A stretch of DNA of 64,000 bases. Origin: a virus. A program made the translations under genes and the position numbers. The stretch spans positions 1-64,000 of the IMG/VR virus record IMGVR_UViG_3300042309_001504. One strand, 5' to 3'. The notes under the pieces were generated by a model, which was not told the DNA's origin, did no database searches, and saw nothing but the letters and a program-made list of their open reading frames with translations. Below are positions 1 to 64,000 of this stretch, one piece after another (within the stretch, counting starts at the first letter, position 1; every line of letters starts with the position of its first letter).

Positions 1-2
1 AT

Positions 3-1031
3 ACTCCACACTTAAATAATGTATATGCTGGACTTGGTATTCCTCCAACACTAACAGGCACATTTGGTGCAGCAGGCACAACAAATAATTTTATTAGTTT
101 AAAAACATTAACTCAAAGACTTCAATACGGTAGAGATGTATTAGTTCAATTTTGGGATAATGAAATTACGCTAGTACAAAAAGCAATGGGTTTTAGATAC
201 CCTGCTAAAATAGAATTTGATAGAATGGATCTTAGTAATGAAGAAGCTGAAAAGGCTTTATTAATTCAGTTGGCTGATAGAAATGTTATTAGTGATGAAT
301 TCTTACAGAAACGTTTTGGTGCTGATCCTGAAATGGAAAGAGTAAGACTTAATAGAGAATCTAACGATAGATCAGCAGAAAGAATGGTTCCAAAGATGGG
401 TCCGTATTCTAATTTAGAAAACGATATGAAAAAAATAGCTTTACAATTGGGATTGGCAACTCCTAGCGAAGTTGGTTTGGACCTGATGGAAAAACAAAAG
501 GGACAAAAAACATTATTAGAAATTAGAAATGAATTGGATATTAAAAAAGCAATAGAGGCTCCAAAATCAAATCCATTTAGTGGATCCAATACTAATCCTG
601 GAAGACCCGGTCAGGGTAGACCACAAGGTCAAAAAGATTCAACAAAACGCAAAACCAAACAATTTGCTCCACAAACAGGAGCATCACTAATTTTGAGTGC
701 TAATAAATTACAAGAAAAAATAAACAATGCCGTCAACCCTATTCTGCTTAATTTTTATAAGAAAAAAAATATGAGAAGTTTATCAGATCAAGAATATGTT
801 GAAGCCGAAATTTTTAAGAGCAAGTTACTATTTAGTATATCTCCACAAGATAAACATAATGATGAAACTATTATTAAAAACATAGAATCTATCAATAGTA
901 TTAATCCTATCTATTCTCAATATAATAAATTTATCACTAATTTAGAAAAAAGTATTGGCAAAGAATTATCTATAGAAGAAAATAAACAAGCTAAAGCCTA
1001 TTTTTATTCTTTGGTGTATTCACAATCTTAA
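3..1031 (+). CDS. Portal protein, C-terminal part (5' truncated by window)
   Basis: Frame is open from position 3 (TPHLNNVYAGLGIPPTLTG...NNFISLKTL...IEFDRMDLSNE), so the 186 start is internal. Lies directly before protease and capsid genes; GRP-rich C-terminal tail is typical of portals. Confidence 0.7.
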   Translation, partial: TPHLNNVYAGLGIPPTLTGTFGAAGTTNNFISLKTLTQRLQYGRDVLVQFWDNEITLVQKAMGFRYPAKIEFDRMDLSNEEAEKALLIQLADRNVISDEFLQKRFGADPEMERVRLNRESNDRSAERMVPKMGPYSNLENDMKKIALQLGLATPSEVGLDLMEKQKGQKTLLEIRNELDIKKAIEAPKSNPFSGSNTNPGRPGQGRPQGQKDSTKRKTKQFAPQTGASLILSANKLQEKINNAVNPILLNFYKKKNMRSLSDQEYVEAEIFKSKLLFSISPQDKHNDETIIKNIESINSINPIYSQYNKFITNLEKSIGKELSIEENKQAKAYFYSLVYSQS

Positions 1032-1042
1032 AGGAGTAAAAT

Positions 1043-2524
1043 ATGCATATTTTTGAACAAGAAATTAAAGATGGACTACAAGAACAAATAGCCGCAAAAT
1101 CATCCATATCATACGCTTCTGTTGCTACTCCATCTTTGTCTTCATCAGCACATAATATCAAACAAATTAAAGCATTAGCATCTGTTAATGACGACGATTT
1201 ATATTATGTACAATCAATTTTGGTAACATCTTCATGGAATAAAAATGATGATATTTTTGATAGTAAAGAAGTTTGGGCAGCAAAAAATACTCCAGAAGAT
1301 AAACCAACAAATCTAAATCATGATGAAAATATTATTATAGGCCATATAACATCAAACTGGCCTATTACCAATGACGGATTGCTAATTGATCCAGATACTC
1401 CTGTTGAAAATTTACCAGAAAAATTTCATATCTTAACTGGTTCAGTAATTTATAAAGCATATATTAATGATGAATTAAAAGAAAGAACATTAGCACTAAT
1501 TAAAGAAATAGAAAATGGCACAAAATATGTTAGTATGGAATGTTTTTTCAAAGGATTTGATTATGGTCTATTAGATAAAAGTTCCGGAGAATATAAGATA
1601 TTAACCAGAACTGAAGATACTTCTCATTTAAGCAAACATTTAAGAGCTTATGGTGGTTTAGGAGAACACGAAAATTATAAAATTGGTAGAGTTCTAAGAA
1701 ATATAACATTTTCTGGTAAGGGGTATGTTGATAAGCCAGCTAATCCAGATAGTATTATTTTAAACGGAATTAATAATACATATCCTAAAAAGAGTATATC
1801 TGTACAAATCGAAAATAATGATATTATAGAAAATATGGAAAAAAATGATTTTTCTGAAAATAATGGTGTAATTGCTAATAACATCGAAAGCGCTAATACG
1901 GAGACAAATCAAATGAATGAAGAAGTCAATACAACGAGCCAATTAGAAGCTAGTCTTCAAGCCAAAGAAAATGACTTGCAACTAGCACTTTCCAAGTTGG
2001 TTCAATGCGAAGCCGAAGCTGCTGAAAAAATGAAAAACAAAGACGAAGAAATGACCAAAAAAGAAGAAGAAATGAAAAAGATGAAGGCTAGTGTTGATGA
2101 ACTCAGCGAAGCCTTAGCAGCTTACAAAAACAAAGAAGAAGAAATGATGAAGAAAGAAAAGAAAAATAAGAGAATGGCTTCTTTGTTAGAGGCTGGTGTT
2201 GAACTAGCAGAAGCAGAAGCCACAGTTGATAAACTAGAACTTATTGATGATACTGCTTTTGAAACCATGACTCTTCTATTAGCTGCTCAAAAAGCTAAAA
2301 AACCAACCAAAGAAGAAACAATGAAAGAAGAAGCATCTGAAAACGATACCACAAAATCAACAGAAGTTATTGCTGATGAAAGTTTGTTGGAAAATGTTGA
2401 AGAAGACGCTTCTGCCATTGAAGTTACTGTTGGTGGCTCTGATGATGGCACAGAATCAACAAGAGCCGCATTAATCGATTTTGTATATTCCAGACTCGGT
2501 AAAAAACTCAATAAGGGAGAATAA
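1043..2524 (+). CDS. Prohead protease / scaffold fusion protein
   Basis: SD AAGGAG. N-terminal domain with WNKNDDIF, NLNHDE..IIGHI, VSMEC and FSGKGYVDKPANPDS motifs, followed by an E/K/M-rich coiled coil. Sits between portal and capsid. Confidence 0.7.
   Translation: MHIFEQEIKDGLQEQIAAKSSISYASVATPSLSSSAHNIKQIKALASVNDDDLYYVQSILVTSSWNKNDDIFDSKEVWAAKNTPEDKPTNLNHDENIIIGHITSNWPITNDGLLIDPDTPVENLPEKFHILTGSVIYKAYINDELKERTLALIKEIENGTKYVSMECFFKGFDYGLLDKSSGEYKILTRTEDTSHLSKHLRAYGGLGEHENYKIGRVLRNITFSGKGYVDKPANPDSIILNGINNTYPKKSISVQIENNDIIENMEKNDFSENNGVIANNIESANTETNQMNEEVNTTSQLEASLQAKENDLQLALSKLVQCEAEAAEKMKNKDEEMTKKEEEMKKMKASVDELSEALAAYKNKEEEMMKKEKKNKRMASLLEAGVELAEAEATVDKLELIDDTAFETMTLLLAAQKAKKPTKEETMKEEASENDTTKSTEVIADESLLENVEEDASAIEVTVGGSDDGTESTRAALIDFVYSRLGKKLNKGE
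1913..2524 (+). CDS. Putative nested scaffolding protein from an internal in-frame start
   Basis: GGAG at 1900-1903 and in-frame ATG at 1913, at the boundary of the coiled-coil region. Confidence 0.45.
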   Translation: MNEEVNTTSQLEASLQAKENDLQLALSKLVQCEAEAAEKMKNKDEEMTKKEEEMKKMKASVDELSEALAAYKNKEEEMMKKEKKNKRMASLLEAGVELAEAEATVDKLELIDDTAFETMTLLLAAQKAKKPTKEETMKEEASENDTTKSTEVIADESLLENVEEDASAIEVTVGGSDDGTESTRAALIDFVYSRLGKKLNKGE

Positions 2525-2528
2525 AAAC

Positions 2529-2978
2529 ATGGCTCTTAAACCTGATCGTATCGAACAATTAACAGATATTTCTTTTTTCATGAATACAGTGGCAGAAAGA
2601 GGCGGTGTTGTTTCTGCCGTAACTACTGGTTCTGGTGTGGCTATGGATAGTAGTGCTGCTGTAGTTGCTTACGCAGCCAATCCTTCTGGCGCTAAACCAT
2701 TAGGTGTTTTACTAAATGATGTTGTTAATATTGACCTAACACGTCAACATATCAACTGGCATAAAGATGAAATGCAATTGGGTGGCAAAGTAACATTGCT
2801 ACGCAATGGTCAAGTAACAACTAATCTTGTTGCTGGATCACCAACTGCTGGTGCCGATGCTTATGTTGCTGCCAGTGGTTATATTAGCACAGTTCAGGCT
2901 ACCGGTGCTGTTAAGATTGGTCAATTTCTTAGCGCTACCGATACCGATGGCTACGCAAAAGTATCAGTTAACCTATAA
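2529..2978 (+). CDS. Capsid decoration/cement protein
   Basis: Start refined to ATG 2529 after AAGGGAG. 149-aa Ala/Gly/Val-rich protein immediately upstream of the major capsid gene. Confidence 0.65.
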   Translation: MALKPDRIEQLTDISFFMNTVAERGGVVSAVTTGSGVAMDSSAAVVAYAANPSGAKPLGVLLNDVVNIDLTRQHINWHKDEMQLGGKVTLLRNGQVTTNLVAGSPTAGADAYVAASGYISTVQATGAVKIGQFLSATDTDGYAKVSVNL

Positions 2979-3001
2979 TTAAATAAAGGGAGAAACATAA
3001 T

Positions 3002-4012
3002 ATGTCGTCTAATACTGTTAGATTTCAACCAACACCAGAACTTACAGACCTTTTGGTTCGTTCTGGCTCGTTAAATAAAGACCAAGCTTTAGCAGCTAAT
3101 GCCGAATTTGCTAAAGCTTTAGAACTACCATTACGTCAAGGTATTCTTAATGGCGATATTCTAGATGGCATTTATGAGCCAATCACCCTTGCTCAAAGTG
3201 CTACTCCAGAATTTCCATTAGACTTCTTGGCTCCTGGTACAGAAAAAGATTTCGTGGCCTATACCATTCCAAATCACGGCTATATTCCACAAAAGCATGT
3301 GGAAGGTGATTATGTCATGGTTCCAACATATGATGTTGGCGCATCCATTGACTATCTCCTAAAGTATGCTCGTGATGCTCGTTGGGATGTTGTTGGTCGT
3401 GCTATGGAAGTTCTAGAAGCACAATTTGTTAAGAAAATGAATGATGATGGTTGGCATACACTATTGGCTGCTGGTGTTGATCGCAACATCGTTGTTTATG
3501 ATAGCGATGCTGATGCTGGTCAATTTACCAAGAGACTAGTTAGTTTGATGAAGACCGTTATGCGTCGTAATGGCGGCGGTAACTCAACATCTGCTAATCG
3601 TGGTATGTTAACAGATCTTTATGTATCTCCAGAAGCTATGGAAGATATTCGTAATTGGGGTATGGATCAAGTTGACGAAATTACTCGTCGAGAAATCTAT
3701 ACCGCTGCTGACGGTACTCTTAACAGAGTATTTGGTGTTAATCTTCACGACCTTGACGAATTGGGCGAAGGCCAAGAATATCAACTATTCTTCAGCAATC
3801 AACTAGGTGCCTCATTGGCTGCTAGTGACGTTGAATTGGTAGTTGGTCTTGATCTTCGTAAGAGAGACAGTTTCATAATGCCAATTCGTGAACAAGTTCA
3901 AATTTTTGAAGATGATACATTACATCGTCAAAAACGAGCTGGCTTCTATGGTTGGGCTGAACAAGGCTTTGCTGTTCTTGATAATAGAAGAGTAATTCTT
4001 GGCAGTCTATAA
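3002..4012 (+). CDS. Major capsid protein (HK97 fold likely)
   Basis: 336 aa, SD GGGAG, position after decoration gene, followed by a strong terminator; C-terminal GFYGWAEQGFAVLD. Confidence 0.8.
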   Translation: MSSNTVRFQPTPELTDLLVRSGSLNKDQALAANAEFAKALELPLRQGILNGDILDGIYEPITLAQSATPEFPLDFLAPGTEKDFVAYTIPNHGYIPQKHVEGDYVMVPTYDVGASIDYLLKYARDARWDVVGRAMEVLEAQFVKKMNDDGWHTLLAAGVDRNIVVYDSDADAGQFTKRLVSLMKTVMRRNGGGNSTSANRGMLTDLYVSPEAMEDIRNWGMDQVDEITRREIYTAADGTLNRVFGVNLHDLDELGEGQEYQLFFSNQLGASLAASDVELVVGLDLRKRDSFIMPIREQVQIFEDDTLHRQKRAGFYGWAEQGFAVLDNRRVILGSL

Positions 4013-4039
4013 TCCTTAATATCATAGTCAAAAACAATT

Positions 4040-4068
4040 AAGGCTGGCTTTTGCCAGCCTTTTTTGTT
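4040..4068 (+). terminator. Rho-independent terminator after the capsid gene
   Basis: AAGGCTGGC-TTTT-GCCAGCCTT perfect stem followed by a T tract. Confidence 0.85.
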
Positions 4069-4081
4069 GATATATAAAATT

Positions 4082-4090
4082 AGGTGTATA
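4082..4090 (+). promoter_or_regulatory. Candidate late-promoter motif GGTGTA(T/A)
   Basis: AGGTGTATA just after the terminator and about 25 nt before ATG 4115; similar motifs at 1012, 1864, 11583 and 13200. Confidence 0.45.
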
Positions 4091-4114
4091 AAATTATACC
4101 AAGGAGATATTAAT

Positions 4115-4657
4115 ATGGCCTGGAAAAAAGATATAGTTTCTATAGTTAGAGTTTTAATTAATGATTTATCTCAGCCATATTCTTTTAGTGATACTAGATT
4201 ACAACAAGCAATAGTAGTAGCAGCACAATTTGTTAAAGCAGATTTAACATTTGATCAAGATTATACTTTAAATATAAGTTCTCCAGATATTAGTCCTGAT
4301 CCAACAGAAACAGAGACTAAAGATGATATATTCATAAACTGTGTATCTTTAAAAACATCGTGTATTATTGATCAAAGTATTTTTAGAACAAAAGCCACCT
4401 TAGAAGGTATTAAAACAGCTTTGGGTCCAGCACAATTAAGTGTTGCTGGTAATTTAGCTGGCTTTAAGATCTTACTAGATCAAGGTCCGTGCGCTCTTTA
4501 TACTAAATTTATAGAAGATTATGAAATTGCTAATGCTACAAATATTGCTGCTGTGCTTGGTCCATTTATTGGTAACAAATTTGATCCACGATTAACTAAT
4601 GCCAATTTGGGTTCATTTTATAGACATCCAGAAAGCGACAATGGTTTTTTTAGCTAA
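4115..4657 (+). CDS. Head-tail adaptor / head completion protein
   Basis: Start refined to ATG 4115 after AAGGAG. VRVLIND..PYSFSDTRL N-terminus and position after capsid. Confidence 0.55.
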   Translation: MAWKKDIVSIVRVLINDLSQPYSFSDTRLQQAIVVAAQFVKADLTFDQDYTLNISSPDISPDPTETETKDDIFINCVSLKTSCIIDQSIFRTKATLEGIKTALGPAQLSVAGNLAGFKILLDQGPCALYTKFIEDYEIANATNIAAVLGPFIGNKFDPRLTNANLGSFYRHPESDNGFFS

Positions 4658-4669
4658 TGAGGTTGTCAA

Positions 4670-5074
4670 ATGCCAGCATCACAATATGACTTTAGTATTG
4701 AACAAGGGTCATCATTTAAATTATCATTAATATATAAAAATAGTAGCGAAACTCCAATAAATCTAACAAATTGGTGCGCTAGATTAATTTGGACAACAGA
4801 CGAAGGTTCGGTACAAACTTTTAGTACCACCAATAATGATTTTAGTCTTTATAAGTTTCAAATTTTTGGAAATGAAGGTAAATTATTATTACAAATTCCC
4901 GCCACAACAACCAATTTGTTCACTTTTGCAACAGCCAAATACGATTTGGAAATAGAGAGTCCGAACGAAATGTATACTGGTGGTGGTAATGAAATAATTA
5001 GATTATTATATGGTACTATTAAAATAGCTATTAGATATAGTGAGCAAAATAACATCTTGGATTGCCAACCATGA
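4670..5074 (+). CDS. Virion beta-sandwich protein (fibre attachment-type)
   Basis: YDFSIEQGSSF...PINLT...KYDLEI...RLLYG pattern; paralog of 11620..12027. Confidence 0.5.
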   Translation: MPASQYDFSIEQGSSFKLSLIYKNSSETPINLTNWCARLIWTTDEGSVQTFSTTNNDFSLYKFQIFGNEGKLLLQIPATTTNLFTFATAKYDLEIESPNEMYTGGGNEIIRLLYGTIKIAIRYSEQNNILDCQP

Positions 5075-5310
5075 GTGAGCCATTTATTATCTCTATTGAA
5101 AATACTGAACCAAATATTATAGCATTAGAGACTAGTTTTATTGATAATGTGGGAGTAATTGAAATAGAAAGATTTGGAACTCCTAGTGTAAATATAATTA
5201 TGGGACTTAGTCCTATAAGTGTAAGTGATTTACCAGATATTCCAGTTTCTAAAATTATTGGATTAGATGACTACCTAGATAGTTATGAATTTGACTGTGG
5301 AACCCCATAA
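5071..5310 (+). CDS. Small hypothetical virion protein
   Basis: ATGA overlap with the upstream gene; ends FDCGTP, like IDGGTP of the next gene. Confidence 0.5.
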   Translation: MSEPFIISIENTEPNIIALETSFIDNVGVIEIERFGTPSVNIIMGLSPISVSDLPDIPVSKIIGLDDYLDSYEFDCGTP

Positions 5311-5333
5311 TATTTAATAACGGAGAATCATAA

Positions 5334-6653
5334 ATGCCAGCTCAAACATTAATTCAAATTCGTCGTGGTACAGCAGCATCATGGACAAGTGCAAATCCAA
5401 CACTATTTGCTGGTGAATGGGGATACGAAACAGATACTGGAAGGTATAAAGTTGGTGATGGTTTAACATCATGGACAACACTACCATATTCTGCTATTAC
5501 TCCGAATGCTACTAATTTAGTTACTAATAGTGGTATTGGAGCGTCGTTTGGAGCTAATGGTTTGCCTGTAACGATTAGTGTTACCGGTATTACTAGCAGT
5601 CAAGTTATCGATTTTGGTAGTGCTGTTAGCGGAATTGTTACATCTATTAGTATTAGTACCGAAGAAATTATGGATATTCTAGGTACAGGACTAGTTGGAG
5701 CAAGTGGTATTGGCATAGATTATCAAGACTCTTCCGATCAAATTGTAGTAAATGTTACAGGAATAACATCATCTCAAGTCACTAATTTTAATAGTAGCGT
5801 TAGTGGATTATTGCCAATTACAGATCTAACTGCTGGTACTGGTATTGGCATAACTAATATTGGCACAGATTATACAATATCTGTTACTGGAATTACTACT
5901 AGTTTAATAAATGATTTTGCTAGTGGTGTTGGTAATATTGTGGACACGACATTAGTTGCTGGAACCGGAATAGATTTAGCATACAATTCTGGCACTAATG
6001 AATTAACTATTGCTACCACAGGAGTTAGTTTTAATGGCCATACTCATGTTTGGAGTAATATTACTGATGCTTCTACTAAAGCTACTCTTAGCGAACTAGC
6101 TTATTTATCTGGTGTTACAGCAGGAACAGCAACTGCTAGTAGAGCATTAGTTGTTGATGCTAATAAAGATATTGGTGGAATCGGTAGCATAACCACAACC
6201 GGCAATATTACAATTGGTGGAAATCTTAATGTTCAGGGTACTACCACAACAGTTAATAGTACAACAGTAGATATTGGCGATAATATTATACGAGTTAATA
6301 CTAGTGGATTAACTACTGGTGGATTTGAAGTTTATACTGGTGTTGATTATAAACAGTTAGTTTGGAATGTGTCTAATAATAGATGGGAATTTACTGGAGG
6401 AAATGTTTATACTACTGGTAATTTTATTGGTAATTTAACTGGAAATGCCGATACTGTAACTAGTGGTGTTTATACCTATCAAACTGGTACTGTTACTAGT
6501 ACAATGATTCTTGATGGCACAATAGTAAATGCTGATATTAATAGTAGTGCTAATATTAATGTGCAAAAATTAGCCAGTGGTTCTACTGGACAAGTATTAC
6601 AAGTTAGTAGTACCGGTATAATATGGGGCAGTATTGACGGAGGAACACCATAA
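5334..6653 (+). CDS. Tail/head fibre protein with Mtd-N/hyaluronidase-like N-terminal anchor
   Basis: IQIRRGTAASWTSANPTL..GEWGYETDTGRYKVGDG N-terminus; Gly/Thr/Ser-rich shaft with an HTH tripeptide (HxH) motif. Confidence 0.7.
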   Translation: MPAQTLIQIRRGTAASWTSANPTLFAGEWGYETDTGRYKVGDGLTSWTTLPYSAITPNATNLVTNSGIGASFGANGLPVTISVTGITSSQVIDFGSAVSGIVTSISISTEEIMDILGTGLVGASGIGIDYQDSSDQIVVNVTGITSSQVTNFNSSVSGLLPITDLTAGTGIGITNIGTDYTISVTGITTSLINDFASGVGNIVDTTLVAGTGIDLAYNSGTNELTIATTGVSFNGHTHVWSNITDASTKATLSELAYLSGVTAGTATASRALVVDANKDIGGIGSITTTGNITIGGNLNVQGTTTTVNSTTVDIGDNIIRVNTSGLTTGGFEVYTGVDYKQLVWNVSNNRWEFTGGNVYTTGNFIGNLTGNADTVTSGVYTYQTGTVTSTMILDGTIVNADINSSANINVQKLASGSTGQVLQVSSTGIIWGSIDGGTP

Positions 6654-6695
6654 TATCATAATAAAGTATATTTTAAAATAGTATTAGGATAAGGT

Positions 6696-9600
6696 ATGCC
6701 CGCATATAATTTAATACAAATAAGAAAAGGAACTAGCACCGAATGGGCAAACCAAAATCCTATTTTATCTAGCGGTGAACCAGGATTTGATATAAGTAAT
6801 AATATATTAAAACTTGGTGATGGAGTTACAGCTTGGTCTAATTTAGATCCTATAGGTAGTGGTTTTATTTCTTCGCATACCGAAATTAATGTATTAAGTC
6901 AAGAACCACAAGGATTTGTTAATAGAATAGATAGCTCTATCAGTTTTAATGATAGTACTAGAACTTTTACTATTCAACCTACTGGTTCTAGTTACGATGT
7001 TTATATTGAAGGTATTAAAGTTACTAAAACTGGTATTGAAACCGTAGTTATCGATAGTGGTACAGCATTAAATTATATTCATTTTGATACTGATACAAAT
7101 CAATTACAAACTAAAACTTCATTTTTTAATTTTGATACTGATGTTCCAATTGCTTTCATTCACTGGAATAGTGGTATTGGTCAAAGCACTTTTTTTGGAG
7201 AAGAACGTCATGGTATAAGAATGGATACTACTACCCACAAGTGGATCCACAATACTTTCGGTATGCAATATATTAATGGACTAAGTATTGGTAACTATGT
7301 TCTTGAGGGAGATGGGACATCAAATAGTCACGCACAAATTAGTATTAGTGATGGAACTCTTTATCAAGAAGATATAGTTATTAATATTGCTGATGGTGAT
7401 AATGGAATTGAATTTACTCAACAATTATATCCAACTGGTTATTTTCCAGTTTATTATCATAGTGGAATTACTGGTCAGTGGGTAAGAGATTCTGGAACAC
7501 CATATCCAGTTAAATACAATGCTACAAGAGCATTATACAATTCGTATTCTGGTGGAACTTGGTCAGTTATTAATGTTCCAAATAATAGATATTTTGCAAT
7601 GTGGCTCGTTGCTACAAATGATATTAATGATCCCATATTGTCAATCATGGGACAAAGAGAAGATAGTAGCTTGGGTGCTGCGGAAAATAATAATAACTGG
7701 ACTGATATTGATCTGACAAATATTCCAACAAATGAGCTACGACCATTATACAGATTAATTTTCTTAACAAATAATACTTTTACCAATACTCCAAAAAGTA
7801 GTTTACAAAGTATATTAGACTTAAGACGAAGCATTCTTACAACTACTTATGGTGTACCACAAAATGATCACGGTAATTTATTCGGCTTGGGTGACGATGA
7901 TCATACTCAATATGTTCATATAAATGAAGCCAGAATTATTAGTGCTAATCATACATTTACCAATGGATTAACCATTAATAATGGACTATTATCTGCTACT
8001 AGTGGTAATTTTACATCTTTAACACTTAACAATACCGGAGTTAGTATTAGTGGACATACCCATATTGTTAATGATATAACAGATTTTGCTTCTGGTGTTG
8101 CTCAAGAAGTTGATACAACATTATCGTCTGGTAGTGGAATATCATTAGTTTATAATAGTGGAACAAATACCCTAACTATTAGTGCAACAGGATTGGCTTT
8201 AACTAATCATACTCATACGTCTTCAAACATTACCGATTTTAATAGTAGTGTTAGCGGATTACTTCCAACCATTGCTAATAGTGGTGATAATAGAATACTC
8301 ACTAGCACCGGCTCAACCGTTGGAATTAATGCTGAAAGTAATTTATCTTTTGATGGAAGCTTATTAAATGTAATTGGTAGTGGAAATTTTTCTAGTGGAT
8401 TAGTGATTAATAATCAAACAGCCAGTACCATCGCAAGTTTTGATAGTAATAAAAATGTTGCTTCTTTAAGTACAGCAACTTATCCATCACTCACAGAGCT
8501 TAGTTATGTTAAGGGCATAACAAGCGCTATTCAAACTCAAATTGACTCTAAAGCAGCTACTAGCACAACTATTACAGCAGGCAGCGGATTAGCTGGTGGT
8601 GGCAGTCTTGCAGCGAATAGAACAATAGATATAGGTCAGGGCGATGGAATAACCGTTAGTACGGATAATATAGCTGTTGATAGTACGGTTGTACGAACTA
8701 CTGGAACTCAAACTATTAGTGGAACGAAAACATTTACAGGTGATACGGTTTTCTCAACTGGAATTACAATTAGTTCTAGTGGCACAAATGTTCCACTTAC
8801 CATTACTAACGATGGTACTGGAAATAGTTTTGTTGTTAATGATGTTAGCGGTGATGCCGATCCTTTTGTAATTGATGCTGCTGGAAGAGTTGTTATTGGT
8901 GGCACTTCCGCATTTTCTGATGCTCATAAGTTTTCAATATTAGGTGGTCTACCATCTACAGCAGGGGTAACTGTTGGGTTTATATTACGAGCATTAGTTC
9001 CATCTAGTAGCACAAATAATTTTATATCATATTTTAGCAACATGGGGACAGAGACATCTTCATATACATTATCATCGTTAGAACATTATGCAGCGAATCA
9101 GCAGTCATTGGGCGTTGGTTCGGCTATTGGAAGTCAATATGGGTTTGTTGCAAGAGATTCGCTTATTGGCGCTACAAATAATTATGGATTTTATAGTAAT
9201 ATTGCGAGTGGCACCGGAAGATTTAATTTTTATGCTAATGGAACAGCAATTAATTATTTTGCTGGAAATGTTGGAATAGGAACAACTGGTCCAAGATCAA
9301 AATTAGATGTTCGTGGATTATCTCAATTTGTTGCTTCGTCTAATGGAACACCAGCACTTGGCGCAAATACACATTATACATCTACATTTGAAAATTTCTC
9401 TGGTAATTATGGACTTGGTATTAATGTTAATGCTAGTACTGGTATTGTTTTAGTTCAATCTCAAAGATTTGACAGTACAGCAACTGCTTATGATATTGGA
9501 TTTCAAACTTTAGGGGGAAATGTTGGAATAGCGGAAACTTCTCCTGCTAGAAAATTACATGTTAAAGAATCATCTGGTATTTTTACTTCTAGATTTGAGG

Positions 9601-11045
9601 GCGGCAATGCTGTAGGCGCTGCTGTAGAAATTAAAAATAGCACTACTCGCACATGGGAAGTTTCTGTTGCCGGTAGTACATCATTCGGACTTGTACCAAC
9701 AGGATCTTTATATTTTTATGATCAAACCGCTGGTTTAGCTAGATTAACTCTTAGCACAACAGGATCATTATTAACACAGATTTTAGGCACAGCCTCTGTT
9801 CCAACAATAAGCAATATTAATGATACTAATACTGGAATATATTGGCCTTCTAGTGATAATTTATTTTTTTCAACTGCTGGAGAAGCTAGATTACAAATTA
9901 ATAGTACGGGTAATATTGGTATAAATAATGCGCCAGTAAGTGAATACAAGTTGTTTGTTAACGGCGGAACAAGATCAGACTCTTCAACAACAAGCCCATC
10001 AATCGTATCTATAAAAAGTTTTACAAATGCCGTTGAAACTGGAGATAATTTATCATCAGCTACTTATGGATATTCTACAACAAGTGGTTCACATACAATA
10101 AGAAATGTTGCTGTAAATACATACTTTAAAATTAATTCTGGAGTAACCAACAGCGCTAGTAGCATTGGTATAGTAAACAATAATCTTCGTAATTATGGTT
10201 TAACAGATGATGCCGGAACATTAACTTCATTATTCGGTATATATAATCAATACGGCCATTATAATACTTCTGTTGTTTCTCCAACAACAACAACGGTTAT
10301 TGGTATACAAAATCTATTTTGGCAAGCCAATGGCACAATAACTACTGCTTTTGATATGTATTGTAGTAATGCTAGTTCTGGCGCTACTGTTACAAATAGA
10401 TGGGGTATATATGTAGAACATACTGGTAATAATTATTTTGGTGGAAATCTTGGTATTGCTATATCGCCAACACAAAAATTACACGTAGCTAGATCTGGAA
10501 CTGGAATAATTGGAAGATTTACAGATGCTACAACGCAAACATTAGATATTGGAGTAACAGCTTCTGCTGGCATGTATTTTGATAATCCAAATGGTGGATA
10601 TCAAGAGTGGCAAATTAGTGGTTCTGGAAAAATGCGCTTGACAGGCGGTGGCGAACTTTTAATTGGAACGACTACTGATAATGGAGCATATTTATTACAA
10701 GTAAATTCTCAAATCTATGCGACAAATGCAACTATTGCAACATCAGATATTAGATTTAAAACAAATGTACAAACTTTAACAAATGCAACAAATATTATAG
10801 AATCTTTAAGACCAGTAACATTTGATTTTATTCCACAAAGCTACAGAAACTTTGCGATAGAAAGACAAGTTGGTTTAATAGCTCAAGAAACATTACATAC
10901 ATTAAAAAATACAGATTATGTGGATAGTGTTGTTGCTAAGTGTGGCGACCACTTGGGTTTAGCCTATGAAAAATTAATACCAGTTTTAATCCGTGCGCTT
11001 CAAGAAAGTAATGCGAGAATTGCAGCATTAGAAGCCAGACTTTAA
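6696..11045 (+). CDS. Long tail fibre with Mtd-N anchor and C-terminal intramolecular chaperone (peptidase S74-like)
   Basis: IQIRKGT...GEPGFD...LKLGDG N-terminus; GNVGIGTT repeats; TSDIRFKTN...GLIAQE...LIRALQE chaperone signature. Confidence 0.8.
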   Translation: MPAYNLIQIRKGTSTEWANQNPILSSGEPGFDISNNILKLGDGVTAWSNLDPIGSGFISSHTEINVLSQEPQGFVNRIDSSISFNDSTRTFTIQPTGSSYDVYIEGIKVTKTGIETVVIDSGTALNYIHFDTDTNQLQTKTSFFNFDTDVPIAFIHWNSGIGQSTFFGEERHGIRMDTTTHKWIHNTFGMQYINGLSIGNYVLEGDGTSNSHAQISISDGTLYQEDIVINIADGDNGIEFTQQLYPTGYFPVYYHSGITGQWVRDSGTPYPVKYNATRALYNSYSGGTWSVINVPNNRYFAMWLVATNDINDPILSIMGQREDSSLGAAENNNNWTDIDLTNIPTNELRPLYRLIFLTNNTFTNTPKSSLQSILDLRRSILTTTYGVPQNDHGNLFGLGDDDHTQYVHINEARIISANHTFTNGLTINNGLLSATSGNFTSLTLNNTGVSISGHTHIVNDITDFASGVAQEVDTTLSSGSGISLVYNSGTNTLTISATGLALTNHTHTSSNITDFNSSVSGLLPTIANSGDNRILTSTGSTVGINAESNLSFDGSLLNVIGSGNFSSGLVINNQTASTIASFDSNKNVASLSTATYPSLTELSYVKGITSAIQTQIDSKAATSTTITAGSGLAGGGSLAANRTIDIGQGDGITVSTDNIAVDSTVVRTTGTQTISGTKTFTGDTVFSTGITISSSGTNVPLTITNDGTGNSFVVNDVSGDADPFVIDAAGRVVIGGTSAFSDAHKFSILGGLPSTAGVTVGFILRALVPSSSTNNFISYFSNMGTETSSYTLSSLEHYAANQQSLGVGSAIGSQYGFVARDSLIGATNNYGFYSNIASGTGRFNFYANGTAINYFAGNVGIGTTGPRSKLDVRGLSQFVASSNGTPALGANTHYTSTFENFSGNYGLGINVNASTGIVLVQSQRFDSTATAYDIGFQTLGGNVGIAETSPARKLHVKESSGIFTSRFEGGNAVGAAVEIKNSTTRTWEVSVAGSTSFGLVPTGSLYFYDQTAGLARLTLSTTGSLLTQILGTASVPTISNINDTNTGIYWPSSDNLFFSTAGEARLQINSTGNIGINNAPVSEYKLFVNGGTRSDSSTTSPSIVSIKSFTNAVETGDNLSSATYGYSTTSGSHTIRNVAVNTYFKINSGVTNSASSIGIVNNNLRNYGLTDDAGTLTSLFGIYNQYGHYNTSVVSPTTTTVIGIQNLFWQANGTITTAFDMYCSNASSGATVTNRWGIYVEHTGNNYFGGNLGIAISPTQKLHVARSGTGIIGRFTDATTQTLDIGVTASAGMYFDNPNGGYQEWQISGSGKMRLTGGGELLIGTTTDNGAYLLQVNSQIYATNATIATSDIRFKTNVQTLTNATNIIESLRPVTFDFIPQSYRNFAIERQVGLIAQETLHTLKNTDYVDSVVAKCGDHLGLAYEKLIPVLIRALQESNARIAALEARL

Positions 11046-11060
11046 TCTATAGGAGAATTT

Positions 11061-11384
11061 ATGTTACCAAATTTAACTCCAGTTGATATTTCTATAATTC
11101 CAGCAAAAACATATGATAAATTATGGGTTGATGAAATAATTATTAATGCTGGAAATATAAATGGTGACGCTACAGCGCGTGTACATTTAAAAAAATTTGG
11201 AGTATTTGATGGAATAGCCGAATACATGCCGGGTGATAATGGAATGTGGTTAGTTATTGATAATTTATTAAGTAAAAGTGTTGAAGATCCAGATCTTGCA
11301 AATGTTGTACAATCATTACTATTATATATAGGAAAAGCAGGAGCAGAACAAGGTGTTATTGCTCCAATTAATAGTCCAGAATAA
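11061..11384 (+). CDS. Hypothetical protein (possible fibre assembly factor)
   Basis: SD AGGAG; follows the fibre gene. Confidence 0.55.
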   Translation: MLPNLTPVDISIIPAKTYDKLWVDEIIINAGNINGDATARVHLKKFGVFDGIAEYMPGDNGMWLVIDNLLSKSVEDPDLANVVQSLLLYIGKAGAEQGVIAPINSPE

Positions 11385-11395
11385 AGGAAAAAATT

Positions 11396-11563
11396 ATGGA
11401 ATTAAATCAAGGTGATATTCAGAATCTAATGGTAGTTATTGATCTTGCTACTCAAAGGGGTGTTTTTAAGGCTAGTGATTTGATAGCTATAGGCACATTA
11501 TATGAAAAACTAAATAAGATCAAAGAAGCTGAAGAATCCAAAAAAGTACCAAATCCAGAATGA
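11396..11563 (+). CDS. Small hypothetical protein, 55 aa (missing from the ORF track)
   Basis: AAGGA then ATG 11396: MELNQGDIQNLMVVIDLATQRGVFKASDLIAIGTLYEKLNKIKEAEESKKVPNPE*. Confidence 0.65.
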   Translation: MELNQGDIQNLMVVIDLATQRGVFKASDLIAIGTLYEKLNKIKEAEESKKVPNPE

Positions 11564-11619
11564 ATAGTATAAAGTATCCTTTTGGTGTATACTAACATAA
11601 ACCACTAGGATAAAATACT

Positions 11620-12027
11620 ATGTCTTTTTGTATTACTAATTTTAATGCTGTTAATAATCCAGCAGTTAGTGATGAATGTTTTGCTACAGCAACAAGAAAT
11701 TTAATAGTTAACAAAGGCACAACATTCAAGTTGTCTTTTGTGTTAACTTTAGATGGTAATTTGGCTGATCTTACTGGATATTCTGCTAGAGCATCTATAA
11801 AACAAAGTTATTCTGATACTAGTGATTTAGTATATTTATCTTCCAGTAACGGAATGATAAAGATTAATTTAACTTCATCATCTATAGATCTTTATATTCC
11901 TGAAAAAATAACACGACGAATTAATGTTCCTATCGGAGTTTATGATATTGAAATTATAAATTCTAATAGTGAAACATTCAGGGTGGTTCAAGGAACTATG
12001 ACTTTTAGTGAACAAGTTAGCACATGA
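11620..12027 (+). CDS. Virion beta-sandwich protein, paralog of 4670..5074
   Basis: NLIVNKGTTF...DLTGYSARASIK...GVYDIEI...RVVQG. Confidence 0.55.
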   Translation: MSFCITNFNAVNNPAVSDECFATATRNLIVNKGTTFKLSFVLTLDGNLADLTGYSARASIKQSYSDTSDLVYLSSSNGMIKINLTSSSIDLYIPEKITRRINVPIGVYDIEIINSNSETFRVVQGTMTFSEQVST

Positions 12028-12533
12028 ACATCATAACTAGTCAGCACAAAGAATTATATAGAGCAATGATAGATTCTTTGTTTGAGGATGATGCTCTAGC
12101 ATTAAATTGCACTTTAATTTATGAAAATGCTGATAAAATAGAGTGTCCTAATTGTGAGATTGATCCTATGAGTGGTCGATCAGCAAATCTTTATAAAACC
12201 GGAGGATCATTAGAGTTTATTAATGGCCAGCAGTGTCCAGTATGTGCTGGTGATGGATATTTATTTAATAAAAAAGAAGAGAGTATTAAATTATTAGTAT
12301 TATTTGATTATAAATACTGGATTAATTTTAATAGTAATATTGGAGTACCAGACGGAACAATTCAAACCATATCAAAAATAGATATTTTGCCAAAAGTAAA
12401 AAATGCTAATCGATTAATTGTTGACTCTTCTTTGAATGGATTAACTCGTAATTTATTCAGTAGAGTATCCGATCCTGAGCCAGCAGGATTAGGAGACAAT
12501 TCTTATTTTTTTACATTTTGGAAAAAGATATGA
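12024..12533 (+). CDS. Putative head-closure/neck protein with zinc ribbon
   Basis: CPNC...CPVC pair; position in the neck region. Confidence 0.45.
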   Translation: MNIITSQHKELYRAMIDSLFEDDALALNCTLIYENADKIECPNCEIDPMSGRSANLYKTGGSLEFINGQQCPVCAGDGYLFNKKEESIKLLVLFDYKYWINFNSNIGVPDGTIQTISKIDILPKVKNANRLIVDSSLNGLTRNLFSRVSDPEPAGLGDNSYFFTFWKKI

Positions 12534-13177
12534 GATTAGAATTAAAATTATTAGAATCTGATATTACAATAGCTAAAAATATATTAGATATATTATCTAA
12601 ACAAATTAATAAAGAGTTATCTAAAAATTTTCCTAAAATACAAGACTCTATAAAAAAAGTAGTAATTGATAGTATTAGAAATCAACCAGAATATGCTTCT
12701 CTAATTGGTGGACAGCTTCAATATGAATTTGGTATTACTAATCCTAAGAGCAGACTAGATGCTATCTTAAACACTCTAGAACAAAGTATGGTATCCTCTT
12801 TAAATAAAGTTGTGCCATCAGGATATGGTTTAAAAGGTGGCTTCAAAATAGAATTTATCAAGAGTGATTATAGTGATATTTTAGCTCTACCAGAATCATC
12901 ATTTGTTAGTGAAAAGGGATCAAACCTACAATGGTTAAATTGGTTATTAATTCAAGGAGATAGTTCCATAGTTTTCGGATATTCTTTCGTATTGGGCGGT
13001 TTTAAATTTTCACGAACAGGCGGTGGTGTTATGAGAGGATCCGAATCTGGCTCATGGCAAGTCCCCTCACAATTTTCTGGAACTGCACAAAATAATTGGA
13101 TAACTAGGGGCATACTATCTTGTTCGGATGATATTCAACAACTATTAAATAGTTTAATTGAAAATTTAGCATCCTAA
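12530..13177 (+). CDS. Putative neck/tail completion protein
   Basis: ATGA overlap at 12530; WLNWLL and GTAQNNWITRG motifs; precedes the tail tube gene. Confidence 0.45.
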   Translation: MRLELKLLESDITIAKNILDILSKQINKELSKNFPKIQDSIKKVVIDSIRNQPEYASLIGGQLQYEFGITNPKSRLDAILNTLEQSMVSSLNKVVPSGYGLKGGFKIEFIKSDYSDILALPESSFVSEKGSNLQWLNWLLIQGDSSIVFGYSFVLGGFKFSRTGGGVMRGSESGSWQVPSQFSGTAQNNWITRGILSCSDDIQQLLNSLIENLAS

Positions 13178-13250
13178 AAAATTTAGATTTTTATGTTATT
13201 AGTGTAATAATATATAACACAATACACCTTTTTTTATATGGGAGATTAAT

Positions 13251-14141
13251 ATGGCCAATCGTGTATTTTATGCTTCCCAAGGCGTCTCAATTTCGGGCGT
13301 TACAGTACCTGGCGCTCAAAGTGTCGGCGTACAAAGCAATTTTAATCTAGAACAAGCTTTCCAACTAGGTCGTCTGGGCATTTACGACAACATTGTTACA
13401 AATCCAGAAGTTACTGTAACAGTTAGTAAAGTTTTGGATGGCGAAAATACAATTTATAAATTGGCCACAGGTGGCGGCAGTTTAATCAGTAATGCTAATG
13501 ATCAATGCAATATTGTTGTTGGCGTTGGTTCAGATACAGCCTCTGCTCTTAGTAGTACATCAGCTATAGAAATGACAGGCATGTATGTTACATCAGTAAG
13601 TTACACTCTTCCTGTTGACGGTAATTTTACAGAAGAAGTTAGTTTCGTTGGAGACAACAAATCTGTTAGTACTGGCGTAGTAGCCGCTCCCACAGCAACT
13701 GGTAATACAGTTTTGCGTCGTCAACACTATAAATCAGATAGCACATTGCCAGTTGAAGTTAGTGGTCAAAATGTTACTAACATTACAATCAATGCTGATC
13801 TTGGCAGAGAAACAATGTTTAGATTAGGCCAATTCGGACCATTCCATCGCTTTGTGAACTTCCCATTAGAAGTAACTTGCGAATTTGAAGTATCTGCTAC
13901 TGGTATTGATACTGTTGAAGTTAGTCAAGATGTTACTTGCACTGGCGGCAATTTGCCAGCAATTCAACCAATCTTGATCAATTTGTGCGATCCAAGTGAT
14001 GGTACAACATCATACAGTTTTGATCTTGGTAGTAGCAATCGTTTAACTAGTGTGAATTATCAAGGTGGTGATACTGGTGGTGGTAATGCTACTATCACAT
14101 TCAGTTATACCACTTATAATGAATTAACAATTAGTGGCTAA
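13251..14141 (+). CDS. Major tail tube protein (putative)
   Basis: SD GGGAG; beta-rich 296 aa with internal duplication (FQLGRLGIY / FRLGQFGPF); position before chaperones and TMP. Confidence 0.65.
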   Translation: MANRVFYASQGVSISGVTVPGAQSVGVQSNFNLEQAFQLGRLGIYDNIVTNPEVTVTVSKVLDGENTIYKLATGGGSLISNANDQCNIVVGVGSDTASALSSTSAIEMTGMYVTSVSYTLPVDGNFTEEVSFVGDNKSVSTGVVAAPTATGNTVLRRQHYKSDSTLPVEVSGQNVTNITINADLGRETMFRLGQFGPFHRFVNFPLEVTCEFEVSATGIDTVEVSQDVTCTGGNLPAIQPILINLCDPSDGTTSYSFDLGSSNRLTSVNYQGGDTGGGNATITFSYTTYNELTISG

Positions 14142-14162
14142 TACTTAATTCGGAATTAGTTT

Positions 14163-15110
14163 GTGGCAAGCAATAGAATTTACTACGGATGTTTGGGCGT
14201 GGCATTGTCCACGCCCTCATCTTTTCCATCAGCATTATTGCCAGGAGTTCAAACTGTTGGTGTTACCACATCAACAAAAACAGAATATATATTAGCTCCG
14301 GGTATTGCTGTGCCACATGCTTACTACAGTATTTTACCAGACATATCATTTACTTTTTCAGAAGCTTTTCAATCTTTAGACTCATTATCATCAATTTCTG
14401 GTGTGAATAATTATATTGATTTATTTATGTTTGTTGGCGAAGATGATGTTGCATGTATGGATGCTAGAAAATATATCAGATGTAGATATGTTTTATTAGA
14501 AAGCTTATCATATAATTTAAATATTAATGGTATTTTTACATCCGATAAAACATACAAAGGATTTTCAAGATATGTTTGTTCAACATCGTCTAATATAACT
14601 ATTCCTAATTGCAATTCTCCTATTCCTAACTATAGCGTTGTTGGATCACGACGAAGTTTTAATATTAGTGGCAGTTCTTTACCTAGCATATTAAGTTCTA
14701 GTAATTTATTACAAAGTATTACTATTAACTATAATATTACTAGAGAAAATATAGCAGAACCGGCAACACGCACACCATACGGTAGCATGACATCTTTTCC
14801 TATAGAAAGCACAATATCTTTTAATTTAATTTCACAAAATTTAGATTCGTATAATCAAAACTTTAATTCATCTATTTGTCAAGGGTTAACTAATCATATA
14901 GAAGATATGACAATTAGCGTTTGTGGTATTGGTGGATCGGGTAATGTTAGTTCACTATCTTTTAATGATATGTATTTAGAAGGTATTAATTACAACGGCG
15001 GAGATACTGGAGGAGGAAATCAGGAAATTAGTATAGATTATGTATGCTATAGTACTAGTGGGATTAATAGTTTAGTGGAATTTCCTAATGTTCATAACAC
15101 AGGATGTTGA
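14163..15110 (+). CDS. Tail tube paralog
   Basis: NRIYY..GV, PGVQTVGV and NYNGGDTGGGN match the upstream gene. Confidence 0.6.
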   Translation: MASNRIYYGCLGVALSTPSSFPSALLPGVQTVGVTTSTKTEYILAPGIAVPHAYYSILPDISFTFSEAFQSLDSLSSISGVNNYIDLFMFVGEDDVACMDARKYIRCRYVLLESLSYNLNINGIFTSDKTYKGFSRYVCSTSSNITIPNCNSPIPNYSVVGSRRSFNISGSSLPSILSSSNLLQSITINYNITRENIAEPATRTPYGSMTSFPIESTISFNLISQNLDSYNQNFNSSICQGLTNHIEDMTISVCGIGGSGNVSSLSFNDMYLEGINYNGGDTGGGNQEISIDYVCYSTSGINSLVEFPNVHNTGC

Positions 15111-16146
15111 TAATACAGAATATTTATTGTACAAAATATTATGTGGATTTTATTATATCGAGTATAATGATAAAAAATATAAGGTAATATATCCATCATT
15201 AGATATAAAATATCAGGCCGAACAAGTATACTTATCAACATTAGACGATCATAAATTTGATACTGAATGGTTTTCAGAATTGGATCTTAGGATTTTTCTT
15301 GAAAAACAAAATATTTGGAATAATGATAAAGAAAATTATTTAAAGTCTCAACAAAATCTTTTAGAAAAAAGTAAAATAGATTTATATAAAGATTATTCTA
15401 ATGGAGACTTAAAGAAAAAACATAAAAAATTAATACAATCATTATATAAGAATATAAATGATTTAATTATTGAAAAAGAATCTTTTAATTATTTAACATT
15501 AAATTTTTTTGCTAATACAGTTAAGCACGAATTTTTATTAATGAATACTATCTTTGATAATGATATTCTTTTATTAGATGATAAATCTGATCATAAAAGT
15601 ATTCAAGAGATTTCAATAATTATTCTTAAAGAACAAATTAGTATGAATAAATTAAGAAAAATTGCTAGATCAGATATTTGGAAATCTTATTATAATGATA
15701 ATGGAATATATGCTAATGGTGTGATAAATACTAATGATGACTATAGAAATTTAGTAAATCTAACAAAAATGTATGAATCTATCAAACAGCATCCAGAATG
15801 TCCAACAGAAGATATTATTAGTGATGACGATGCTTTAGACGGATGGTTCTTATTACAGAAAGATAAAAGTACTAAAGAAAAACAAAAAAATCAAGTTTTA
15901 GATAGAGTAAGGGGTAATAAAATAAAGGACGCCAAAGAATTATTCATAATCACTCAGGACAAACAGGAAACTGATCAAATTTTTGGATTAAATGATCCCA
16001 AGACCATGAGAGATATTAAGAATTCTGTGGAATTAGCAAAACAAAAAGGTAAAGTATCTTGGACCGATCTGGAACATGTTATAGAGGAAAAATTAATAGA
16101 ACAAGGCAAAGGTGGATATAATAAAATAAAGGAGAATATTAAATGA
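15088..16146 (+). CDS. Hypothetical protein (possible tail assembly chaperone)
   Basis: 352-aa ORF between tail tube and TMP; HPECP..DDDALDGW motif. Confidence 0.5.
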   Translation: MFITQDVDNTEYLLYKILCGFYYIEYNDKKYKVIYPSLDIKYQAEQVYLSTLDDHKFDTEWFSELDLRIFLEKQNIWNNDKENYLKSQQNLLEKSKIDLYKDYSNGDLKKKHKKLIQSLYKNINDLIIEKESFNYLTLNFFANTVKHEFLLMNTIFDNDILLLDDKSDHKSIQEISIIILKEQISMNKLRKIARSDIWKSYYNDNGIYANGVINTNDDYRNLVNLTKMYESIKQHPECPTEDIISDDDALDGWFLLQKDKSTKEKQKNQVLDRVRGNKIKDAKELFIITQDKQETDQIFGLNDPKTMRDIKNSVELAKQKGKVSWTDLEHVIEEKLIEQGKGGYNKIKENIK

Positions 16147-16439
16147 ATAATTATATTGTGAAAAATCTTAAAAAAAGATTTCAAACCAGTATGATAGGAT
16201 CTATTGCTCGTATAGAAGATTATTTTGGTTTTTTGTGGGGCATAGATAAAGATAAGATTTCCCATATAGAAGAACAAAATAAAAATTTATGGGAAGAACT
16301 TCGTACAGAAATTTTAAATCATTGTAATTATCAGATGAGACTAGCATTGGACGAACTGGAAGAATTTTTGGAAAAACAGGAAAACTACTACGAATATAAA
16401 TTTATTATTAATTCACAACATAACAAGGAGAAAAAATGA
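16143..16439 (+). CDS. Hypothetical protein
   Basis: SD AAGGAG; ATGA overlaps on both sides. Confidence 0.6.
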   Translation: MNNYIVKNLKKRFQTSMIGSIARIEDYFGFLWGIDKDKISHIEEQNKNLWEELRTEILNHCNYQMRLALDELEEFLEKQENYYEYKFIINSQHNKEKK

Positions 16440-17344
16440 TTACTGATACTTTCACAATAAACCTTAATTCTAATGAGGTCGAATTTTTAATCAAATCCCC
16501 ATCCTTAACAGAACAAAGGGAAGCACAAAAAGTATATAATCAAGCCTTCTCTGATGCTGTAAAATCTGGATGCATTGTTAGGGGCCGTCTAGAAGATCTA
16601 TTAAAAGAGCAGGGTTTGTGGGACGACAATAAACAACTAAGAATGACCACTTTGCAACAAGAAATCTTGGATGGCGAAAAAACCTTAGCAAAAGGTGGTA
16701 TTAGTCTAAATGCGGCTAAACAAATAGCTATGAAGATGAAAAGTTTAAGAGAAGATCTTAGGGATTTGATTAGCGTAAGAACAAATTTAGATAATCATAC
16801 AGCAGAAGGACAAGCTGATAATGCACGATTTAATTATTTAGTATCTTGTTGTTTGGTGTATAAAGATAGTAAGAAAAAATATTTTGATAATTATGAAGAC
16901 TATTTGAATAGAGCATCAGAACCAACAGCAATAAGAGCGGCTCAAGTTCTGGCTAATATGCTCTATGGTTTGGATAACGATTACGAAAAGAAATTGCCAG
17001 AAAATAAATTTTTGTTAAAGTATAAATTAGTAGATAACAACCTAAGGTTCATTAATAAAGATGGTAAATTGGTTGATAGTGATGGTCGTTTGGTAGATGA
17101 AAATGGTAGATATATCAATGACAAAGGACAGTTTGTTGATAAAAATGGTAATTTAGTAGATGACAATGGAGAATATGTTACAGACTTTAAACCATTTACT
17201 GATGATAGTGGAAATCCCATACTTTTGGAAAATGAAAATGATACCAAGACTAATGAAGTTCCATCACATCCTCCAACACCATTACCAATTCCAACTCCAC
17301 TACCACAAGAGGTTGAACCAGAAAAACCCCAACCAGTTGAATGA
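16436..17344 (+). CDS. Putative tail assembly chaperone with 7-aa repeats
   Basis: Directly upstream of TMP; helical N-part, (D/N)xxGxxV repeats, Pro-rich tail. Confidence 0.5.
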   Translation: MITDTFTINLNSNEVEFLIKSPSLTEQREAQKVYNQAFSDAVKSGCIVRGRLEDLLKEQGLWDDNKQLRMTTLQQEILDGEKTLAKGGISLNAAKQIAMKMKSLREDLRDLISVRTNLDNHTAEGQADNARFNYLVSCCLVYKDSKKKYFDNYEDYLNRASEPTAIRAAQVLANMLYGLDNDYEKKLPENKFLLKYKLVDNNLRFINKDGKLVDSDGRLVDENGRYINDKGQFVDKNGNLVDDNGEYVTDFKPFTDDSGNPILLENENDTKTNEVPSHPPTPLPIPTPLPQEVEPEKPQPVE

Positions 17345-17373
17345 TCTTTTTTGCAACATAAACATTTTCAATA

Positions 17374-17404
17374 ATAAGGGCGCTATTATGGCGCCTTTAT
17401 TTAT
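17374..17404 (+). terminator. Stem-loop / possible terminator before TMP
   Basis: ATAAGGGCGCTA-TTA-TGGCGCCTTTAT (two G-U pairs) followed by TTAT. Confidence 0.5.
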
Positions 17405-17420
17405 ATAATAGGAAATTATT

Positions 17421-20400
17421 ATGGCATCAGCATTTAATTTAACAGCACAACTCAATATAGTTGGACCAAATAATCTTAGACCAATTATTAGTAATCTAAG
17501 GCAACAACTTCAAGGATTGAATACTAATGTTAGTATTGGCATAGATCAAAATACATCTCGTAATGTTCGCACAGTTACTGCTGATTTGGTTAGATTAAAT
17601 TCTGTTTTGAGTCAAACAGCCGGTGTTGCGCAACAGGTTAATAATAATCTTAATAATATAGGATCATCTTTTACTAACATTCAAAGAGGATCCAATAATG
17701 CTGCTGGCGGTGTGAATAATGTTAATAATGCATTAACTAATGTTAATAGAAACTTATCACAATCAACCAATTTTATGGAACAATTTGGTCGTCAATCAGC
17801 TTTGGCTGTTAGACGTTTTTCTGCTTTTGCTGGTGCCACCAGCGTTATTTATGGATTGACCAGAGCATTTAGTAGCGCATTTGATGAGTTTATAAAATTT
17901 GACAAAGAATTAATTAAATTAGTACAAGTCACTGGTCAAAATGCTCAATCATTAAAAGGTTTGACTAATGAAATTACTAGATTATCAACATCATTAGGAG
18001 TTAGTTCATCAGAATTAATAAACGTATCATCAACATTAGCACAAGCTGGTTTAACAGCTAGTCAAACAAAAACCGCATTAGAAGCATTGGCTAAAGCTAG
18101 TTTGGCCCCATCATTTGATGATTTAACAAGAACTGTTGAAGGTAGTATTGCTGCTATGAGACAGTTTAATATTGGTGCTAGTCAATTAGAGGGCGCTCTT
18201 GGTAGTATCAATGCTGTTGCTGCCGCATTCGCCGTAGAAGCCGGAGATATTATTGCTGCTATTCAACGTACTGGTGGTGTGTTTGCAGCAGCTAGTAACG
18301 GAGTTAGTCAAGGTACTGATGCTCTTAATGAATTCGTTGCCGTGTTTACTAGTGTACGACAAACTACTCGTGAAAGCGCAGAAACTATTGCTACAGGTTT
18401 AAGAACTATTTTTACAAGATTACAACGTGGTAGCACTATTAATTTTCTAAAAGAAATCGGTATTAATCTTACAGACCTAGAAGGTAAGTTCGTTGGTCCA
18501 TATAAGGCTGTGGAATTATTAAATCAGGGACTAAGAAATCTTGATCCAAGAGATTTGCGATATAGTCAGATTATTGAAGAATTGGGCGGCTTTAGACAGA
18601 TTGGTAAGGTTATTCCTTTAATTCAACAATTTAGTGTTGCACAACAAGCATTGAAAGTTGCTCAAACAGGATCTGCTAGTTTAGCAAAAAATGCTGCTGA
18701 AGCACAATTGAGTTTAGCGAATCAATTTACTAAAGTTCGTGAAGAATTTTTAGCATTTGTTAGATCATTAGGAGAATCAAGAACATTTAGAACACTAACA
18801 AGTTTAGCACTAGGACTAGCAAGTTCATTAATTAGTGTTGCTAATGCTTTTAAACCAATACTACCATATCTAGCAATATTAGGAACGATTAGAGGCACTC
18901 AGGCTGCACTATCATTTGGACGCGGATTTATAGGAGGTTTTGGTGGTGGTGGCGGAGGAGGTGGTCCAACAACTGGTGGAGGTGGTACAACTCCTAATAC
19001 TCCATCTGGTCGCGGCGGTGGTGGACAAACACAAAATCCCAATCAACAAAACGTTTTGAATAATGCTACTGTGGTTGCTAATACAACGGCTATTACTAAT
19101 AATATCACATCATTAAATAATAATACAACAACACTTAATTCTTTAATAAATGCTGTTAATAGTTTATCTAGAGGATTAAATAGTGCAATAAATATTTTTG
19201 CAAGATTATCAACTCAAAGAGGAGCATTTGGTGCTGGTGGTAGAGTTTTAGGTTTTAGTAGCGGTGGAAGTGTTCCTGGAAGTGGAAACGGAGATAGTGT
19301 ACCGGCCATGTTGGAGCCGGGTGAGTTTGTTATGAATAAACAGGCTACTAAAAAATTAGGATCTAAAAATCTTAATAAATTAAATAAATATGCTTTTGGA
19401 GGAAAAATTAAAAACCTAACCACTATTAAACCTGATTTAAAAAAATTCTACGATACAGATAATGATAAAGATATTTATTCTCAGATCAATATTAATAGAC
19501 CAGTAGACAAACCATCATTTAGAAAAACAAGATTACAATATAGAGATAAAGCCGAAGATATATGGAATAAAGCATCTAGTATATTTATAGAAACCAAAGA
19601 TCTTGAGATGGCTAATAGTTATATTAGACAAAAAACTAAAATAGATCCCGGTTATTATGATGCAAAAGAATTGAGTCCAAATAATCAAGCGCCGGCAAGA
19701 TTTAATAGAATCCAAGGAGCTTTGGCTGAACGCACGGTTACAGGACAAACTCGTGGTTTAATTAAATTACCCAATATTGCTGGTGCTGATTTTGTTTACG
19801 GCAATAGTAATGGTACTAGATTTGTAGAAGTAAAAAATAAATTAGAAAAAACAGATGATAGTGATTTGATATCGAAAGCATTATTAGGATATGCTTTTAC
19901 TAATAGTAATTCGCCACAATTCTTTAAAAATAATAAACTAGATAATATTTCTAATTTAAATATTGAATTAAGATCAACAAATCCTTTAGATATTGCACAA
20001 TTTGCTGGTGGAGGAGAAGTATTAAAGTCTAAATTATCAACTATAAGAACTCTTTTAGGCGAATTTTATGGAAATGATCAAGAACTAATATCAAAATCAA
20101 TTTCTAATTCTATGATAATCGATGAGGCTCGTGCTGATAAAATTATTGCTAATTTAGAATCATCTAGATCACAGTTGCCATTGTTTAAAAAACTATTTTC
20201 AGAAAAATCATCTTCTGTTGGTGTTTTAAATGGATTTCCGATTGCTAGATATGATGCTATTGGCGGTGTTCAGAGTATGAGATTTGATGAATTAAAAGAT
20301 GAACAAACTATTAGAGAATTTGCAAAAAGAGGAAAATTAGCGATACAAGCTTCTCGTGGACCTGTTGGTAAACGTATAACTTATAGCGACCAAAAATCAG

Positions 20401-23400
20401 CAAGAAGAAGATTTGTAAATGGTGGAATAGTACAAGATATAGCATCCAATGAGGGATTATCGTTATCAGATGTTATCCTAGAAAAAATTCAATCTCTTGG
20501 AGGCATATCCGGAGTTAAAAAAATAATGGGATTAGGTGCTGGAGACAGAGGTTTAAGTTCTCTTTTGCAAGCCGGTAATATTAAGGCTGGAAAAAATTTA
20601 GAAAAAGCTGCTGATATTGTTAATAAAGCCCTAGAAACCAAACAGAATGATATAGCAAGTTTAACAAAAGTGGCTGTTGCTGGTTTAACCCCAATAGATT
20701 ATAATAAAGATTTTAAATGGGATATTGGTAATAGTCGTACTGTTTTTGCTAGCGCTAGAGGCTTTCCTAATAGATATATGGCTGATGTGTCCAAAATGCA
20801 AGAAGAGTCTTCTCAAGCCGCTAGTAAGTTTGCAGAAAATGTTCAGTATACTAGTATTTTTGGCAACAAACAACCGTTAGTATTTGACTTTGATGAAACA
20901 TTAGTGTCTGGTGCTGATATACTTGATGCTAGTGGGAAACCAGATATTCCACAATATTCAAATAGAGATGCTGTCAAACAAGCATTAGGAAAAGGAAGGT
21001 TAACAAGATTAGGAGCAAAACTTAAAACTCTAATAGATGCTGATCCTAATTTTATTAAACAAACAAGAATATTAACAGCTAGACCTCAAAGTACCGCCGA
21101 TTTATTATCTTCTACTTTAAAAAGTTTTGGTTTGCCATATGATACTTCTCTTATTACCGGGGTAAGTAAAGGATTAGGTACAGATATTCCAGGAGCAAAA
21201 GCAGCCAATTTAGCAGCTACAGAAAAATTAATAGACGATTCATTAGCAAATGTTAGTGCTGCTAAAAAGTTGGGTAAATCTGCGTTTTTATATAGTGAAC
21301 CAAAGGCTGGTGGTGCCGCATTTGATGAATTAATGGGACAGGGAAATATTGAGGGTGCTATTGTTGAAAAAGCCCTCGGTATGTTATTGGGATACCAATT
21401 AGATGTTGATAAATTAGAAAGAAATAGGGCCGTTGATTTTCCAGATGGATTAGGAGCGGCTGCACAATTTTTTGATATTGATCCTAATATTCCAACAGAG
21501 GTTAAACGCACATTAAATAATGATAGTTTTAATAAAGCAAGAGAAGAATTTGGACGATTCTTTACAGAAAATCCAACAAGGTTTGCTGATGGTGGAGTTG
21601 TTCCGGCACTATTAACTCCCGGAGAGGCTGTTATTGGTCCAGAATTAGCACAAAAGATTGGATATGGCAAATTACGACGAATGAATCGTGCGGATAAATA
21701 TGCTAGTGGTGGACAAATTAGTATAGTACCCGGACAAGGAAATAGTGATACCTACGGTCCTGTTCCATTACCTGTTGGTAGTTTTGTTATTAGAAAAAAG
21801 GCCACTCAGGCTTTAGGATTTAATAATGGCGGAAATGTTACCACAAGCAATGCTCAACAATCATATTATGCTTCACAACAATCTGCTAGAGTAACCAGCA
21901 TATTCTCAAGTATTAGTCCAAAGTTAGCAGATACATTACAAAGATTTAATGAGAATCTTGGTGGAACTGTTGCTAGTTTAGGATTAGCAGCCACCACTCT
22001 TAGTAGTCAATTACCAAAATTATATGCTAGTATAGATAGATATGCTGGCACATCATTACTCAGAAGTGCCGAAGCTGCTGGAATAACAGGTGCTTTACAA
22101 CAGGGTGGCGCTAATCTTTTTGCTTCTAAAAATATTGCCGAGCAGGCTGGTTTTGGTAGAACAGGCACAGCGGTTACAGTTTTAGCAAGTACTATTGGTG
22201 GTGCGGTTAGTGGATATTTAAGAAGCAGAGAAGAAAAACAGGCAGAAAATATAAGTAATGCTATTAAAGAAAGTGATAAAAGATTAGAAAATATCTTTAA
22301 TCGCTTAGAATCAGCAATATCATTATCAGCAGAAGAACGTAAAGGATTAAATCAACAATTATTAACAGAACTTGCTGGTCAATATAGTGCATTAGCAACT
22401 CCGTTAGAAAATGTAACAGAAACCTTTTCATCAAAAATATCAAGAGCAGCAGAATCATTGAGTGGGGCAGTATTAACATTTGCTTCTTTAAGAACAGCAA
22501 CTAGACGATCAGATGGCGGTATAGTTTATGCTAGTAAAGGAACACTAGTTAATTATGAACCCAAAGGAACTGATACTATACCCGCTATGCTTAGTAAAGG
22601 AGAATTTGTTGTAAATGCTAGATCTACTCGTAAAAATCTTGGACTTTTAAATGCTATTAATAAAAATAAAGGTGGTATTATTAGTCCAAATTATTTAGCA
22701 ATTGGTGGAGGATTGCGTACTCTTGCCGATTTTACGCCATTTGTTGGCAGCATATTGGATATTCTTGAAGGAGGAGGAGATATATTAGGAGGTAAAAGAG
22801 GGAGTGGATTTGGTAAAATTGGTATGGGTATTGGTGGACTAGGACTAGATATTTTTAGTGGAGGATTAGGCAGTCTTGGTAAGGGTGTTGCTAAAACAGC
22901 TATCAAAACAGGTTTACCAACAGCTATTGGTAATTTAGGAAGATCAGCGATTACTAGAGTTGCTGGTGGTAGAGGAGCAGCAGGTGCGGGAGCAGGTGGT
23001 GGTATGTTAGGAAGATTAGGGTCTTTTGCCGGATCTGTTGCTAATATGACCACGGGAAGTTTAGCTTTAGCCGGTGGTCAGGGATTGTATAGTTATTTGT
23101 CTGGTGGTGGACCAACAGCATCACAAAATACCAGACTGGCCGGATTAGGAGAAATGTTTAAAACATCATTACCAAGAGCAGCAGAAGCACAACTATCTGG
23201 TATGACCACACAACAATTATTAGATCAAAGAAGACAAACACAATCTTTTAAAGAAGGCTCAAAAGAACAAATAGATTTCTTGAGTGGACAAGATAGTATA
23301 GTAGTAAAAACAAGACAACTTGCTGAATTAAATACTGATAGAGCAAAAGCATTAGGATTAGAATCTTCCAAACTAGAAGAATATATAGCAACAGCAAAAA

Positions 23401-26400
23401 CAGCAAAGGGAGTTGATCCTACTAAACTTAGTGAAGACCAAAAGAAAGCATTAGAAGCTGAAAAATTAATTTCAGAAGCTAGAACCAATTTATATGTTGA
23501 GGCTTTTGAGGCCAATAGTGCATTAGCTAGAGAAGAAAAAGATGTTTTAATAAAACAAGCATTAGAAGCACAGAAAAAAACCGAACAAGGTATAGCATTA
23601 TCCAAAGAAGAACAAGCTGCTCTAGACAATGTTATTGGCAAGGGTAAAGAATATGTTGCTAATGTAACTAGAGAAATTAATGAAAAAGATCTTCTAAAAC
23701 GCACAATATCTGCTGTTACAGCATCAACACGCAATTTTACTGATGTTATTAATAATTTATCATCATCGCTAGATAGGGCGTCGTCATCTTTTGAAACATC
23801 ATTGGACAGAATAGATATTGCTGTTGGATCACGGTTAACTGGTCGTGCAGAATTTGGTAAAGTAGACAGAACAAATGAAAACGTTTTCAATAATCTAAGA
23901 GCTTATACTCAAAGAGAAATAGCTGCTGCTAGTGCTGGTATATCTAATATGTTTGGATTTAATAGAATGCAAACTGGAACTAGAACAAATGAAAGAGGAC
24001 AAGTTATACCAACAACACTAGCCGATACTTTAACAGAATCAACCTTAGCCCTTAGAACATTAGAGGTTGAATTACCAAGAATTTTAAGAAGTAGTGCTAA
24101 TGTGGCAGATAATAATCAAAATATACAACCACAAATAAAAGAAGCATTAAGAGCTGGTGGATTGAATGAAACTACCGCGAGAGAAATAGCAACCCAAATT
24201 ACTAATAAATTAAACGAACCCAATAGACAAGGTAATGCTATTTCATTTAGTGATATTGCTAATGATATTCCAGGATTTTTACAAACTATAGATAGTCTTA
24301 AAAAGCCTGTGGAATTTCAAGCCAAAATAACCAAAATAGTTAATGATAATTTAGAAAAATTTAATCAAAAATTACAAAGTGCCTCTGATGCTTTGGTAAG
24401 AGCAGCAGAAATAAGATCAGAATTTGAAAGAACAGGAAATGATTTTGCCACAAGATTATCTCAATCATTAGGATTCAGTACATCTTTGGATCAACAAAAT
24501 GCCGCATTTAATGCTGAAATTAGATCACTATCTACTGTGATCGATGAAAATGGACGAATAATGCAGCAAGGAACAACTGATCCATCTGTGTTAGCACAAA
24601 GAATAGAGCAGGGTAACGCTAATATTGCTGCTGAACAAGAAAGATTCATCAGAACAAATTTTGCAGGAAACGATGCTGAAGTTGCTAGATCCCAATATGC
24701 TATTATGAAACAAACACAAGCGGTTAATCAAAGTCAAAAAGCATTAGAAAAATTAGCAAATGATAGTTCAAGAGCCAGTAATGCTTTGAACAAAATAGAA
24801 GAAAGAAGAGGCACTCTGGAAAGTAGAAGATCAGGAATATTAGATGTTATTGGTAATATGAATAATCCTGATTACCTAATGCAATTAATACAAAGGGCTG
24901 GGGCCGTTAGTAGATTTGAACAAGGTAATGCTTCTATGGAGGATATCAGTCTTATTGCTCAAAATATAGATCAAATATTGACACTAAGAGGAGGCAAAGA
25001 AGGTCAGGACTTTTTAAGAAAATTCGGTCTCTTTATAGAAAGAAATTTTGCAAAAGAAAAACCAGAACTAAGACTAGGTGAGTTTATTAGTACAGCATTT
25101 AAACCAGAAACCGATCCTATTGTGCAACAAATGGCAGCAGCTGCTACTGAATATACAAGAATACAACAAGAGGCTCAACAAAAATTAATTAAACAACAAG
25201 AAGATGCAGCAAAAAAGATAACTGATACATTACCAACAGCAGCAGAAATCTTTAGGACCACTGTTGTTGGAGCAGCCAGAGAGGCTGCTGCTGAATTTAT
25301 GAGGATGGGAAATGCTAATAATGGTCAGCAACAGCAACAAGCACAAGTACAAGCTAATATGGCGAATATTGGAATTAATGGAAATGCTAATATTAATGTT
25401 TTGCCACAACAGCCACAAAAACAGGAAATTCCACAAATTCCACAGATACAACCAGTTAGACCAGTTAAAAAAGCCAAAGGAGGAATGATATATGCTAGTA
25501 ATGGACAATTTATAAACTTTCAACCAAGAGGAACTGATACTGTTCCTGCTATGTTGACTCCGGGCGAATTTGTTGTTAATGCCAAATCAACATCAAAACA
25601 CTTGCCATTGCTAAAAGCTATTAATAATGGAGTTAAAGGATATAGTAGTGGAGGAGTAGTTTATTTAGCAGACGGAGGCAAACCAGACGAACAAAATAAT
25701 GCTGGACGATTCGTAGTTCAAAATGGTATGCCAGTTGATATTAATAATCCTATGAGTATGAATCAACCACTAACTAGAAAGCAAATATTAGAACAAAGAA
25801 GCAAACAATACCAAGATATGCAAAGAGCCAGAAAAGAAGCATACGCAGCTATTGAAGACGATAGAAGGATTAGGAGATATGACATAGATTTAGACAATAG
25901 AAGATTCGAGCGAAGACAAGCAAGAGATTCGGAAATAGTCGATTTGATTGCTAATGGAGATTTAGTTGAAACAGCAAGATCATTAGGTGATAAATTGGGC
26001 TTCGCATATCAATATCGTCGAGCTGATGGTTCTTATTCTCCTGATATGCAAGAAAGTGCAGCCTTAACCGCTGCTAGAAAAATTAAAAGAGAAAGAGAAA
26101 AAGAACAAGAATTATCTCGTAGATATAAACCAGTAACATTAATGGAAGAAGTAATAGCTGAAATAAGTGGAAAACCACCTGAACCTCAACCTCTCACATC
26201 AAATGAAAAATCACAATTTGAATTATTAGATAGAGGACGCAAAATAGCAGCTCAGGCTGGTTGGGATATTAATGAACACAACAAGCTCGTTAGTGAGCAA
26301 ACATGGGGTCATAGGAATCCACTATCTGACTCTGATAGAGCAGCATTTGATGCGTATAAAGATTATGAAATTAAAAAACAAGCTGCTAAAACAGAAGAAG

Positions 26401-29105
26401 AAAACCAAAAAATAAAAGGAGAAAGACACACAGCCGAAATAAAATTAATAAATAAGGATATTGATGAAGCTGCAAAGAGAGCAAATGATACAAGACTAGC
26501 TGCTAAAACAGAAGCTGAAGCAAGAAAAGAAGCAAGAAAAACAAGCATAGAGACAAAATATGATAATAAAATAGAGGGTATAAATAAAACATTACGCAGC
26601 ATTATACATACCAATGGTAATAAAGATGATCTAAGTCTTATGGTGGCAGAAATGTCCGGACTTCCAGGATTATCTGAGGCTAGAGCACAGGAACTAATAG
26701 CAATAGCTAAAAGTGAATTTTTACAACAAAAAGAACAACAAGTATTATCGGAACAACAAAAACGAGACACAAAAGCAGTAACCTCTGCTGAAAAAGAGAA
26801 AAAACTTCAACAAGATCAACAAGAACGACAACAAGAAGAAGACAGAAGAATTGCAGCAATAGCTAGACAAGAAAATATATGGGTAGATCCGATAACTGGA
26901 AAAGTACAAGGAAGAACAGAGAAAGAATTAGCAGAAGCTAAAAAATATAAAGAAACAAATAGAAATGCCCCTACTACAGAAGTAGTACTGTATAAAGGAC
27001 AAGATGGTAAATGGGCCACAAAACCAGGTAAATCACTATTCCCACCAAGTGATCTAAGAAATAAATCTAAAAAAGAATTAGAAGATATGGAGAAGGCCAT
27101 AGATTTTGCTAAAAAGAATGCTAAAAAGGTTAAAGGCCAAAGACTAGCAGAAACAGAAGATAGATATCAAGAACTATTAACAAAAAATAAAAATAAAAAA
27201 CTTACTACAAATGAAACTGTGGAATATGCTAGACTAGCTAGAGAAAGAGGAGTTGATTGGAAAGAATTAAGTGGTGCTTCCGCAGGTATGGATCAGGCTA
27301 TTAGAGAAGAAAGTATAGCATCTCAAACAGCAGCAATGGATGCTATCGTAGGAGCAAATGTTTCTGCTACTACACCAGATCAAATGCGCAGAAATTTGGA
27401 TAGAAAAGAAATAGAATCTTTCGTAGAAGAAAAGAAGAATCTTCCTAGTGTGACTCCGGGAACTTTATTGGTTGGTGGTGCTATGATGGCGGGTAATGCT
27501 TTGGGTGGCGGAGGAGCTAAAATCACAGACGAACAAATAATGAATTATGGTAGTATGGAGATTCCTTGGAGTGCTAGCGAAGAATCAAATAGAAAATATG
27601 GATTCAAACCACGAACTATTAGAACACCTGGTTTAGCAAGTACTATAGACTTTTTTGCTGAAAGTAGTAATTTTATTCCGATAGGCGCCGGTTCTGTTGG
27701 AGCAGCAGCTGTTCGATCAAATGCCGCAAGATTAACTAGCAGATATGGTAAATTAGCAACTAGTGGTCGTGTTGTTGATAGTGCTGCTGCTAGAGCATTA
27801 AATACACAATCAGCAAATCAAAGTAGTAGAATAGCAAAAGCGGCACAAGAACAAGCCGCAGAGGCTACTAGACAGCGTATTGCTTCTCAAGAATTTACAC
27901 CGACTGTAAGATCATATAATACAGGATTTAGTAGAGAAGGCTATTCTCCTATGCAGTTATCCATGATGGATAATGCTCCTACTCCAATGAAGGAAGCCGG
28001 GGATTTATATTTTGATCTTGGAGGTAATCCTAGAGTAAGTACCAGTACAGTAATGTCCAGAGTCGAACAGGGCTGGGAAGATCGACAAATTGCTGATATG
28101 CTAATGAGAGAGAACTCTGCTAATATTCCCGAAAGAAAATCTTTAGTAGAAATGACAGGCGGAGAAGAAGCATTTAATACTGCTAGAATAGCAAAACAGG
28201 GCGAAGCTGAAGATGCTGCTCTCACATCACAACGAGGTCGTCCAAAGTCTCGCTATGATATTACTCCTCCAATAAGTAGTATGGATCCCTTAGAGGCGAC
28301 AAGAGCAAGAATGTCTGGAGAAACACCCACGATTTCACCAAAAGAACAAGCAGTAGTAAGAGCTGTTGAACAAAATCCATCAGCAACAGTATCTCAAATA
28401 GCAGAAACAATACGGAATGACACTGTCTATAAAAAACGTGGTGGATTAATATATGCTAGTAATGGAGCCTTAATTCCTTATTCTCCTCGTGGAACTGATA
28501 CTGTTCCGGCCATGCTAACTCCTGGTGAATTTGTTGTTAATAGAACATCCGCTCAAAAACATATGGGATTATTACGAAGTATTAATAATAATCCTAATCA
28601 ATATCTTAATAAGGGCGGAATGGTACAATATTTGGCGGAAGGTGGTTTGGGAAGAGGTGGAACCGTTTCATCCAATGGTGGCGCTATAGACTTTAGTGAA
28701 TTTTCTAATTCGGTGGGAGCTTTTGGAACATATGTTTTAACAATTCAAGATAGTTTTAGCCAAATTCAAAATCTGGACTTTGGTGTATTCAAAAGTAGTG
28801 TTGATTCATTAATATCAAGTTTTGCGGCCCTAAATGGTCCGGCCAATTTGTTTAATAATGCGGCACTAGCTTTTGGTAATAATATATCAGCAATAACAAC
28901 AGCTATAAATGCTTTAAGTAATATTCCTGATACTATAAATATTAATGGACGAATTGATATGCCAAGTAATATAACAGTATCACTAGAAGGTAATACTGGA
29001 GATTTAAGCATAGAAATTAAACGAGACATTCTAAATGCTGTAGCAAACGCACTATCTCAGGGTAATCCTGGTATTAATGTTGATAAATTAAGAGAACAAT
29101 CATAA
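17421..29105 (+). CDS. Tail tape measure protein (TP901-type core) with inserted enzyme-like domains
   Basis: 3894 aa. TP901-like core (FDKELIKL..VTG, LAQAGL, RESAETIATGLRTIFTRL, GGFRQIGK) and repeated DTVPAMLTPGEFV motifs. Confidence 0.9.
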   Translation: MASAFNLTAQLNIVGPNNLRPIISNLRQQLQGLNTNVSIGIDQNTSRNVRTVTADLVRLNSVLSQTAGVAQQVNNNLNNIGSSFTNIQRGSNNAAGGVNNVNNALTNVNRNLSQSTNFMEQFGRQSALAVRRFSAFAGATSVIYGLTRAFSSAFDEFIKFDKELIKLVQVTGQNAQSLKGLTNEITRLSTSLGVSSSELINVSSTLAQAGLTASQTKTALEALAKASLAPSFDDLTRTVEGSIAAMRQFNIGASQLEGALGSINAVAAAFAVEAGDIIAAIQRTGGVFAAASNGVSQGTDALNEFVAVFTSVRQTTRESAETIATGLRTIFTRLQRGSTINFLKEIGINLTDLEGKFVGPYKAVELLNQGLRNLDPRDLRYSQIIEELGGFRQIGKVIPLIQQFSVAQQALKVAQTGSASLAKNAAEAQLSLANQFTKVREEFLAFVRSLGESRTFRTLTSLALGLASSLISVANAFKPILPYLAILGTIRGTQAALSFGRGFIGGFGGGGGGGGPTTGGGGTTPNTPSGRGGGGQTQNPNQQNVLNNATVVANTTAITNNITSLNNNTTTLNSLINAVNSLSRGLNSAINIFARLSTQRGAFGAGGRVLGFSSGGSVPGSGNGDSVPAMLEPGEFVMNKQATKKLGSKNLNKLNKYAFGGKIKNLTTIKPDLKKFYDTDNDKDIYSQININRPVDKPSFRKTRLQYRDKAEDIWNKASSIFIETKDLEMANSYIRQKTKIDPGYYDAKELSPNNQAPARFNRIQGALAERTVTGQTRGLIKLPNIAGADFVYGNSNGTRFVEVKNKLEKTDDSDLISKALLGYAFTNSNSPQFFKNNKLDNISNLNIELRSTNPLDIAQFAGGGEVLKSKLSTIRTLLGEFYGNDQELISKSISNSMIIDEARADKIIANLESSRSQLPLFKKLFSEKSSSVGVLNGFPIARYDAIGGVQSMRFDELKDEQTIREFAKRGKLAIQASRGPVGKRITYSDQKSARRRFVNGGIVQDIASNEGLSLSDVILEKIQSLGGISGVKKIMGLGAGDRGLSSLLQAGNIKAGKNLEKAADIVNKALETKQNDIASLTKVAVAGLTPIDYNKDFKWDIGNSRTVFASARGFPNRYMADVSKMQEESSQAASKFAENVQYTSIFGNKQPLVFDFDETLVSGADILDASGKPDIPQYSNRDAVKQALGKGRLTRLGAKLKTLIDADPNFIKQTRILTARPQSTADLLSSTLKSFGLPYDTSLITGVSKGLGTDIPGAKAANLAATEKLIDDSLANVSAAKKLGKSAFLYSEPKAGGAAFDELMGQGNIEGAIVEKALGMLLGYQLDVDKLERNRAVDFPDGLGAAAQFFDIDPNIPTEVKRTLNNDSFNKAREEFGRFFTENPTRFADGGVVPALLTPGEAVIGPELAQKIGYGKLRRMNRADKYASGGQISIVPGQGNSDTYGPVPLPVGSFVIRKKATQALGFNNGGNVTTSNAQQSYYASQQSARVTSIFSSISPKLADTLQRFNENLGGTVASLGLAATTLSSQLPKLYASIDRYAGTSLLRSAEAAGITGALQQGGANLFASKNIAEQAGFGRTGTAVTVLASTIGGAVSGYLRSREEKQAENISNAIKESDKRLENIFNRLESAISLSAEERKGLNQQLLTELAGQYSALATPLENVTETFSSKISRAAESLSGAVLTFASLRTATRRSDGGIVYASKGTLVNYEPKGTDTIPAMLSKGEFVVNARSTRKNLGLLNAINKNKGGIISPNYLAIGGGLRTLADFTPFVGSILDILEGGGDILGGKRGSGFGKIGMGIGGLGLDIFSGGLGSLGKGVAKTAIKTGLPTAIGNLGRSAITRVAGGRGAAGAGAGGGMLGRLGSFAGSVANMTTGSLALAGGQGLYSYLSGGGPTASQNTRLAGLGEMFKTSLPRAAEAQLSGMTTQQLLDQRRQTQSFKEGSKEQIDFLSGQDSIVVKTRQLAELNTDRAKALGLESSKLEEYIATAKTAKGVDPTKLSEDQKKALEAEKLISEARTNLYVEAFEANSALAREEKDVLIKQALEAQKKTEQGIALSKEEQAALDNVIGKGKEYVANVTREINEKDLLKRTISAVTASTRNFTDVINNLSSSLDRASSSFETSLDRIDIAVGSRLTGRAEFGKVDRTNENVFNNLRAYTQREIAAASAGISNMFGFNRMQTGTRTNERGQVIPTTLADTLTESTLALRTLEVELPRILRSSANVADNNQNIQPQIKEALRAGGLNETTAREIATQITNKLNEPNRQGNAISFSDIANDIPGFLQTIDSLKKPVEFQAKITKIVNDNLEKFNQKLQSASDALVRAAEIRSEFERTGNDFATRLSQSLGFSTSLDQQNAAFNAEIRSLSTVIDENGRIMQQGTTDPSVLAQRIEQGNANIAAEQERFIRTNFAGNDAEVARSQYAIMKQTQAVNQSQKALEKLANDSSRASNALNKIEERRGTLESRRSGILDVIGNMNNPDYLMQLIQRAGAVSRFEQGNASMEDISLIAQNIDQILTLRGGKEGQDFLRKFGLFIERNFAKEKPELRLGEFISTAFKPETDPIVQQMAAAATEYTRIQQEAQQKLIKQQEDAAKKITDTLPTAAEIFRTTVVGAAREAAAEFMRMGNANNGQQQQQAQVQANMANIGINGNANINVLPQQPQKQEIPQIPQIQPVRPVKKAKGGMIYASNGQFINFQPRGTDTVPAMLTPGEFVVNAKSTSKHLPLLKAINNGVKGYSSGGVVYLADGGKPDEQNNAGRFVVQNGMPVDINNPMSMNQPLTRKQILEQRSKQYQDMQRARKEAYAAIEDDRRIRRYDIDLDNRRFERRQARDSEIVDLIANGDLVETARSLGDKLGFAYQYRRADGSYSPDMQESAALTAARKIKREREKEQELSRRYKPVTLMEEVIAEISGKPPEPQPLTSNEKSQFELLDRGRKIAAQAGWDINEHNKLVSEQTWGHRNPLSDSDRAAFDAYKDYEIKKQAAKTEEENQKIKGERHTAEIKLINKDIDEAAKRANDTRLAAKTEAEARKEARKTSIETKYDNKIEGINKTLRSIIHTNGNKDDLSLMVAEMSGLPGLSEARAQELIAIAKSEFLQQKEQQVLSEQQKRDTKAVTSAEKEKKLQQDQQERQQEEDRRIAAIARQENIWVDPITGKVQGRTEKELAEAKKYKETNRNAPTTEVVLYKGQDGKWATKPGKSLFPPSDLRNKSKKELEDMEKAIDFAKKNAKKVKGQRLAETEDRYQELLTKNKNKKLTTNETVEYARLARERGVDWKELSGASAGMDQAIREESIASQTAAMDAIVGANVSATTPDQMRRNLDRKEIESFVEEKKNLPSVTPGTLLVGGAMMAGNALGGGGAKITDEQIMNYGSMEIPWSASEESNRKYGFKPRTIRTPGLASTIDFFAESSNFIPIGAGSVGAAAVRSNAARLTSRYGKLATSGRVVDSAAARALNTQSANQSSRIAKAAQEQAAEATRQRIASQEFTPTVRSYNTGFSREGYSPMQLSMMDNAPTPMKEAGDLYFDLGGNPRVSTSTVMSRVEQGWEDRQIADMLMRENSANIPERKSLVEMTGGEEAFNTARIAKQGEAEDAALTSQRGRPKSRYDITPPISSMDPLEATRARMSGETPTISPKEQAVVRAVEQNPSATVSQIAETIRNDTVYKKRGGLIYASNGALIPYSPRGTDTVPAMLTPGEFVVNRTSAQKHMGLLRSINNNPNQYLNKGGMVQYLAEGGLGRGGTVSSNGGAIDFSEFSNSVGAFGTYVLTIQDSFSQIQNLDFGVFKSSVDSLISSFAALNGPANLFNNAALAFGNNISAITTAINALSNIPDTININGRIDMPSNITVSLEGNTGDLSIEIKRDILNAVANALSQGNPGINVDKLREQS

Positions 29106-29120
29106 TATAGGAATTAAATA

Positions 29121-32100
29121 ATGTCAATAAAAAAATATTATTATAAAGTTCAAGAAACCTCTAACACATTAGGCACTATTGGACTAACTCTTGATGGGGC
29201 CACAACATCATACGAAAGATTTATTGATACTATAGGAACCAACAAAGATTTTACATATAGTGTTATTAATACCTCTAATACTTTAGAGTGGGAATATGGA
29301 GTTGGTCACTTAGAAAATGTTCTTGGAAATTATATTTTAAGCAGAGATCAAATATTATCGTCATCTGCCGGAGTATCATTAGTCTCATTTAGTAGTGGTG
29401 TGAAAAATGTTGATTTAATTCCCACAGACCATAATATTACTAATTTAAGTATAGTCTCCGGCAATACGGATGTTGACTATATATCATCAACATATGCTAT
29501 AGATGCGTCTAATGGAAATTTATCTATTAATTTACCACTAATAGCAGACGGTTTTGATAATGCGTCAAATTCTCAGTCTGTAACTATTGGCTTTGTTCTT
29601 AACACTACCAGTGGAAATGTTACAGAACAAACTAATGCTGTTACTATTGTTCCCAGCGGCGCCGATACTATTGCTGGCACAGGACAATATAATATTTCTA
29701 TTAAAAATGATTATATACAATTTGTTGCTGATCCATCTTCCAATAATTGGATTTTACTAGATCCCATCCAAGACAGTATTTATCCATCAGGTGGAAATGG
29801 GGCCATTCAATTTGCAGAAAATCAAGGATTCAGTTATAGCACAGGATTATACTGGGATATTAGTAATAATTCATTGGTCGTTGGTTCAAGTGGTATAACA
29901 AATTCCACAATAGTTTTATCATCATTAACCTCATCAATATTCAATAATAAGTCTGGAGATATAGATTTTGTTATTAATGGTAGTGGAAATCAATTATTTT
30001 TAGCCGATGCATCAACAAATAGAATTGGTATAAAAACTAATAGTCCAACTCAAACATTAGATATTGTTGTTAGTGGTAACGATGGCGTTTGTGTTAGAAC
30101 AACCAGTTCATCAAGTGTTCCACAATATATTATAAAAAATAATTATACAGGATTATCTCAAGGAGATGATATTGGTTCATTAGTATTTAATGCTCTAGAT
30201 AATGCATCAAATTCCACAGACTATGCTAAAATATTAGTAGAATTTATTTCTAAAGTTAATGGAGCAGAAGAAGGAGTTCTTAAATTACAGGTTAATAAAG
30301 ACGGATCACTACAAACAGTTGCAGAATATGCTTATAGTGGTATAGTATTGGGTCATGATAATACTAATGTTAATGGTATAATTATTGGTGAACAAAATAT
30401 TAATTATGGTGATAATATTATTATTGGTTATTATAGTTCTGGTAATGCCACTAATAGTATCATTATTGGAGATAACAATTTAATTTCTTCTGGATCATTT
30501 GGGGGTATAATTGGACAAGATCATAGTTTATCAGGAGTTAATTCTTGGATACTGGGAGGATCAGGACTATCTGCAACAGGAAATAATCTTACATATTTAG
30601 CCTCTGATAGTAATAACTATATTAGTATACAATCTTCTGGCAGATTAAATTATAATGGACTAAATAGTTCCGGATTAATTTTAGCTATTACTAACGAAGA
30701 AGTATTAACTTCAGGTAATACCGATAGTATACATTTAAATTTTTATAATACTGCTGGACAACAAATTACTGGATTAAAAGTTAGTAATAAAATTACTATT
30801 CCAACCTCTGGAAATGAAACATCAGTTTTACAAATTTATGGTCAACAATCTGGTAGTAGTGTTAAAATATTAGAGATTGCTGATACTAATATTACTCTTG
30901 GAAATAATTCTTTAAGTAGTGGTAATATTATCATCGGTAATGATAATACAGTAAACGATAGCGGCAATATTATTCTTGGTAATAATGTTGTTATCAGCGG
31001 ATTAAATACCACAATATTAGGATCGTCTAATGTTGTAAATAGTGGTATTGATAATATAACTATCGTTGGAGAATCCAATACAGTAGATACTTCTGGCAAT
31101 AATAATATTACAGTAATTGGTCTTAGCAATAATGTTGATGAAGATTATTCTACAACAATAGGAATGTCAAATACTAATAGCGGATTATATAGTACCGCTA
31201 TCGGTTTTGATAATGGTGTTGATGGTTCTTATATATCTGTAATCGGAGAGCAAAATTTAGTTACAACTAATGGATCAGTAGTTTTTGGAAATAATAATAC
31301 TATTGATAATAGTGGAATTAATGCTCAGGGTTTTGCTATCGGAGCCGGTAATGATATAGATGCTTCTGGTACTGGCATAGCAATAGGATCAAACAATATT
31401 ATTTCTGGTTTTGGTGGTTCGATATATGGATTAAATAACTCTAGTTCCGGCTTAAACAATACTATCATAGGTAACAATAATACATTAAACGGATCAGGAT
31501 TATTTGTAATAGGAAACAATATTACATATTCTGGCTCTGATGGTATTTATATATCTTCCACAGGATCCAGTATAGAATTAGTATCTAATCAAGTCAAATT
31601 ATCTGGCGATATTTATATCAATAATACTGGAGTTGGTGAGTATGTTCAAGATATTATTGGTAATATAATTACTGGCACAGGTAGTGTTTCAGTATCATAT
31701 AGCGATGCCGGAAATCAGATAATAGTATCGGGACAAACCATATATAATGAAACAATTAGTATTGTGGGTAATAGCGGTTTAACAGGAAGCGGGTCATTTA
31801 CACTAAATCAAAGTTCTGGAGTATCGATTACGCTTAGTCATAATGATACATCAACTGTTAGTAATAGTGGCGTTACCAATACTAGTGGAAATGTTATACA
31901 ATCATTAAGTTTATCGTTTGATACATACGGCCACACAACTGGTTTATCAATATCATCAACAAATTTGGACTCTCGTTATGCACTAACATCACATACTCAC
32001 ACATCGTCTAATATCACAGATTTTAACAGTTCTGTCAGTGGATTGTTACCAGTTAAAGATGTTAATGGTACTGGTTATGTTGTTGTCACAGACAGTCTTG

Positions 32101-32567
32101 GAATCTACACAGTAAGCGTAACAGGGCTACAACCATCAGGATCTTATGCTGCTAGTGTTCATACTCATATATCCAGCGATATAACTAATTTCAACAGTGC
32201 GGTTAGTGGATTATTACCATCAACTCCTTATATTTTTGCTTCTGGTGGTGGCACATTAACTAGTGGAACAGCAACATTTTCGATTACTAATAATTTAGTT
32301 AGTGGAACAATTATACCACAATCTTTATCGTTTAAATTTGGACAATCAGTATACGATCTTTCTGTTAATGTCACAGGATTAGTACAACCAATTAGTATAA
32401 CTGGAGTATCTGGAGTAGCACAGGTATATTATAATAATAATTTAATTCAGGGTAGTGTAATAACGAGTGGTTCTCCATCATCATTTGATGTGTCGGTAAC
32501 TTATACCGGTATGGGATCAGGGGTAACAACCTCGATTGATTTATATGTGGTTGGTATAAAAGTATAG
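29121..32567 (+). CDS. Tail fibre/spike protein with beta-roll-like (IG..N) repeats
   Basis: VQETS.TLGT...EWEYGVG N-terminus, many IIGxxN repeats, HTH..SNITDFNSSVSGLL repeats. Confidence 0.65.
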   Translation: MSIKKYYYKVQETSNTLGTIGLTLDGATTSYERFIDTIGTNKDFTYSVINTSNTLEWEYGVGHLENVLGNYILSRDQILSSSAGVSLVSFSSGVKNVDLIPTDHNITNLSIVSGNTDVDYISSTYAIDASNGNLSINLPLIADGFDNASNSQSVTIGFVLNTTSGNVTEQTNAVTIVPSGADTIAGTGQYNISIKNDYIQFVADPSSNNWILLDPIQDSIYPSGGNGAIQFAENQGFSYSTGLYWDISNNSLVVGSSGITNSTIVLSSLTSSIFNNKSGDIDFVINGSGNQLFLADASTNRIGIKTNSPTQTLDIVVSGNDGVCVRTTSSSSVPQYIIKNNYTGLSQGDDIGSLVFNALDNASNSTDYAKILVEFISKVNGAEEGVLKLQVNKDGSLQTVAEYAYSGIVLGHDNTNVNGIIIGEQNINYGDNIIIGYYSSGNATNSIIIGDNNLISSGSFGGIIGQDHSLSGVNSWILGGSGLSATGNNLTYLASDSNNYISIQSSGRLNYNGLNSSGLILAITNEEVLTSGNTDSIHLNFYNTAGQQITGLKVSNKITIPTSGNETSVLQIYGQQSGSSVKILEIADTNITLGNNSLSSGNIIIGNDNTVNDSGNIILGNNVVISGLNTTILGSSNVVNSGIDNITIVGESNTVDTSGNNNITVIGLSNNVDEDYSTTIGMSNTNSGLYSTAIGFDNGVDGSYISVIGEQNLVTTNGSVVFGNNNTIDNSGINAQGFAIGAGNDIDASGTGIAIGSNNIISGFGGSIYGLNNSSSGLNNTIIGNNNTLNGSGLFVIGNNITYSGSDGIYISSTGSSIELVSNQVKLSGDIYINNTGVGEYVQDIIGNIITGTGSVSVSYSDAGNQIIVSGQTIYNETISIVGNSGLTGSGSFTLNQSSGVSITLSHNDTSTVSNSGVTNTSGNVIQSLSLSFDTYGHTTGLSISSTNLDSRYALTSHTHTSSNITDFNSSVSGLLPVKDVNGTGYVVVTDSLGIYTVSVTGLQPSGSYAASVHTHISSDITNFNSAVSGLLPSTPYIFASGGGTLTSGTATFSITNNLVSGTIIPQSLSFKFGQSVYDLSVNVTGLVQPISITGVSGVAQVYYNNNLIQGSVITSGSPSSFDVSVTYTGMGSGVTTSIDLYVVGIKV

Positions 32568-32589
32568 TTGTTAGATAAAGGACTAGCCT

Positions 32590-33999
32590 ATGTTAACATT
32601 AGGATCATTAACATTAGACCCGTCGCCGTTTGTATCATCTAGTTATGAATATAAATTATTAAACAATGGCAGAGTGGTAGGAGTAGTTAAAAAACTAACC
32701 CTAAGTGGTTCGATAATAAAAGAATCAGCATCAGATCTTCTTCTTGAAGCCAAAAAAATCAACGAATGGTTTGGATTACAAGCTAATAGATATATTAATA
32801 ATGTTACTATCAATGGTCAAGTATATAATTTTATTATTATTGATTCTGTTAGTATTGATAATAGTGATTGGGTAAACAAATTAACATATTCCATCCAATT
32901 GACTGCTCCACCAGAGAGCACTCTTGTAATTCCTTCTAATGTTTTGAATCTATCATATAATGATTTTATTGAACAAATAGATATAAGTGAAACATTGGAG
33001 TTAGAATCAGATAAACAAGGAACATATTATATAGCTGCTAATGGTTTTAAAACCGTTAACGGAACAGTAAAATGGAGTTGTAAAATAGGAGTAACTTGTC
33101 GTAGATCATCAACAAACTCTGCTATTAAAAATGCTGAGAATGTTTTGAGAAGAATTATATTAACAACTCCTGATAGAAAAGAATTTGATGAATATAAATT
33201 ATGGAATAAATTTTTACAAACCAGATCCATAAATATGAATGCTAGTAATGGATCCATAGATTTTGATTGTTCTGTTGTTATGATACCAGATACAATTATA
33301 AATAATTGTCTAGTTTCTTTTAATGAGTCAAATAGTCATAATTATGTGGAAAATAGCCATACAAAATCTTTTAATATGGAAATAGAAGGATTGGTGCCTA
33401 TAAATTGGTCGGATATTATAAATATATCATCATCTTGTTTACCAGGTAAATATGATGCAGCATATCAATTTGCAAATAGTATCGTTGGTGCGTACAGAAG
33501 TCCAGATAGTTATCAATCCTTAGACTTAATTTTGCAAAAACTAAATTGTCCAATTTTTTGTAATACTTCTACGGATGCCTTTTGTTATTCTCCGAGAAAT
33601 TCCACAGTAACACACTCTATAGTTGATGGTTCTGTAGGATTAAATTTTGAATGGGGATCTGATCGCAATAACTGTAATAACAATGGTATTTCTGTGGAAA
33701 TAGAAGAAACGATGGCATCATATAATCAAAGCATTAAAGAATTTACAAGTTGGGCTATGCCATATACCATAATACAAAATCTTAATTGTACGAAAGCGCT
33801 GATAAAAAGTTTTCAAATTTCTGCACAAAGTAGATATCAGTGTCCTAATAGCTTAGTCAGATCAGAAGCAACGAATGCCGCATCGAATGTTTATAATTTA
33901 TTACCATCAGAAGGAGAGTGGTTTTTAGTTAAACATACATCTTCTGAAACTAATACTTCCTACACTATTAATATGGACTTTGTAAGAGTATGCCCATAG
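32590..33999 (+). CDS. Distal tail / baseplate-region protein
   Basis: Beta-rich 469 aa after TMP; paralogous N-terminus with the next gene. Confidence 0.45.
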   Translation: MLTLGSLTLDPSPFVSSSYEYKLLNNGRVVGVVKKLTLSGSIIKESASDLLLEAKKINEWFGLQANRYINNVTINGQVYNFIIIDSVSIDNSDWVNKLTYSIQLTAPPESTLVIPSNVLNLSYNDFIEQIDISETLELESDKQGTYYIAANGFKTVNGTVKWSCKIGVTCRRSSTNSAIKNAENVLRRIILTTPDRKEFDEYKLWNKFLQTRSINMNASNGSIDFDCSVVMIPDTIINNCLVSFNESNSHNYVENSHTKSFNMEIEGLVPINWSDIINISSSCLPGKYDAAYQFANSIVGAYRSPDSYQSLDLILQKLNCPIFCNTSTDAFCYSPRNSTVTHSIVDGSVGLNFEWGSDRNNCNNNGISVEIEETMASYNQSIKEFTSWAMPYTIIQNLNCTKALIKSFQISAQSRYQCPNSLVRSEATNAASNVYNLLPSEGEWFLVKHTSSETNTSYTINMDFVRVCP

Positions 34000-35441
34000 A
34001 TAATGCATTTTTATTAATTAACAATAGTGCCATTAGACCAGCGCCATCTATAACGATGGAATACGAAAAATTTATGTCTGGTGAGTATTTAATTGGTGGT
34101 ATATTAAAAATTAATTTAGAAGGACAAATTATTGGTAACAATTTGAATGATCTTAATAATAAAATTAAAAATATTGTTAATTATAGTGGTAAATGTCAAA
34201 CCATTAAAATATCGTGTGGCGCCACTAAATTAGTTGATGGTATAGGATTTGTTGGAGCAGTAAATGTTACACCATCTGACCAACCCTTTATGGTCAACTA
34301 TACCGCTACCATTGATGTTGGTATTAATAATGGTAAAAAAGTAATTGTTCCTGATGAAAGATTTTTATCTCTTTATGATGTTAATATTCCTGATAATCTG
34401 ATATTAGCATCCTATGATGAATCGTTGTCGTTATCTGGAGATGAATCTTTATCTAATACTGGTTTTTATGGTCAGTCTTTTACAAAAGCTAGTCTAAAAT
34501 TTAGTGGAAGTATTAGTATTCAGGCCCACAATCATATGTGTTCCAATAATACAAATTCTATATTAGATCAATTATATAGTATACTAAATAGTAGAGCAAA
34601 TAGATTATTAAGTTTAGATTCCACACTAATAGACTCCTATCCTTTATTGCAAAATTATTGTAATGGATCTTGGGAGGCTATCCATGACACTAAATCTTTG
34701 TCAATTAATAAATTAGATCATAAAATTGAATGGAAATTTGATTTATTTATAATCAGTGGAGAATGTCATCCAAAAGGCATAGTAAGTGTTAATATTACAG
34801 AAAGCACGGATCAAACTACCGGATTAAGTACTTTTAGTGCTAAGGGTAGTATCAAAGGATTAAATAATAGAACATCTTCTGTTATAGATCATAATATTAT
34901 GAATAATGATAAAATTAATAATGCTAGACAAATTTATGATGATATGGCTGCTACTGGGCCGTATATTGGTGGAGCATATGGTTACGAAATTTTTGGATGT
35001 TTTACTGCTGCTAATTTACCTCCTAACACATGCTATCAAAGAACATCTTCGCAATCTACTCAATCTACAAATAATGGCCAAATAGAGTTTGATTTTACAT
35101 ATTCTGATGTAGAATCTTGCCAACTTGGTGGAAATAATATAGAAATATCTATTGATGAAGAATATCCAACACAAAAATATATAGAACATATTATTCCTGG
35201 CAGAGGATCAGCACTAGTACAAATCAGTAATTCTGTTTCTGCTTATAAGGTTAATATAACAGCAAGTGGTAAATTAAATAGTTGCGATACAACACAAATG
35301 AATAATTTAGTTAGTTGTGTTTATGGACAATTTTTACAAACAATCAATAGTAGAGGCTTTAATCAATATTTATTAATTAAAGAAGATATTACTCTTGGTA
35401 AATACTCATATAAGATTACTAGAAGTTATATAGGTTGTTAG
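33990..35441 (+). CDS. Distal tail / baseplate-region protein, paralog of the preceding gene
   Basis: RPAPSITMEYE vs DPSPFVSSSYE; similar length and architecture. Confidence 0.45.
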   Translation: MPIDNAFLLINNSAIRPAPSITMEYEKFMSGEYLIGGILKINLEGQIIGNNLNDLNNKIKNIVNYSGKCQTIKISCGATKLVDGIGFVGAVNVTPSDQPFMVNYTATIDVGINNGKKVIVPDERFLSLYDVNIPDNLILASYDESLSLSGDESLSNTGFYGQSFTKASLKFSGSISIQAHNHMCSNNTNSILDQLYSILNSRANRLLSLDSTLIDSYPLLQNYCNGSWEAIHDTKSLSINKLDHKIEWKFDLFIISGECHPKGIVSVNITESTDQTTGLSTFSAKGSIKGLNNRTSSVIDHNIMNNDKINNARQIYDDMAATGPYIGGAYGYEIFGCFTAANLPPNTCYQRTSSQSTQSTNNGQIEFDFTYSDVESCQLGGNNIEISIDEEYPTQKYIEHIIPGRGSALVQISNSVSAYKVNITASGKLNSCDTTQMNNLVSCVYGQFLQTINSRGFNQYLLIKEDITLGKYSYKITRSYIGC

Positions 35442-37754
35442 ATGAATATAGATTATACTATTAATAATGTTTCTTGTAATGGAGGAGATGATGGATCTAT
35501 ATCTATAGATACTATCGTATTAACCTCTGGCGAATATAATATTTATGGCTTTAATTATACTATTGATTGGACAGATAATATTGATAATGAACAATTATTA
35601 AATAGTAATTTAATTGCTACATCTTTAAGTGCTGATACTTATGGTTTTAGATTATTTGGAAATAGTACCTATAGTTCTTGGACATATGTAAACGTTACTG
35701 AACCATTACCACTAACAATTAACAGTATAATTAAAAACAATAATCCATGTAATACAAATGCAACTATAACCGTTAATATTAGTGGTGGGACACCGCCATA
35801 TACAACAACATATGATATTTACTCTATAGTCGGTTCTGGTACTGAAGTTGTATTTTCTGGACTAAATATTGATCTTAGTTCTTTAATATCTGTTACTGAT
35901 ACAGAAGGATGTTCTGTAACTAGCGACAGCACAACGGATATAGTTTTTTCTAATACTACTATTGATTTTTTATCACAAAGTCCACCATTAATTTATGATG
36001 ATCATTTAGAATCTTTTACTTTTTCTATTACTGGATATGGTCCATTCAAAATATTAATATGGAATACTGATGATAATGGTAATAAAAATACTGTTGTTGA
36101 TACAATAGAATTTTTTGATACATCTTATCTCACTAGTATTAATAATAATATATTTACTTATGATATAGGATCAATTATTTATCCAGGATCATATATTTTT
36201 GATATTATTGATTCTAATAACTGTTCAATTACAACATCTGTTTTAAATGCCCAGAATAGTAATCCTTTAAGTGTGAACTTAACATCTACTAATAATAATC
36301 CTATAGATAATGGATTTTTTATAAATACATCAACTATTTTTGATACATTATTGATACCAATCAATCTAATTATTAATAATAATAATTTATTAAATTTTAT
36401 AAAACAACTTAATCTTAATGATAAAATTTTGATTAAAATAAATGATGTAGAATATTTACAAAAGGTAATTCTATTTAACAAAAATAAAAGTAATATTGAT
36501 AATAATTATTTAGATATTTTGCAATTAGCGCCATCTTTAGATTGGTGGTTTTTTAGCATACCAATAGCTATAGGATTTGATTATACTACTCTCACAAATA
36601 TTTTTACAGATAATATACGTTTAGTATATAATAATGAAGAATATACTATTATTCCCGAACTAGATAATGAATCATCAACCATTAAACTAATTAGAGGAGC
36701 ATTAATATCAACAGCATTTAATACTTCCCAATTTAGCAAAAATAATAAAGTAGGAGTTTATTCTTTAAGTGGATCAGAATATACACTAATACAAGAAATA
36801 GAATCCACCTATAATACATCCCTATATAATACTTATGTTGCCGGTTTAGTATATCATATTAATTTTATGGATAATAATATTATTAATAGTAATATAGATA
36901 TTTTTAATCCACAAATCGATGCTCCATCACTAGATAAACTATCCTATCAACAAAAGGTTAAGAATGCTTTGGCTTTCATAAACAATACAAATAATACCAC
37001 ATATATTGCTGCATCACAAAATTATCAAAACAATGGTGGAATAACCTTTAATATTACTGGTGGATATATAGATAATAATTATTCTATAGAATATAAATAT
37101 TGGAACGAAGAATCTAATAATTTACAAAATATTTATTTGAATAACAATCCTTTAACTCAAACAAGAGCATACGGATTAAAAGAAGGCGTATATATTGTTA
37201 AAATTACAGACAAATATAATAATAAAATTAAAATATTAAATAATATATCTTATGATAATCATTATAGTGAAGCATTAAATTATATATATAATATTTTTAA
37301 TACTACTCCATCAAATTTAAATTTTCAGTATGGAGATCTACTAATTCCAGTATATAGATTGGGTTCGTCATCTACCACACTTCAAAATAGTATAATAGGT
37401 ACTGATCCACCAATAATTCCACCAGTTCCTGATCCTATAATTTTAACAGAAGAAATTATACAAGTTAATGTTACTAATAATAGTATATATAATAATAGTT
37501 TAATAGTAACTATTAATCCAACTAATATTAGCGCACATATTAGTGGTCCTAATGGTTATAATAAGATATTTTCTAATAAAACACAATTTAATAATTTACC
37601 ACCAGGGGTATATTATATAAGTGGTAATGATAATGAATTAAGAAATAATTATTTATTTAACAAATTAACTAAAGTTTATGTTAGCAATAATTTACAGGAT
37701 AATATTAATATTATTTTTGATAGTTATTTAAATCAATATATTGTAGGAAATTAA
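35442..37754 (+). CDS. SprB-repeat-like virion protein
   Basis: VSCNGGDDGSISI, LSADTY, ISGGTPPYT, VTDTEGCS, LPPGVY motifs; very Asn/Ile-rich. Confidence 0.5.
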   Translation: MNIDYTINNVSCNGGDDGSISIDTIVLTSGEYNIYGFNYTIDWTDNIDNEQLLNSNLIATSLSADTYGFRLFGNSTYSSWTYVNVTEPLPLTINSIIKNNNPCNTNATITVNISGGTPPYTTTYDIYSIVGSGTEVVFSGLNIDLSSLISVTDTEGCSVTSDSTTDIVFSNTTIDFLSQSPPLIYDDHLESFTFSITGYGPFKILIWNTDDNGNKNTVVDTIEFFDTSYLTSINNNIFTYDIGSIIYPGSYIFDIIDSNNCSITTSVLNAQNSNPLSVNLTSTNNNPIDNGFFINTSTIFDTLLIPINLIINNNNLLNFIKQLNLNDKILIKINDVEYLQKVILFNKNKSNIDNNYLDILQLAPSLDWWFFSIPIAIGFDYTTLTNIFTDNIRLVYNNEEYTIIPELDNESSTIKLIRGALISTAFNTSQFSKNNKVGVYSLSGSEYTLIQEIESTYNTSLYNTYVAGLVYHINFMDNNIINSNIDIFNPQIDAPSLDKLSYQQKVKNALAFINNTNNTTYIAASQNYQNNGGITFNITGGYIDNNYSIEYKYWNEESNNLQNIYLNNNPLTQTRAYGLKEGVYIVKITDKYNNKIKILNNISYDNHYSEALNYIYNIFNTTPSNLNFQYGDLLIPVYRLGSSSTTLQNSIIGTDPPIIPPVPDPIILTEEIIQVNVTNNSIYNNSLIVTINPTNISAHISGPNGYNKIFSNKTQFNNLPPGVYYISGNDNELRNNYLFNKLTKVYVSNNLQDNINIIFDSYLNQYIVGN

Positions 37755-37758
37755 AATT

Positions 37759-40700
37759 ATGCCATGTCAAAATGTTTCCGCCACGATGGCACTATATGAT
37801 GCTATAACACAAGTCAATATCTTTGGTAATACTCCGATAGAAATTACTTCATTTACTTCTAATATAGGATTTAATAATCAAGAAAGTTCTGTTTCAATAG
37901 ATCTTGTCATTAATCAGTGTACAGTTGGAGGAATAGCGGATCTAAATACTGGATATGCGGTAAATTTTATATGCAATGGTTTTAGTTTTGGAGGCATAGT
38001 TAAAAGAATAGAATACTCCGAGAGTGATGCTGGTATCAAATATAAGATAGAGATTGGGGACACAAGAAAGTTATTAGACGGAGTACAACTACTATTAAGT
38101 GGATATTATTGTAATTTACAAGGTGGTAATTTTATCAATGTATTAAATTTAATAGAAGGAAGATCAGCTGGATCAGCATGTAGTGGACAACTATCTCCAG
38201 GATCATTACCATCAATCGGCAATTGCGCCTTTTATGGTTTAAGTGGAGCGGGAACTGGTCGAGGTATTTCGTATTTACAAGCTATAACGGCTATAGCAAA
38301 TAGTAATAGTCCAGTATTAACAACTGCTGGTACTAGTTTGTATATGAATTTAAGCCCTATAGTAGGTTTGGCAAGTACTATTCCATATGCTACCACAGAT
38401 GGCTCTAGTATGAGTTTGTTAGAAATGATTACAGCCATTTGTGATGAATCAGGATACGACTTTATAACAACGTTAGTTGGTAATATTATCAATTTTATAC
38501 CAATAAACAGAAGAACTAATCCTCAGTTTGGTCAAATTTCATCACTAATTAATTTAGCAAGATCTGGTGGAACTCTTATATCTGCTAGTCAGGGTTTGGA
38601 AGAAACCTATGAACCAACTAGTAAAATAGTAATAGGAGATAAGGTTCAATATTTAAAAACAGGGTCATCTTATTGGTCACCATCTTTTACCACAATGTTA
38701 TTGGGATACACTAACGATGGTTATCCTATTAGGGCCACACAACAGCAGCTCAATAGTGGAATAAATATAAATACAACCACACTAGCATCATCTTTTGCAT
38801 CAGTAGGCTATAATATAGCAAATTCTTTATCTATCAAAGAAAGTGAAATTTTATCTTTAGGAAGTTTATCATTCTGGAAAGCATATTCGTTAACTAATAC
38901 GGATAGTATTGGAGCATATATTGGTCGAACTTTGTTGGGAGAACAATGGGAAACGCTAACCACCCAAGCTATTAACTCATTACTAACAATAGCTGGACAA
39001 AATAAATTAGGAGAATACTCAGCTTTACAACAAGCAATAAATAGTGTGGTGAAATCAGCAACTATAGCAGCACTATTTGATGATGTTGCTTATAGATGGC
39101 TAAAATCTTTTGTTGATGAATATTATGGTAAGCAATGGTTAGTAAATATTAAATCTAGAGTATGTTATAATGCTCCATATGGTCTTTATGGCCCATCAAT
39201 ATCCGAAGGTGGATCAATATTAGTATCAGATGCTCCTTCTGATGGCGGATGGCCAGATAGCAGTAATATATTAGGATTGAATTATGGAACAGCAGATACT
39301 AGTTTATTTCAGTTAGATGATGGTCGCATAGGATCATTTATAGCTTTTAGAAGTAATATTATTGCTAATAAAACATGGAAAAATAACTCAATAGTTTATT
39401 ATCTTAATACTGGTTTATTAAGTGGTGAGTATATATCTAAAAATGGTTTTATATATATGCCATGTTCTATAGATAGTAAAATGTATAACGGTATTGATAA
39501 TAATGTTGAACTTTTAGTAAAAACACCATTTATTCCACTAAGTATTAGGCCCACAACATCAACTACTATTGCTAATGGATTGTATGCTTTAAGTGTTTTA
39601 GCAGGCGCTAACTTAACAAATATTCCACCAGATGCAAAAAGCGGTATTAATCCTACAATTTTTAATAATCTAAAAGATAATCCTGCGGCTGCTTCTTTTG
39701 ATGGTATTTGTTTACCAATGAAAAGTAATATGTATGTTTATGGTCCATATATGGGATCTAGTGGTCAGGTCGGAGGCACAATAGTTCAGGAGATGAATGA
39801 CTTAAATCCTTGGACATATGGCGGTGTTCAAAATATGAATTCTATTGGACAAGCATTAGCAAATAATGGATTTAAAGGACAAAATAAATCTGAAAGCGGA
39901 TCAATAACATTAGCAGAAGCACCAGCGTATTCTTTGGGGCCGGTAGCATCTTTAGGAGGTTTGGTTTTAGGAAGTGTTAGTACAAATTTTGGAGAGAGTG
40001 GAGTTACAACAACATATAATTTTCAAACGTTTACTCCTAAATTCGGTAATTATGCACAAGCATTGGCTAACAATGTAAAAAGAGGAGTTGAAAATCGTAA
40101 ACAAATATTCAAATATATCAAAGAATTTAATCAAAAAACAATTACCAGTATCAATAACGCTAGAACATCTGTTGTAAAAAGTACTTGGAATCTAAACAAT
40201 CCGATTAACAATACTCCAATAAATCAATCATCTAGTGCTTCACAAAATAGTCCTAATATACTATTATTTAGTAATTATATTTTAAGAGGAGACATAGACG
40301 TTCAAGCTAGTTCTGGTGGTGGAGGTGGTGGTTTTGGTTCTTTTGCTATAAATCCATTTTCGTGTGAACAAATTTGTGATGGAGTACAACCAATAGGTCT
40401 TTTGCCGGGAAATAGTGGTAGTAATAATAATAAGAGAATATATTCGTTATCTGGTTTTGAAAAAACAGATGCTATAGATCAATTTTTAGACGCTAATAGA
40501 TATTCTGCATATGCTATATCATCCACAGATGCAATTTTTGCACCAGTATCTTTACGAGGATCTGGTTCGTTACCAAGATTAATTCATACTAACGTTAATC
40601 AAAATATACCGTTAAGCAAATCAAGAGGCTGTATGCCACCAATATGGTTGGCTGGAAATATTATTGGGAATTTGCCCATCACACAATTATATCTCAATCC

Positions 40701-41757
40701 CATGCTATCATATGCTAATTTATCAGAGTGGGATGGCAGACGGGGATCTAGTAGTGTTGGTTTTACAATTAGTCATATTACATATGGTGATGATCCATCC
40801 ACACTATTCCAACTTGATGATACTGATAGACAATACCAATCAGACTTTAGATTTTCTGCATTAAAGGGACCGTTGGTATTACAAAGCTGGGGATATGATA
40901 CTAATGGTAAACCCATACCAAACAAAGCTGATAGTCCAGCAAATTGTGAAAATGGTAATTTTAATAAAACGGGTTTATATGATCAGTTTATGGGTAATTG
41001 GTTAGGTAATCCTAAAACATGGCCAGTTGGTCCTATTGATTTAAGATGGGATAGAGATCGAGGAGTTTGGGTCGCACCACCACCAGAAAAAATTGTTGTG
41101 GCACAATTATTGAGTGATTTAAATCCTGGTGGATCAGCACAGGCAGTATTATTAAATCCTGGCAGTGGAACAGGTTTATTTTTTAATCAATATGATGTTT
41201 ATGGTCCTAACGGAGAACATATAACAGGTAATATTAGTGATGCTCAAATAGTTGTTGGAGATTTTTTGGGTCGTAAATTATGTAAAGGTACAAGAATTTA
41301 TGCTTATCATTATGATGATGGTAAATATATTGCTTTAGAGGCTAGTATTGTTAATGAAGAAACTTGTGAATGTGATTGTGAAACACCAACGCCATCAACT
41401 ACAACACCCACCACAACCGAAACAACGCCTCCTACAACACCCCCAACAACACCCCCAACAACACCCCCAACAACACCCCCAACAACACCCCCAACAACAC
41501 CCCCAACTACGCCACCAACACCAACTACACCTCCTACAACGCCTCCAACTCCAACAACAACATATACGATTACTACAACGCCAACTACACCAACAACGCC
41601 ACCCACTACTCCGCCTACCACACCTCCTACAACGCCACCATGCGATGTTTGCGATTTGGTCGATTGTTTAAGTCAACTTGGCGGAGACGGAGTACTCGGT
41701 ATTTCTGGAGGATGTTTGAAAATTTATCCGTTGACTACATGTCCATCTGAAACTTAA
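37759..41757 (+). CDS. Large tail tip / hub protein with Thr-Pro-rich C-terminal linker
   Basis: 1332 aa, last structural gene; hub-like N-terminus (FSFGGIV, SLLEMITAICDESGYDF); GPIDLRWDRDRGVW; TTPP repeats. Confidence 0.55.
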   Translation: MPCQNVSATMALYDAITQVNIFGNTPIEITSFTSNIGFNNQESSVSIDLVINQCTVGGIADLNTGYAVNFICNGFSFGGIVKRIEYSESDAGIKYKIEIGDTRKLLDGVQLLLSGYYCNLQGGNFINVLNLIEGRSAGSACSGQLSPGSLPSIGNCAFYGLSGAGTGRGISYLQAITAIANSNSPVLTTAGTSLYMNLSPIVGLASTIPYATTDGSSMSLLEMITAICDESGYDFITTLVGNIINFIPINRRTNPQFGQISSLINLARSGGTLISASQGLEETYEPTSKIVIGDKVQYLKTGSSYWSPSFTTMLLGYTNDGYPIRATQQQLNSGININTTTLASSFASVGYNIANSLSIKESEILSLGSLSFWKAYSLTNTDSIGAYIGRTLLGEQWETLTTQAINSLLTIAGQNKLGEYSALQQAINSVVKSATIAALFDDVAYRWLKSFVDEYYGKQWLVNIKSRVCYNAPYGLYGPSISEGGSILVSDAPSDGGWPDSSNILGLNYGTADTSLFQLDDGRIGSFIAFRSNIIANKTWKNNSIVYYLNTGLLSGEYISKNGFIYMPCSIDSKMYNGIDNNVELLVKTPFIPLSIRPTTSTTIANGLYALSVLAGANLTNIPPDAKSGINPTIFNNLKDNPAAASFDGICLPMKSNMYVYGPYMGSSGQVGGTIVQEMNDLNPWTYGGVQNMNSIGQALANNGFKGQNKSESGSITLAEAPAYSLGPVASLGGLVLGSVSTNFGESGVTTTYNFQTFTPKFGNYAQALANNVKRGVENRKQIFKYIKEFNQKTITSINNARTSVVKSTWNLNNPINNTPINQSSSASQNSPNILLFSNYILRGDIDVQASSGGGGGGFGSFAINPFSCEQICDGVQPIGLLPGNSGSNNNKRIYSLSGFEKTDAIDQFLDANRYSAYAISSTDAIFAPVSLRGSGSLPRLIHTNVNQNIPLSKSRGCMPPIWLAGNIIGNLPITQLYLNPMLSYANLSEWDGRRGSSSVGFTISHITYGDDPSTLFQLDDTDRQYQSDFRFSALKGPLVLQSWGYDTNGKPIPNKADSPANCENGNFNKTGLYDQFMGNWLGNPKTWPVGPIDLRWDRDRGVWVAPPPEKIVVAQLLSDLNPGGSAQAVLLNPGSGTGLFFNQYDVYGPNGEHITGNISDAQIVVGDFLGRKLCKGTRIYAYHYDDGKYIALEASIVNEETCECDCETPTPSTTTPTTTETTPPTTPPTTPPTTPPTTPPTTPPTTPPTTPPTPTTPPTTPPTPTTTYTITTTPTTPTTPPTTPPTTPPTTPPCDVCDLVDCLSQLGGDGVLGISGGCLKIYPLTTCPSET
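41434..41505 (+). repeat. Perfect 12-bp tandem repeat (ACAACACCCCCA x6) encoding TTPP
   Basis: Read directly; degenerate copies extend over about 41385-41640. Confidence 0.95.
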
Positions 41758-41763
41758 TAATAT

Positions 41764-42390
41764 TTAAACGCAAATATCATTAATACAGGTTTTACCTTCT
41801 TCACAACCAGGTAATGGGTTGCTACACTCAGGATCATTTTCCGTGTCACAATAATAACAATTTGATCCGCATGGATTTGTGGCACATTGATTGTTGCAGC
41901 AATATCCTTGAATAGATGTAATTGTTGCATCACATTCTGGAGGTAAATCTAATCCTATAACATATTGATTCGCTTCTTCATAAGATTCAAATGGACCAGC
42001 ATCTCCAGTACATCCTGTATCTTCTGGATTTGTTGGTCCACAAGCACTATTACATGCGATTTCATCGGTATAGCAGTCATTTTCTGGTAAACATGTTTCA
42101 GTACATGTTCCTATAATACATTCGTCTCCATTACAAAAATAACACGGTGATGTGTTTCTATATACATCCACATACCAGTAGATACAATCCTCATTAAATT
42201 CACAAGGATAACCACTACTACTTCCTGATCCGCTACTACTTCCTGATCCGCTACCACTAGTTCCTGATCCACTTGATGATGCGCTACTACTAGATGGAGG
42301 TAAACAACAACAATCTCCAGGACCTAATACTAAACTATCTCCGAGAGAATATATTGCTCCTTCACCATCCCACAGTATTGCATCACTCAT
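41764..42390 (-). CDS. Cys-rich acidic hypothetical protein with Ser/Gly linker
   Basis: About 25 Cys in 208 aa; CCC motif then SSSGSG repeats. Confidence 0.6.
   Translation of the reverse strand: MSDAILWDGEGAIYSLGDSLVLGPGDCCCLPPSSSSASSSGSGTSGSGSGSSSGSGSSSGYPCEFNEDCIYWYVDVYRNTSPCYFCNGDECIIGTCTETCLPENDCYTDEIACNSACGPTNPEDTGCTGDAGPFESYEEANQYVIGLDLPPECDATITSIQGYCCNNQCATNPCGSNCYYCDTENDPECSNPLPGCEEGKTCINDICV
42214..42270. repeat. 18-bp tandem repeat (CTACTACTTCCTGATCCG x2 plus degenerate copy) encoding a Ser/Gly linker
   Basis: Read directly. Confidence 0.8.
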
Positions 42391-42393
42391 TTA

Positions 42394-42726
42394 TCAATCT
42401 TTTTTGTTAGGATTCCACTTGTGCCAACCTTTGTTTGGTAACCAATTACCTTCGTCATCTTTTCTTTTTGGAAATAAAGTACCACCTTTTTTATGTTGCC
42501 CAAATGATAGTACGGCCCCACAATCAGAACATCTTATTTCATAATAATCATTACCATCAACATTACGAACAATAAATCTTAGATTTGAATTATTACATAG
42601 TCCGCATTTTTCTTCAGAAAAAATTTCTTGTATAACAGCAAGTTCTTTAAAAACCTCTTTCTGACCTTCTCCTTCTAATTCAAATTCTAACTTATCATTC
42701 ACTTTATATTTTAATTTCATAATCAT
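42394..42726 (-). CDS. Zinc-ribbon hypothetical protein
   Basis: CGLC...CSDC; adjacent to the annealing protein gene. Confidence 0.6.
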   Translation of the reverse strand: MIMKLKYKVNDKLEFELEGEGQKEVFKELAVIQEIFSEEKCGLCNNSNLRFIVRNVDGNDYYEIRCSDCGAVLSFGQHKKGGTLFPKRKDDEGNWLPNKGWHKWNPNKKD

Positions 42727-43433
42727 GCCTCTTTCCAGTTGTCGTCGTAGCCTATTAGGTCTTGGGAAATATTATCAATATTTTGTTGATACTTTGATAA
42801 CTCTCTTATAATAGACACGGCCTGATCATGCATCAAGTTTTTAATATTTTCAGAATAACCTAATGATACTATTAATTTATTGGTATTAACATTTAATCTT
42901 TTGGACATAACATCAATAAAATTAATTTGATTGGAACTAATCCTATTAACATTGTCGCCAGAAGGATCATCTTCAATATTAGTGGCCAATTCTTCTGCCG
43001 CAACAACCTTTCTTAATCTTAATGCTCGTCTTAGTGCTCGTCCTTCTGCTCTTGTTTCGGCTACGGCCACAGGATGATTACGATATATCTTATCGCAGTT
43101 GCCCCAATAAACGTCCGCAGAGCCATCCACAGTCAGAGTATTTAAACCTTCTGGGTCTGGTTCAGATGGATTTAAACGATACGTTAACGAATGAACAACC
43201 GTTGCTCTTTTTTCGTTGTCTGGACTAGGAGATTGAGCAACTGTTGATGTTGATGATAATAGACGACATTTTAATGCTATTTCAAATATACGACGCAATC
43301 CATCTGTTGTTGGATTACCACTAATTTTTTCATCGTCAGATAATAATCCTAGCACATAGTCATTCCATTCCAGATCATTAGGTGTGACTGTTGGTAATTT
43401 TTCTTCTGTTGATTCTGTAGTTTTTTTAACCAT
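42723..43433 (-). CDS. Putative Rad52/Sak-like single-strand annealing protein
   Basis: AVAETRAEGRALRRAL helix and C-terminal S.NQINFI...LMHDQAVSII domain. Confidence 0.45.
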   Translation of the reverse strand: MVKKTTESTEEKLPTVTPNDLEWNDYVLGLLSDDEKISGNPTTDGLRRIFEIALKCRLLSSTSTVAQSPSPDNEKRATVVHSLTYRLNPSEPDPEGLNTLTVDGSADVYWGNCDKIYRNHPVAVAETRAEGRALRRALRLRKVVAAEELATNIEDDPSGDNVNRISSNQINFIDVMSKRLNVNTNKLIVSLGYSENIKNLMHDQAVSIIRELSKYQQNIDNISQDLIGYDDNWKEA

Positions 43434-43435
43434 TT

Positions 43436-44227
43436 CTAATCTCCTATTTCTATAGTCCTTTGATTAATTGGCGGAAATTTAATTTGTATATTATCAAGAA
43501 TAGTTTTTAATTCCTGATATATTAGTAATGCTCTTGATTTAGAAAAGTCTTTGGTTTGTTTTATTCTGATTAATACCAATCCTTTTCCTATTATTAGTCC
43601 TGTTTTTTTGTTATCATATGATATGTTTCTATTCAACACATCATCTCCCCATACCGGAGCAAAGTGGGACGGTCCGTCCACCTCAATCGCTACATTCATG
43701 GTAGGCAGAAATATATCTATTTGCAACTTGGTATTAGCTAACAATTGCTCTTTGTGAAACTCTATTTTATGATTATCCTTAATCAAACATTGAGATATGA
43801 ATTTTTCTAATTTAGAACCATCCTTACTAGCTTGTCTTACTGCTTTATTAGCTTTTGTCAACATATTTTCTTTATCGTTTTTAGATTTTTTTTCCCAATT
43901 TTTTTTCGCCGTATTTTTACGATTTTCCAATTCATTATCTGATAATTGCTCCCAAGAGTGTACTAATGATACTCCAATTTTAGTTTTTGTATCGTCTGGT
44001 CTTGTTGTACCTTTAGTCGGATGTTTATGCACACCGGTGTTTAATGCATTCTTTTGAGCTTCGCTTTTATCTCTTAATGCTATACCAAATTTTATAGCAT
44101 CTCGTCTAATTTTATTAGCATATGTATTGTATTTATGTGCTATATTTTGCAGTGAATTATTGTTATTAATATATTCTTCAATTATAAGATCTTGTTTTTT
44201 TTGATCAGATAAATCATTGTAATTCAT
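43436..44227 (-). CDS. Vsr/DUF559-like endonuclease with NUMOD-like DNA-binding region (homing endonuclease-like)
   Basis: SKLE...IDIFLP..NVAIEVDGPSH...DNKK...LIRI; HPTKGTTRPDDTKTKI. Confidence 0.65.
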   Translation of the reverse strand: MNYNDLSDQKKQDLIIEEYINNNNSLQNIAHKYNTYANKIRRDAIKFGIALRDKSEAQKNALNTGVHKHPTKGTTRPDDTKTKIGVSLVHSWEQLSDNELENRKNTAKKNWEKKSKNDKENMLTKANKAVRQASKDGSKLEKFISQCLIKDNHKIEFHKEQLLANTKLQIDIFLPTMNVAIEVDGPSHFAPVWGDDVLNRNISYDNKKTGLIIGKGLVLIRIKQTKDFSKSRALLIYQELKTILDNIQIKFPPINQRTIEIGD

Positions 44228-44621
44228 TACAAATATCCTTTAGCGAATTTATAAGAGAAATTTTAACATTTGGTATGGTGGATTTCATTTGATCAACTAT
44301 GATCGATGATTCTGGAGATTCATTATATATGAAATATTCGTGATAGTTATAAACTATTGGTAGATCATAACATTCTTTACTTCTTAATATAACTAATTTT
44401 GGATCGCTGTTTAAATAGTATGAATGAAAAATTGGTAAGAAAATATTTTCTTTTACCATACATTGATCAGAATAAATAGCATAAGTATATGACATATTAA
44501 AATTATTATTATTAATTTCATTTAATATCTCTTGATATGCTATATCCTTATAATTTTCTGATGTAAAAACACTAAAAGCTAACGCAATATGTTTTTTAGG
44601 ATTTGGTCTTTGAAACTGCAT
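44214..44621 (-). CDS. Hypothetical protein
   Basis: Overlapping operon gene in the glycosyltransferase cluster. Confidence 0.55.
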   Translation of the reverse strand: MQFQRPNPKKHIALAFSVFTSENYKDIAYQEILNEINNNNFNMSYTYAIYSDQCMVKENIFLPIFHSYYLNSDPKLVILRSKECYDLPIVYNYHEYFIYNESPESSIIVDQMKSTIPNVKISLINSLKDICNELQ

Positions 44622-45330
44622 GATTTAATATCCTTTTAGATTTATTCAATGTTTTTAAATTATTAATAAAAATATAGTCTTTATCACTAAATTCCACAGG
44701 CTTAAATAAATGTCCTTGTTCTATAGTAGTATTTATAATTTCAAATGTGAACTTATTTATTGTCTTACTAATTGAAAAAGTATTTTGTATATGTTGTTTT
44801 GTTTCTTTATTCAAATAAACCATATCGGAATATTTGATATCTGTTAAATCGAAAAATATATTATTAATATAAGAGTCATTAACATAGCAGCCAAGATTAA
44901 TATTATCTATATATTTAGATTTTAATACTCCTACTAAATTATCATTATGAGTATTATGACATATTTTTTTAAGAACATTTTTATTATAAACACACCCATA
45001 ATTTATAAACAATATATCATCATAAAATGTATGATTTAAACAACTAACTAGTGCTCCTCCAAAATTAATATTTTGATTTGTCACACTATAATTATGCTTA
45101 ATAATCTTAACATGCTTGTTATGTTCGATTGATTTTGCCACCTTATTAGCATCAAAGTATAATGACAAAATAATCTCATAATTTTTACCATGAAAATAAT
45201 TCTGTATAGTTTCTATTTGATGATGCAATAATGGTTTTTTATTAATATTTATTAAACATTTTGATCCTAGTGATTTAATACCAGGATCAGGTAATGTACA
45301 TAATAGTATAATTGATATATTATTTCTCAT
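44596..45330 (-). CDS. Nucleotidyltransferase-like (NTP_transferase/GT-A fold) protein, degenerate
   Basis: IKSLGSKCLININKKPLLHHQIETI resembles the PK.L..I.GKP motif of sugar-phosphate nucleotidyltransferases. Confidence 0.5.
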   Translation of the reverse strand: MRNNISIILLCTLPDPGIKSLGSKCLININKKPLLHHQIETIQNYFHGKNYEIILSLYFDANKVAKSIEHNKHVKIIKHNYSVTNQNINFGGALVSCLNHTFYDDILFINYGCVYNKNVLKKICHNTHNDNLVGVLKSKYIDNINLGCYVNDSYINNIFFDLTDIKYSDMVYLNKETKQHIQNTFSISKTINKFTFEIINTTIEQGHLFKPVEFSDKDYIFINNLKTLNKSKRILNHAVSKTKS

Positions 45331-45770
45331 TATTTAAGTTCTAATTCTAGATAATATTCAAAACCATTAATATATTTTCTGGATAAACACCTAAATTCTT
45401 TTTGAGCATTTAAAATTATTGATCCTATAGAAGATAGAGTATGTATGTTAGTCTTACCACCAAATAATAAATATTTACTATCTATACTAATTACTCTATT
45501 AACCATATAAATACAAAACTGTTCTAGATCTATAGATTGAACGTGTAATTTTCCAGTATGAATCAATTTTGATGAAATATTTTGTATAATTGTATTGATT
45601 TCATTATCTTTGTGATAATCTAGTAAATCTGTTATAAATATTTCTTGGATACTTTTTTCTGGAATAGTATTTACATCTTCATATAAGACTAATTCGTATC
45701 CTGTTGGAACATTAGAAGTATCGAATAAGGATATAAAAATTTTATTCTTGTTGTTCTTTTGGGATTTCAT
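45330..45770 (-). CDS. Methyltransferase-like hypothetical protein (partial fold)
   Basis: SIQEIFITDLLDY...SKLIHTGKLHV..ID resembles the C-half of class I SAM methyltransferases. Confidence 0.35.
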   Translation of the reverse strand: MKSQKNNKNKIFISLFDTSNVPTGYELVLYEDVNTIPEKSIQEIFITDLLDYHKDNEINTIIQNISSKLIHTGKLHVQSIDLEQFCIYMVNRVISIDSKYLLFGGKTNIHTLSSIGSIILNAQKEFRCLSRKYINGFEYYLELELK

Positions 45771-46251
45771 AAGGCTTTTTATCTTTCATGTTAAACGGAA
45801 TTTTAGTAATTTGATACAAAAGATTTTTCCATTTTTCGATATTCTCATTATCTTTATGATTAAAATGTAATACTAAATTATGCATTCTGTTCCAAGAATT
45901 ATATATCTCGTTATTAATTGCTATTAGAAATATAGAGTTGGATTGGAAAGATATAATATCCTGACTTAAAAAAGATGGTTTTGTTTCATGGTCTATGACT
46001 AAAACAGGACAGTGAAAAAAATATGCCAAATCCATACACTTTTCTAATTGTGTGATCTTATTATTACAAATGATTAAATCTAGAGATAAGTGACCAAATA
46101 ATGAATCCTCAAAAGATAATAAATTACCATCGCCTATCACAAATTTTCTTAGAAAAAAATCAAAAGACTTATTTTCGCACGATCCCATAATAACATTAAG
46201 TGGAGTGTCGTATGTATTGGTATATCTTTTTATAATAGATGATATTAACAT
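45742..46251 (-). CDS. Hypothetical protein (possible GT-B N-terminal-like domain)
   Basis: LDLIICNN...PVLVIDH pattern; cluster context. Confidence 0.4.
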   Translation of the reverse strand: MLISSIIKRYTNTYDTPLNVIMGSCENKSFDFFLRKFVIGDGNLLSFEDSLFGHLSLDLIICNNKITQLEKCMDLAYFFHCPVLVIDHETKPSFLSQDIISFQSNSIFLIAINNEIYNSWNRMHNLVLHFNHKDNENIEKWKNLLYQITKIPFNMKDKKPYEIPKEQQE

Positions 46252-47351
46252 ATTAATTCATTAACTCTGCTGTATGAGAATTGATCTAAATCATATTGAT
46301 TATTAGTATTATATCTATTTAGCCAAGCTAATTTCATTTTATAGCATAAATCCTCATAGTCAACACTCATCCATTTGTGATCAATAGTATTATCAATAAA
46401 ACTTTTAGTATATGGATCATAAACATTACAAATATTAGCATTGACAGTATAAGATGAGCCCACTATTTCTGACGATCCAATATGCTTGTTAACAATAATA
46501 TCATTATTAAATAATGCAGATTCTAGAACAGAATATCCAAAATTTTCACCCATAGACACATCTACAAAACAATTTCCATTATAGTGCAATTTAAGAAGCT
46601 GGAAATATTCAAATTTGCCTATCATCATCTTGATATCTGGTGCGGATTCTTTGGATATTTTATTTGCATCATAAATTCTACTAACCTCATAATCTATTTC
46701 TTTGCATAAAATTTCATGATTATTATGAAGATGATGTGGCTTGGTTTTAACAATTAATTGAACATTATCGTCTTTACGAAAAGTATGAATATATGCAGAT
46801 ATTAATGATATAAAATTTTTACGATGTATAAAGTCACCTATCCCATAAAAAACATATGGATCTTTTTTTTGCAACCAATCATATTTTTGATATGAATTAT
46901 CTTTTAGGGATAGATCAATCAATTCTGGCACATATTTCACTTTGGTATCGCTGTTCAATACGATATCATTTAATACTCTATGATTAAGTTTAGAATTAAC
47001 TATAATCCTATCTACTAGATTAAATCTTGATCGTAATATCTTATGTAAATTTTGGGTATTAAATTGAAAGAGTCCGATATTCAGATCAAATCTAGAATCT
47101 TGTATATAATCGAAAGGATGACAATGCTGAATAAGAATATCGTATTTTTTTAAATAGTTATTTTCTAACGGTAGAATCTCTGAAGATATCTCATTTTCTG
47201 GATAAATATCACCTGTTGTGAATATTGGTGCTATACAAATATCGTGACCAGCATGATACAATGCACGAATATAATTCCTAGCGCTTTGTCCTGCTCCACT
47301 AAATTCTCTATATGGACCAATATATAATATTCTATGTTTATTGATTGGCAT
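46245..47351 (-). CDS. Glycosyltransferase (GT-B, GT4-like)
   Basis: SGAGQSARNYIRAL, HRKN, ENFGYSVLESA. Confidence 0.8.
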   Translation of the reverse strand: MPINKHRILYIGPYREFSGAGQSARNYIRALYHAGHDICIAPIFTTGDIYPENEISSEILPLENNYLKKYDILIQHCHPFDYIQDSRFDLNIGLFQFNTQNLHKILRSRFNLVDRIIVNSKLNHRVLNDIVLNSDTKVKYVPELIDLSLKDNSYQKYDWLQKKDPYVFYGIGDFIHRKNFISLISAYIHTFRKDDNVQLIVKTKPHHLHNNHEILCKEIDYEVSRIYDANKISKESAPDIKMMIGKFEYFQLLKLHYNGNCFVDVSMGENFGYSVLESALFNNDIIVNKHIGSSEIVGSSYTVNANICNVYDPYTKSFIDNTIDHKWMSVDYEDLCYKMKLAWLNRYNTNNQYDLDQFSYSRVNELIC

Positions 47352-48948
47352 AGTTTATAAAATCATCGTTAAGCTGTACTTCTCCTGATCGAATCTTTTC
47401 GAAATAATTTTTGTTATTCATATAAGTTTCTAATGTTTTTACAGCATTTTCTTTAGTATAAACATTCATAACATTATTTCTGATTTCATAACCATCGTCT
47501 AAGTTTTTAATTATTTCTTGAATAAAATTTGTCTGCCATAAATATGGATCATTAATGACATCATAAACTAAAAATTTAATAAAATTTCTATTAGATAAAT
47601 TATTTGGAACCTTTTTCTCTGGATACATGACTAATGGATCATCCCAATTGTTTTTAGGTTCAATTTTATCAAATACTGTTTCTATTGTTGAAGCTGTTTT
47701 ATCCCAACTATAATGTTCTATAATTTTTGATCTTATATTTTGTTTAATTTTATCTTTGGTTTTATCATCTAATTCATAAAATCTATATAGAGTTTGTAAT
47801 AATTCGCTATCATTAGGAATTGCTCTCATAGCACCGGTTTCTAATTCTTTAAATAGAGCATACGAAATCTTGTATGCCTCCAACTTAGATGTAACCTCTG
47901 ACATAGCACTATAGTCAACAGAACATAATGGAATACCACATGATGCTGCTTCTAACTGTGGAATACCTAATCCTTCACATATAGCATATTGAACATATAT
48001 ATCAAACAAATTATATACATCAACCATTTGTTGATCAGATAGTCCATCGATAACATTTGGTATTATGCAACTATTAATAGTTTCACAGAATGGACAACTT
48101 CTTTTTGGTCCTTGAAATTTAGATACAAATACTTTTCTACATTTTTTACAGATATATGAAAATAGCGTATTATTATGCATATCATATTCTTGTAATAAAT
48201 CCGGAATATCCCATCCAGCATTTTCTGGATAGCTAGTATGCAAATACAAATAAATATTAGAATTTCTAGTATAAAGAATTAATTTCTTAACAACATCCAT
48301 AAGATTTGGAATAAGTTTTCTTTTTTGGTTTCTCATCACAGAACCGATAATAAAACCTTGTGGGCATAACATCTTTGCTCTGTGAAAAGATAGACCATAA
48401 TTAATTGGACAAAATCTATTGGTATCCACAGAATCAGCAACAGATGGTCCAACAGTAATATTTCTGTTACTATCTGCTAAATATTGTACAGCCCAATCTG
48501 TATGGGCTAACACCATATCGGCATTTTTAAAAACCTGTAACCACGCATTTTTTTGAGGTAAACTATCAACTGTTGGTGCAACAACCCAGTTATAGTATTT
48601 GCGTAGCGGAGATATTTCTTGAAATGACATCATCCAAAAATCTCTAATATCGAAAACAATATCTGGACGAAAATCTAAAACAGTTTTATCAAATCTCCAT
48701 TGTCCAAAAGCATTTATGGCATTAGCAGAATATGTGGTATGATCTTTATGATTTTTATCTACTGCGTTTGGATAAACTTTCCATGGAACATTTCGTGGCG
48801 ATTGACCAGTATTATAACAACTTAACTCAGCTAATTCATATTTATTTGTTTGATATAAACGACTTAGGATTTCTCTAGTATACAAACCAAATCCGGAATT
48901 AATAGAGTGTGATTCGGCACACATCAAAATTCTTTTTTTACGATTCAT
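47338..48948 (-). CDS. Glycosyltransferase (GT-B, GT4-like) with zinc-ribbon insertion
   Basis: SGFG, RNQKRK, EGLGIPQLEAASCG; CKKC...CPFC. Confidence 0.85.
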   Translation of the reverse strand: MNRKKRILMCAESHSINSGFGLYTREILSRLYQTNKYELAELSCYNTGQSPRNVPWKVYPNAVDKNHKDHTTYSANAINAFGQWRFDKTVLDFRPDIVFDIRDFWMMSFQEISPLRKYYNWVVAPTVDSLPQKNAWLQVFKNADMVLAHTDWAVQYLADSNRNITVGPSVADSVDTNRFCPINYGLSFHRAKMLCPQGFIIGSVMRNQKRKLIPNLMDVVKKLILYTRNSNIYLYLHTSYPENAGWDIPDLLQEYDMHNNTLFSYICKKCRKVFVSKFQGPKRSCPFCETINSCIIPNVIDGLSDQQMVDVYNLFDIYVQYAICEGLGIPQLEAASCGIPLCSVDYSAMSEVTSKLEAYKISYALFKELETGAMRAIPNDSELLQTLYRFYELDDKTKDKIKQNIRSKIIEHYSWDKTASTIETVFDKIEPKNNWDDPLVMYPEKKVPNNLSNRNFIKFLVYDVINDPYLWQTNFIQEIIKNLDDGYEIRNNVMNVYTKENAVKTLETYMNNKNYFEKIRSGEVQLNDDFINYANQ

Positions 48949-48973
48949 ATACTAGAGAATCCTGTCGTTATAT

Positions 48974-49351
48974 TCAGAATGCAACGTTTTCTAATTGCTT
49001 AGTTTCTTCTTCTGATCTTTTCTTCAACTTTGTGATTTTAGAAAAGTTATTAACTCTGATCTTTAGAGAATTATGCTTAACGCCGTCCTTCTCCCAGGTA
49101 TCGTTTCTTAAAGAACCCTCAACAAGAACCAAATCACCCTTCTTAAAAGATGAATGTATGGTCTCTGCTCCACTATCCCATGCTTCGCAAGGTATAAAAG
49201 ATGTAATCTTATCCTTTGTACCATTTGCCCTAGTAAACTCTCGTGAAGTTGCTACTGTAAAATTAACAACAGATGTTTGTTTTTCTCCGTTATTAATAAC
49301 TCTTAGTTCTGGATCACGAGTCAAATTGCCTCTAAGTATAACAATATTCAT
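48974..49351 (-). CDS. ssb: Single-stranded DNA-binding protein
   Basis: MNIVILRGNLTRDPELR...FIPCEAW...KKGDLVLVEGSL. Confidence 0.92.
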   Translation of the reverse strand: MNIVILRGNLTRDPELRVINNGEKQTSVVNFTVATSREFTRANGTKDKITSFIPCEAWDSGAETIHSSFKKGDLVLVEGSLRNDTWEKDGVKHNSLKIRVNNFSKITKLKKRSEEETKQLENVAF

Positions 49352-49393
49352 TTTACAAATCTCCTTGTTTAAAGTACCAAAACCAACAACTTT

Positions 49394-49421
49394 ATTGTAC
49401 CGAAAACCTGGGTTTTGTCAA
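49394..49421 (-). promoter_or_regulatory. Sigma70-type promoter upstream of ssb
   Basis: TTGACA-N16-TACAAT on the - strand; the -35 box overlaps the dnaE-C stop codon; AAGGAG SD follows. Confidence 0.6.
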
Positions 49422-51016
49422 GCTTTCGGTAGATACAACTTATCAACTATCAATCCATCTTTTGTTTTACTTTTGTTTCCCGACAGTATAACAACATTAC
49501 CAACAAACAAAGCATTTTTATATTTAGCATATTGGTCTGGAAAAAAGATTATTGAATCCAAGCAACCAGTATTATCAGAAGCGGTAATAAAAGACATTTC
49601 TGCTCCCGGTTTAGCTCCACTCTTTGTTTTTACAATATTTATATTTTCTATTTCACATGCTAATATCGCATTATTTACTGTAGGACTTTTAAAATCTCTA
49701 CAACTACAATTAGTCATATTGATATCATACATATCTATTTTTGAACAAGTAACTGAATATCCCAATAATGAATATTCTGTATCAGATAACCACTCTATAG
49801 TATCATCTAAACTATAAGGCGGTCTATTAATAGTCTGCATAAGATTTTGTATAATATCTTTACGTTTTACTGATAGTCTAGGCATTTTCATTAGTAGTAC
49901 AAACATATCATATAGAGAACCACAAATATTATTTGATATAAATTGTAATTCTTTGTCTGTTAATTCTGATAGTAATGTATATTCAAAAATTAATTTATTT
50001 CTAGATTTACCAAAATGATCAAATGCACCAACAGAGATTAATGCTTTGGATGCTGTGCTATTAATTTTTAGTAGAATTTTAATTAATATATCATACCACG
50101 ATGAGGTATTTAAATCCATATTATTTTGAGCTACTAAATTAGTCATTTTATCAAATACAGAATCTCCAACACCCTTTATGTCTGTTAAGCCAAAATAAAT
50201 AGATTTGTTTTTTAATATAAAATATTTATTCAGGAGTCTAAAATCAGGAGGTTTAACAGTTACATTCATCTCATTAGCATTTTGTATCAACTCTTTAATT
50301 TCTGCTTGAGGATCAATTTTATCTTTAGCAAATCTAAGATAGGAATTAAAAAATATTCTTGGAAAATGTGCCTTACAATATGCAGATAAATATGCATTAA
50401 TAGCATAACTTACAGCATGACTTTTATTAAAAGAATATCTTTGGCTTTTTTCAATCCAGTTAAAAATTTCTTCTGCTTGATTCTGACTAATTATTTTGGT
50501 TTCTAGACAACCATTTATAAATTTAGATTTAAGCTTAGACATTTCTTCTGGTTTTTTCTTACCAATAGCTTTTCTTAACATATCTGCTTCTTGCAAATCA
50601 AAACCAGCTAATTCTTTAGCTATTTCCATAGCCTGTTCTTGATAAACCATCTCTCCGTATGTATTAGATAATATCGGTTCAAGAGCATCGTGAAAATAAT
50701 CTACTGATTCTTCACCATTCTTTTTATCTATATAGTGATTGCTAACACTTTTCCCATCTCTAATTGCTTCTAAACAACCGGGCCTCATGATGCTAATTAG
50801 TGCTGCTAATTGCTCTATATTTGTTGGTTTGAGTTTTTTTGCCATTGTTTTACCAAGTCTGCTTTCTAATTGAAAACATCCTTTAGTATTACCATCAGAA
50901 ATTAAATTCCATGTTTTTGAACACGATAAATTTAATTTGCTAATATCTGGATTAAACTCAACACCATCATCGGTTCTATCGAACTGACAACCACAAGAAT
51001 ATTTTATATTTTTCAT
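49418..51016 (-). CDS. dnaE: DNA polymerase III alpha, C-terminal half (fingers, HhH, OB fold)
   Basis: GCFQLES, RPGCL, VYQEQ, ADMLRKAIGKK, YSFNKSHAVSYA, FGLTDIKGVG. Confidence 0.92.
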   Translation of the reverse strand: MKNIKYSCGCQFDRTDDGVEFNPDISKLNLSCSKTWNLISDGNTKGCFQLESRLGKTMAKKLKPTNIEQLAALISIMRPGCLEAIRDGKSVSNHYIDKKNGEESVDYFHDALEPILSNTYGEMVYQEQAMEIAKELAGFDLQEADMLRKAIGKKKPEEMSKLKSKFINGCLETKIISQNQAEEIFNWIEKSQRYSFNKSHAVSYAINAYLSAYCKAHFPRIFFNSYLRFAKDKIDPQAEIKELIQNANEMNVTVKPPDFRLLNKYFILKNKSIYFGLTDIKGVGDSVFDKMTNLVAQNNMDLNTSSWYDILIKILLKINSTASKALISVGAFDHFGKSRNKLIFEYTLLSELTDKELQFISNNICGSLYDMFVLLMKMPRLSVKRKDIIQNLMQTINRPPYSLDDTIEWLSDTEYSLLGYSVTCSKIDMYDINMTNCSCRDFKSPTVNNAILACEIENINIVKTKSGAKPGAEMSFITASDNTGCLDSIIFFPDQYAKYKNALFVGNVVILSGNKSKTKDGLIVDKLYLPKA

Positions 51017-51696
51017 TTAAATGAATTCTCAAAATTAACTTTTGGTGATAAATTACGATGTAATTTCAAAAAACGTATCAAAATATTAGCACAGTCCTTC
51101 ACATCCTTTAACGCATCATGTGCTCCAGATTTATCTATTCCTAGATAATCTCTAATATTATCTAATGAATAACTCTTAATTTTATCTATATTTTCAAACC
51201 AATAAAAAATTAAATTCATAATATCTAAAACGTCTCTTGGATAAAATATATTACTATAATTTTCTTTATTTGTATTTTTATATTTTTGGCTTAATCTATT
51301 AACTATAACAAGATCAAACCTATGTATATTGTATCCGGCAGCAATTGGTGCAGAAAATTCATTTTTCTTTGTTGATCTACAATGATACTTATCCAAGTAA
51401 TTGGTAAATTGTTTCCATGATTGTTCTTGCTTTGGATAAGTTTTCCATAGCTCTAGAATATCTGATTGAGAGCATCCTTTGACTTTAGCATGAAAATCTA
51501 GTATATCATTATCATATTGATGATCTATATTTTTTTCTAAAAGTTCTGGTCTTAGATTAATATTAAATTCTGAATCTTTTATAATTTCTAATTTAATTGG
51601 ATCAATCATAACACACGCTAATTGTACTGGACTACATTCGTGTGGATTTTTACCATCGGTCTCAAAATCAAATACGCATATTTTTTTATTAGCCAT
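51013..51696 (-). CDS. DEDDh 3'-5' exonuclease (epsilon/DnaQ-like)
   Basis: VFDFETDG, AGYNIHRFD, HDALKD. Confidence 0.85.
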   Translation of the reverse strand: MANKKICVFDFETDGKNPHECSPVQLACVMIDPIKLEIIKDSEFNINLRPELLEKNIDHQYDNDILDFHAKVKGCSQSDILELWKTYPKQEQSWKQFTNYLDKYHCRSTKKNEFSAPIAAGYNIHRFDLVIVNRLSQKYKNTNKENYSNIFYPRDVLDIMNLIFYWFENIDKIKSYSLDNIRDYLGIDKSGAHDALKDVKDCANILIRFLKLHRNLSPKVNFENSFK

Positions 51697-51875
51697 TAAT
51701 TAATAACCTCTACTTGTTCCATAGGTTTGATCACAACATGTTCATTATTACTAAGCCTTATTGCATTATGCTTAACTTTGCAACAAGTTATTCTCTCTTC
51801 TTTGATTTTTTTATATTCTTCATTTGTTGCCAGTACTCTAAACTTCACATCTAATGGAATTTCATAAAATTTCAT
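51696..51875 (-). CDS. Small hypothetical protein, 59 aa (missing from the ORF track)
   Basis: GGAG SD; ATGA overlap with dnaE-N and TAATG overlap with the exonuclease: MKFYEIPLDVKFRVLATNEEYKKIKEERITCCKVKHNAIRLSNNEHVVIKPMEQVEVIN*. Confidence 0.7.
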   Translation of the reverse strand: MKFYEIPLDVKFRVLATNEEYKKIKEERITCCKVKHNAIRLSNNEHVVIKPMEQVEVIN

Positions 51876-53772
51876 AAACTATCTCCTATCTTTAGCGTGG
51901 AAGAAATATCCATAATTTTATCTAACATTGCTACACCCAATACATCAAACTTAATTATACCAATACTTTCTAAATCTTGCATTTCCATACCAGCAATCGG
52001 TTGTTTATTTTTAGTGTCATAAACCATAGGACAAATATTTTCTAGATCATTAGACGCTATAACAACTCCGGCAGCATGTTTTGATTGATTAGATTTAGTG
52101 CCTTCTAATCTAATAGCCTGTTCAAATCTTTTGGCAAGTGGTCCTTCTAAGGAATCATTTTCTCCTATATAACACCATTCTTTTAGATCTTTACTATTAT
52201 TTTCTAATGCCCACTGTATTATTGATGCTTCTCCATATTCTTCTTTCATTTCTTGAAGTTCATCAGCAATTTTAGCCTCGTCCGGTATAAATTTAGTAAT
52301 CTTATTCATCTCATCAAAAGATACATTTCCATATGCTCTCAAAACATCTTTTAATGCACCACGACCTTTCATCGTATTAAAAGTAATCATTTGTGATACT
52401 TTTTTGTGACCATATTTATTTTTTATATAATTTATAATATCTTCCCTTTTATTAATTGGCACATCGATATCGATATCTGGCATACTAATTCTATCCTTGG
52501 TATTTCTACCAGCATTATAAAATCTATCAAACATAAGATTATATTTAATAGGATCTATAGATGTTATTCCTAATAAATAAGAAACTAAACATCCAGCAGC
52601 ACTACCTCTTCCCGGACCCGGCAACCAGTTGTTATCTTTTACATAGTTAACAATATCGTTAACAATTAGAAAATAACTTGATAACCCGGCGCCTTGTAAA
52701 ACACCCAATTCATATTTTATTCTATCTGCATAAATATTTTCTTGCTCTTTAGTTATATTGCCAGATAGTTTTTGTTTCCATCCGTTTCTACATAATTGTC
52801 TAACATATTCATCATCCGAATCATATGATTTTGGATAATCAAATGGTGGAAGCATAGGCTTACTCATAATATCATACTCTTCACACATTGATGATGCGAA
52901 TAATGTGTTCTGGATCTCTTCTTCTGTATGAAGACTTTTCATTTCTTCAAAAGTAGGAATATGAAAATTATCAGATGTAAAAAAGCAACTCATACCAACA
53001 TCATCATCATTATCCAATTTTCTGTTAATTTCAGATAGTGTTGTTTTTAAATTATTACATAATAAAATTCTCTGATCAACAGCATCCTCTTTTCTACAAT
53101 AATGAGCATCAGGAGTACAGATTACTTTTATTCCAAATTTTTTACCAAGATCCCTAATATAAGAAGTTAGTGGTACTTGAATAGGTAAATTTTCTTGGTC
53201 TATTAGTTGAGATTCTAAAAATATATTTTCTCTACCAAAAACATCTATCAATTTATTTAGATGATTATTACTATTCTTATCACTATCTGAAGATATGTGA
53301 TCATTGTCAAGTATAGTATTAGCTAAAGATGATCCTAGATGACCAGTGATACAAAGCATATTTTTACTAATGATTGATCCTAAAGTATCTAGATCTAATC
53401 TTGGTTTCTTATAAAAATTATCTCCATAATTAGAAATAGAAATAACTTTTATCAAATCTTTCCATCCATTAAGATTTTTAGCTAGTATTAGCAAATGACT
53501 TAATTTACCATTTTCTTTGGTTTTTATAGATGCGTCTTGATCACAAACATATATTTCACAGCCTAAGATTGGTTTAATTCCTTTTTTATTCATTTCAGAA
53601 TAAAATTGTATAGCTCCAGAAATAGAACCATGATCTGTTAATGCGCAAGAAGTCGCACCTATTTCTAGACACCTATTAGCGATTTGATGTGGTTTAGACA
53701 ATCCATCCAATAACGAGTAATGAGTCGTTAGGAATGGACATGCAAAGGCACATAAGTCTTTGTCATATCCAT
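51872..53772 (-). CDS. dnaE: DNA polymerase III alpha, N-terminal half (PHP + palm), with a frame break near 53730
   Basis: Main ORF: TDHG, GCE, TPDAHY, GPGRGSAAG, MPDIDID, KHAAG, KFDVLG. The natural N-terminus MDMTKTYVPLHVHS (SD AAGGAG, ATG 53772) is in a different frame and ends in TAA at 53730-53728. Confidence 0.88.
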
Positions 53773-53799
53773 CTATTTGTCTCCTTTCTTTTCTTAAAA

Positions 53800-54843
53800 T
53801 TATTCAACGCTGCCCGGTGCTTTGTATGCCGATACAGTATAACCGGGAAAAGTGTATTCGTCAACAACAACATCCATTCCTTTAACATCTATATCGTGTT
53901 TAATCTGTTCACATTTGGTCATTATATTATTTTTAGCAACTGTTTGGTTGTCTCTGTATTCAGTAATGGTTGGTATATGAGTATTTTCAAAAGACGTTTT
54001 ACCAAAATGGCATAACTTATTGCACATCCATGTTTTATTGAGTCTAGGTTTAGTGGTTTTTTTAATAATTTCATATTTATCTTTTAGCATATTTTCTGTG
54101 CTTTTTAGGTCAGAATTATTAAAACATATAGAGTATGGACCACCATCATTAATAAAATAGATTGTTACAATAACATTATCTATATGAGGATATAATTGCT
54201 TTAATGCATAATGATAAATTTTAAGCTGAGGATCTTTTTCTAGCTTTTCCTGTGTCTTTTCTTGTCCTGTGGCCCAATCTAATCTACGACCAGTTTTCCA
54301 ATCTACAATTTCATATGTATTATCATCTATTTTAGTAATTAGATCTATCGTTCCCTTAATTGCTAAATTACCACTAATAGTTTCATCTTTTAATTTGAAA
54401 GAGTATTTAGACCATGGTTTTTTAATTTCTATATCAAACTTTTGTTCTGGACACACTATGATTCTATTTCTTGGATCAAACATTCCTCCATTATGAGATA
54501 TGGCCTTATATACCCAGCTATGACAATCTTTATAATCTTTAATTTCCCATGTATGATGGGAAAATTGTTTAGAATAATAATTATATACTTTTTCTATAAT
54601 AGTATTTAAATTATATTTATTAACATTAATATTACCAAGTATATCATCTTCAACAGTTTTTTCATCATTTTGAACTCCTTGTTGTATAACGGCTAGAATT
54701 TCTAAAACTTTATGAACTATCGTTCCTTTATCCGCCTTTTTATTAGACGGACCCCTCCATCCTAAAACATATTCGAAAAAATATTGCTGTTCGCACATAT
54801 TGTGCGTATTATAACTAGATGATCTAAAGTAAGTAATAATTAT
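53800..54843 (-). CDS. PD-(D/E)xK nuclease, Cas4/RecB/AddB-like
   Basis: RSSS...C, GTIVHKVLE, GTIDLI...IVDWKTG, QLKIY, C-terminal Cys cluster. Start probably ATA 54843; first ATG is 54798. Confidence 0.8.
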   Translation of the reverse strand: MIITYFRSSSYNTHNMCEQQYFFEYVLGWRGPSNKKADKGTIVHKVLEILAVIQQGVQNDEKTVEDDILGNINVNKYNLNTIIEKVYNYYSKQFSHHTWEIKDYKDCHSWVYKAISHNGGMFDPRNRIIVCPEQKFDIEIKKPWSKYSFKLKDETISGNLAIKGTIDLITKIDDNTYEIVDWKTGRRLDWATGQEKTQEKLEKDPQLKIYHYALKQLYPHIDNVIVTIYFINDGGPYSICFNNSDLKSTENMLKDKYEIIKKTTKPRLNKTWMCNKLCHFGKTSFENTHIPTITEYRDNQTVAKNNIMTKCEQIKHDIDVKGMDVVVDEYTFPGYTVSAYKAPGSVE

Positions 54844-55427
54844 GATATCACCTTATGTTGTGTGAGAAAATTGTATATTATTTTATTTTGTTCTCCAATA
54901 TTTAAATATCTATTATCAACTACAAGATCAAAATTATTCTGATTATATTTATTATCATCTAAAGCCATCTCACTTAAATGATCAGAATTGTATGGATTTC
55001 TAGTTAATTTAATAACAAGACCTCCAACTTCTTTTATTGCATCTACTTCATTAGGAAATCTACAATCAGCAATAATTGCGACAGTTGGTTTTTCTTGCTG
55101 TATTTTTCTGACAGTAGCACTAGACCATACATTCGTTTGCATCGCCCTAAACATATCTGTTCCAACCATTTGCATAACTTCTCTGGCCGTTAATTGTTTA
55201 TTATCCCAAAAACAGTTTACTAGTTCATTTTTTGATTCATCAGAACCATAACACTGATCATATGTTAATCCTAGTATATTTATACAAATATCTTGTTTTA
55301 GTGGATCAGCAAAATTATATATTTTTACATCTCCCAATAAGTTACCAGTAACTATATTGGCAACAAATTCTGAACAAGTTGTTTTGCCTGACTGTTTTCT
55401 GCCAGCGAAAGCAATAATTTTTGTCAT
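54840..55427 (-). CDS. Deoxynucleoside monophosphate kinase
   Basis: AGRKQSGKTT, FADPLK, REVMQMVGTD, IADCRFPNE, HLSE. Confidence 0.85.
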   Translation of the reverse strand: MTKIIAFAGRKQSGKTTCSEFVANIVTGNLLGDVKIYNFADPLKQDICINILGLTYDQCYGSDESKNELVNCFWDNKQLTAREVMQMVGTDMFRAMQTNVWSSATVRKIQQEKPTVAIIADCRFPNEVDAIKEVGGLVIKLTRNPYNSDHLSEMALDDNKYNQNNFDLVVDNRYLNIGEQNKIIYNFLTQHKVIS

Positions 55428-56599
55428 GTTATACTCTTTAAATACTCTTTAATTTGTTTGTTGATTTCATCACTTGTCATTTCGCCAATATCAGATTTAG
55501 ATATGGTTGGCGTATATATTTGATAGGTTTTTTGACATTTTTCAATAATGTTTTCTGCTGCTTTCTTACCAGCATCATCATTATCTGTTAAAATTACTAT
55601 TTTCATAGCGCCAGAACTATCTAATAGTAGTTTTTGTCTGTCGCTCATAGAAGAGCCAAAAATGGCTACGCTGTTATGTATATCGTTTTCCTCTAATCTC
55701 CATACGTTTCCAGGACTCTCTACTATAATTACAATATGGTCTTTTTTGATATATTCTTTTGAAAACCATAAATTATATAAATGATTTTGACACTTAAATC
55801 CATTACTATGTTTCCACTTGCTATATTTATAACCTTCTTCTTTGGAAGGACACGAATGGTTGTGGTCATGATGATATTTGCATTCGCCGCATTTTTCAAA
55901 TATTGAACGACCAGTACATCCAACAACATACTGCCCGGTAATGTCGTATACGGGCGCTACGACCCTATTAGACATTTCTTTATTTGGTCTGTCGCATAGA
56001 CCAACATCGTATTTAACCAGAACATCTGACGAATATCCACGATTTATGTAATATTGTGATGGTATTTTTAAATGACTACGAACAACATCTCTAGTTAAAC
56101 TAGGAACATTATCGGTATTGCTGTTATTATGTATCTTTTCTATAATTCTAGTAAAAGATTTTTTATCTTCAGTTTGATAATCAATTTTTATTTCTGCAAT
56201 ACTATTTCCTAAAAACTTTTCAGCAAAGTTTATTGCTTCATAGAAAGATGCGGTTTTATCTCCAGATTCACCCCATTTATATTTTCTATTAGAAATTATT
56301 CCTCTAATAAAACCTAAAATAGACTCCTTGAAAAATTTTTCACACCCATGAGTTCTGCATTTCCAATTACCTCTATAATTATCTCCCTCATGATAAATAT
56401 TTAATGCGGTTGGATTATCTCCACCATGAATAGGACAGGTCATAGAAATCATAGAACTATTTGTGTGTTTATAATCAATATTAAAATGAGATAATAAATC
56501 ATCTATCTTATCACATAATTGATCACAAATGATTTTTAGTTCTAATTGATTATATGAACGGTAGGGTTTCGTGGTCGTTCTCAATGTCAAATTCTTCAT
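55424..56599 (-). CDS. dnaG: DNA primase (zinc finger + TOPRIM)
   Basis: CPIHGGDN...WKC..HGC; IVESPGN; LTDNDDAG; adjacent to the helicase; start uncertain. Confidence 0.8.
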   Translation of the reverse strand: MKNLTLRTTTKPYRSYNQLELKIICDQLCDKIDDLLSHFNIDYKHTNSSMISMTCPIHGGDNPTALNIYHEGDNYRGNWKCRTHGCEKFFKESILGFIRGIISNRKYKWGESGDKTASFYEAINFAEKFLGNSIAEIKIDYQTEDKKSFTRIIEKIHNNSNTDNVPSLTRDVVRSHLKIPSQYYINRGYSSDVLVKYDVGLCDRPNKEMSNRVVAPVYDITGQYVVGCTGRSIFEKCGECKYHHDHNHSCPSKEEGYKYSKWKHSNGFKCQNHLYNLWFSKEYIKKDHIVIIVESPGNVWRLEENDIHNSVAIFGSSMSDRQKLLLDSSGAMKIVILTDNDDAGKKAAENIIEKCQKTYQIYTPTISKSDIGEMTSDEINKQIKEYLKSIT

Positions 56600-58004
56600 C
56601 AGTATTATTAGTTCCATTAAGTAATTCTAATCTTGTTTTACCCTCAACAATTTTGGCACACCAACCCTTCATATAGCAGTTGATATAGTCATTGTCGTCC
56701 AATCCGCCGCCGTGTCTACTAATGAGTGGAACTAGTTTGCGATTACCGTTTGTTGGTCCATCTTCTGCAATTTCTTCATCACTTTTTCTTTTAAAGATTG
56801 TAAAGTTACTACACAACCAAATGATTCTATCTGAACCACTTGCTGTATCTGTACTTTCTTTTGATATTCCGTCTCTATTTAATTGTATAAAAGCCACAAC
56901 AGGAATTTTATATTGGGTAGCAAAATTATGCAATGACGTCATCATAAAACCCAATACCTGATATTCTTTCATATCCTGAGATATTCCGGCACTATCCATC
57001 AGCTTCAAATAATCATAAAAAATCACACAATCTTTGGCTGTACCATCTGGATTAAGTCCAACATCTTTAACCAGCCATCTTCTCATTATTGCTATTTGTT
57101 CTTCAAAACTTTTACCGGCAATAGATTTATAATAAAGTTTTGTTTCTAGTAAATCTTTAGCAGCTTTGGTGACTTTATTTTTAAGAGTTTCTGATTGATA
57201 AAATTTACCAGTTTCTATACTATTAATTTCTACTTCTGTCATCATAGCTAATATTCTATGAATATGGTCTTCTTTTGTCATTTCTGTATCTAAATTCAAT
57301 ACAGGAATTTTAAGCTTATTTGCTATATGAAAACCCATATTATCCGACAATAATGTTTTGCCTGTTTTTGGCCTTGCTGCTATAACATTGATTGTGCTTT
57401 TTCTTAATCCTCCACCTATAGACTGATCATATATCGGAAACCCGGTTGAAATACCAACTTGATCTATTGGATTATTTCCTAAATATTCTATATATTGATC
57501 TATTTCGTTACCAATAATTTCAGGATTATTATCTACTTGATCTATAGAATTAACAAAATTAAACACACTGTCTTCTGCTATACTAACTATACTATTTATG
57601 CTTTCTGTGCCAGAAATATTTTCTATTTTATTTTGTGCATGTTGAAGTTGTTGAGTTAGTAGTCTGGCTATTTCTAGCTTCTTAATTTTAGTCGCAAACT
57701 TCTTAACATTATTTTTTTCTACAGGAAAACTTAATATGGCTTTAAGATGTTGAATCTCGTCTTTATGAGATAAAATATGAGATAAACCAACCTCTTGAGA
57801 TGCTGATAAAATCGATGCTATATCAAGTTTGGTTTTAGGCTCTGACGATAAAATATGCTTTATACATTTATATAAATAAATATTGCTATCTATAGTAAAT
57901 GTTGACTCTGATATAATATCAGAAATTTCCACATATACTTCATCACCAAACAAACATATTCCGCTTAAAACAGCTCTTTCGGCCGCAGAGTCAGATAATA
58001 TCAT
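56550..58004 (-). CDS. dnaB: Replicative DNA helicase
   Basis: AERAVL N-terminus, GISTGF, ARPKTGKT, FYDYL, QLNR; start refined to ATG 58004. Confidence 0.9.
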   Translation of the reverse strand: MILSDSAAERAVLSGICLFGDEVYVEISDIISESTFTIDSNIYLYKCIKHILSSEPKTKLDIASILSASQEVGLSHILSHKDEIQHLKAILSFPVEKNNVKKFATKIKKLEIARLLTQQLQHAQNKIENISGTESINSIVSIAEDSVFNFVNSIDQVDNNPEIIGNEIDQYIEYLGNNPIDQVGISTGFPIYDQSIGGGLRKSTINVIAARPKTGKTLLSDNMGFHIANKLKIPVLNLDTEMTKEDHIHRILAMMTEVEINSIETGKFYQSETLKNKVTKAAKDLLETKLYYKSIAGKSFEEQIAIMRRWLVKDVGLNPDGTAKDCVIFYDYLKLMDSAGISQDMKEYQVLGFMMTSLHNFATQYKIPVVAFIQLNRDGISKESTDTASGSDRIIWLCSNFTIFKRKSDEEIAEDGPTNGNRKLVPLISRHGGGLDDNDYINCYMKGWCAKIVEGKTRLELLNGTNNTDEEFDIENDHETLPFI

Positions 58005-58008
58005 ATTT

Positions 58009-58359
58009 TCATCCTGCTGAAATGGAACACTTATTACACTTATATCTATCTGTTGATATAACCAACGATGGACTAACCTTATCTTGTTTACCACAAACCC
58101 TGCATTTTACAGAAACCAAATTTGTTTTTCTGGTTCTTGGCATAGGCGGTTTTTGTTGTAATCTTTGATCTATTTCTACGTCCTCTTTATGCATATTTTT
58201 TTCTGGCATATCAGAGAATTTATTATAGAAATTGCTCTTTTTAGTTTTTGTAGGGGTGGGTTCGTCCTCTACTTCAGTATTAGTTTCTGACGACTGATTG
58301 TCCAACATTAGTTGTAACATATCGATCATCTGTTGAATTTGTTTAGGAGATAGATCCAT
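58009..58359 (-). CDS. Zinc-ribbon hypothetical protein
   Basis: CRVC...CNKC. Confidence 0.6.
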   Translation of the reverse strand: MDLSPKQIQQMIDMLQLMLDNQSSETNTEVEDEPTPTKTKKSNFYNKFSDMPEKNMHKEDVEIDQRLQQKPPMPRTRKTNLVSVKCRVCGKQDKVSPSLVISTDRYKCNKCSISAG

Positions 58360-58831
58360 GTTTTACCTTTGTTTTTAAAATGGATAAGAGAATATCAGAT
58401 AGATTTTTAATACTATTTGCTATATATTGTAATCTGTCGCTTCTTTGTTTGGCATATTTTTTGATCTTATTAAGAGCATTTGCTTTATCATTATGCTTTA
58501 TAGCCTGACTAGATTTTTCTATGTATCCATAGCCTTTATAATTATTGATATCATCGGCTATAGCTTCTTTAATATTTTCTTCTGACCAATTATATCTAGC
58601 TATTTCTCTATTAATAGATCTTTGTACATGAAAAGAAAACTGTCCAAGTCTATATGCGATTATGGAACAATCTTCTGGTGTTAACTTTTCAAGCTCATCT
58701 CTAGACATATACAAATATTTATTTAATTCTGATTCATCAAATTGATTTGGTACATAGGTACCCAAACCTAATTGATTCTCATATTCGTCTAGAACTTTAT
58801 CCCATTCACTAACTTGATCTTTGGTGTTCAT
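58343..58831 (-). CDS. Hypothetical coiled-coil protein (UvsY-like position)
   Basis: Helical 162 aa near recA; function inferred from context only. Confidence 0.45.
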   Translation of the reverse strand: MNTKDQVSEWDKVLDEYENQLGLGTYVPNQFDESELNKYLYMSRDELEKLTPEDCSIIAYRLGQFSFHVQRSINREIARYNWSEENIKEAIADDINNYKGYGYIEKSSQAIKHNDKANALNKIKKYAKQRSDRLQYIANSIKNLSDILLSILKTKVKHGSIS

Positions 58832-59229
58832 GTTTTAATAATTTCTTCCCAAGAGTCGATGTTATCATACGATAAAACTATATATTTAATATTATTATTT
58901 TCGCACCATTCTTTTTTATTCTCATCTCTTTTTTTATGTTTCATAAATCCTAATACGGAATTATGAAAAAATTTATTAAACTTAAAATGTTGTTCACCAT
59001 GAACTTCTACGCAAGTTTTTGTAAGAGGTAAATAAAAATCCATATATAGAGTTTCTGCTTTTCTTAATGGTATGGCTACTTCTTCTAAAATTTGTAGTGT
59101 AGGAAAACATTTATGTAATAGATCTCTTGCTTTAAGATGTAATGATGATTTATTTTGCATAGAACCATGGGAAATATTACCGATCAATTGCCAATGAACA
59201 GTATTATTATCTAAATCTTTTACTTGCAT
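58828..59229 (-). CDS. DUF559/Vsr-like endonuclease
   Basis: LYMDFYLP...VEVHGEQH...RDENKKEWC. Confidence 0.7.
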   Translation of the reverse strand: MQVKDLDNNTVHWQLIGNISHGSMQNKSSLHLKARDLLHKCFPTLQILEEVAIPLRKAETLYMDFYLPLTKTCVEVHGEQHFKFNKFFHNSVLGFMKHKKRDENKKEWCENNNIKYIVLSYDNIDSWEEIIKT

Positions 59230-60239
59230 TTTAATCCCATAGTAGTTTTTATCTCATTCCATAAATCTTCGTACACTTTATTGTTATCTACTAAAAATTG
59301 TCTAGTTTTTTCTAAACCTTGAAATTTTGGTTTGTCTGGAGCACTTGTAAGAGTATACCATGCTCCGCCCTTGGATACAAGTCCCATATCAACAGCAAGA
59401 GTCAGTAATTCCATATATTTATCTATTCCTTGTCCATATCTTAAATAAGATGTTATTTTTCCTCCGGGTGGACCTAATGCTGAACATAATACTTGCCATT
59501 CGATTTCTTGTCCAATTTGAGGAGAATCGTCGGATAGATTCCATGCTTTGAAATAAGTTGCTTTTAATTTAATATCCGTTTGATATGCTATAGCCTGTCC
59601 ACTTTTTTCTTTCCATTCTACATATCCATTACCGGGATTACCCATCAAATGAGTTATACCTATAACAATATTTCTGTTCACAGGAATAACATTCGCAACT
59701 TTCCTACAAAATTTAGCTAATAATTTTGCCCCATCTGCTCTTTGCATTTTATTCATATCGCTTGTTATTTCTGCTTCTGTACACAATGCAGAATATGAGT
59801 CAATAATTAAAAGAGATCCTGGAATCTCATTAATAATTCTTTCTGCAATTTGTAAGTATTCTTCAGCATGTAATATTTTACCTGTTTGAGATCCAATCAC
59901 ATGAAATTTATCTAGATTTAATCCTGGTATTCCTTCCAAATCTCGTTTTTTCAATCGACCTTCAATATTTAGGTAGTACACATCCCTGCCATCTTTAAAA
60001 GAGCCGTAAGCATATTCTGGTTTTTGAGCATTTGCACAGAATGCTAAAGAAGTCGTGGTTTTTCCACACTTTGGTTGTCCGGTTAGAATTACGAATGATC
60101 CTTCCGGAATACCACCATTTAATACAACATCAAGAGATGGACTAATTGGTATAGTAATTAGATCTTTATCAACAACAGCATTTCCTGTTAGAATAACCTC
60201 AGAACCGAATGTTTTAGAAACATCTTCTTTAAGTCCCAT
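59220..60239 (-). CDS. recA: RecA/UvsX-like recombinase
   Basis: SLDVVLNGGIP, GQPKCGKTT, IIDS, SGQAIAY, GGAWY. Confidence 0.85.
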   Translation of the reverse strand: MGLKEDVSKTFGSEVILTGNAVVDKDLITIPISPSLDVVLNGGIPEGSFVILTGQPKCGKTTTSLAFCANAQKPEYAYGSFKDGRDVYYLNIEGRLKKRDLEGIPGLNLDKFHVIGSQTGKILHAEEYLQIAERIINEIPGSLLIIDSYSALCTEAEITSDMNKMQRADGAKLLAKFCRKVANVIPVNRNIVIGITHLMGNPGNGYVEWKEKSGQAIAYQTDIKLKATYFKAWNLSDDSPQIGQEIEWQVLCSALGPPGGKITSYLRYGQGIDKYMELLTLAVDMGLVSKGGAWYTLTSAPDKPKFQGLEKTRQFLVDNNKVYEDLWNEIKTTMGLKCK

Positions 60240-60648
60240 TATCTAAGTCCCTTATTTTAGAAATAATATTTTTTGAAGTAGTAGATTGTCTAAAGTTAGT
60301 TTTTGGATTTCTGTCGATAGTTTTTGATAATTGAGTATTTTCTGATTCCAATTGCAACTTTTCGTATTCTATAATAGGCTTCAGATGGGGCGCTCTCAAT
60401 GAGTATATATTTTTAGATTTTGGATTAGATAAAGCTCTTACAACAGCTTTGTCTCCATATTGCTTAATCAACTTATTAGCCGATGCTATTTGATTTCTAA
60501 AAAATTTAGACCATTCATTATTCAGCCAAAATCTATAATGTAAATCCTTTTTTTCTATCAGAGCCTTTTTTTCACAGATTAACTCGGTAACATATTGAGC
60601 AGCAGAGACGGTTGTTTGAGAATACTTGGATGGATATTTATTTGCCAT
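60229..60648 (-). CDS. Hypothetical protein
   Basis: Start refined to MANKYPSKY at 60648. Confidence 0.6.
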   Translation of the reverse strand: MANKYPSKYSQTTVSAAQYVTELICEKKALIEKKDLHYRFWLNNEWSKFFRNQIASANKLIKQYGDKAVVRALSNPKSKNIYSLRAPHLKPIIEYEKLQLESENTQLSKTIDRNPKTNFRQSTTSKNIISKIRDLDNGT

Positions 60649-60979
60649 TTGGTCTATGAATAGAATTTTTTGCTGTACGGGAAACTGTTGGTGGTAAATT
60701 TTTCTTAAACTCATCATTAACCTGAGACGCTTCTTTTGTCATAATAGAAACAGACTTATTTCCTTTGACAGAAGTTTGTGATATCATCAAATCTTTAGAT
60801 GTAACCTTTGAGCTTTTAACATTGATATCCTTACTAGTATCTATTGATTGATTTTTTTCAACGAATCTTTTTACTGATTCAAAATCTAATTTAAGATCAT
60901 GTGATATTTCTTGTTCTGTTTTATTTTTTTCTAGCATATGCAAAATAGCATACTGTTCGATCTTGGATAATTTTTTCAT
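60638..60979 (-). CDS. Hypothetical protein with N-terminal helix-turn-helix-like segment
   Basis: KTEQEISHDLKLDFESVKRF. Confidence 0.5.
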   Translation of the reverse strand: MKKLSKIEQYAILHMLEKNKTEQEISHDLKLDFESVKRFVEKNQSIDTSKDINVKSSKVTSKDLMISQTSVKGNKSVSIMTKEASQVNDEFKKNLPPTVSRTAKNSIHRPNGK

Positions 60980-61359
60980 GTCATTTCCCTTTCTGCATTA
61001 TTTAACCATGCAATATTTTTAGATCTTAAAAAGTTTATATACATATCAAATACCTTTTGGGGTACTTGCTTAAAATCGTATTCTTTTTTTCCTGTTTTTG
61101 TTAAAAATTTTGTGTGTCTTCCTTCGCTGTATGCTCCTATGGGATTATAAATTCTCCCATAAAGACCTATCTTAATAAAATATTTAGTAGTATTTCCTAT
61201 AATCTTTTTAGCAAATACATCAGCTGTCTCTTTTTTTAGAATAGGATTACCTTCGTTATCAATAAGTTTATGTTTACCAAATATGGTATAATAAACATGA
61301 GTATCTTCAGAAACTTCATCGTTAGATACTTCTTGTTTTGGTTGATGTAAAAAAGTCAT
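60976..61359 (-). CDS. Hypothetical protein
   Basis: Tightly packed operon ORF. Confidence 0.6.
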   Translation of the reverse strand: MTFLHQPKQEVSNDEVSEDTHVYYTIFGKHKLIDNEGNPILKKETADVFAKKIIGNTTKYFIKIGLYGRIYNPIGAYSEGRHTKFLTKTGKKEYDFKQVPQKVFDMYINFLRSKNIAWLNNAEREMT

Positions 61360-61360
61360 A

Positions 61361-61705
61361 TCATCTCCATTTTATTTTTTTAGGCTTGTTGATTCTCGAC
61401 ATTCCTTTAGGCAAAGGCTTTTGCGACTGCTCGTCCTTATAGTCATTATGTTTTTTACTTAGTTCATTTTTTTGATCGTCACTCATTCTATCTCTATTCC
61501 TATTTGCTAAATCTCCTATTGTTTTCAACTCTGAGTCGTGTTTAACAATAGATGAATTGATAGTAAGTAAATCATTTTCATAGTCTCTATCTGTCTTAGA
61601 TTTATTACATGATGGACATTTTGGATGAGCATTATAGTCTTTTATATAAGAAAATAGCTCAAAAGAATGATTACAAGAATTACAAATATATGAATATGTT
61701 GGCAT
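61361..61705 (-). CDS. FmdB-family zinc ribbon protein
   Basis: MPTYSYICNSCNHSFE...CPSC. Confidence 0.75.
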   Translation of the reverse strand: MPTYSYICNSCNHSFELFSYIKDYNAHPKCPSCNKSKTDRDYENDLLTINSSIVKHDSELKTIGDLANRNRDRMSDDQKNELSKKHNDYKDEQSQKPLPKGMSRINKPKKIKWR

Positions 61706-61709
61706 AAAT

Positions 61710-62270
61710 TTAAAAAATATAATTAATCCATTCCTCGGGCAGATCATTCTTTATGATATCTAGTCTCCTAGTCACAGACAAGTATTTTTTGTGTTTAGAT
61801 GGGCTTGTTGGAATATTCATTAATTTCATATTGGCTTGTTCTGGTGTTCTATTTCCTTTTCTTCTGTTACATTCTGTACAGGCCAAAACTATATTTGTCC
61901 ATGTTGTAGGAGAATAATCATATGACCATTGAGATTTTGGTATAATATGATCATATGTCATTTGATTTTTATCTGATTTTTGACCACAATATTGACATTT
62001 ATAATTATCTCTTACAAATAAATTAGCACGAGAAAATTTAACAATACAATTATGTAAATTTAAATAATGTTTTACTCTTATTACAGCAGGAATATAAACC
62101 TTATAGTCTATACCAATTAAATAATCATCTTTATAATAGTTAACAATTTCTAGTGTTTGAGATAAATCATCTTTATATAGAAAACTAATAGCTTTTCTAT
62201 AATCTATAATTGACAAAGGAGTATAATCCGCATTCAATACTAGACACTGTTTATGTTTGGTTTGACTCAT
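61710..62270 (-). CDS. HNH endonuclease
   Basis: LVLNADYTPL, RDNYKCQYCG, DHIIPKS, NIVLACTECNRRKG. Confidence 0.9.
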   Translation of the reverse strand: MSQTKHKQCLVLNADYTPLSIIDYRKAISFLYKDDLSQTLEIVNYYKDDYLIGIDYKVYIPAVIRVKHYLNLHNCIVKFSRANLFVRDNYKCQYCGQKSDKNQMTYDHIIPKSQWSYDYSPTTWTNIVLACTECNRRKGNRTPEQANMKLMNIPTSPSKHKKYLSVTRRLDIIKNDLPEEWINYIF

Positions 62271-62979
62271 AAGATTCTATTTTCGACATTATATCTGCAA
62301 TTATAGGATTCCTAATAATATCGGAAGATTCTAAATAACTAAAACCTATATTATTTATATCTTGTAAAACCTGTGATATAATCTTATATCCACCTTGTAA
62401 ATTTCTAGCCAAGTCAGATTGTCTAATATCTCCAGTGATGACCATTTTACTGTTTTGTCCAATACGTGTCAACAACATTTTTAATTGATCATAGGTAGCA
62501 TTTTGACACTCGTCCGCAACAATAAATGAATCATGAAAACTTCTACCGCGCATTAATCCTAATGGCACAATTTCTATTTGATTATTAAGCTTTAATTTAT
62601 TGTAGTGTTGAATATGAATAAAATGATTTATTTCATCTAAAATAGGTAATAAATAAGGATGAATTTTTTCTTCTGCTGTACCCGGTAAATAACCAATTTT
62701 TTCACCAGCTTCTATAACTGGTCTAGTAATAATAATTTTTTTAATTTTTTGATCAGACAAATATTCTAATGCCATACCAATAGCAATATGTGTTTTACCA
62801 GTACCAGCAACACCTTGACAAAATGTAATCACATTTTCTGCAATAGTTCTTATATAATCCTTTTGATTACTTGTTTTAGGTTTTAAACGATTTTTAAAAT
62901 TAAAAGTAGTGTCGGGAGTTAATGCAACATTAGTTAAATCAATAGGTTTCTTATTCGATTTGTTATTTTTTTTTCTCAA
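62251..62979 (-). CDS. phoH: PhoH-family ATPase
   Basis: GVAGTGKT, ITRP, GYLPG, MRGRSF, DECQN, LTRIG, GDIRQSD. Confidence 0.95.
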   Translation of the reverse strand: MRKKNNKSNKKPIDLTNVALTPDTTFNFKNRLKPKTSNQKDYIRTIAENVITFCQGVAGTGKTHIAIGMALEYLSDQKIKKIIITRPVIEAGEKIGYLPGTAEEKIHPYLLPILDEINHFIHIQHYNKLKLNNQIEIVPLGLMRGRSFHDSFIVADECQNATYDQLKMLLTRIGQNSKMVITGDIRQSDLARNLQGGYKIISQVLQDINNIGFSYLESSDIIRNPIIADIMSKIESYESNQT

Positions 62980-63003
62980 TGATATATCCCCATAAGGATG
63001 TGA

Positions 63004-63999
63004 TTAAATTAGACACGCGCCACCAGCACAACTAATTTCCTCAATCCCTACAGTATTGTCCTCTGTCTCCAACAACTGAGTATAGTCAACTTTCTTAAAA
63101 CTATGAAATAAATCACAGTATACTTTCCAATTATAAACATCTTTCATGCAGTATGTTAGTCTTTTAACATCTCCATCAAAATATTTACCAGCAAAATTTT
63201 TCATTTTGGTGATAAACATAAGTTTGGATTCGTGATCATCTTTGTTAGCTTGATTTAAGGTAACATAATCACATGCGGCCCATAAGTTTTTATTAAATGT
63301 ATTAAGAGCCAACTCTATAAGACCAGAACACCATAATGAAGCGTCTCCATATTCTTTTACTATTTCTCTGCTTGTATAAACAGTAGTAAATGGTGCTTGT
63401 GGATAGTCCTTATCTCCGCTTTGTGGAATTAGACTAATACCAGCAAAATATTTACGATTATTATAAATATATTCAGTAACCTCTTCCCATTCATCTGGTT
63501 TAACCGTTACAGTATTGCTAACATTATGACACAAATAGTCTTGCGTACATAAAGACCTGTTTTTACCAGAATGTACCCAATTTTTTTGAGTATCTTTTAC
63601 TATTGATAACATTTCCACAGCCGGTAATTGATTTTTTAATTTTGCACCATCTGGAACTTCTATTGGAAATTTGACCACTTCGTCTGTATTGTTTGCTGAC
63701 CAAACCGAACGCTCACAGGCTTGAGGGTTATAAGACTTAAAGTGTTGGTATGGTGCCTCTAAAACATTAGCCTGTACATGTCTTATATAGCGTTTAGCAT
63801 GATGTGGATGTATGCCAGATGATGTACCAAGCATACTACTACTGGTGCCTTCTGGTTTTAAGCAAGTTACTCTGGCGGCTTGATTAATACCAATTTTTTG
63901 AGATAATTCTTTATTGGTTTCTACAGCAATTTTGGCACCAGTTTTTAATACTTGCTCCGTTAATAATAAATCATGCTTTTCCATTATTCCTGTCATGGA
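63004..63999 (-). CDS. nrdJ: Adenosylcobalamin-dependent ribonucleotide reductase (class II), C-terminal part (5' truncated by window)
   Basis: TCLKPEGTSS, SSGIHPHH, HNVSNT, YPQAPF, C-terminal CAGGAC. Confidence 0.85.
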   Translation of the reverse strand, partial: SMTGIMEKHDLLLTEQVLKTGAKIAVETNKELSQKIGINQAARVTCLKPEGTSSSMLGTSSGIHPHHAKRYIRHVQANVLEAPYQHFKSYNPQACERSVWSANNTDEVVKFPIEVPDGAKLKNQLPAVEMLSIVKDTQKNWVHSGKNRSLCTQDYLCHNVSNTVTVKPDEWEEVTEYIYNNRKYFAGISLIPQSGDKDYPQAPFTTVYTSREIVKEYGDASLWCSGLIELALNTFNKNLWAACDYVTLNQANKDDHESKLMFITKMKNFAGKYFDGDVKRLTYCMKDVYNWKVYCDLFHSFKKVDYTQLLETEDNTVGIEEISCAGGACLI

Positions 64000-64000
64000 A

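Follow-up and report, generated by a model that had tools for sequence, protein, structure and literature searches.

A conserved, stop-containing gap at the 5' end of a lake phage dnaE gene: candidate for a short ribosome hop

The interrupted dnaE gene and its genome context

On the minus strand of the window, i.e. the whole 64,000-nt stretch of DNA from an uncultured lake phage, dnaE is broken after codon 14 by 8 nt that open with a stop codon. The locus comprises the following genes and features:

53800-54798, minus strand: PD-(D/E)XK nuclease gene upstream of dnaE (PF12705; PHROG exonuclease)
53773-53799: spacer of 27 nt between this nuclease gene and dnaE, holding AAGGAG
53781-53786, minus strand: Shine-Dalgarno sequence AAGGAG, 8 nt upstream of ATG 53772, read directly
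53731-53772, minus strand: ORF1, 14 codons (MDMTKTYVPLHVHS), from ATG 53772 to the putative take-off Ser codon TCC 53733-53731
53728-53730, minus strand: stop codon TAA, which enters the A site once TCC has reached the P site
53723-53730, minus strand: 8-nt insert TAACGACT, composed of TAACG 53730-53726 and ACT 53725-53723
51872-53722, minus strand: ORF2, the N-terminal part of DnaE, which resumes at CAT 53722-53720 (stop codon 51874-51872 included)
49418-51875, minus strand: rest of the split polymerase module
51696-51875, minus strand: ORF of 59 aa in the polymerase module
51013-51696, minus strand: DnaQ-like 3'-5' exonuclease in the polymerase module
49418-51016, minus strand: C-terminal part of DnaE (finger, HhH, OB) in the polymerase module

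ORF1 bears the H-x-H pair of the PHP motif. ORF2 begins with HYSLLDGLSKP and encodes the rest of the PHP domain and the palm/NTPase domain; its frame is offset by 8 nt from that of ORF1, with CAT 53722 located 8 nt past the Ser codon. In the reading proposed below, ACT 53725-53723 is the landing triplet and TAACG comprises the skipped bases. A preliminary description of this DNA had claimed that dnaE is interrupted within the PHP motif by 8 nt with a stop codon and that their deletion restores HVHSHYSLLDG. Both claims held when coordinates and frames were re-read: Without the insert, the spacing between HVHS before the gap and [H/M][Y/F]SLLDG after it is the one found in 21 uninterrupted relatives and in Thermus aquaticus DnaE (2hpi).

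The domain set of a DnaE-type Pol III alpha subunit is present (PHP, palm/NTPase, finger, HhH and OB). In ORF2, Pfam detects PHP (PF02811, E = 3e-32) and DNA_pol3_alpha (PF07733, E = 1.5e-75), and in the C-terminal part of DnaE PF17657, PF14579 and, below the curated cut-off, PF01336. This means that DnaE is split over two genes with the exonuclease gene between them. The same gene order was observed in 24 of 25 related loci, the 25th ending too early to show the order. In the whole 122-kb record, from which roughly 12% of the genome is missing, there is one DNA_pol3_alpha match and no match to the PolA or PolB families. No DNA polymerase gene other than dnaE was thus found in this record, and the gene matters. 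In cultured phages, blastn yielded no match to the region, and tblastn with the N-terminal part of DnaE yielded 1430 records, all below 60% identity (best 34%). A phage-encoded suppressor or extra tRNA-Ser was considered and rejected, as aragorn finds only tRNA-Leu(CAA) and tmRNA.

The 8 nt are real bases. The region is 100% identical in three IMG/VR contigs that stem from other samples. In addition, Logan contigs from four runs and four studies cover 53500-53950 with no gaps and at most two substitutions. An assembly error, which the preliminary description had considered, is excluded by these four lake-metagenome runs with the same bases and no indel. One of the four, X4, may be the source sample of the window. 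The 20 runs that hold the stretch are lake or freshwater metagenomes listed as DNA (the kind is guessed); no RNA run is among these 20 listed holders.

Conservation of the gap, the landing triplet and two hairpins

The interruption recurs in related phages. The pattern Y-x-P-L-H-V-H-S-stop matched 65 IMG/VR contigs, 65/65 at dnaE 5' ends, which excludes an insert private to this genome, another case raised in the preliminary description. Related IMG/VR phage contigs contain 52 distinct cassettes at exactly the same codon junction. Their inserts are 6 to 12 nt long, begin with the stop codon in 52/52 cassettes (TAA 27, TAG 24, TGA 1) and belong to frame classes 0, 1 and 2 in 9, 22 and 21 cases, respectively. 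On the DnaE tree, 15 changes of frame class are needed, and sister pairs can be unlike in frame, as are L046 (11 nt) and L053 (12 nt) or L036 (7 nt) and L078 (6 nt). Interrupted loci make up 16 of 79 classified in a sample chosen by downstream protein motifs (best 80 of at least 530 relatives).

The codons on both sides of the gap are preserved. Y-x-P-L-H-V-H-S is kept in all interrupted relatives, including 16 from a search blind to that region, and the x-Y-S-L codons past the gap are also intact in every cassette. An AAGGAG-like motif is found equally distant from the start in other interrupted cassettes. Since the H-V-H codons were fixed in both pattern scans, decayed cassettes could have been missed there; the motif-chosen sample of 79 loci (from the best 80 of at least 530 relatives) contained no decayed cassette. 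When conservation was checked in relatives, the position of the stop codon was found to be constant (52/52) and the hairpin to co-vary, whereas the offset was not conserved (6 to 12 nt, three frames). Such a variable offset in three frames fits a skipped gap and not one fixed frameshift. The gap behaves as untranslated: Its length and frame are free and the flanking codons are kept. Reassignment of the stop codon was rejected, as 43 of the 52 inserts are out of frame. The break is old and shared beyond this genome.

Immediately before the resume codon, 31 of 52 cassettes have the triplet TCN, 11 have GCY, 9 ACT and one TGA, with a middle C (NCN) in 51/52. The window lacks a matched landing codon (TCC versus ACT), as had been noted before, although 31/52 relatives have Ser TCN; here, tRNA-Ser could match at positions 2 and 3 only. 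No TCN triplet is present in 21 of 52 cassettes, window included, and in 20 of these 21 the mismatch is at the first position. At the other extreme, L078 consists of a Ser codon, TAA and the same Ser codon, and L036 has a 7-nt insert with identical Ser codons. The resume codon is CAT or CAC in 35/52 cassettes and ATG in 16/52.

Two hairpins surround the gap in the window:

53734-53772, minus strand: hairpin 1, with the start codon inside, ending 1 base before the take-off codon
53772-53764 with 53742-53734, minus strand: outer stem of hairpin 1, 9 bp, ATGGATATG : CATGTCCAT
53762-53758 with 53747-53743, minus strand: inner stem of hairpin 1, CAAAG : CTTTG
53706-53733, minus strand: hairpin 2, in the minimum-free-energy fold
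TCC with GGA 53708-53706, and TAACGA 53730-53725 with TCGTTA 53716-53711 (Ser-Leu codons), minus strand: stem of hairpin 2
53724-53717, minus strand: loop of hairpin 2, 8 nt, CTCATTAC

At -27.2 kcal/mol (z = -3.4), the 96-nt fold was equalled in stability by 2 of 200 shuffles. With its three bases, the stop codon TAA 53730-53728 also opens the 5' arm of hairpin 2. Positions 2 and 3 of the landing triplet are found in the loop, together with the codons CAT (resume) and TAC (Tyr). The earlier proposal that TAACGA pairs with TCGTTA around an 8-nt loop agrees with the minimum-free-energy fold. From the stem extensions proposed along with it, TCC/GGA is present in this fold, too; TCCA/TGGA is not formed because its bases are engaged in the stronger upstream hairpin 1. 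Hairpin 1, which sequesters the start codon, had been missed in the preliminary description.

Hairpin 1 is confined to interrupted forms: The mean energy upstream of the take-off codon is -18.1 kcal/mol in 44 interrupted forms versus -2.3 kcal/mol in 15 uninterrupted ones. In its outer stem, 98.7% of the cells are paired with compensatory GC/AU changes (34 distinct rows), and one pair is AU in 10 and GC in 23 cases. A scan for a start-codon arm, a spacer and an H-V-H arm listed mostly unrelated palindromes; new dnaE cassettes among the matches listed were L093, L116, L124, L128, L129, L132, L137, L139 and L163. These nine loci were found via complementarity, so that using them in support of hairpin 1 is circular; five of 40 alignment rows come from them.

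The architecture of hairpin 2 is common to 41 of 44 distinct cassettes. When 37 whole cassettes were aligned with MAFFT and folded jointly with RNAalifold, the outer stem of hairpin 1 was the sole element recovered; hairpin 2 is misaligned owing to its two pairing registers and the variability of the gap. Hairpin 2 was instead judged by folding each sequence separately, by a swap test and by counting helices irrespective of register. Of 38 cassettes, 35 have a helix of 5 or more pairs that begins within the stop codon, and in the swap test real cassettes had a mean of -7.67 kcal/mol versus -4.43 for chimeras. Furthermore, TAA occurs with Leu TTA and TAG with Leu CTA in 10/10 cassettes that have an A-ending Leu codon. 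These data argue that the stem of hairpin 2 co-varies with the Ser-Leu codons.

Joining of the two frames and origin of the cassette

Taken together, the sequence comparisons suggest that dnaE is probably read by a programmed short translational bypass, i.e. a ribosome hop. Translation would initiate at ATG 53772 and proceed through 14 codons until the ribosome stalls with peptidyl-tRNA-Ser on TCC 53733-53731 and TAA in the A site. The tRNA would release its codon, the mRNA would slip by 8 nt, and the tRNA would re-pair imperfectly with ACT 53725-53723. Decoding would restart at CAT 53722 and yield the normal PHP motif HVHS-HYSLLDG. Hairpin 1 may refold behind the ribosome and thereby pull the mRNA forward by the length of its outer stem of about 9 bp (about 9 nt). 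The stem of hairpin 2 would hide the stop codon and the gap, its TCC:GGA pairs would compete for the take-off codon, and the landing and resume codons would be left in the loop. Since these two codons lie inside hairpin 2, it must melt before decoding can continue. A nascent chain of 14 residues would be too short for a tunnel signal of the gene 60 type. The conservation of these 14 residues is inseparable from DnaE function or hairpin 1. The preliminary description had named a hop, a -1 shift and a micro-intron side by side; the hop is favoured by the 52 cassettes at the same junction, the variable offset and the co-varying hairpin. A switch on replicase synthesis, also suggested there, would be a further conjecture.

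It is possible, but doubtful, that hairpin 2 and not codon-anticodon identity would set the landing place in an RNA-only hop module of about 85 nt. If this were true, it would explain both the first-position mismatches and why a 14-residue nascent chain is sufficient, and the module could be moved to other genes.

Alternatively, each lineage might rescue the frame according to the length of its insert by -1 frameshifting, +1 frameshifting or readthrough, in the window by a -1 shift at CAT TCC TAA. The window's -1 path is stop-free and would give HVHS-LTT-HYS with three extra residues, so that a frameshift is conceivable if this genome is viewed alone. Moreover, a simple path (frameshift or readthrough) is open in 48 of 52 cassettes, and an A-site stop codon and a downstream hairpin are known frameshift stimulators. 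Nevertheless, such a rescue is unlikely. CAT TCC TAA contains neither a slippery heptamer X XXY YYZ nor a run of identical bases, and tRNA-Ser re-pairing from UCC to UUC would involve a middle-position mismatch or wobble. Among the 22 cassettes in the +1 class, 4 have a stop codon that blocks the +1 route. In addition, sisters would have to switch the mechanism repeatedly, given the 15 frame-class changes, and 2 to 4 variable extra residues would be inserted into a motif that keeps its spacing from these phages through to Thermus.

Another alternative would be that ORF1 is a separate 14-residue leader and that DnaE is made without the H-x-H pair by re-initiation or independent initiation at TTG 53710, where the long frame has its first listed start codon. 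In other lineages, initiation would use the ATG at the resume position, and the hairpins would be a translational control device. Hairpin 1, whose stem of -16 to -22 kcal/mol encloses the start codon, resembles an initiation control element, and as it sequesters the start codon, it could serve initiation control and not the hop. In addition, the resume codon is ATG in the 16 cassettes mentioned above, often after a G-rich gap. However, ATG is also common at this position in uninterrupted forms (HVHS-MYS, HCHS-MFS), which makes it an ordinary motif variant, so that re-initiation at ATG was rejected as a special feature, and the majority of the cassettes have CAT or CAC there. No Shine-Dalgarno motif is present upstream of TTG 53710, and in several cassettes (L027, L040, L080, L036) CTG or CTT replaces the TTG of LLDG. 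Finally, a leader and a truncated protein would not need the x-Y-S-L and Y-x-P-L-H-V-H-S codons that are intact in every cassette. A protein start at TTG 53710 is unlikely, and the leader explanation as a whole is quite improbable.

Removal of the 8 nt from the mRNA, either as a micro-intron or by hairpin-guided editing with an endonuclease and a ligase, is very improbable. Two conserved hairpins flank the gap and the 3' junction is within a hairpin loop, which speaks for such processing, but the 5' junction is located at the base between two helices and not in a loop. In Rfam, nothing matches 53400-54000 at E up to 1, and we know of no self-splicing or enzyme-cut intron of 6 to 12 nt in bacteria or phages. 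In addition, the stop codon that always comes first and the Ser-like triplet that always precedes the resume codon are features read by ribosomes and unneeded for splicing. Least credible of all is a dead gene produced by assembly error, a private template-switch mutation or a decaying homing-endonuclease scar: The insert is complementary to nearby coding sequence in a quasi-palindrome-like manner and the HNH gene is missing from the window genome, but four independent runs contain the same bases, 52 cassettes show compensatory changes, the downstream gene of about 600 codons is intact, and no other polymerase gene was found in the 122-kb record.

The cassette most likely came with an HNH homing endonuclease gene. 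In 7 loci, the cassette is immediately preceded by an ORF of about 240 aa, and 5 more loci have adjoining remnants; no such HNH ORF is present in 21 uninterrupted loci. These ORFs match PHROG endonuclease and HNH families with E down to 7e-23, whereas Pfam detected only a weak helix-turn-helix below the cut-offs in the upstream ORFs of the relatives. In the HNH-bearing loci, the Shine-Dalgarno motif lies within the last codons of the HNH gene. In uninterrupted relatives, the stop codon of the PD-(D/E)XK nuclease gene overlaps or abuts the dnaE start. In the 122-kb record of the window, tblastn with five HNH ORFs found nothing. The gap would protect the allele from the HNH nuclease, and the window genome would be an orphan cassette, in which the nuclease gene is gone and the cassette is left. 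This would repeat the logic known from T4, where a selfish nuclease shields its own allele with an insert ignored by the ribosome. The HNH link in relatives was absent from the preliminary description and offers a different reason for the existence of the gap.

The window spacer was also considered as a 3' remnant of an HNH gene. Compared without gaps over 16 nt, it is identical to the HNH 3' ends of six HNH-bearing loci at 5 to 12 positions, and its mean identity per 16 nt is 8.1 with other interrupted forms and 4.1 with uninterrupted forms. This candidate is weak, as 16 nt are too short and the Shine-Dalgarno motif dominates the likeness.

If confirmed, the hop would represent a second phage family of hop sites, unrelated in sequence to gene 60 and located in a replicative polymerase gene, with a gap five times shorter than that of gene 60. 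With more than 50 natural variants, it would come with a ready-made mutational series in which gap length, frame, landing triplet and stem sequence vary. These variants would allow two gene 60 questions to be tested: whether pairing of the exiting mRNA is the driver and how strictly a cognate landing codon is required. For annotation, the interruption is a problem in about a fifth of these lake phages (16/79 loci, best 80 of at least 530 relatives), since gene callers will truncate dnaE at TTG 53710 or call it a pseudogene.

Comparison with known bypass systems

To our knowledge, only a handful of natural programmed bypassing systems have been described, namely gene 60 of T4 with its homologues, the byps of yeast mitochondria and, as a candidate, the terminase gene of Hau3. 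In the literature searched, a bypass in dnaE is undescribed; the supplementary cassette lists of one report (10.1101/2022.08.31.505936) may hold non-topoisomerase cases.

According to this report, the Toprim motif of a topoisomerase large-subunit gene is interrupted in the T4 gene 60/MobA element by about 50 nt, accompanied by conserved N- and C-terminal extension sequences, and T4 has lost the endonuclease while the bypass was retained (Manning and Atkins, 10.1101/2022.08.31.505936). Pairing of the exiting mRNA was proposed as the forward driver in gene 60 by Wills et al. (10.1101/2024.12.09.627546). The dnaE cassettes resemble gene 60 in several respects. The stop codon follows immediately after the take-off codon and lies within a stem-loop, a hairpin precedes the take-off codon, and the landing codon is one for the same tRNA, here in 31/52 cassettes. 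Furthermore, the gap interrupts a conserved metal-binding motif of an essential replication enzyme, and a free-standing HNH endonuclease gene is linked, which can be lost while the bypass stays.

There are also clear differences. The host gene is dnaE and not a topoisomerase gene, the gap comprises 6 to 12 nt (8 in the window) instead of 50 nt, and the take-off codon is Ser TCN instead of Gly GGA. Take-off at codon 14 makes a long nascent-peptide signal impossible. Whereas landing occurs far downstream in gene 60, the landing and resume codons of dnaE are found in the loop of the take-off hairpin. The window gap TAACG contains no Shine-Dalgarno-like element, and many dnaE landing triplets have first-position mismatches. 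No sequence likeness to the T4 gene 60 element was seen, the HNH ORFs of the relatives being assigned by PHROG families only. With dnaE as host gene, an 8-nt gap and no Rfam match, homology to the gene 60 gap was not found; the dnaE cassette would work like gene 60 but be made of other parts.

The second comparison concerns Streptomyces phage Hau3 and two prophages, in whose terminase genes inserts of 10 nt (and 7 nt) are candidates for a bypass triggered by UUA (Antonov et al., 2023, PMC10732093). As in dnaE, a non-coding block of about 10 nt is located in a conserved phage gene, here that of the large terminase subunit, a slowly decoded A-site codon comes first, and local RNA structure brings the landing codon nearer. 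The same argument, that a frameshift would add residues in a conserved junction, was put forward by these authors (PMC10732093). By contrast, the trigger in Hau3 is a rare sense codon, UUA, linked to host physiology, whereas it is a stop codon in dnaE, and 3 of 100 terminase genes analysed have the block compared to dozens of co-varying variants here. A homing endonuclease is unmentioned in the accessible portion of the report. Hau3 has partial support from immunoblotting and mass spectrometry in E. coli (PMC10732093); the dnaE case is a candidate based on sequence comparison.

Two further phenomena are named in PMC10732093, namely stop hopping, which occurs at a low level in E. coli, and the mitochondrial byp elements of Magnusiomyces capitatus. 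The shortest relatives, L078 and L036, look like classical stop hops. In stop hopping and in byps, the peptidyl-tRNA quits its codon when the A site is occupied by a stop or an unassigned codon, and it pairs again between a few and some tens of bases further downstream. Stop hopping occurs inefficiently, as an error, and has no structure dedicated to it; byps are mitochondrial, 27-55 nt long and many per genome. The dnaE cassette differs from both: It occupies one site per genome and has two dedicated hairpins that co-vary.

An interrupted dnaE gene in the window and in related phages

The dnaE gene of the window is broken directly after the Ser codon TCC (53733-53731). Excising TAACGACT would yield HVHS-HYSLLDG. 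The preliminary description of this break was exact, since the 14-codon frame, its stop codon TAA and the DnaE frame offset by 8 nt all read as stated there. The following features were recorded:

54798-53800, minus strand: PD-(D/E)XK nuclease gene, directly upstream of a 27-nt spacer
53786-53781, minus strand: AAGGAG Shine-Dalgarno motif within this spacer
ATG 53772 to stop TAA 53730-53728, minus strand: 14-codon frame MDMTKTYVPLHVHS, read from sequence and translation
CAT 53722 to 51872, minus strand: long DnaE frame (translation), resuming 8 nt past the Ser codon
49418-53772, minus strand: two-gene DnaE (PHP + palm; then finger, HhH, OB), with a 59-aa ORF and an exonuclease gene between
17421-29105, plus strand: open reading frame of 3894 aa
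G000:C1:104033-104117, outside the window: tRNA-Leu(CAA) (aragorn)
G000:C1:112443-112793, outside the window: tmRNA, tag GTNQLALAA (aragorn)

Pfam matches in the long DnaE frame are PHP at E = 3e-32 and, at E = 1.5e-75, the NTPase domain of Pol III alpha. The source of the window, a 122-kb IMG/VR virus record estimated to be 88% complete, contains a single Pol III alpha match and no match to PolA or PolB families. Downstream, the polymerase is divided again by the 59-aa ORF and the exonuclease gene, which is DnaQ-like, with finger, HhH and OB in a separate gene. This order is kept in 24 of 25 related loci, gap or not, and the 25th ends too early. The two-gene split is a family trait independent of the gap.

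Several other features of these loci were observed. In addition to tRNA-Leu(CAA) and the tmRNA, aragorn found neither a tRNA-Ser nor a suppressor tRNA in the record; a tmRNA is curious in a phage whose dnaE would stall ribosomes at a stop codon. Three further long plus-strand ORFs of 1148-1449 aa are located at 6696-11045, 29121-32567 and 37759-41757. In the related locus L008 (5739-6754), and likewise in L009, two additional ORFs of 146 and 191 aa, neither with a recognisable function, separate the exonuclease gene from the DnaE C-terminal part; other relatives lack ORFs at this position. The uninterrupted locus L023 (2971-5365) may have a split-intein or 'fractured gene' arrangement: its DnaE N-terminal part is divided into two ORFs of 472 and 287 aa, extra residues are present at the point of division, and a PHROG 'DNA helicase' family is matched by the tail of the first ORF.

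The 8 bases are real. Identical sequence is found over the region in three IMG/VR contigs of other samples, and twenty public runs contain the stretch, each a lake or freshwater metagenome listed as DNA and none listed as RNA. Contigs of four runs, from four studies dated 2016-2023 (run X4 is possibly the source sample), each span 53500-53950 unbroken, free of gaps and with 0-2 substitutions, which rules out the assembly error considered beforehand. Nor is the insert private to this phage. A protein-based search that did not use the N-terminus returned 25 loci: three copies of the window, 21 continuous loci reading M-K-x-Y-I-P-L-H-V-H-S-H-Y-S-L-L-D-G and one (L018, 66% identical) in which the same junction is broken by a different, also stop-first insert of 11 nt. 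The DNA pattern Y-x-P-L-H-V-H-S-stop matched 65 contigs, 65/65 at dnaE 5' ends and followed by LLDG codons, and a second pattern added at least nine further loci among the matches listed. After removal of duplicates, the break recurs in 52 distinct cassettes. When relatives were sampled by downstream protein motifs only, the best 80 of at least 530 comprised 16 interrupted, 63 continuous and one unclassifiable locus, suggesting that about a fifth of this phage group carries the break.

Stop codon, gap and hairpins

The preliminary description asked whether stop, offset and hairpin are conserved. The stop directly follows the Ser codon in all 52 cassettes (TAA 27, TAG 24, TGA 1). The offset varies: measured from the stop codon through the landing triplet, inserts are 6 nt (1 cassette), 7 nt (2), 8 nt (3), 9 nt (7), 10 nt (20), 11 nt (18) or 12 nt (1) long and fall into all three frames (9, 22 and 21 cassettes with lengths of 0, 1 and 2 modulo 3). 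A maximum-likelihood tree built from 60 DnaE N-terminal parts requires at least 15 switches of frame class. Well-supported sisters have unlike frames, as L046 (11 nt) and L053 (12 nt) or L036 (7 nt) and L078 (6 nt). The codons flanking the gap are conserved (HVHS 5', [H/M][Y/F]SLLDG 3'), and their spacing equals that in uninterrupted relatives and in the solved Thermus aquaticus DnaE, where the motif aligns gap-free. In these respects, the gap behaves as untranslated. One frame-blind mechanism would explain lengths, frames and kept flanks, whereas three frame-specific mechanisms swapping among sister lineages would not.

Taken by itself, the window would permit a -1 frameshift, because its path through the gap is open; however, the site is not slippery and the family-wide gap pattern speaks against it. 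Among the 22 cassettes in which a +1 shift would be required, four have that path closed by a stop codon. Synthesis of a leader peptide plus re-initiation downstream is weakened by three observations: ATG at the resume position is common in continuous forms, too, several cassettes have no start codon at the LLDG position, and the codons on either side of the gap stay intact. RNA-level removal may be invoked, but we know of no machinery for such an insert.

The triplet on which a bypassing ribosome would land, directly 5' of the resume codon, is the Ser codon TCN in 31, GCY in 11, ACT in 9 and TGA in one of the 52 cassettes, with C in the middle position in 51. All nine ACT cassettes, the window included, have TCC as take-off codon. 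The two shortest forms, L078 and L036, would be plain stop hops with identical Ser codons at both ends. The most divergent cassette, L137 (minus strand), has TCA as take-off codon, TGA as stop and an insert of 7 nt that ends in TGA. This cassette alone lacks a middle C in its landing triplet; its resume codon is GAA, its +1 path is stop-blocked, and an 81-aa HNH remnant is found upstream.

The stem-loop around the stop (hairpin 2), already proposed for the window, is present in its fold and is kept and co-varying in relatives. Its stem in the window consists of TAACGA paired to the Ser-Leu codons TCGTTA across an 8-nt loop, plus TCC (the take-off codon) paired to GGA. Of 44 distinct cassettes, 41 adopt this architecture as their minimum-free-energy fold, and a helix of at least 5 pairs begins within the stop codon in 35 of 38. 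The 5' arm tracks the synonymous Ser-Leu choice (TAGTGA/TCACTA, TAGAGA/TCTCTA, TAGCGA/TCGCTA, AAGTGA/TCACTT); for Leu codons with a final A, TAA accompanies TTA and TAG accompanies CTA (10/10 cassettes). Mean folding energy rose from -7.67 to -4.43 kcal/mol when inserts were swapped between cassettes with unlike Ser-Leu codons (Mann-Whitney p = 2e-14). Rfam yielded no family match over the gap region.

Hairpin 1, not noticed in the preliminary description, extends from the start codon to codon 13. In its outer stem, the first three codons, ATG included (ATGGATATG in the window), complement the H-V-H codons (CATGTCCAT); in its inner stem, codons 4-6 pair with the Pro-Leu codons. Of 40 rows, 5 came from a scan forcing the complementarity and 35 from elsewhere. 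In the 34 distinct rows, 98.7% of the outer-stem cells are paired, and one pair is GC in 23, AU in 10 and GU in one. The observed pairing was matched by 0/500 shuffles. The 42-nt fold has a mean of -18.1 kcal/mol (z = -5.1) in 44 interrupted forms versus -2.3 kcal/mol (z = +0.5) in 15 uninterrupted forms (p = 9e-9). Interrupted forms have a Shine-Dalgarno motif of their own and three additional N-terminal codons, which constitute the 5' arm of hairpin 1; in uninterrupted forms, the start ATG overlaps or abuts the stop codon of the upstream gene.

HNH endonucleases upstream of dnaE

In seven loci (L029, L039, L054, L057, L068, L129, L163), an ORF of ~240 aa ends within the Shine-Dalgarno/start region of the cassette. 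Its PHROG matches are to endonuclease, HNH and endonuclease VII families (E from 7e-23); its Pfam matches are weak and limited to helix-turn-helix families. Using tblastn, full HNH homologues were found in 11 interrupted loci, seven adjoining dnaE and four (28-32% identical) beyond the upstream nuclease gene. Remnants occur in 7 interrupted loci and neither in 53; none of the 21 uninterrupted loci has a homologue or remnant. The window's record has no HNH homologue, and its 27-nt spacer shows a weak likeness to HNH 3' ends. Interrupted and continuous forms are mixed across the DnaE tree, with at least four changes between them, and spacer, Shine-Dalgarno motif, extra codons and gap switch as one complete 5' module. 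This would fit a homing cassette copied into naive alleles with subsequent loss of the nuclease, as described for MobA/gene 60 (10.1101/2022.08.31.505936).

In L054 (1307-2038) as well as in L029, L039, L057, L129 and L163, the HNH ORF crosses the Shine-Dalgarno motif and meets no stop before the dnaE start codon, where the examined stretch ends. Because of this, its translation would open the 5' arm of hairpin 1, and expression of nuclease and polymerase may be coupled.

A putative bypass compared with T4 gene 60

The dnaE gap is most likely a translational bypass tied to a homing endonuclease and built from unrelated, much smaller parts, as comparison of the cassettes suggests. The 3' arm of hairpin 1 lies in the 9 nt that immediately precede the take-off codon and could pair only once the mRNA had been drawn out of the ribosome by ~9 nt; the modes of the hop distance, 10 and 11 nt, are close to this length. 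Competition for the take-off codon would come from hairpin 2, which would also conceal stop codon and gap while leaving the landing and resume codons exposed in its loop. We infer these roles of both hairpins in the hop. A full-text literature search (bypassing/hopping, phage DNA polymerase III, dnaE, homing endonuclease) retrieved no description of the dnaE gap, and the main text of a gene 60 homologue preprint contains nothing on polymerase, dnaE or PHP.

As described in two preprints, T4 gene 60 has a stop codon after the take-off codon, an A-site stem-loop including that stop, a 5' stem-loop thought to form on the exiting mRNA and push the ribosome forward, and a landing codon read by the same tRNA as the take-off codon (10.1101/2022.08.31.505936; 10.1101/2024.12.09.627546). 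Unlike in T4 gene 60, the dnaE landing site lies inside a hairpin, the nascent chain is a mere 14 residues long, and the window's landing ACT would pair with tRNA-Ser at only two of three positions, so that the lack of a perfectly matched landing codon remarked on earlier holds. Both systems share the stop after the take-off codon, its inclusion in a stem-loop and a 5' hairpin.
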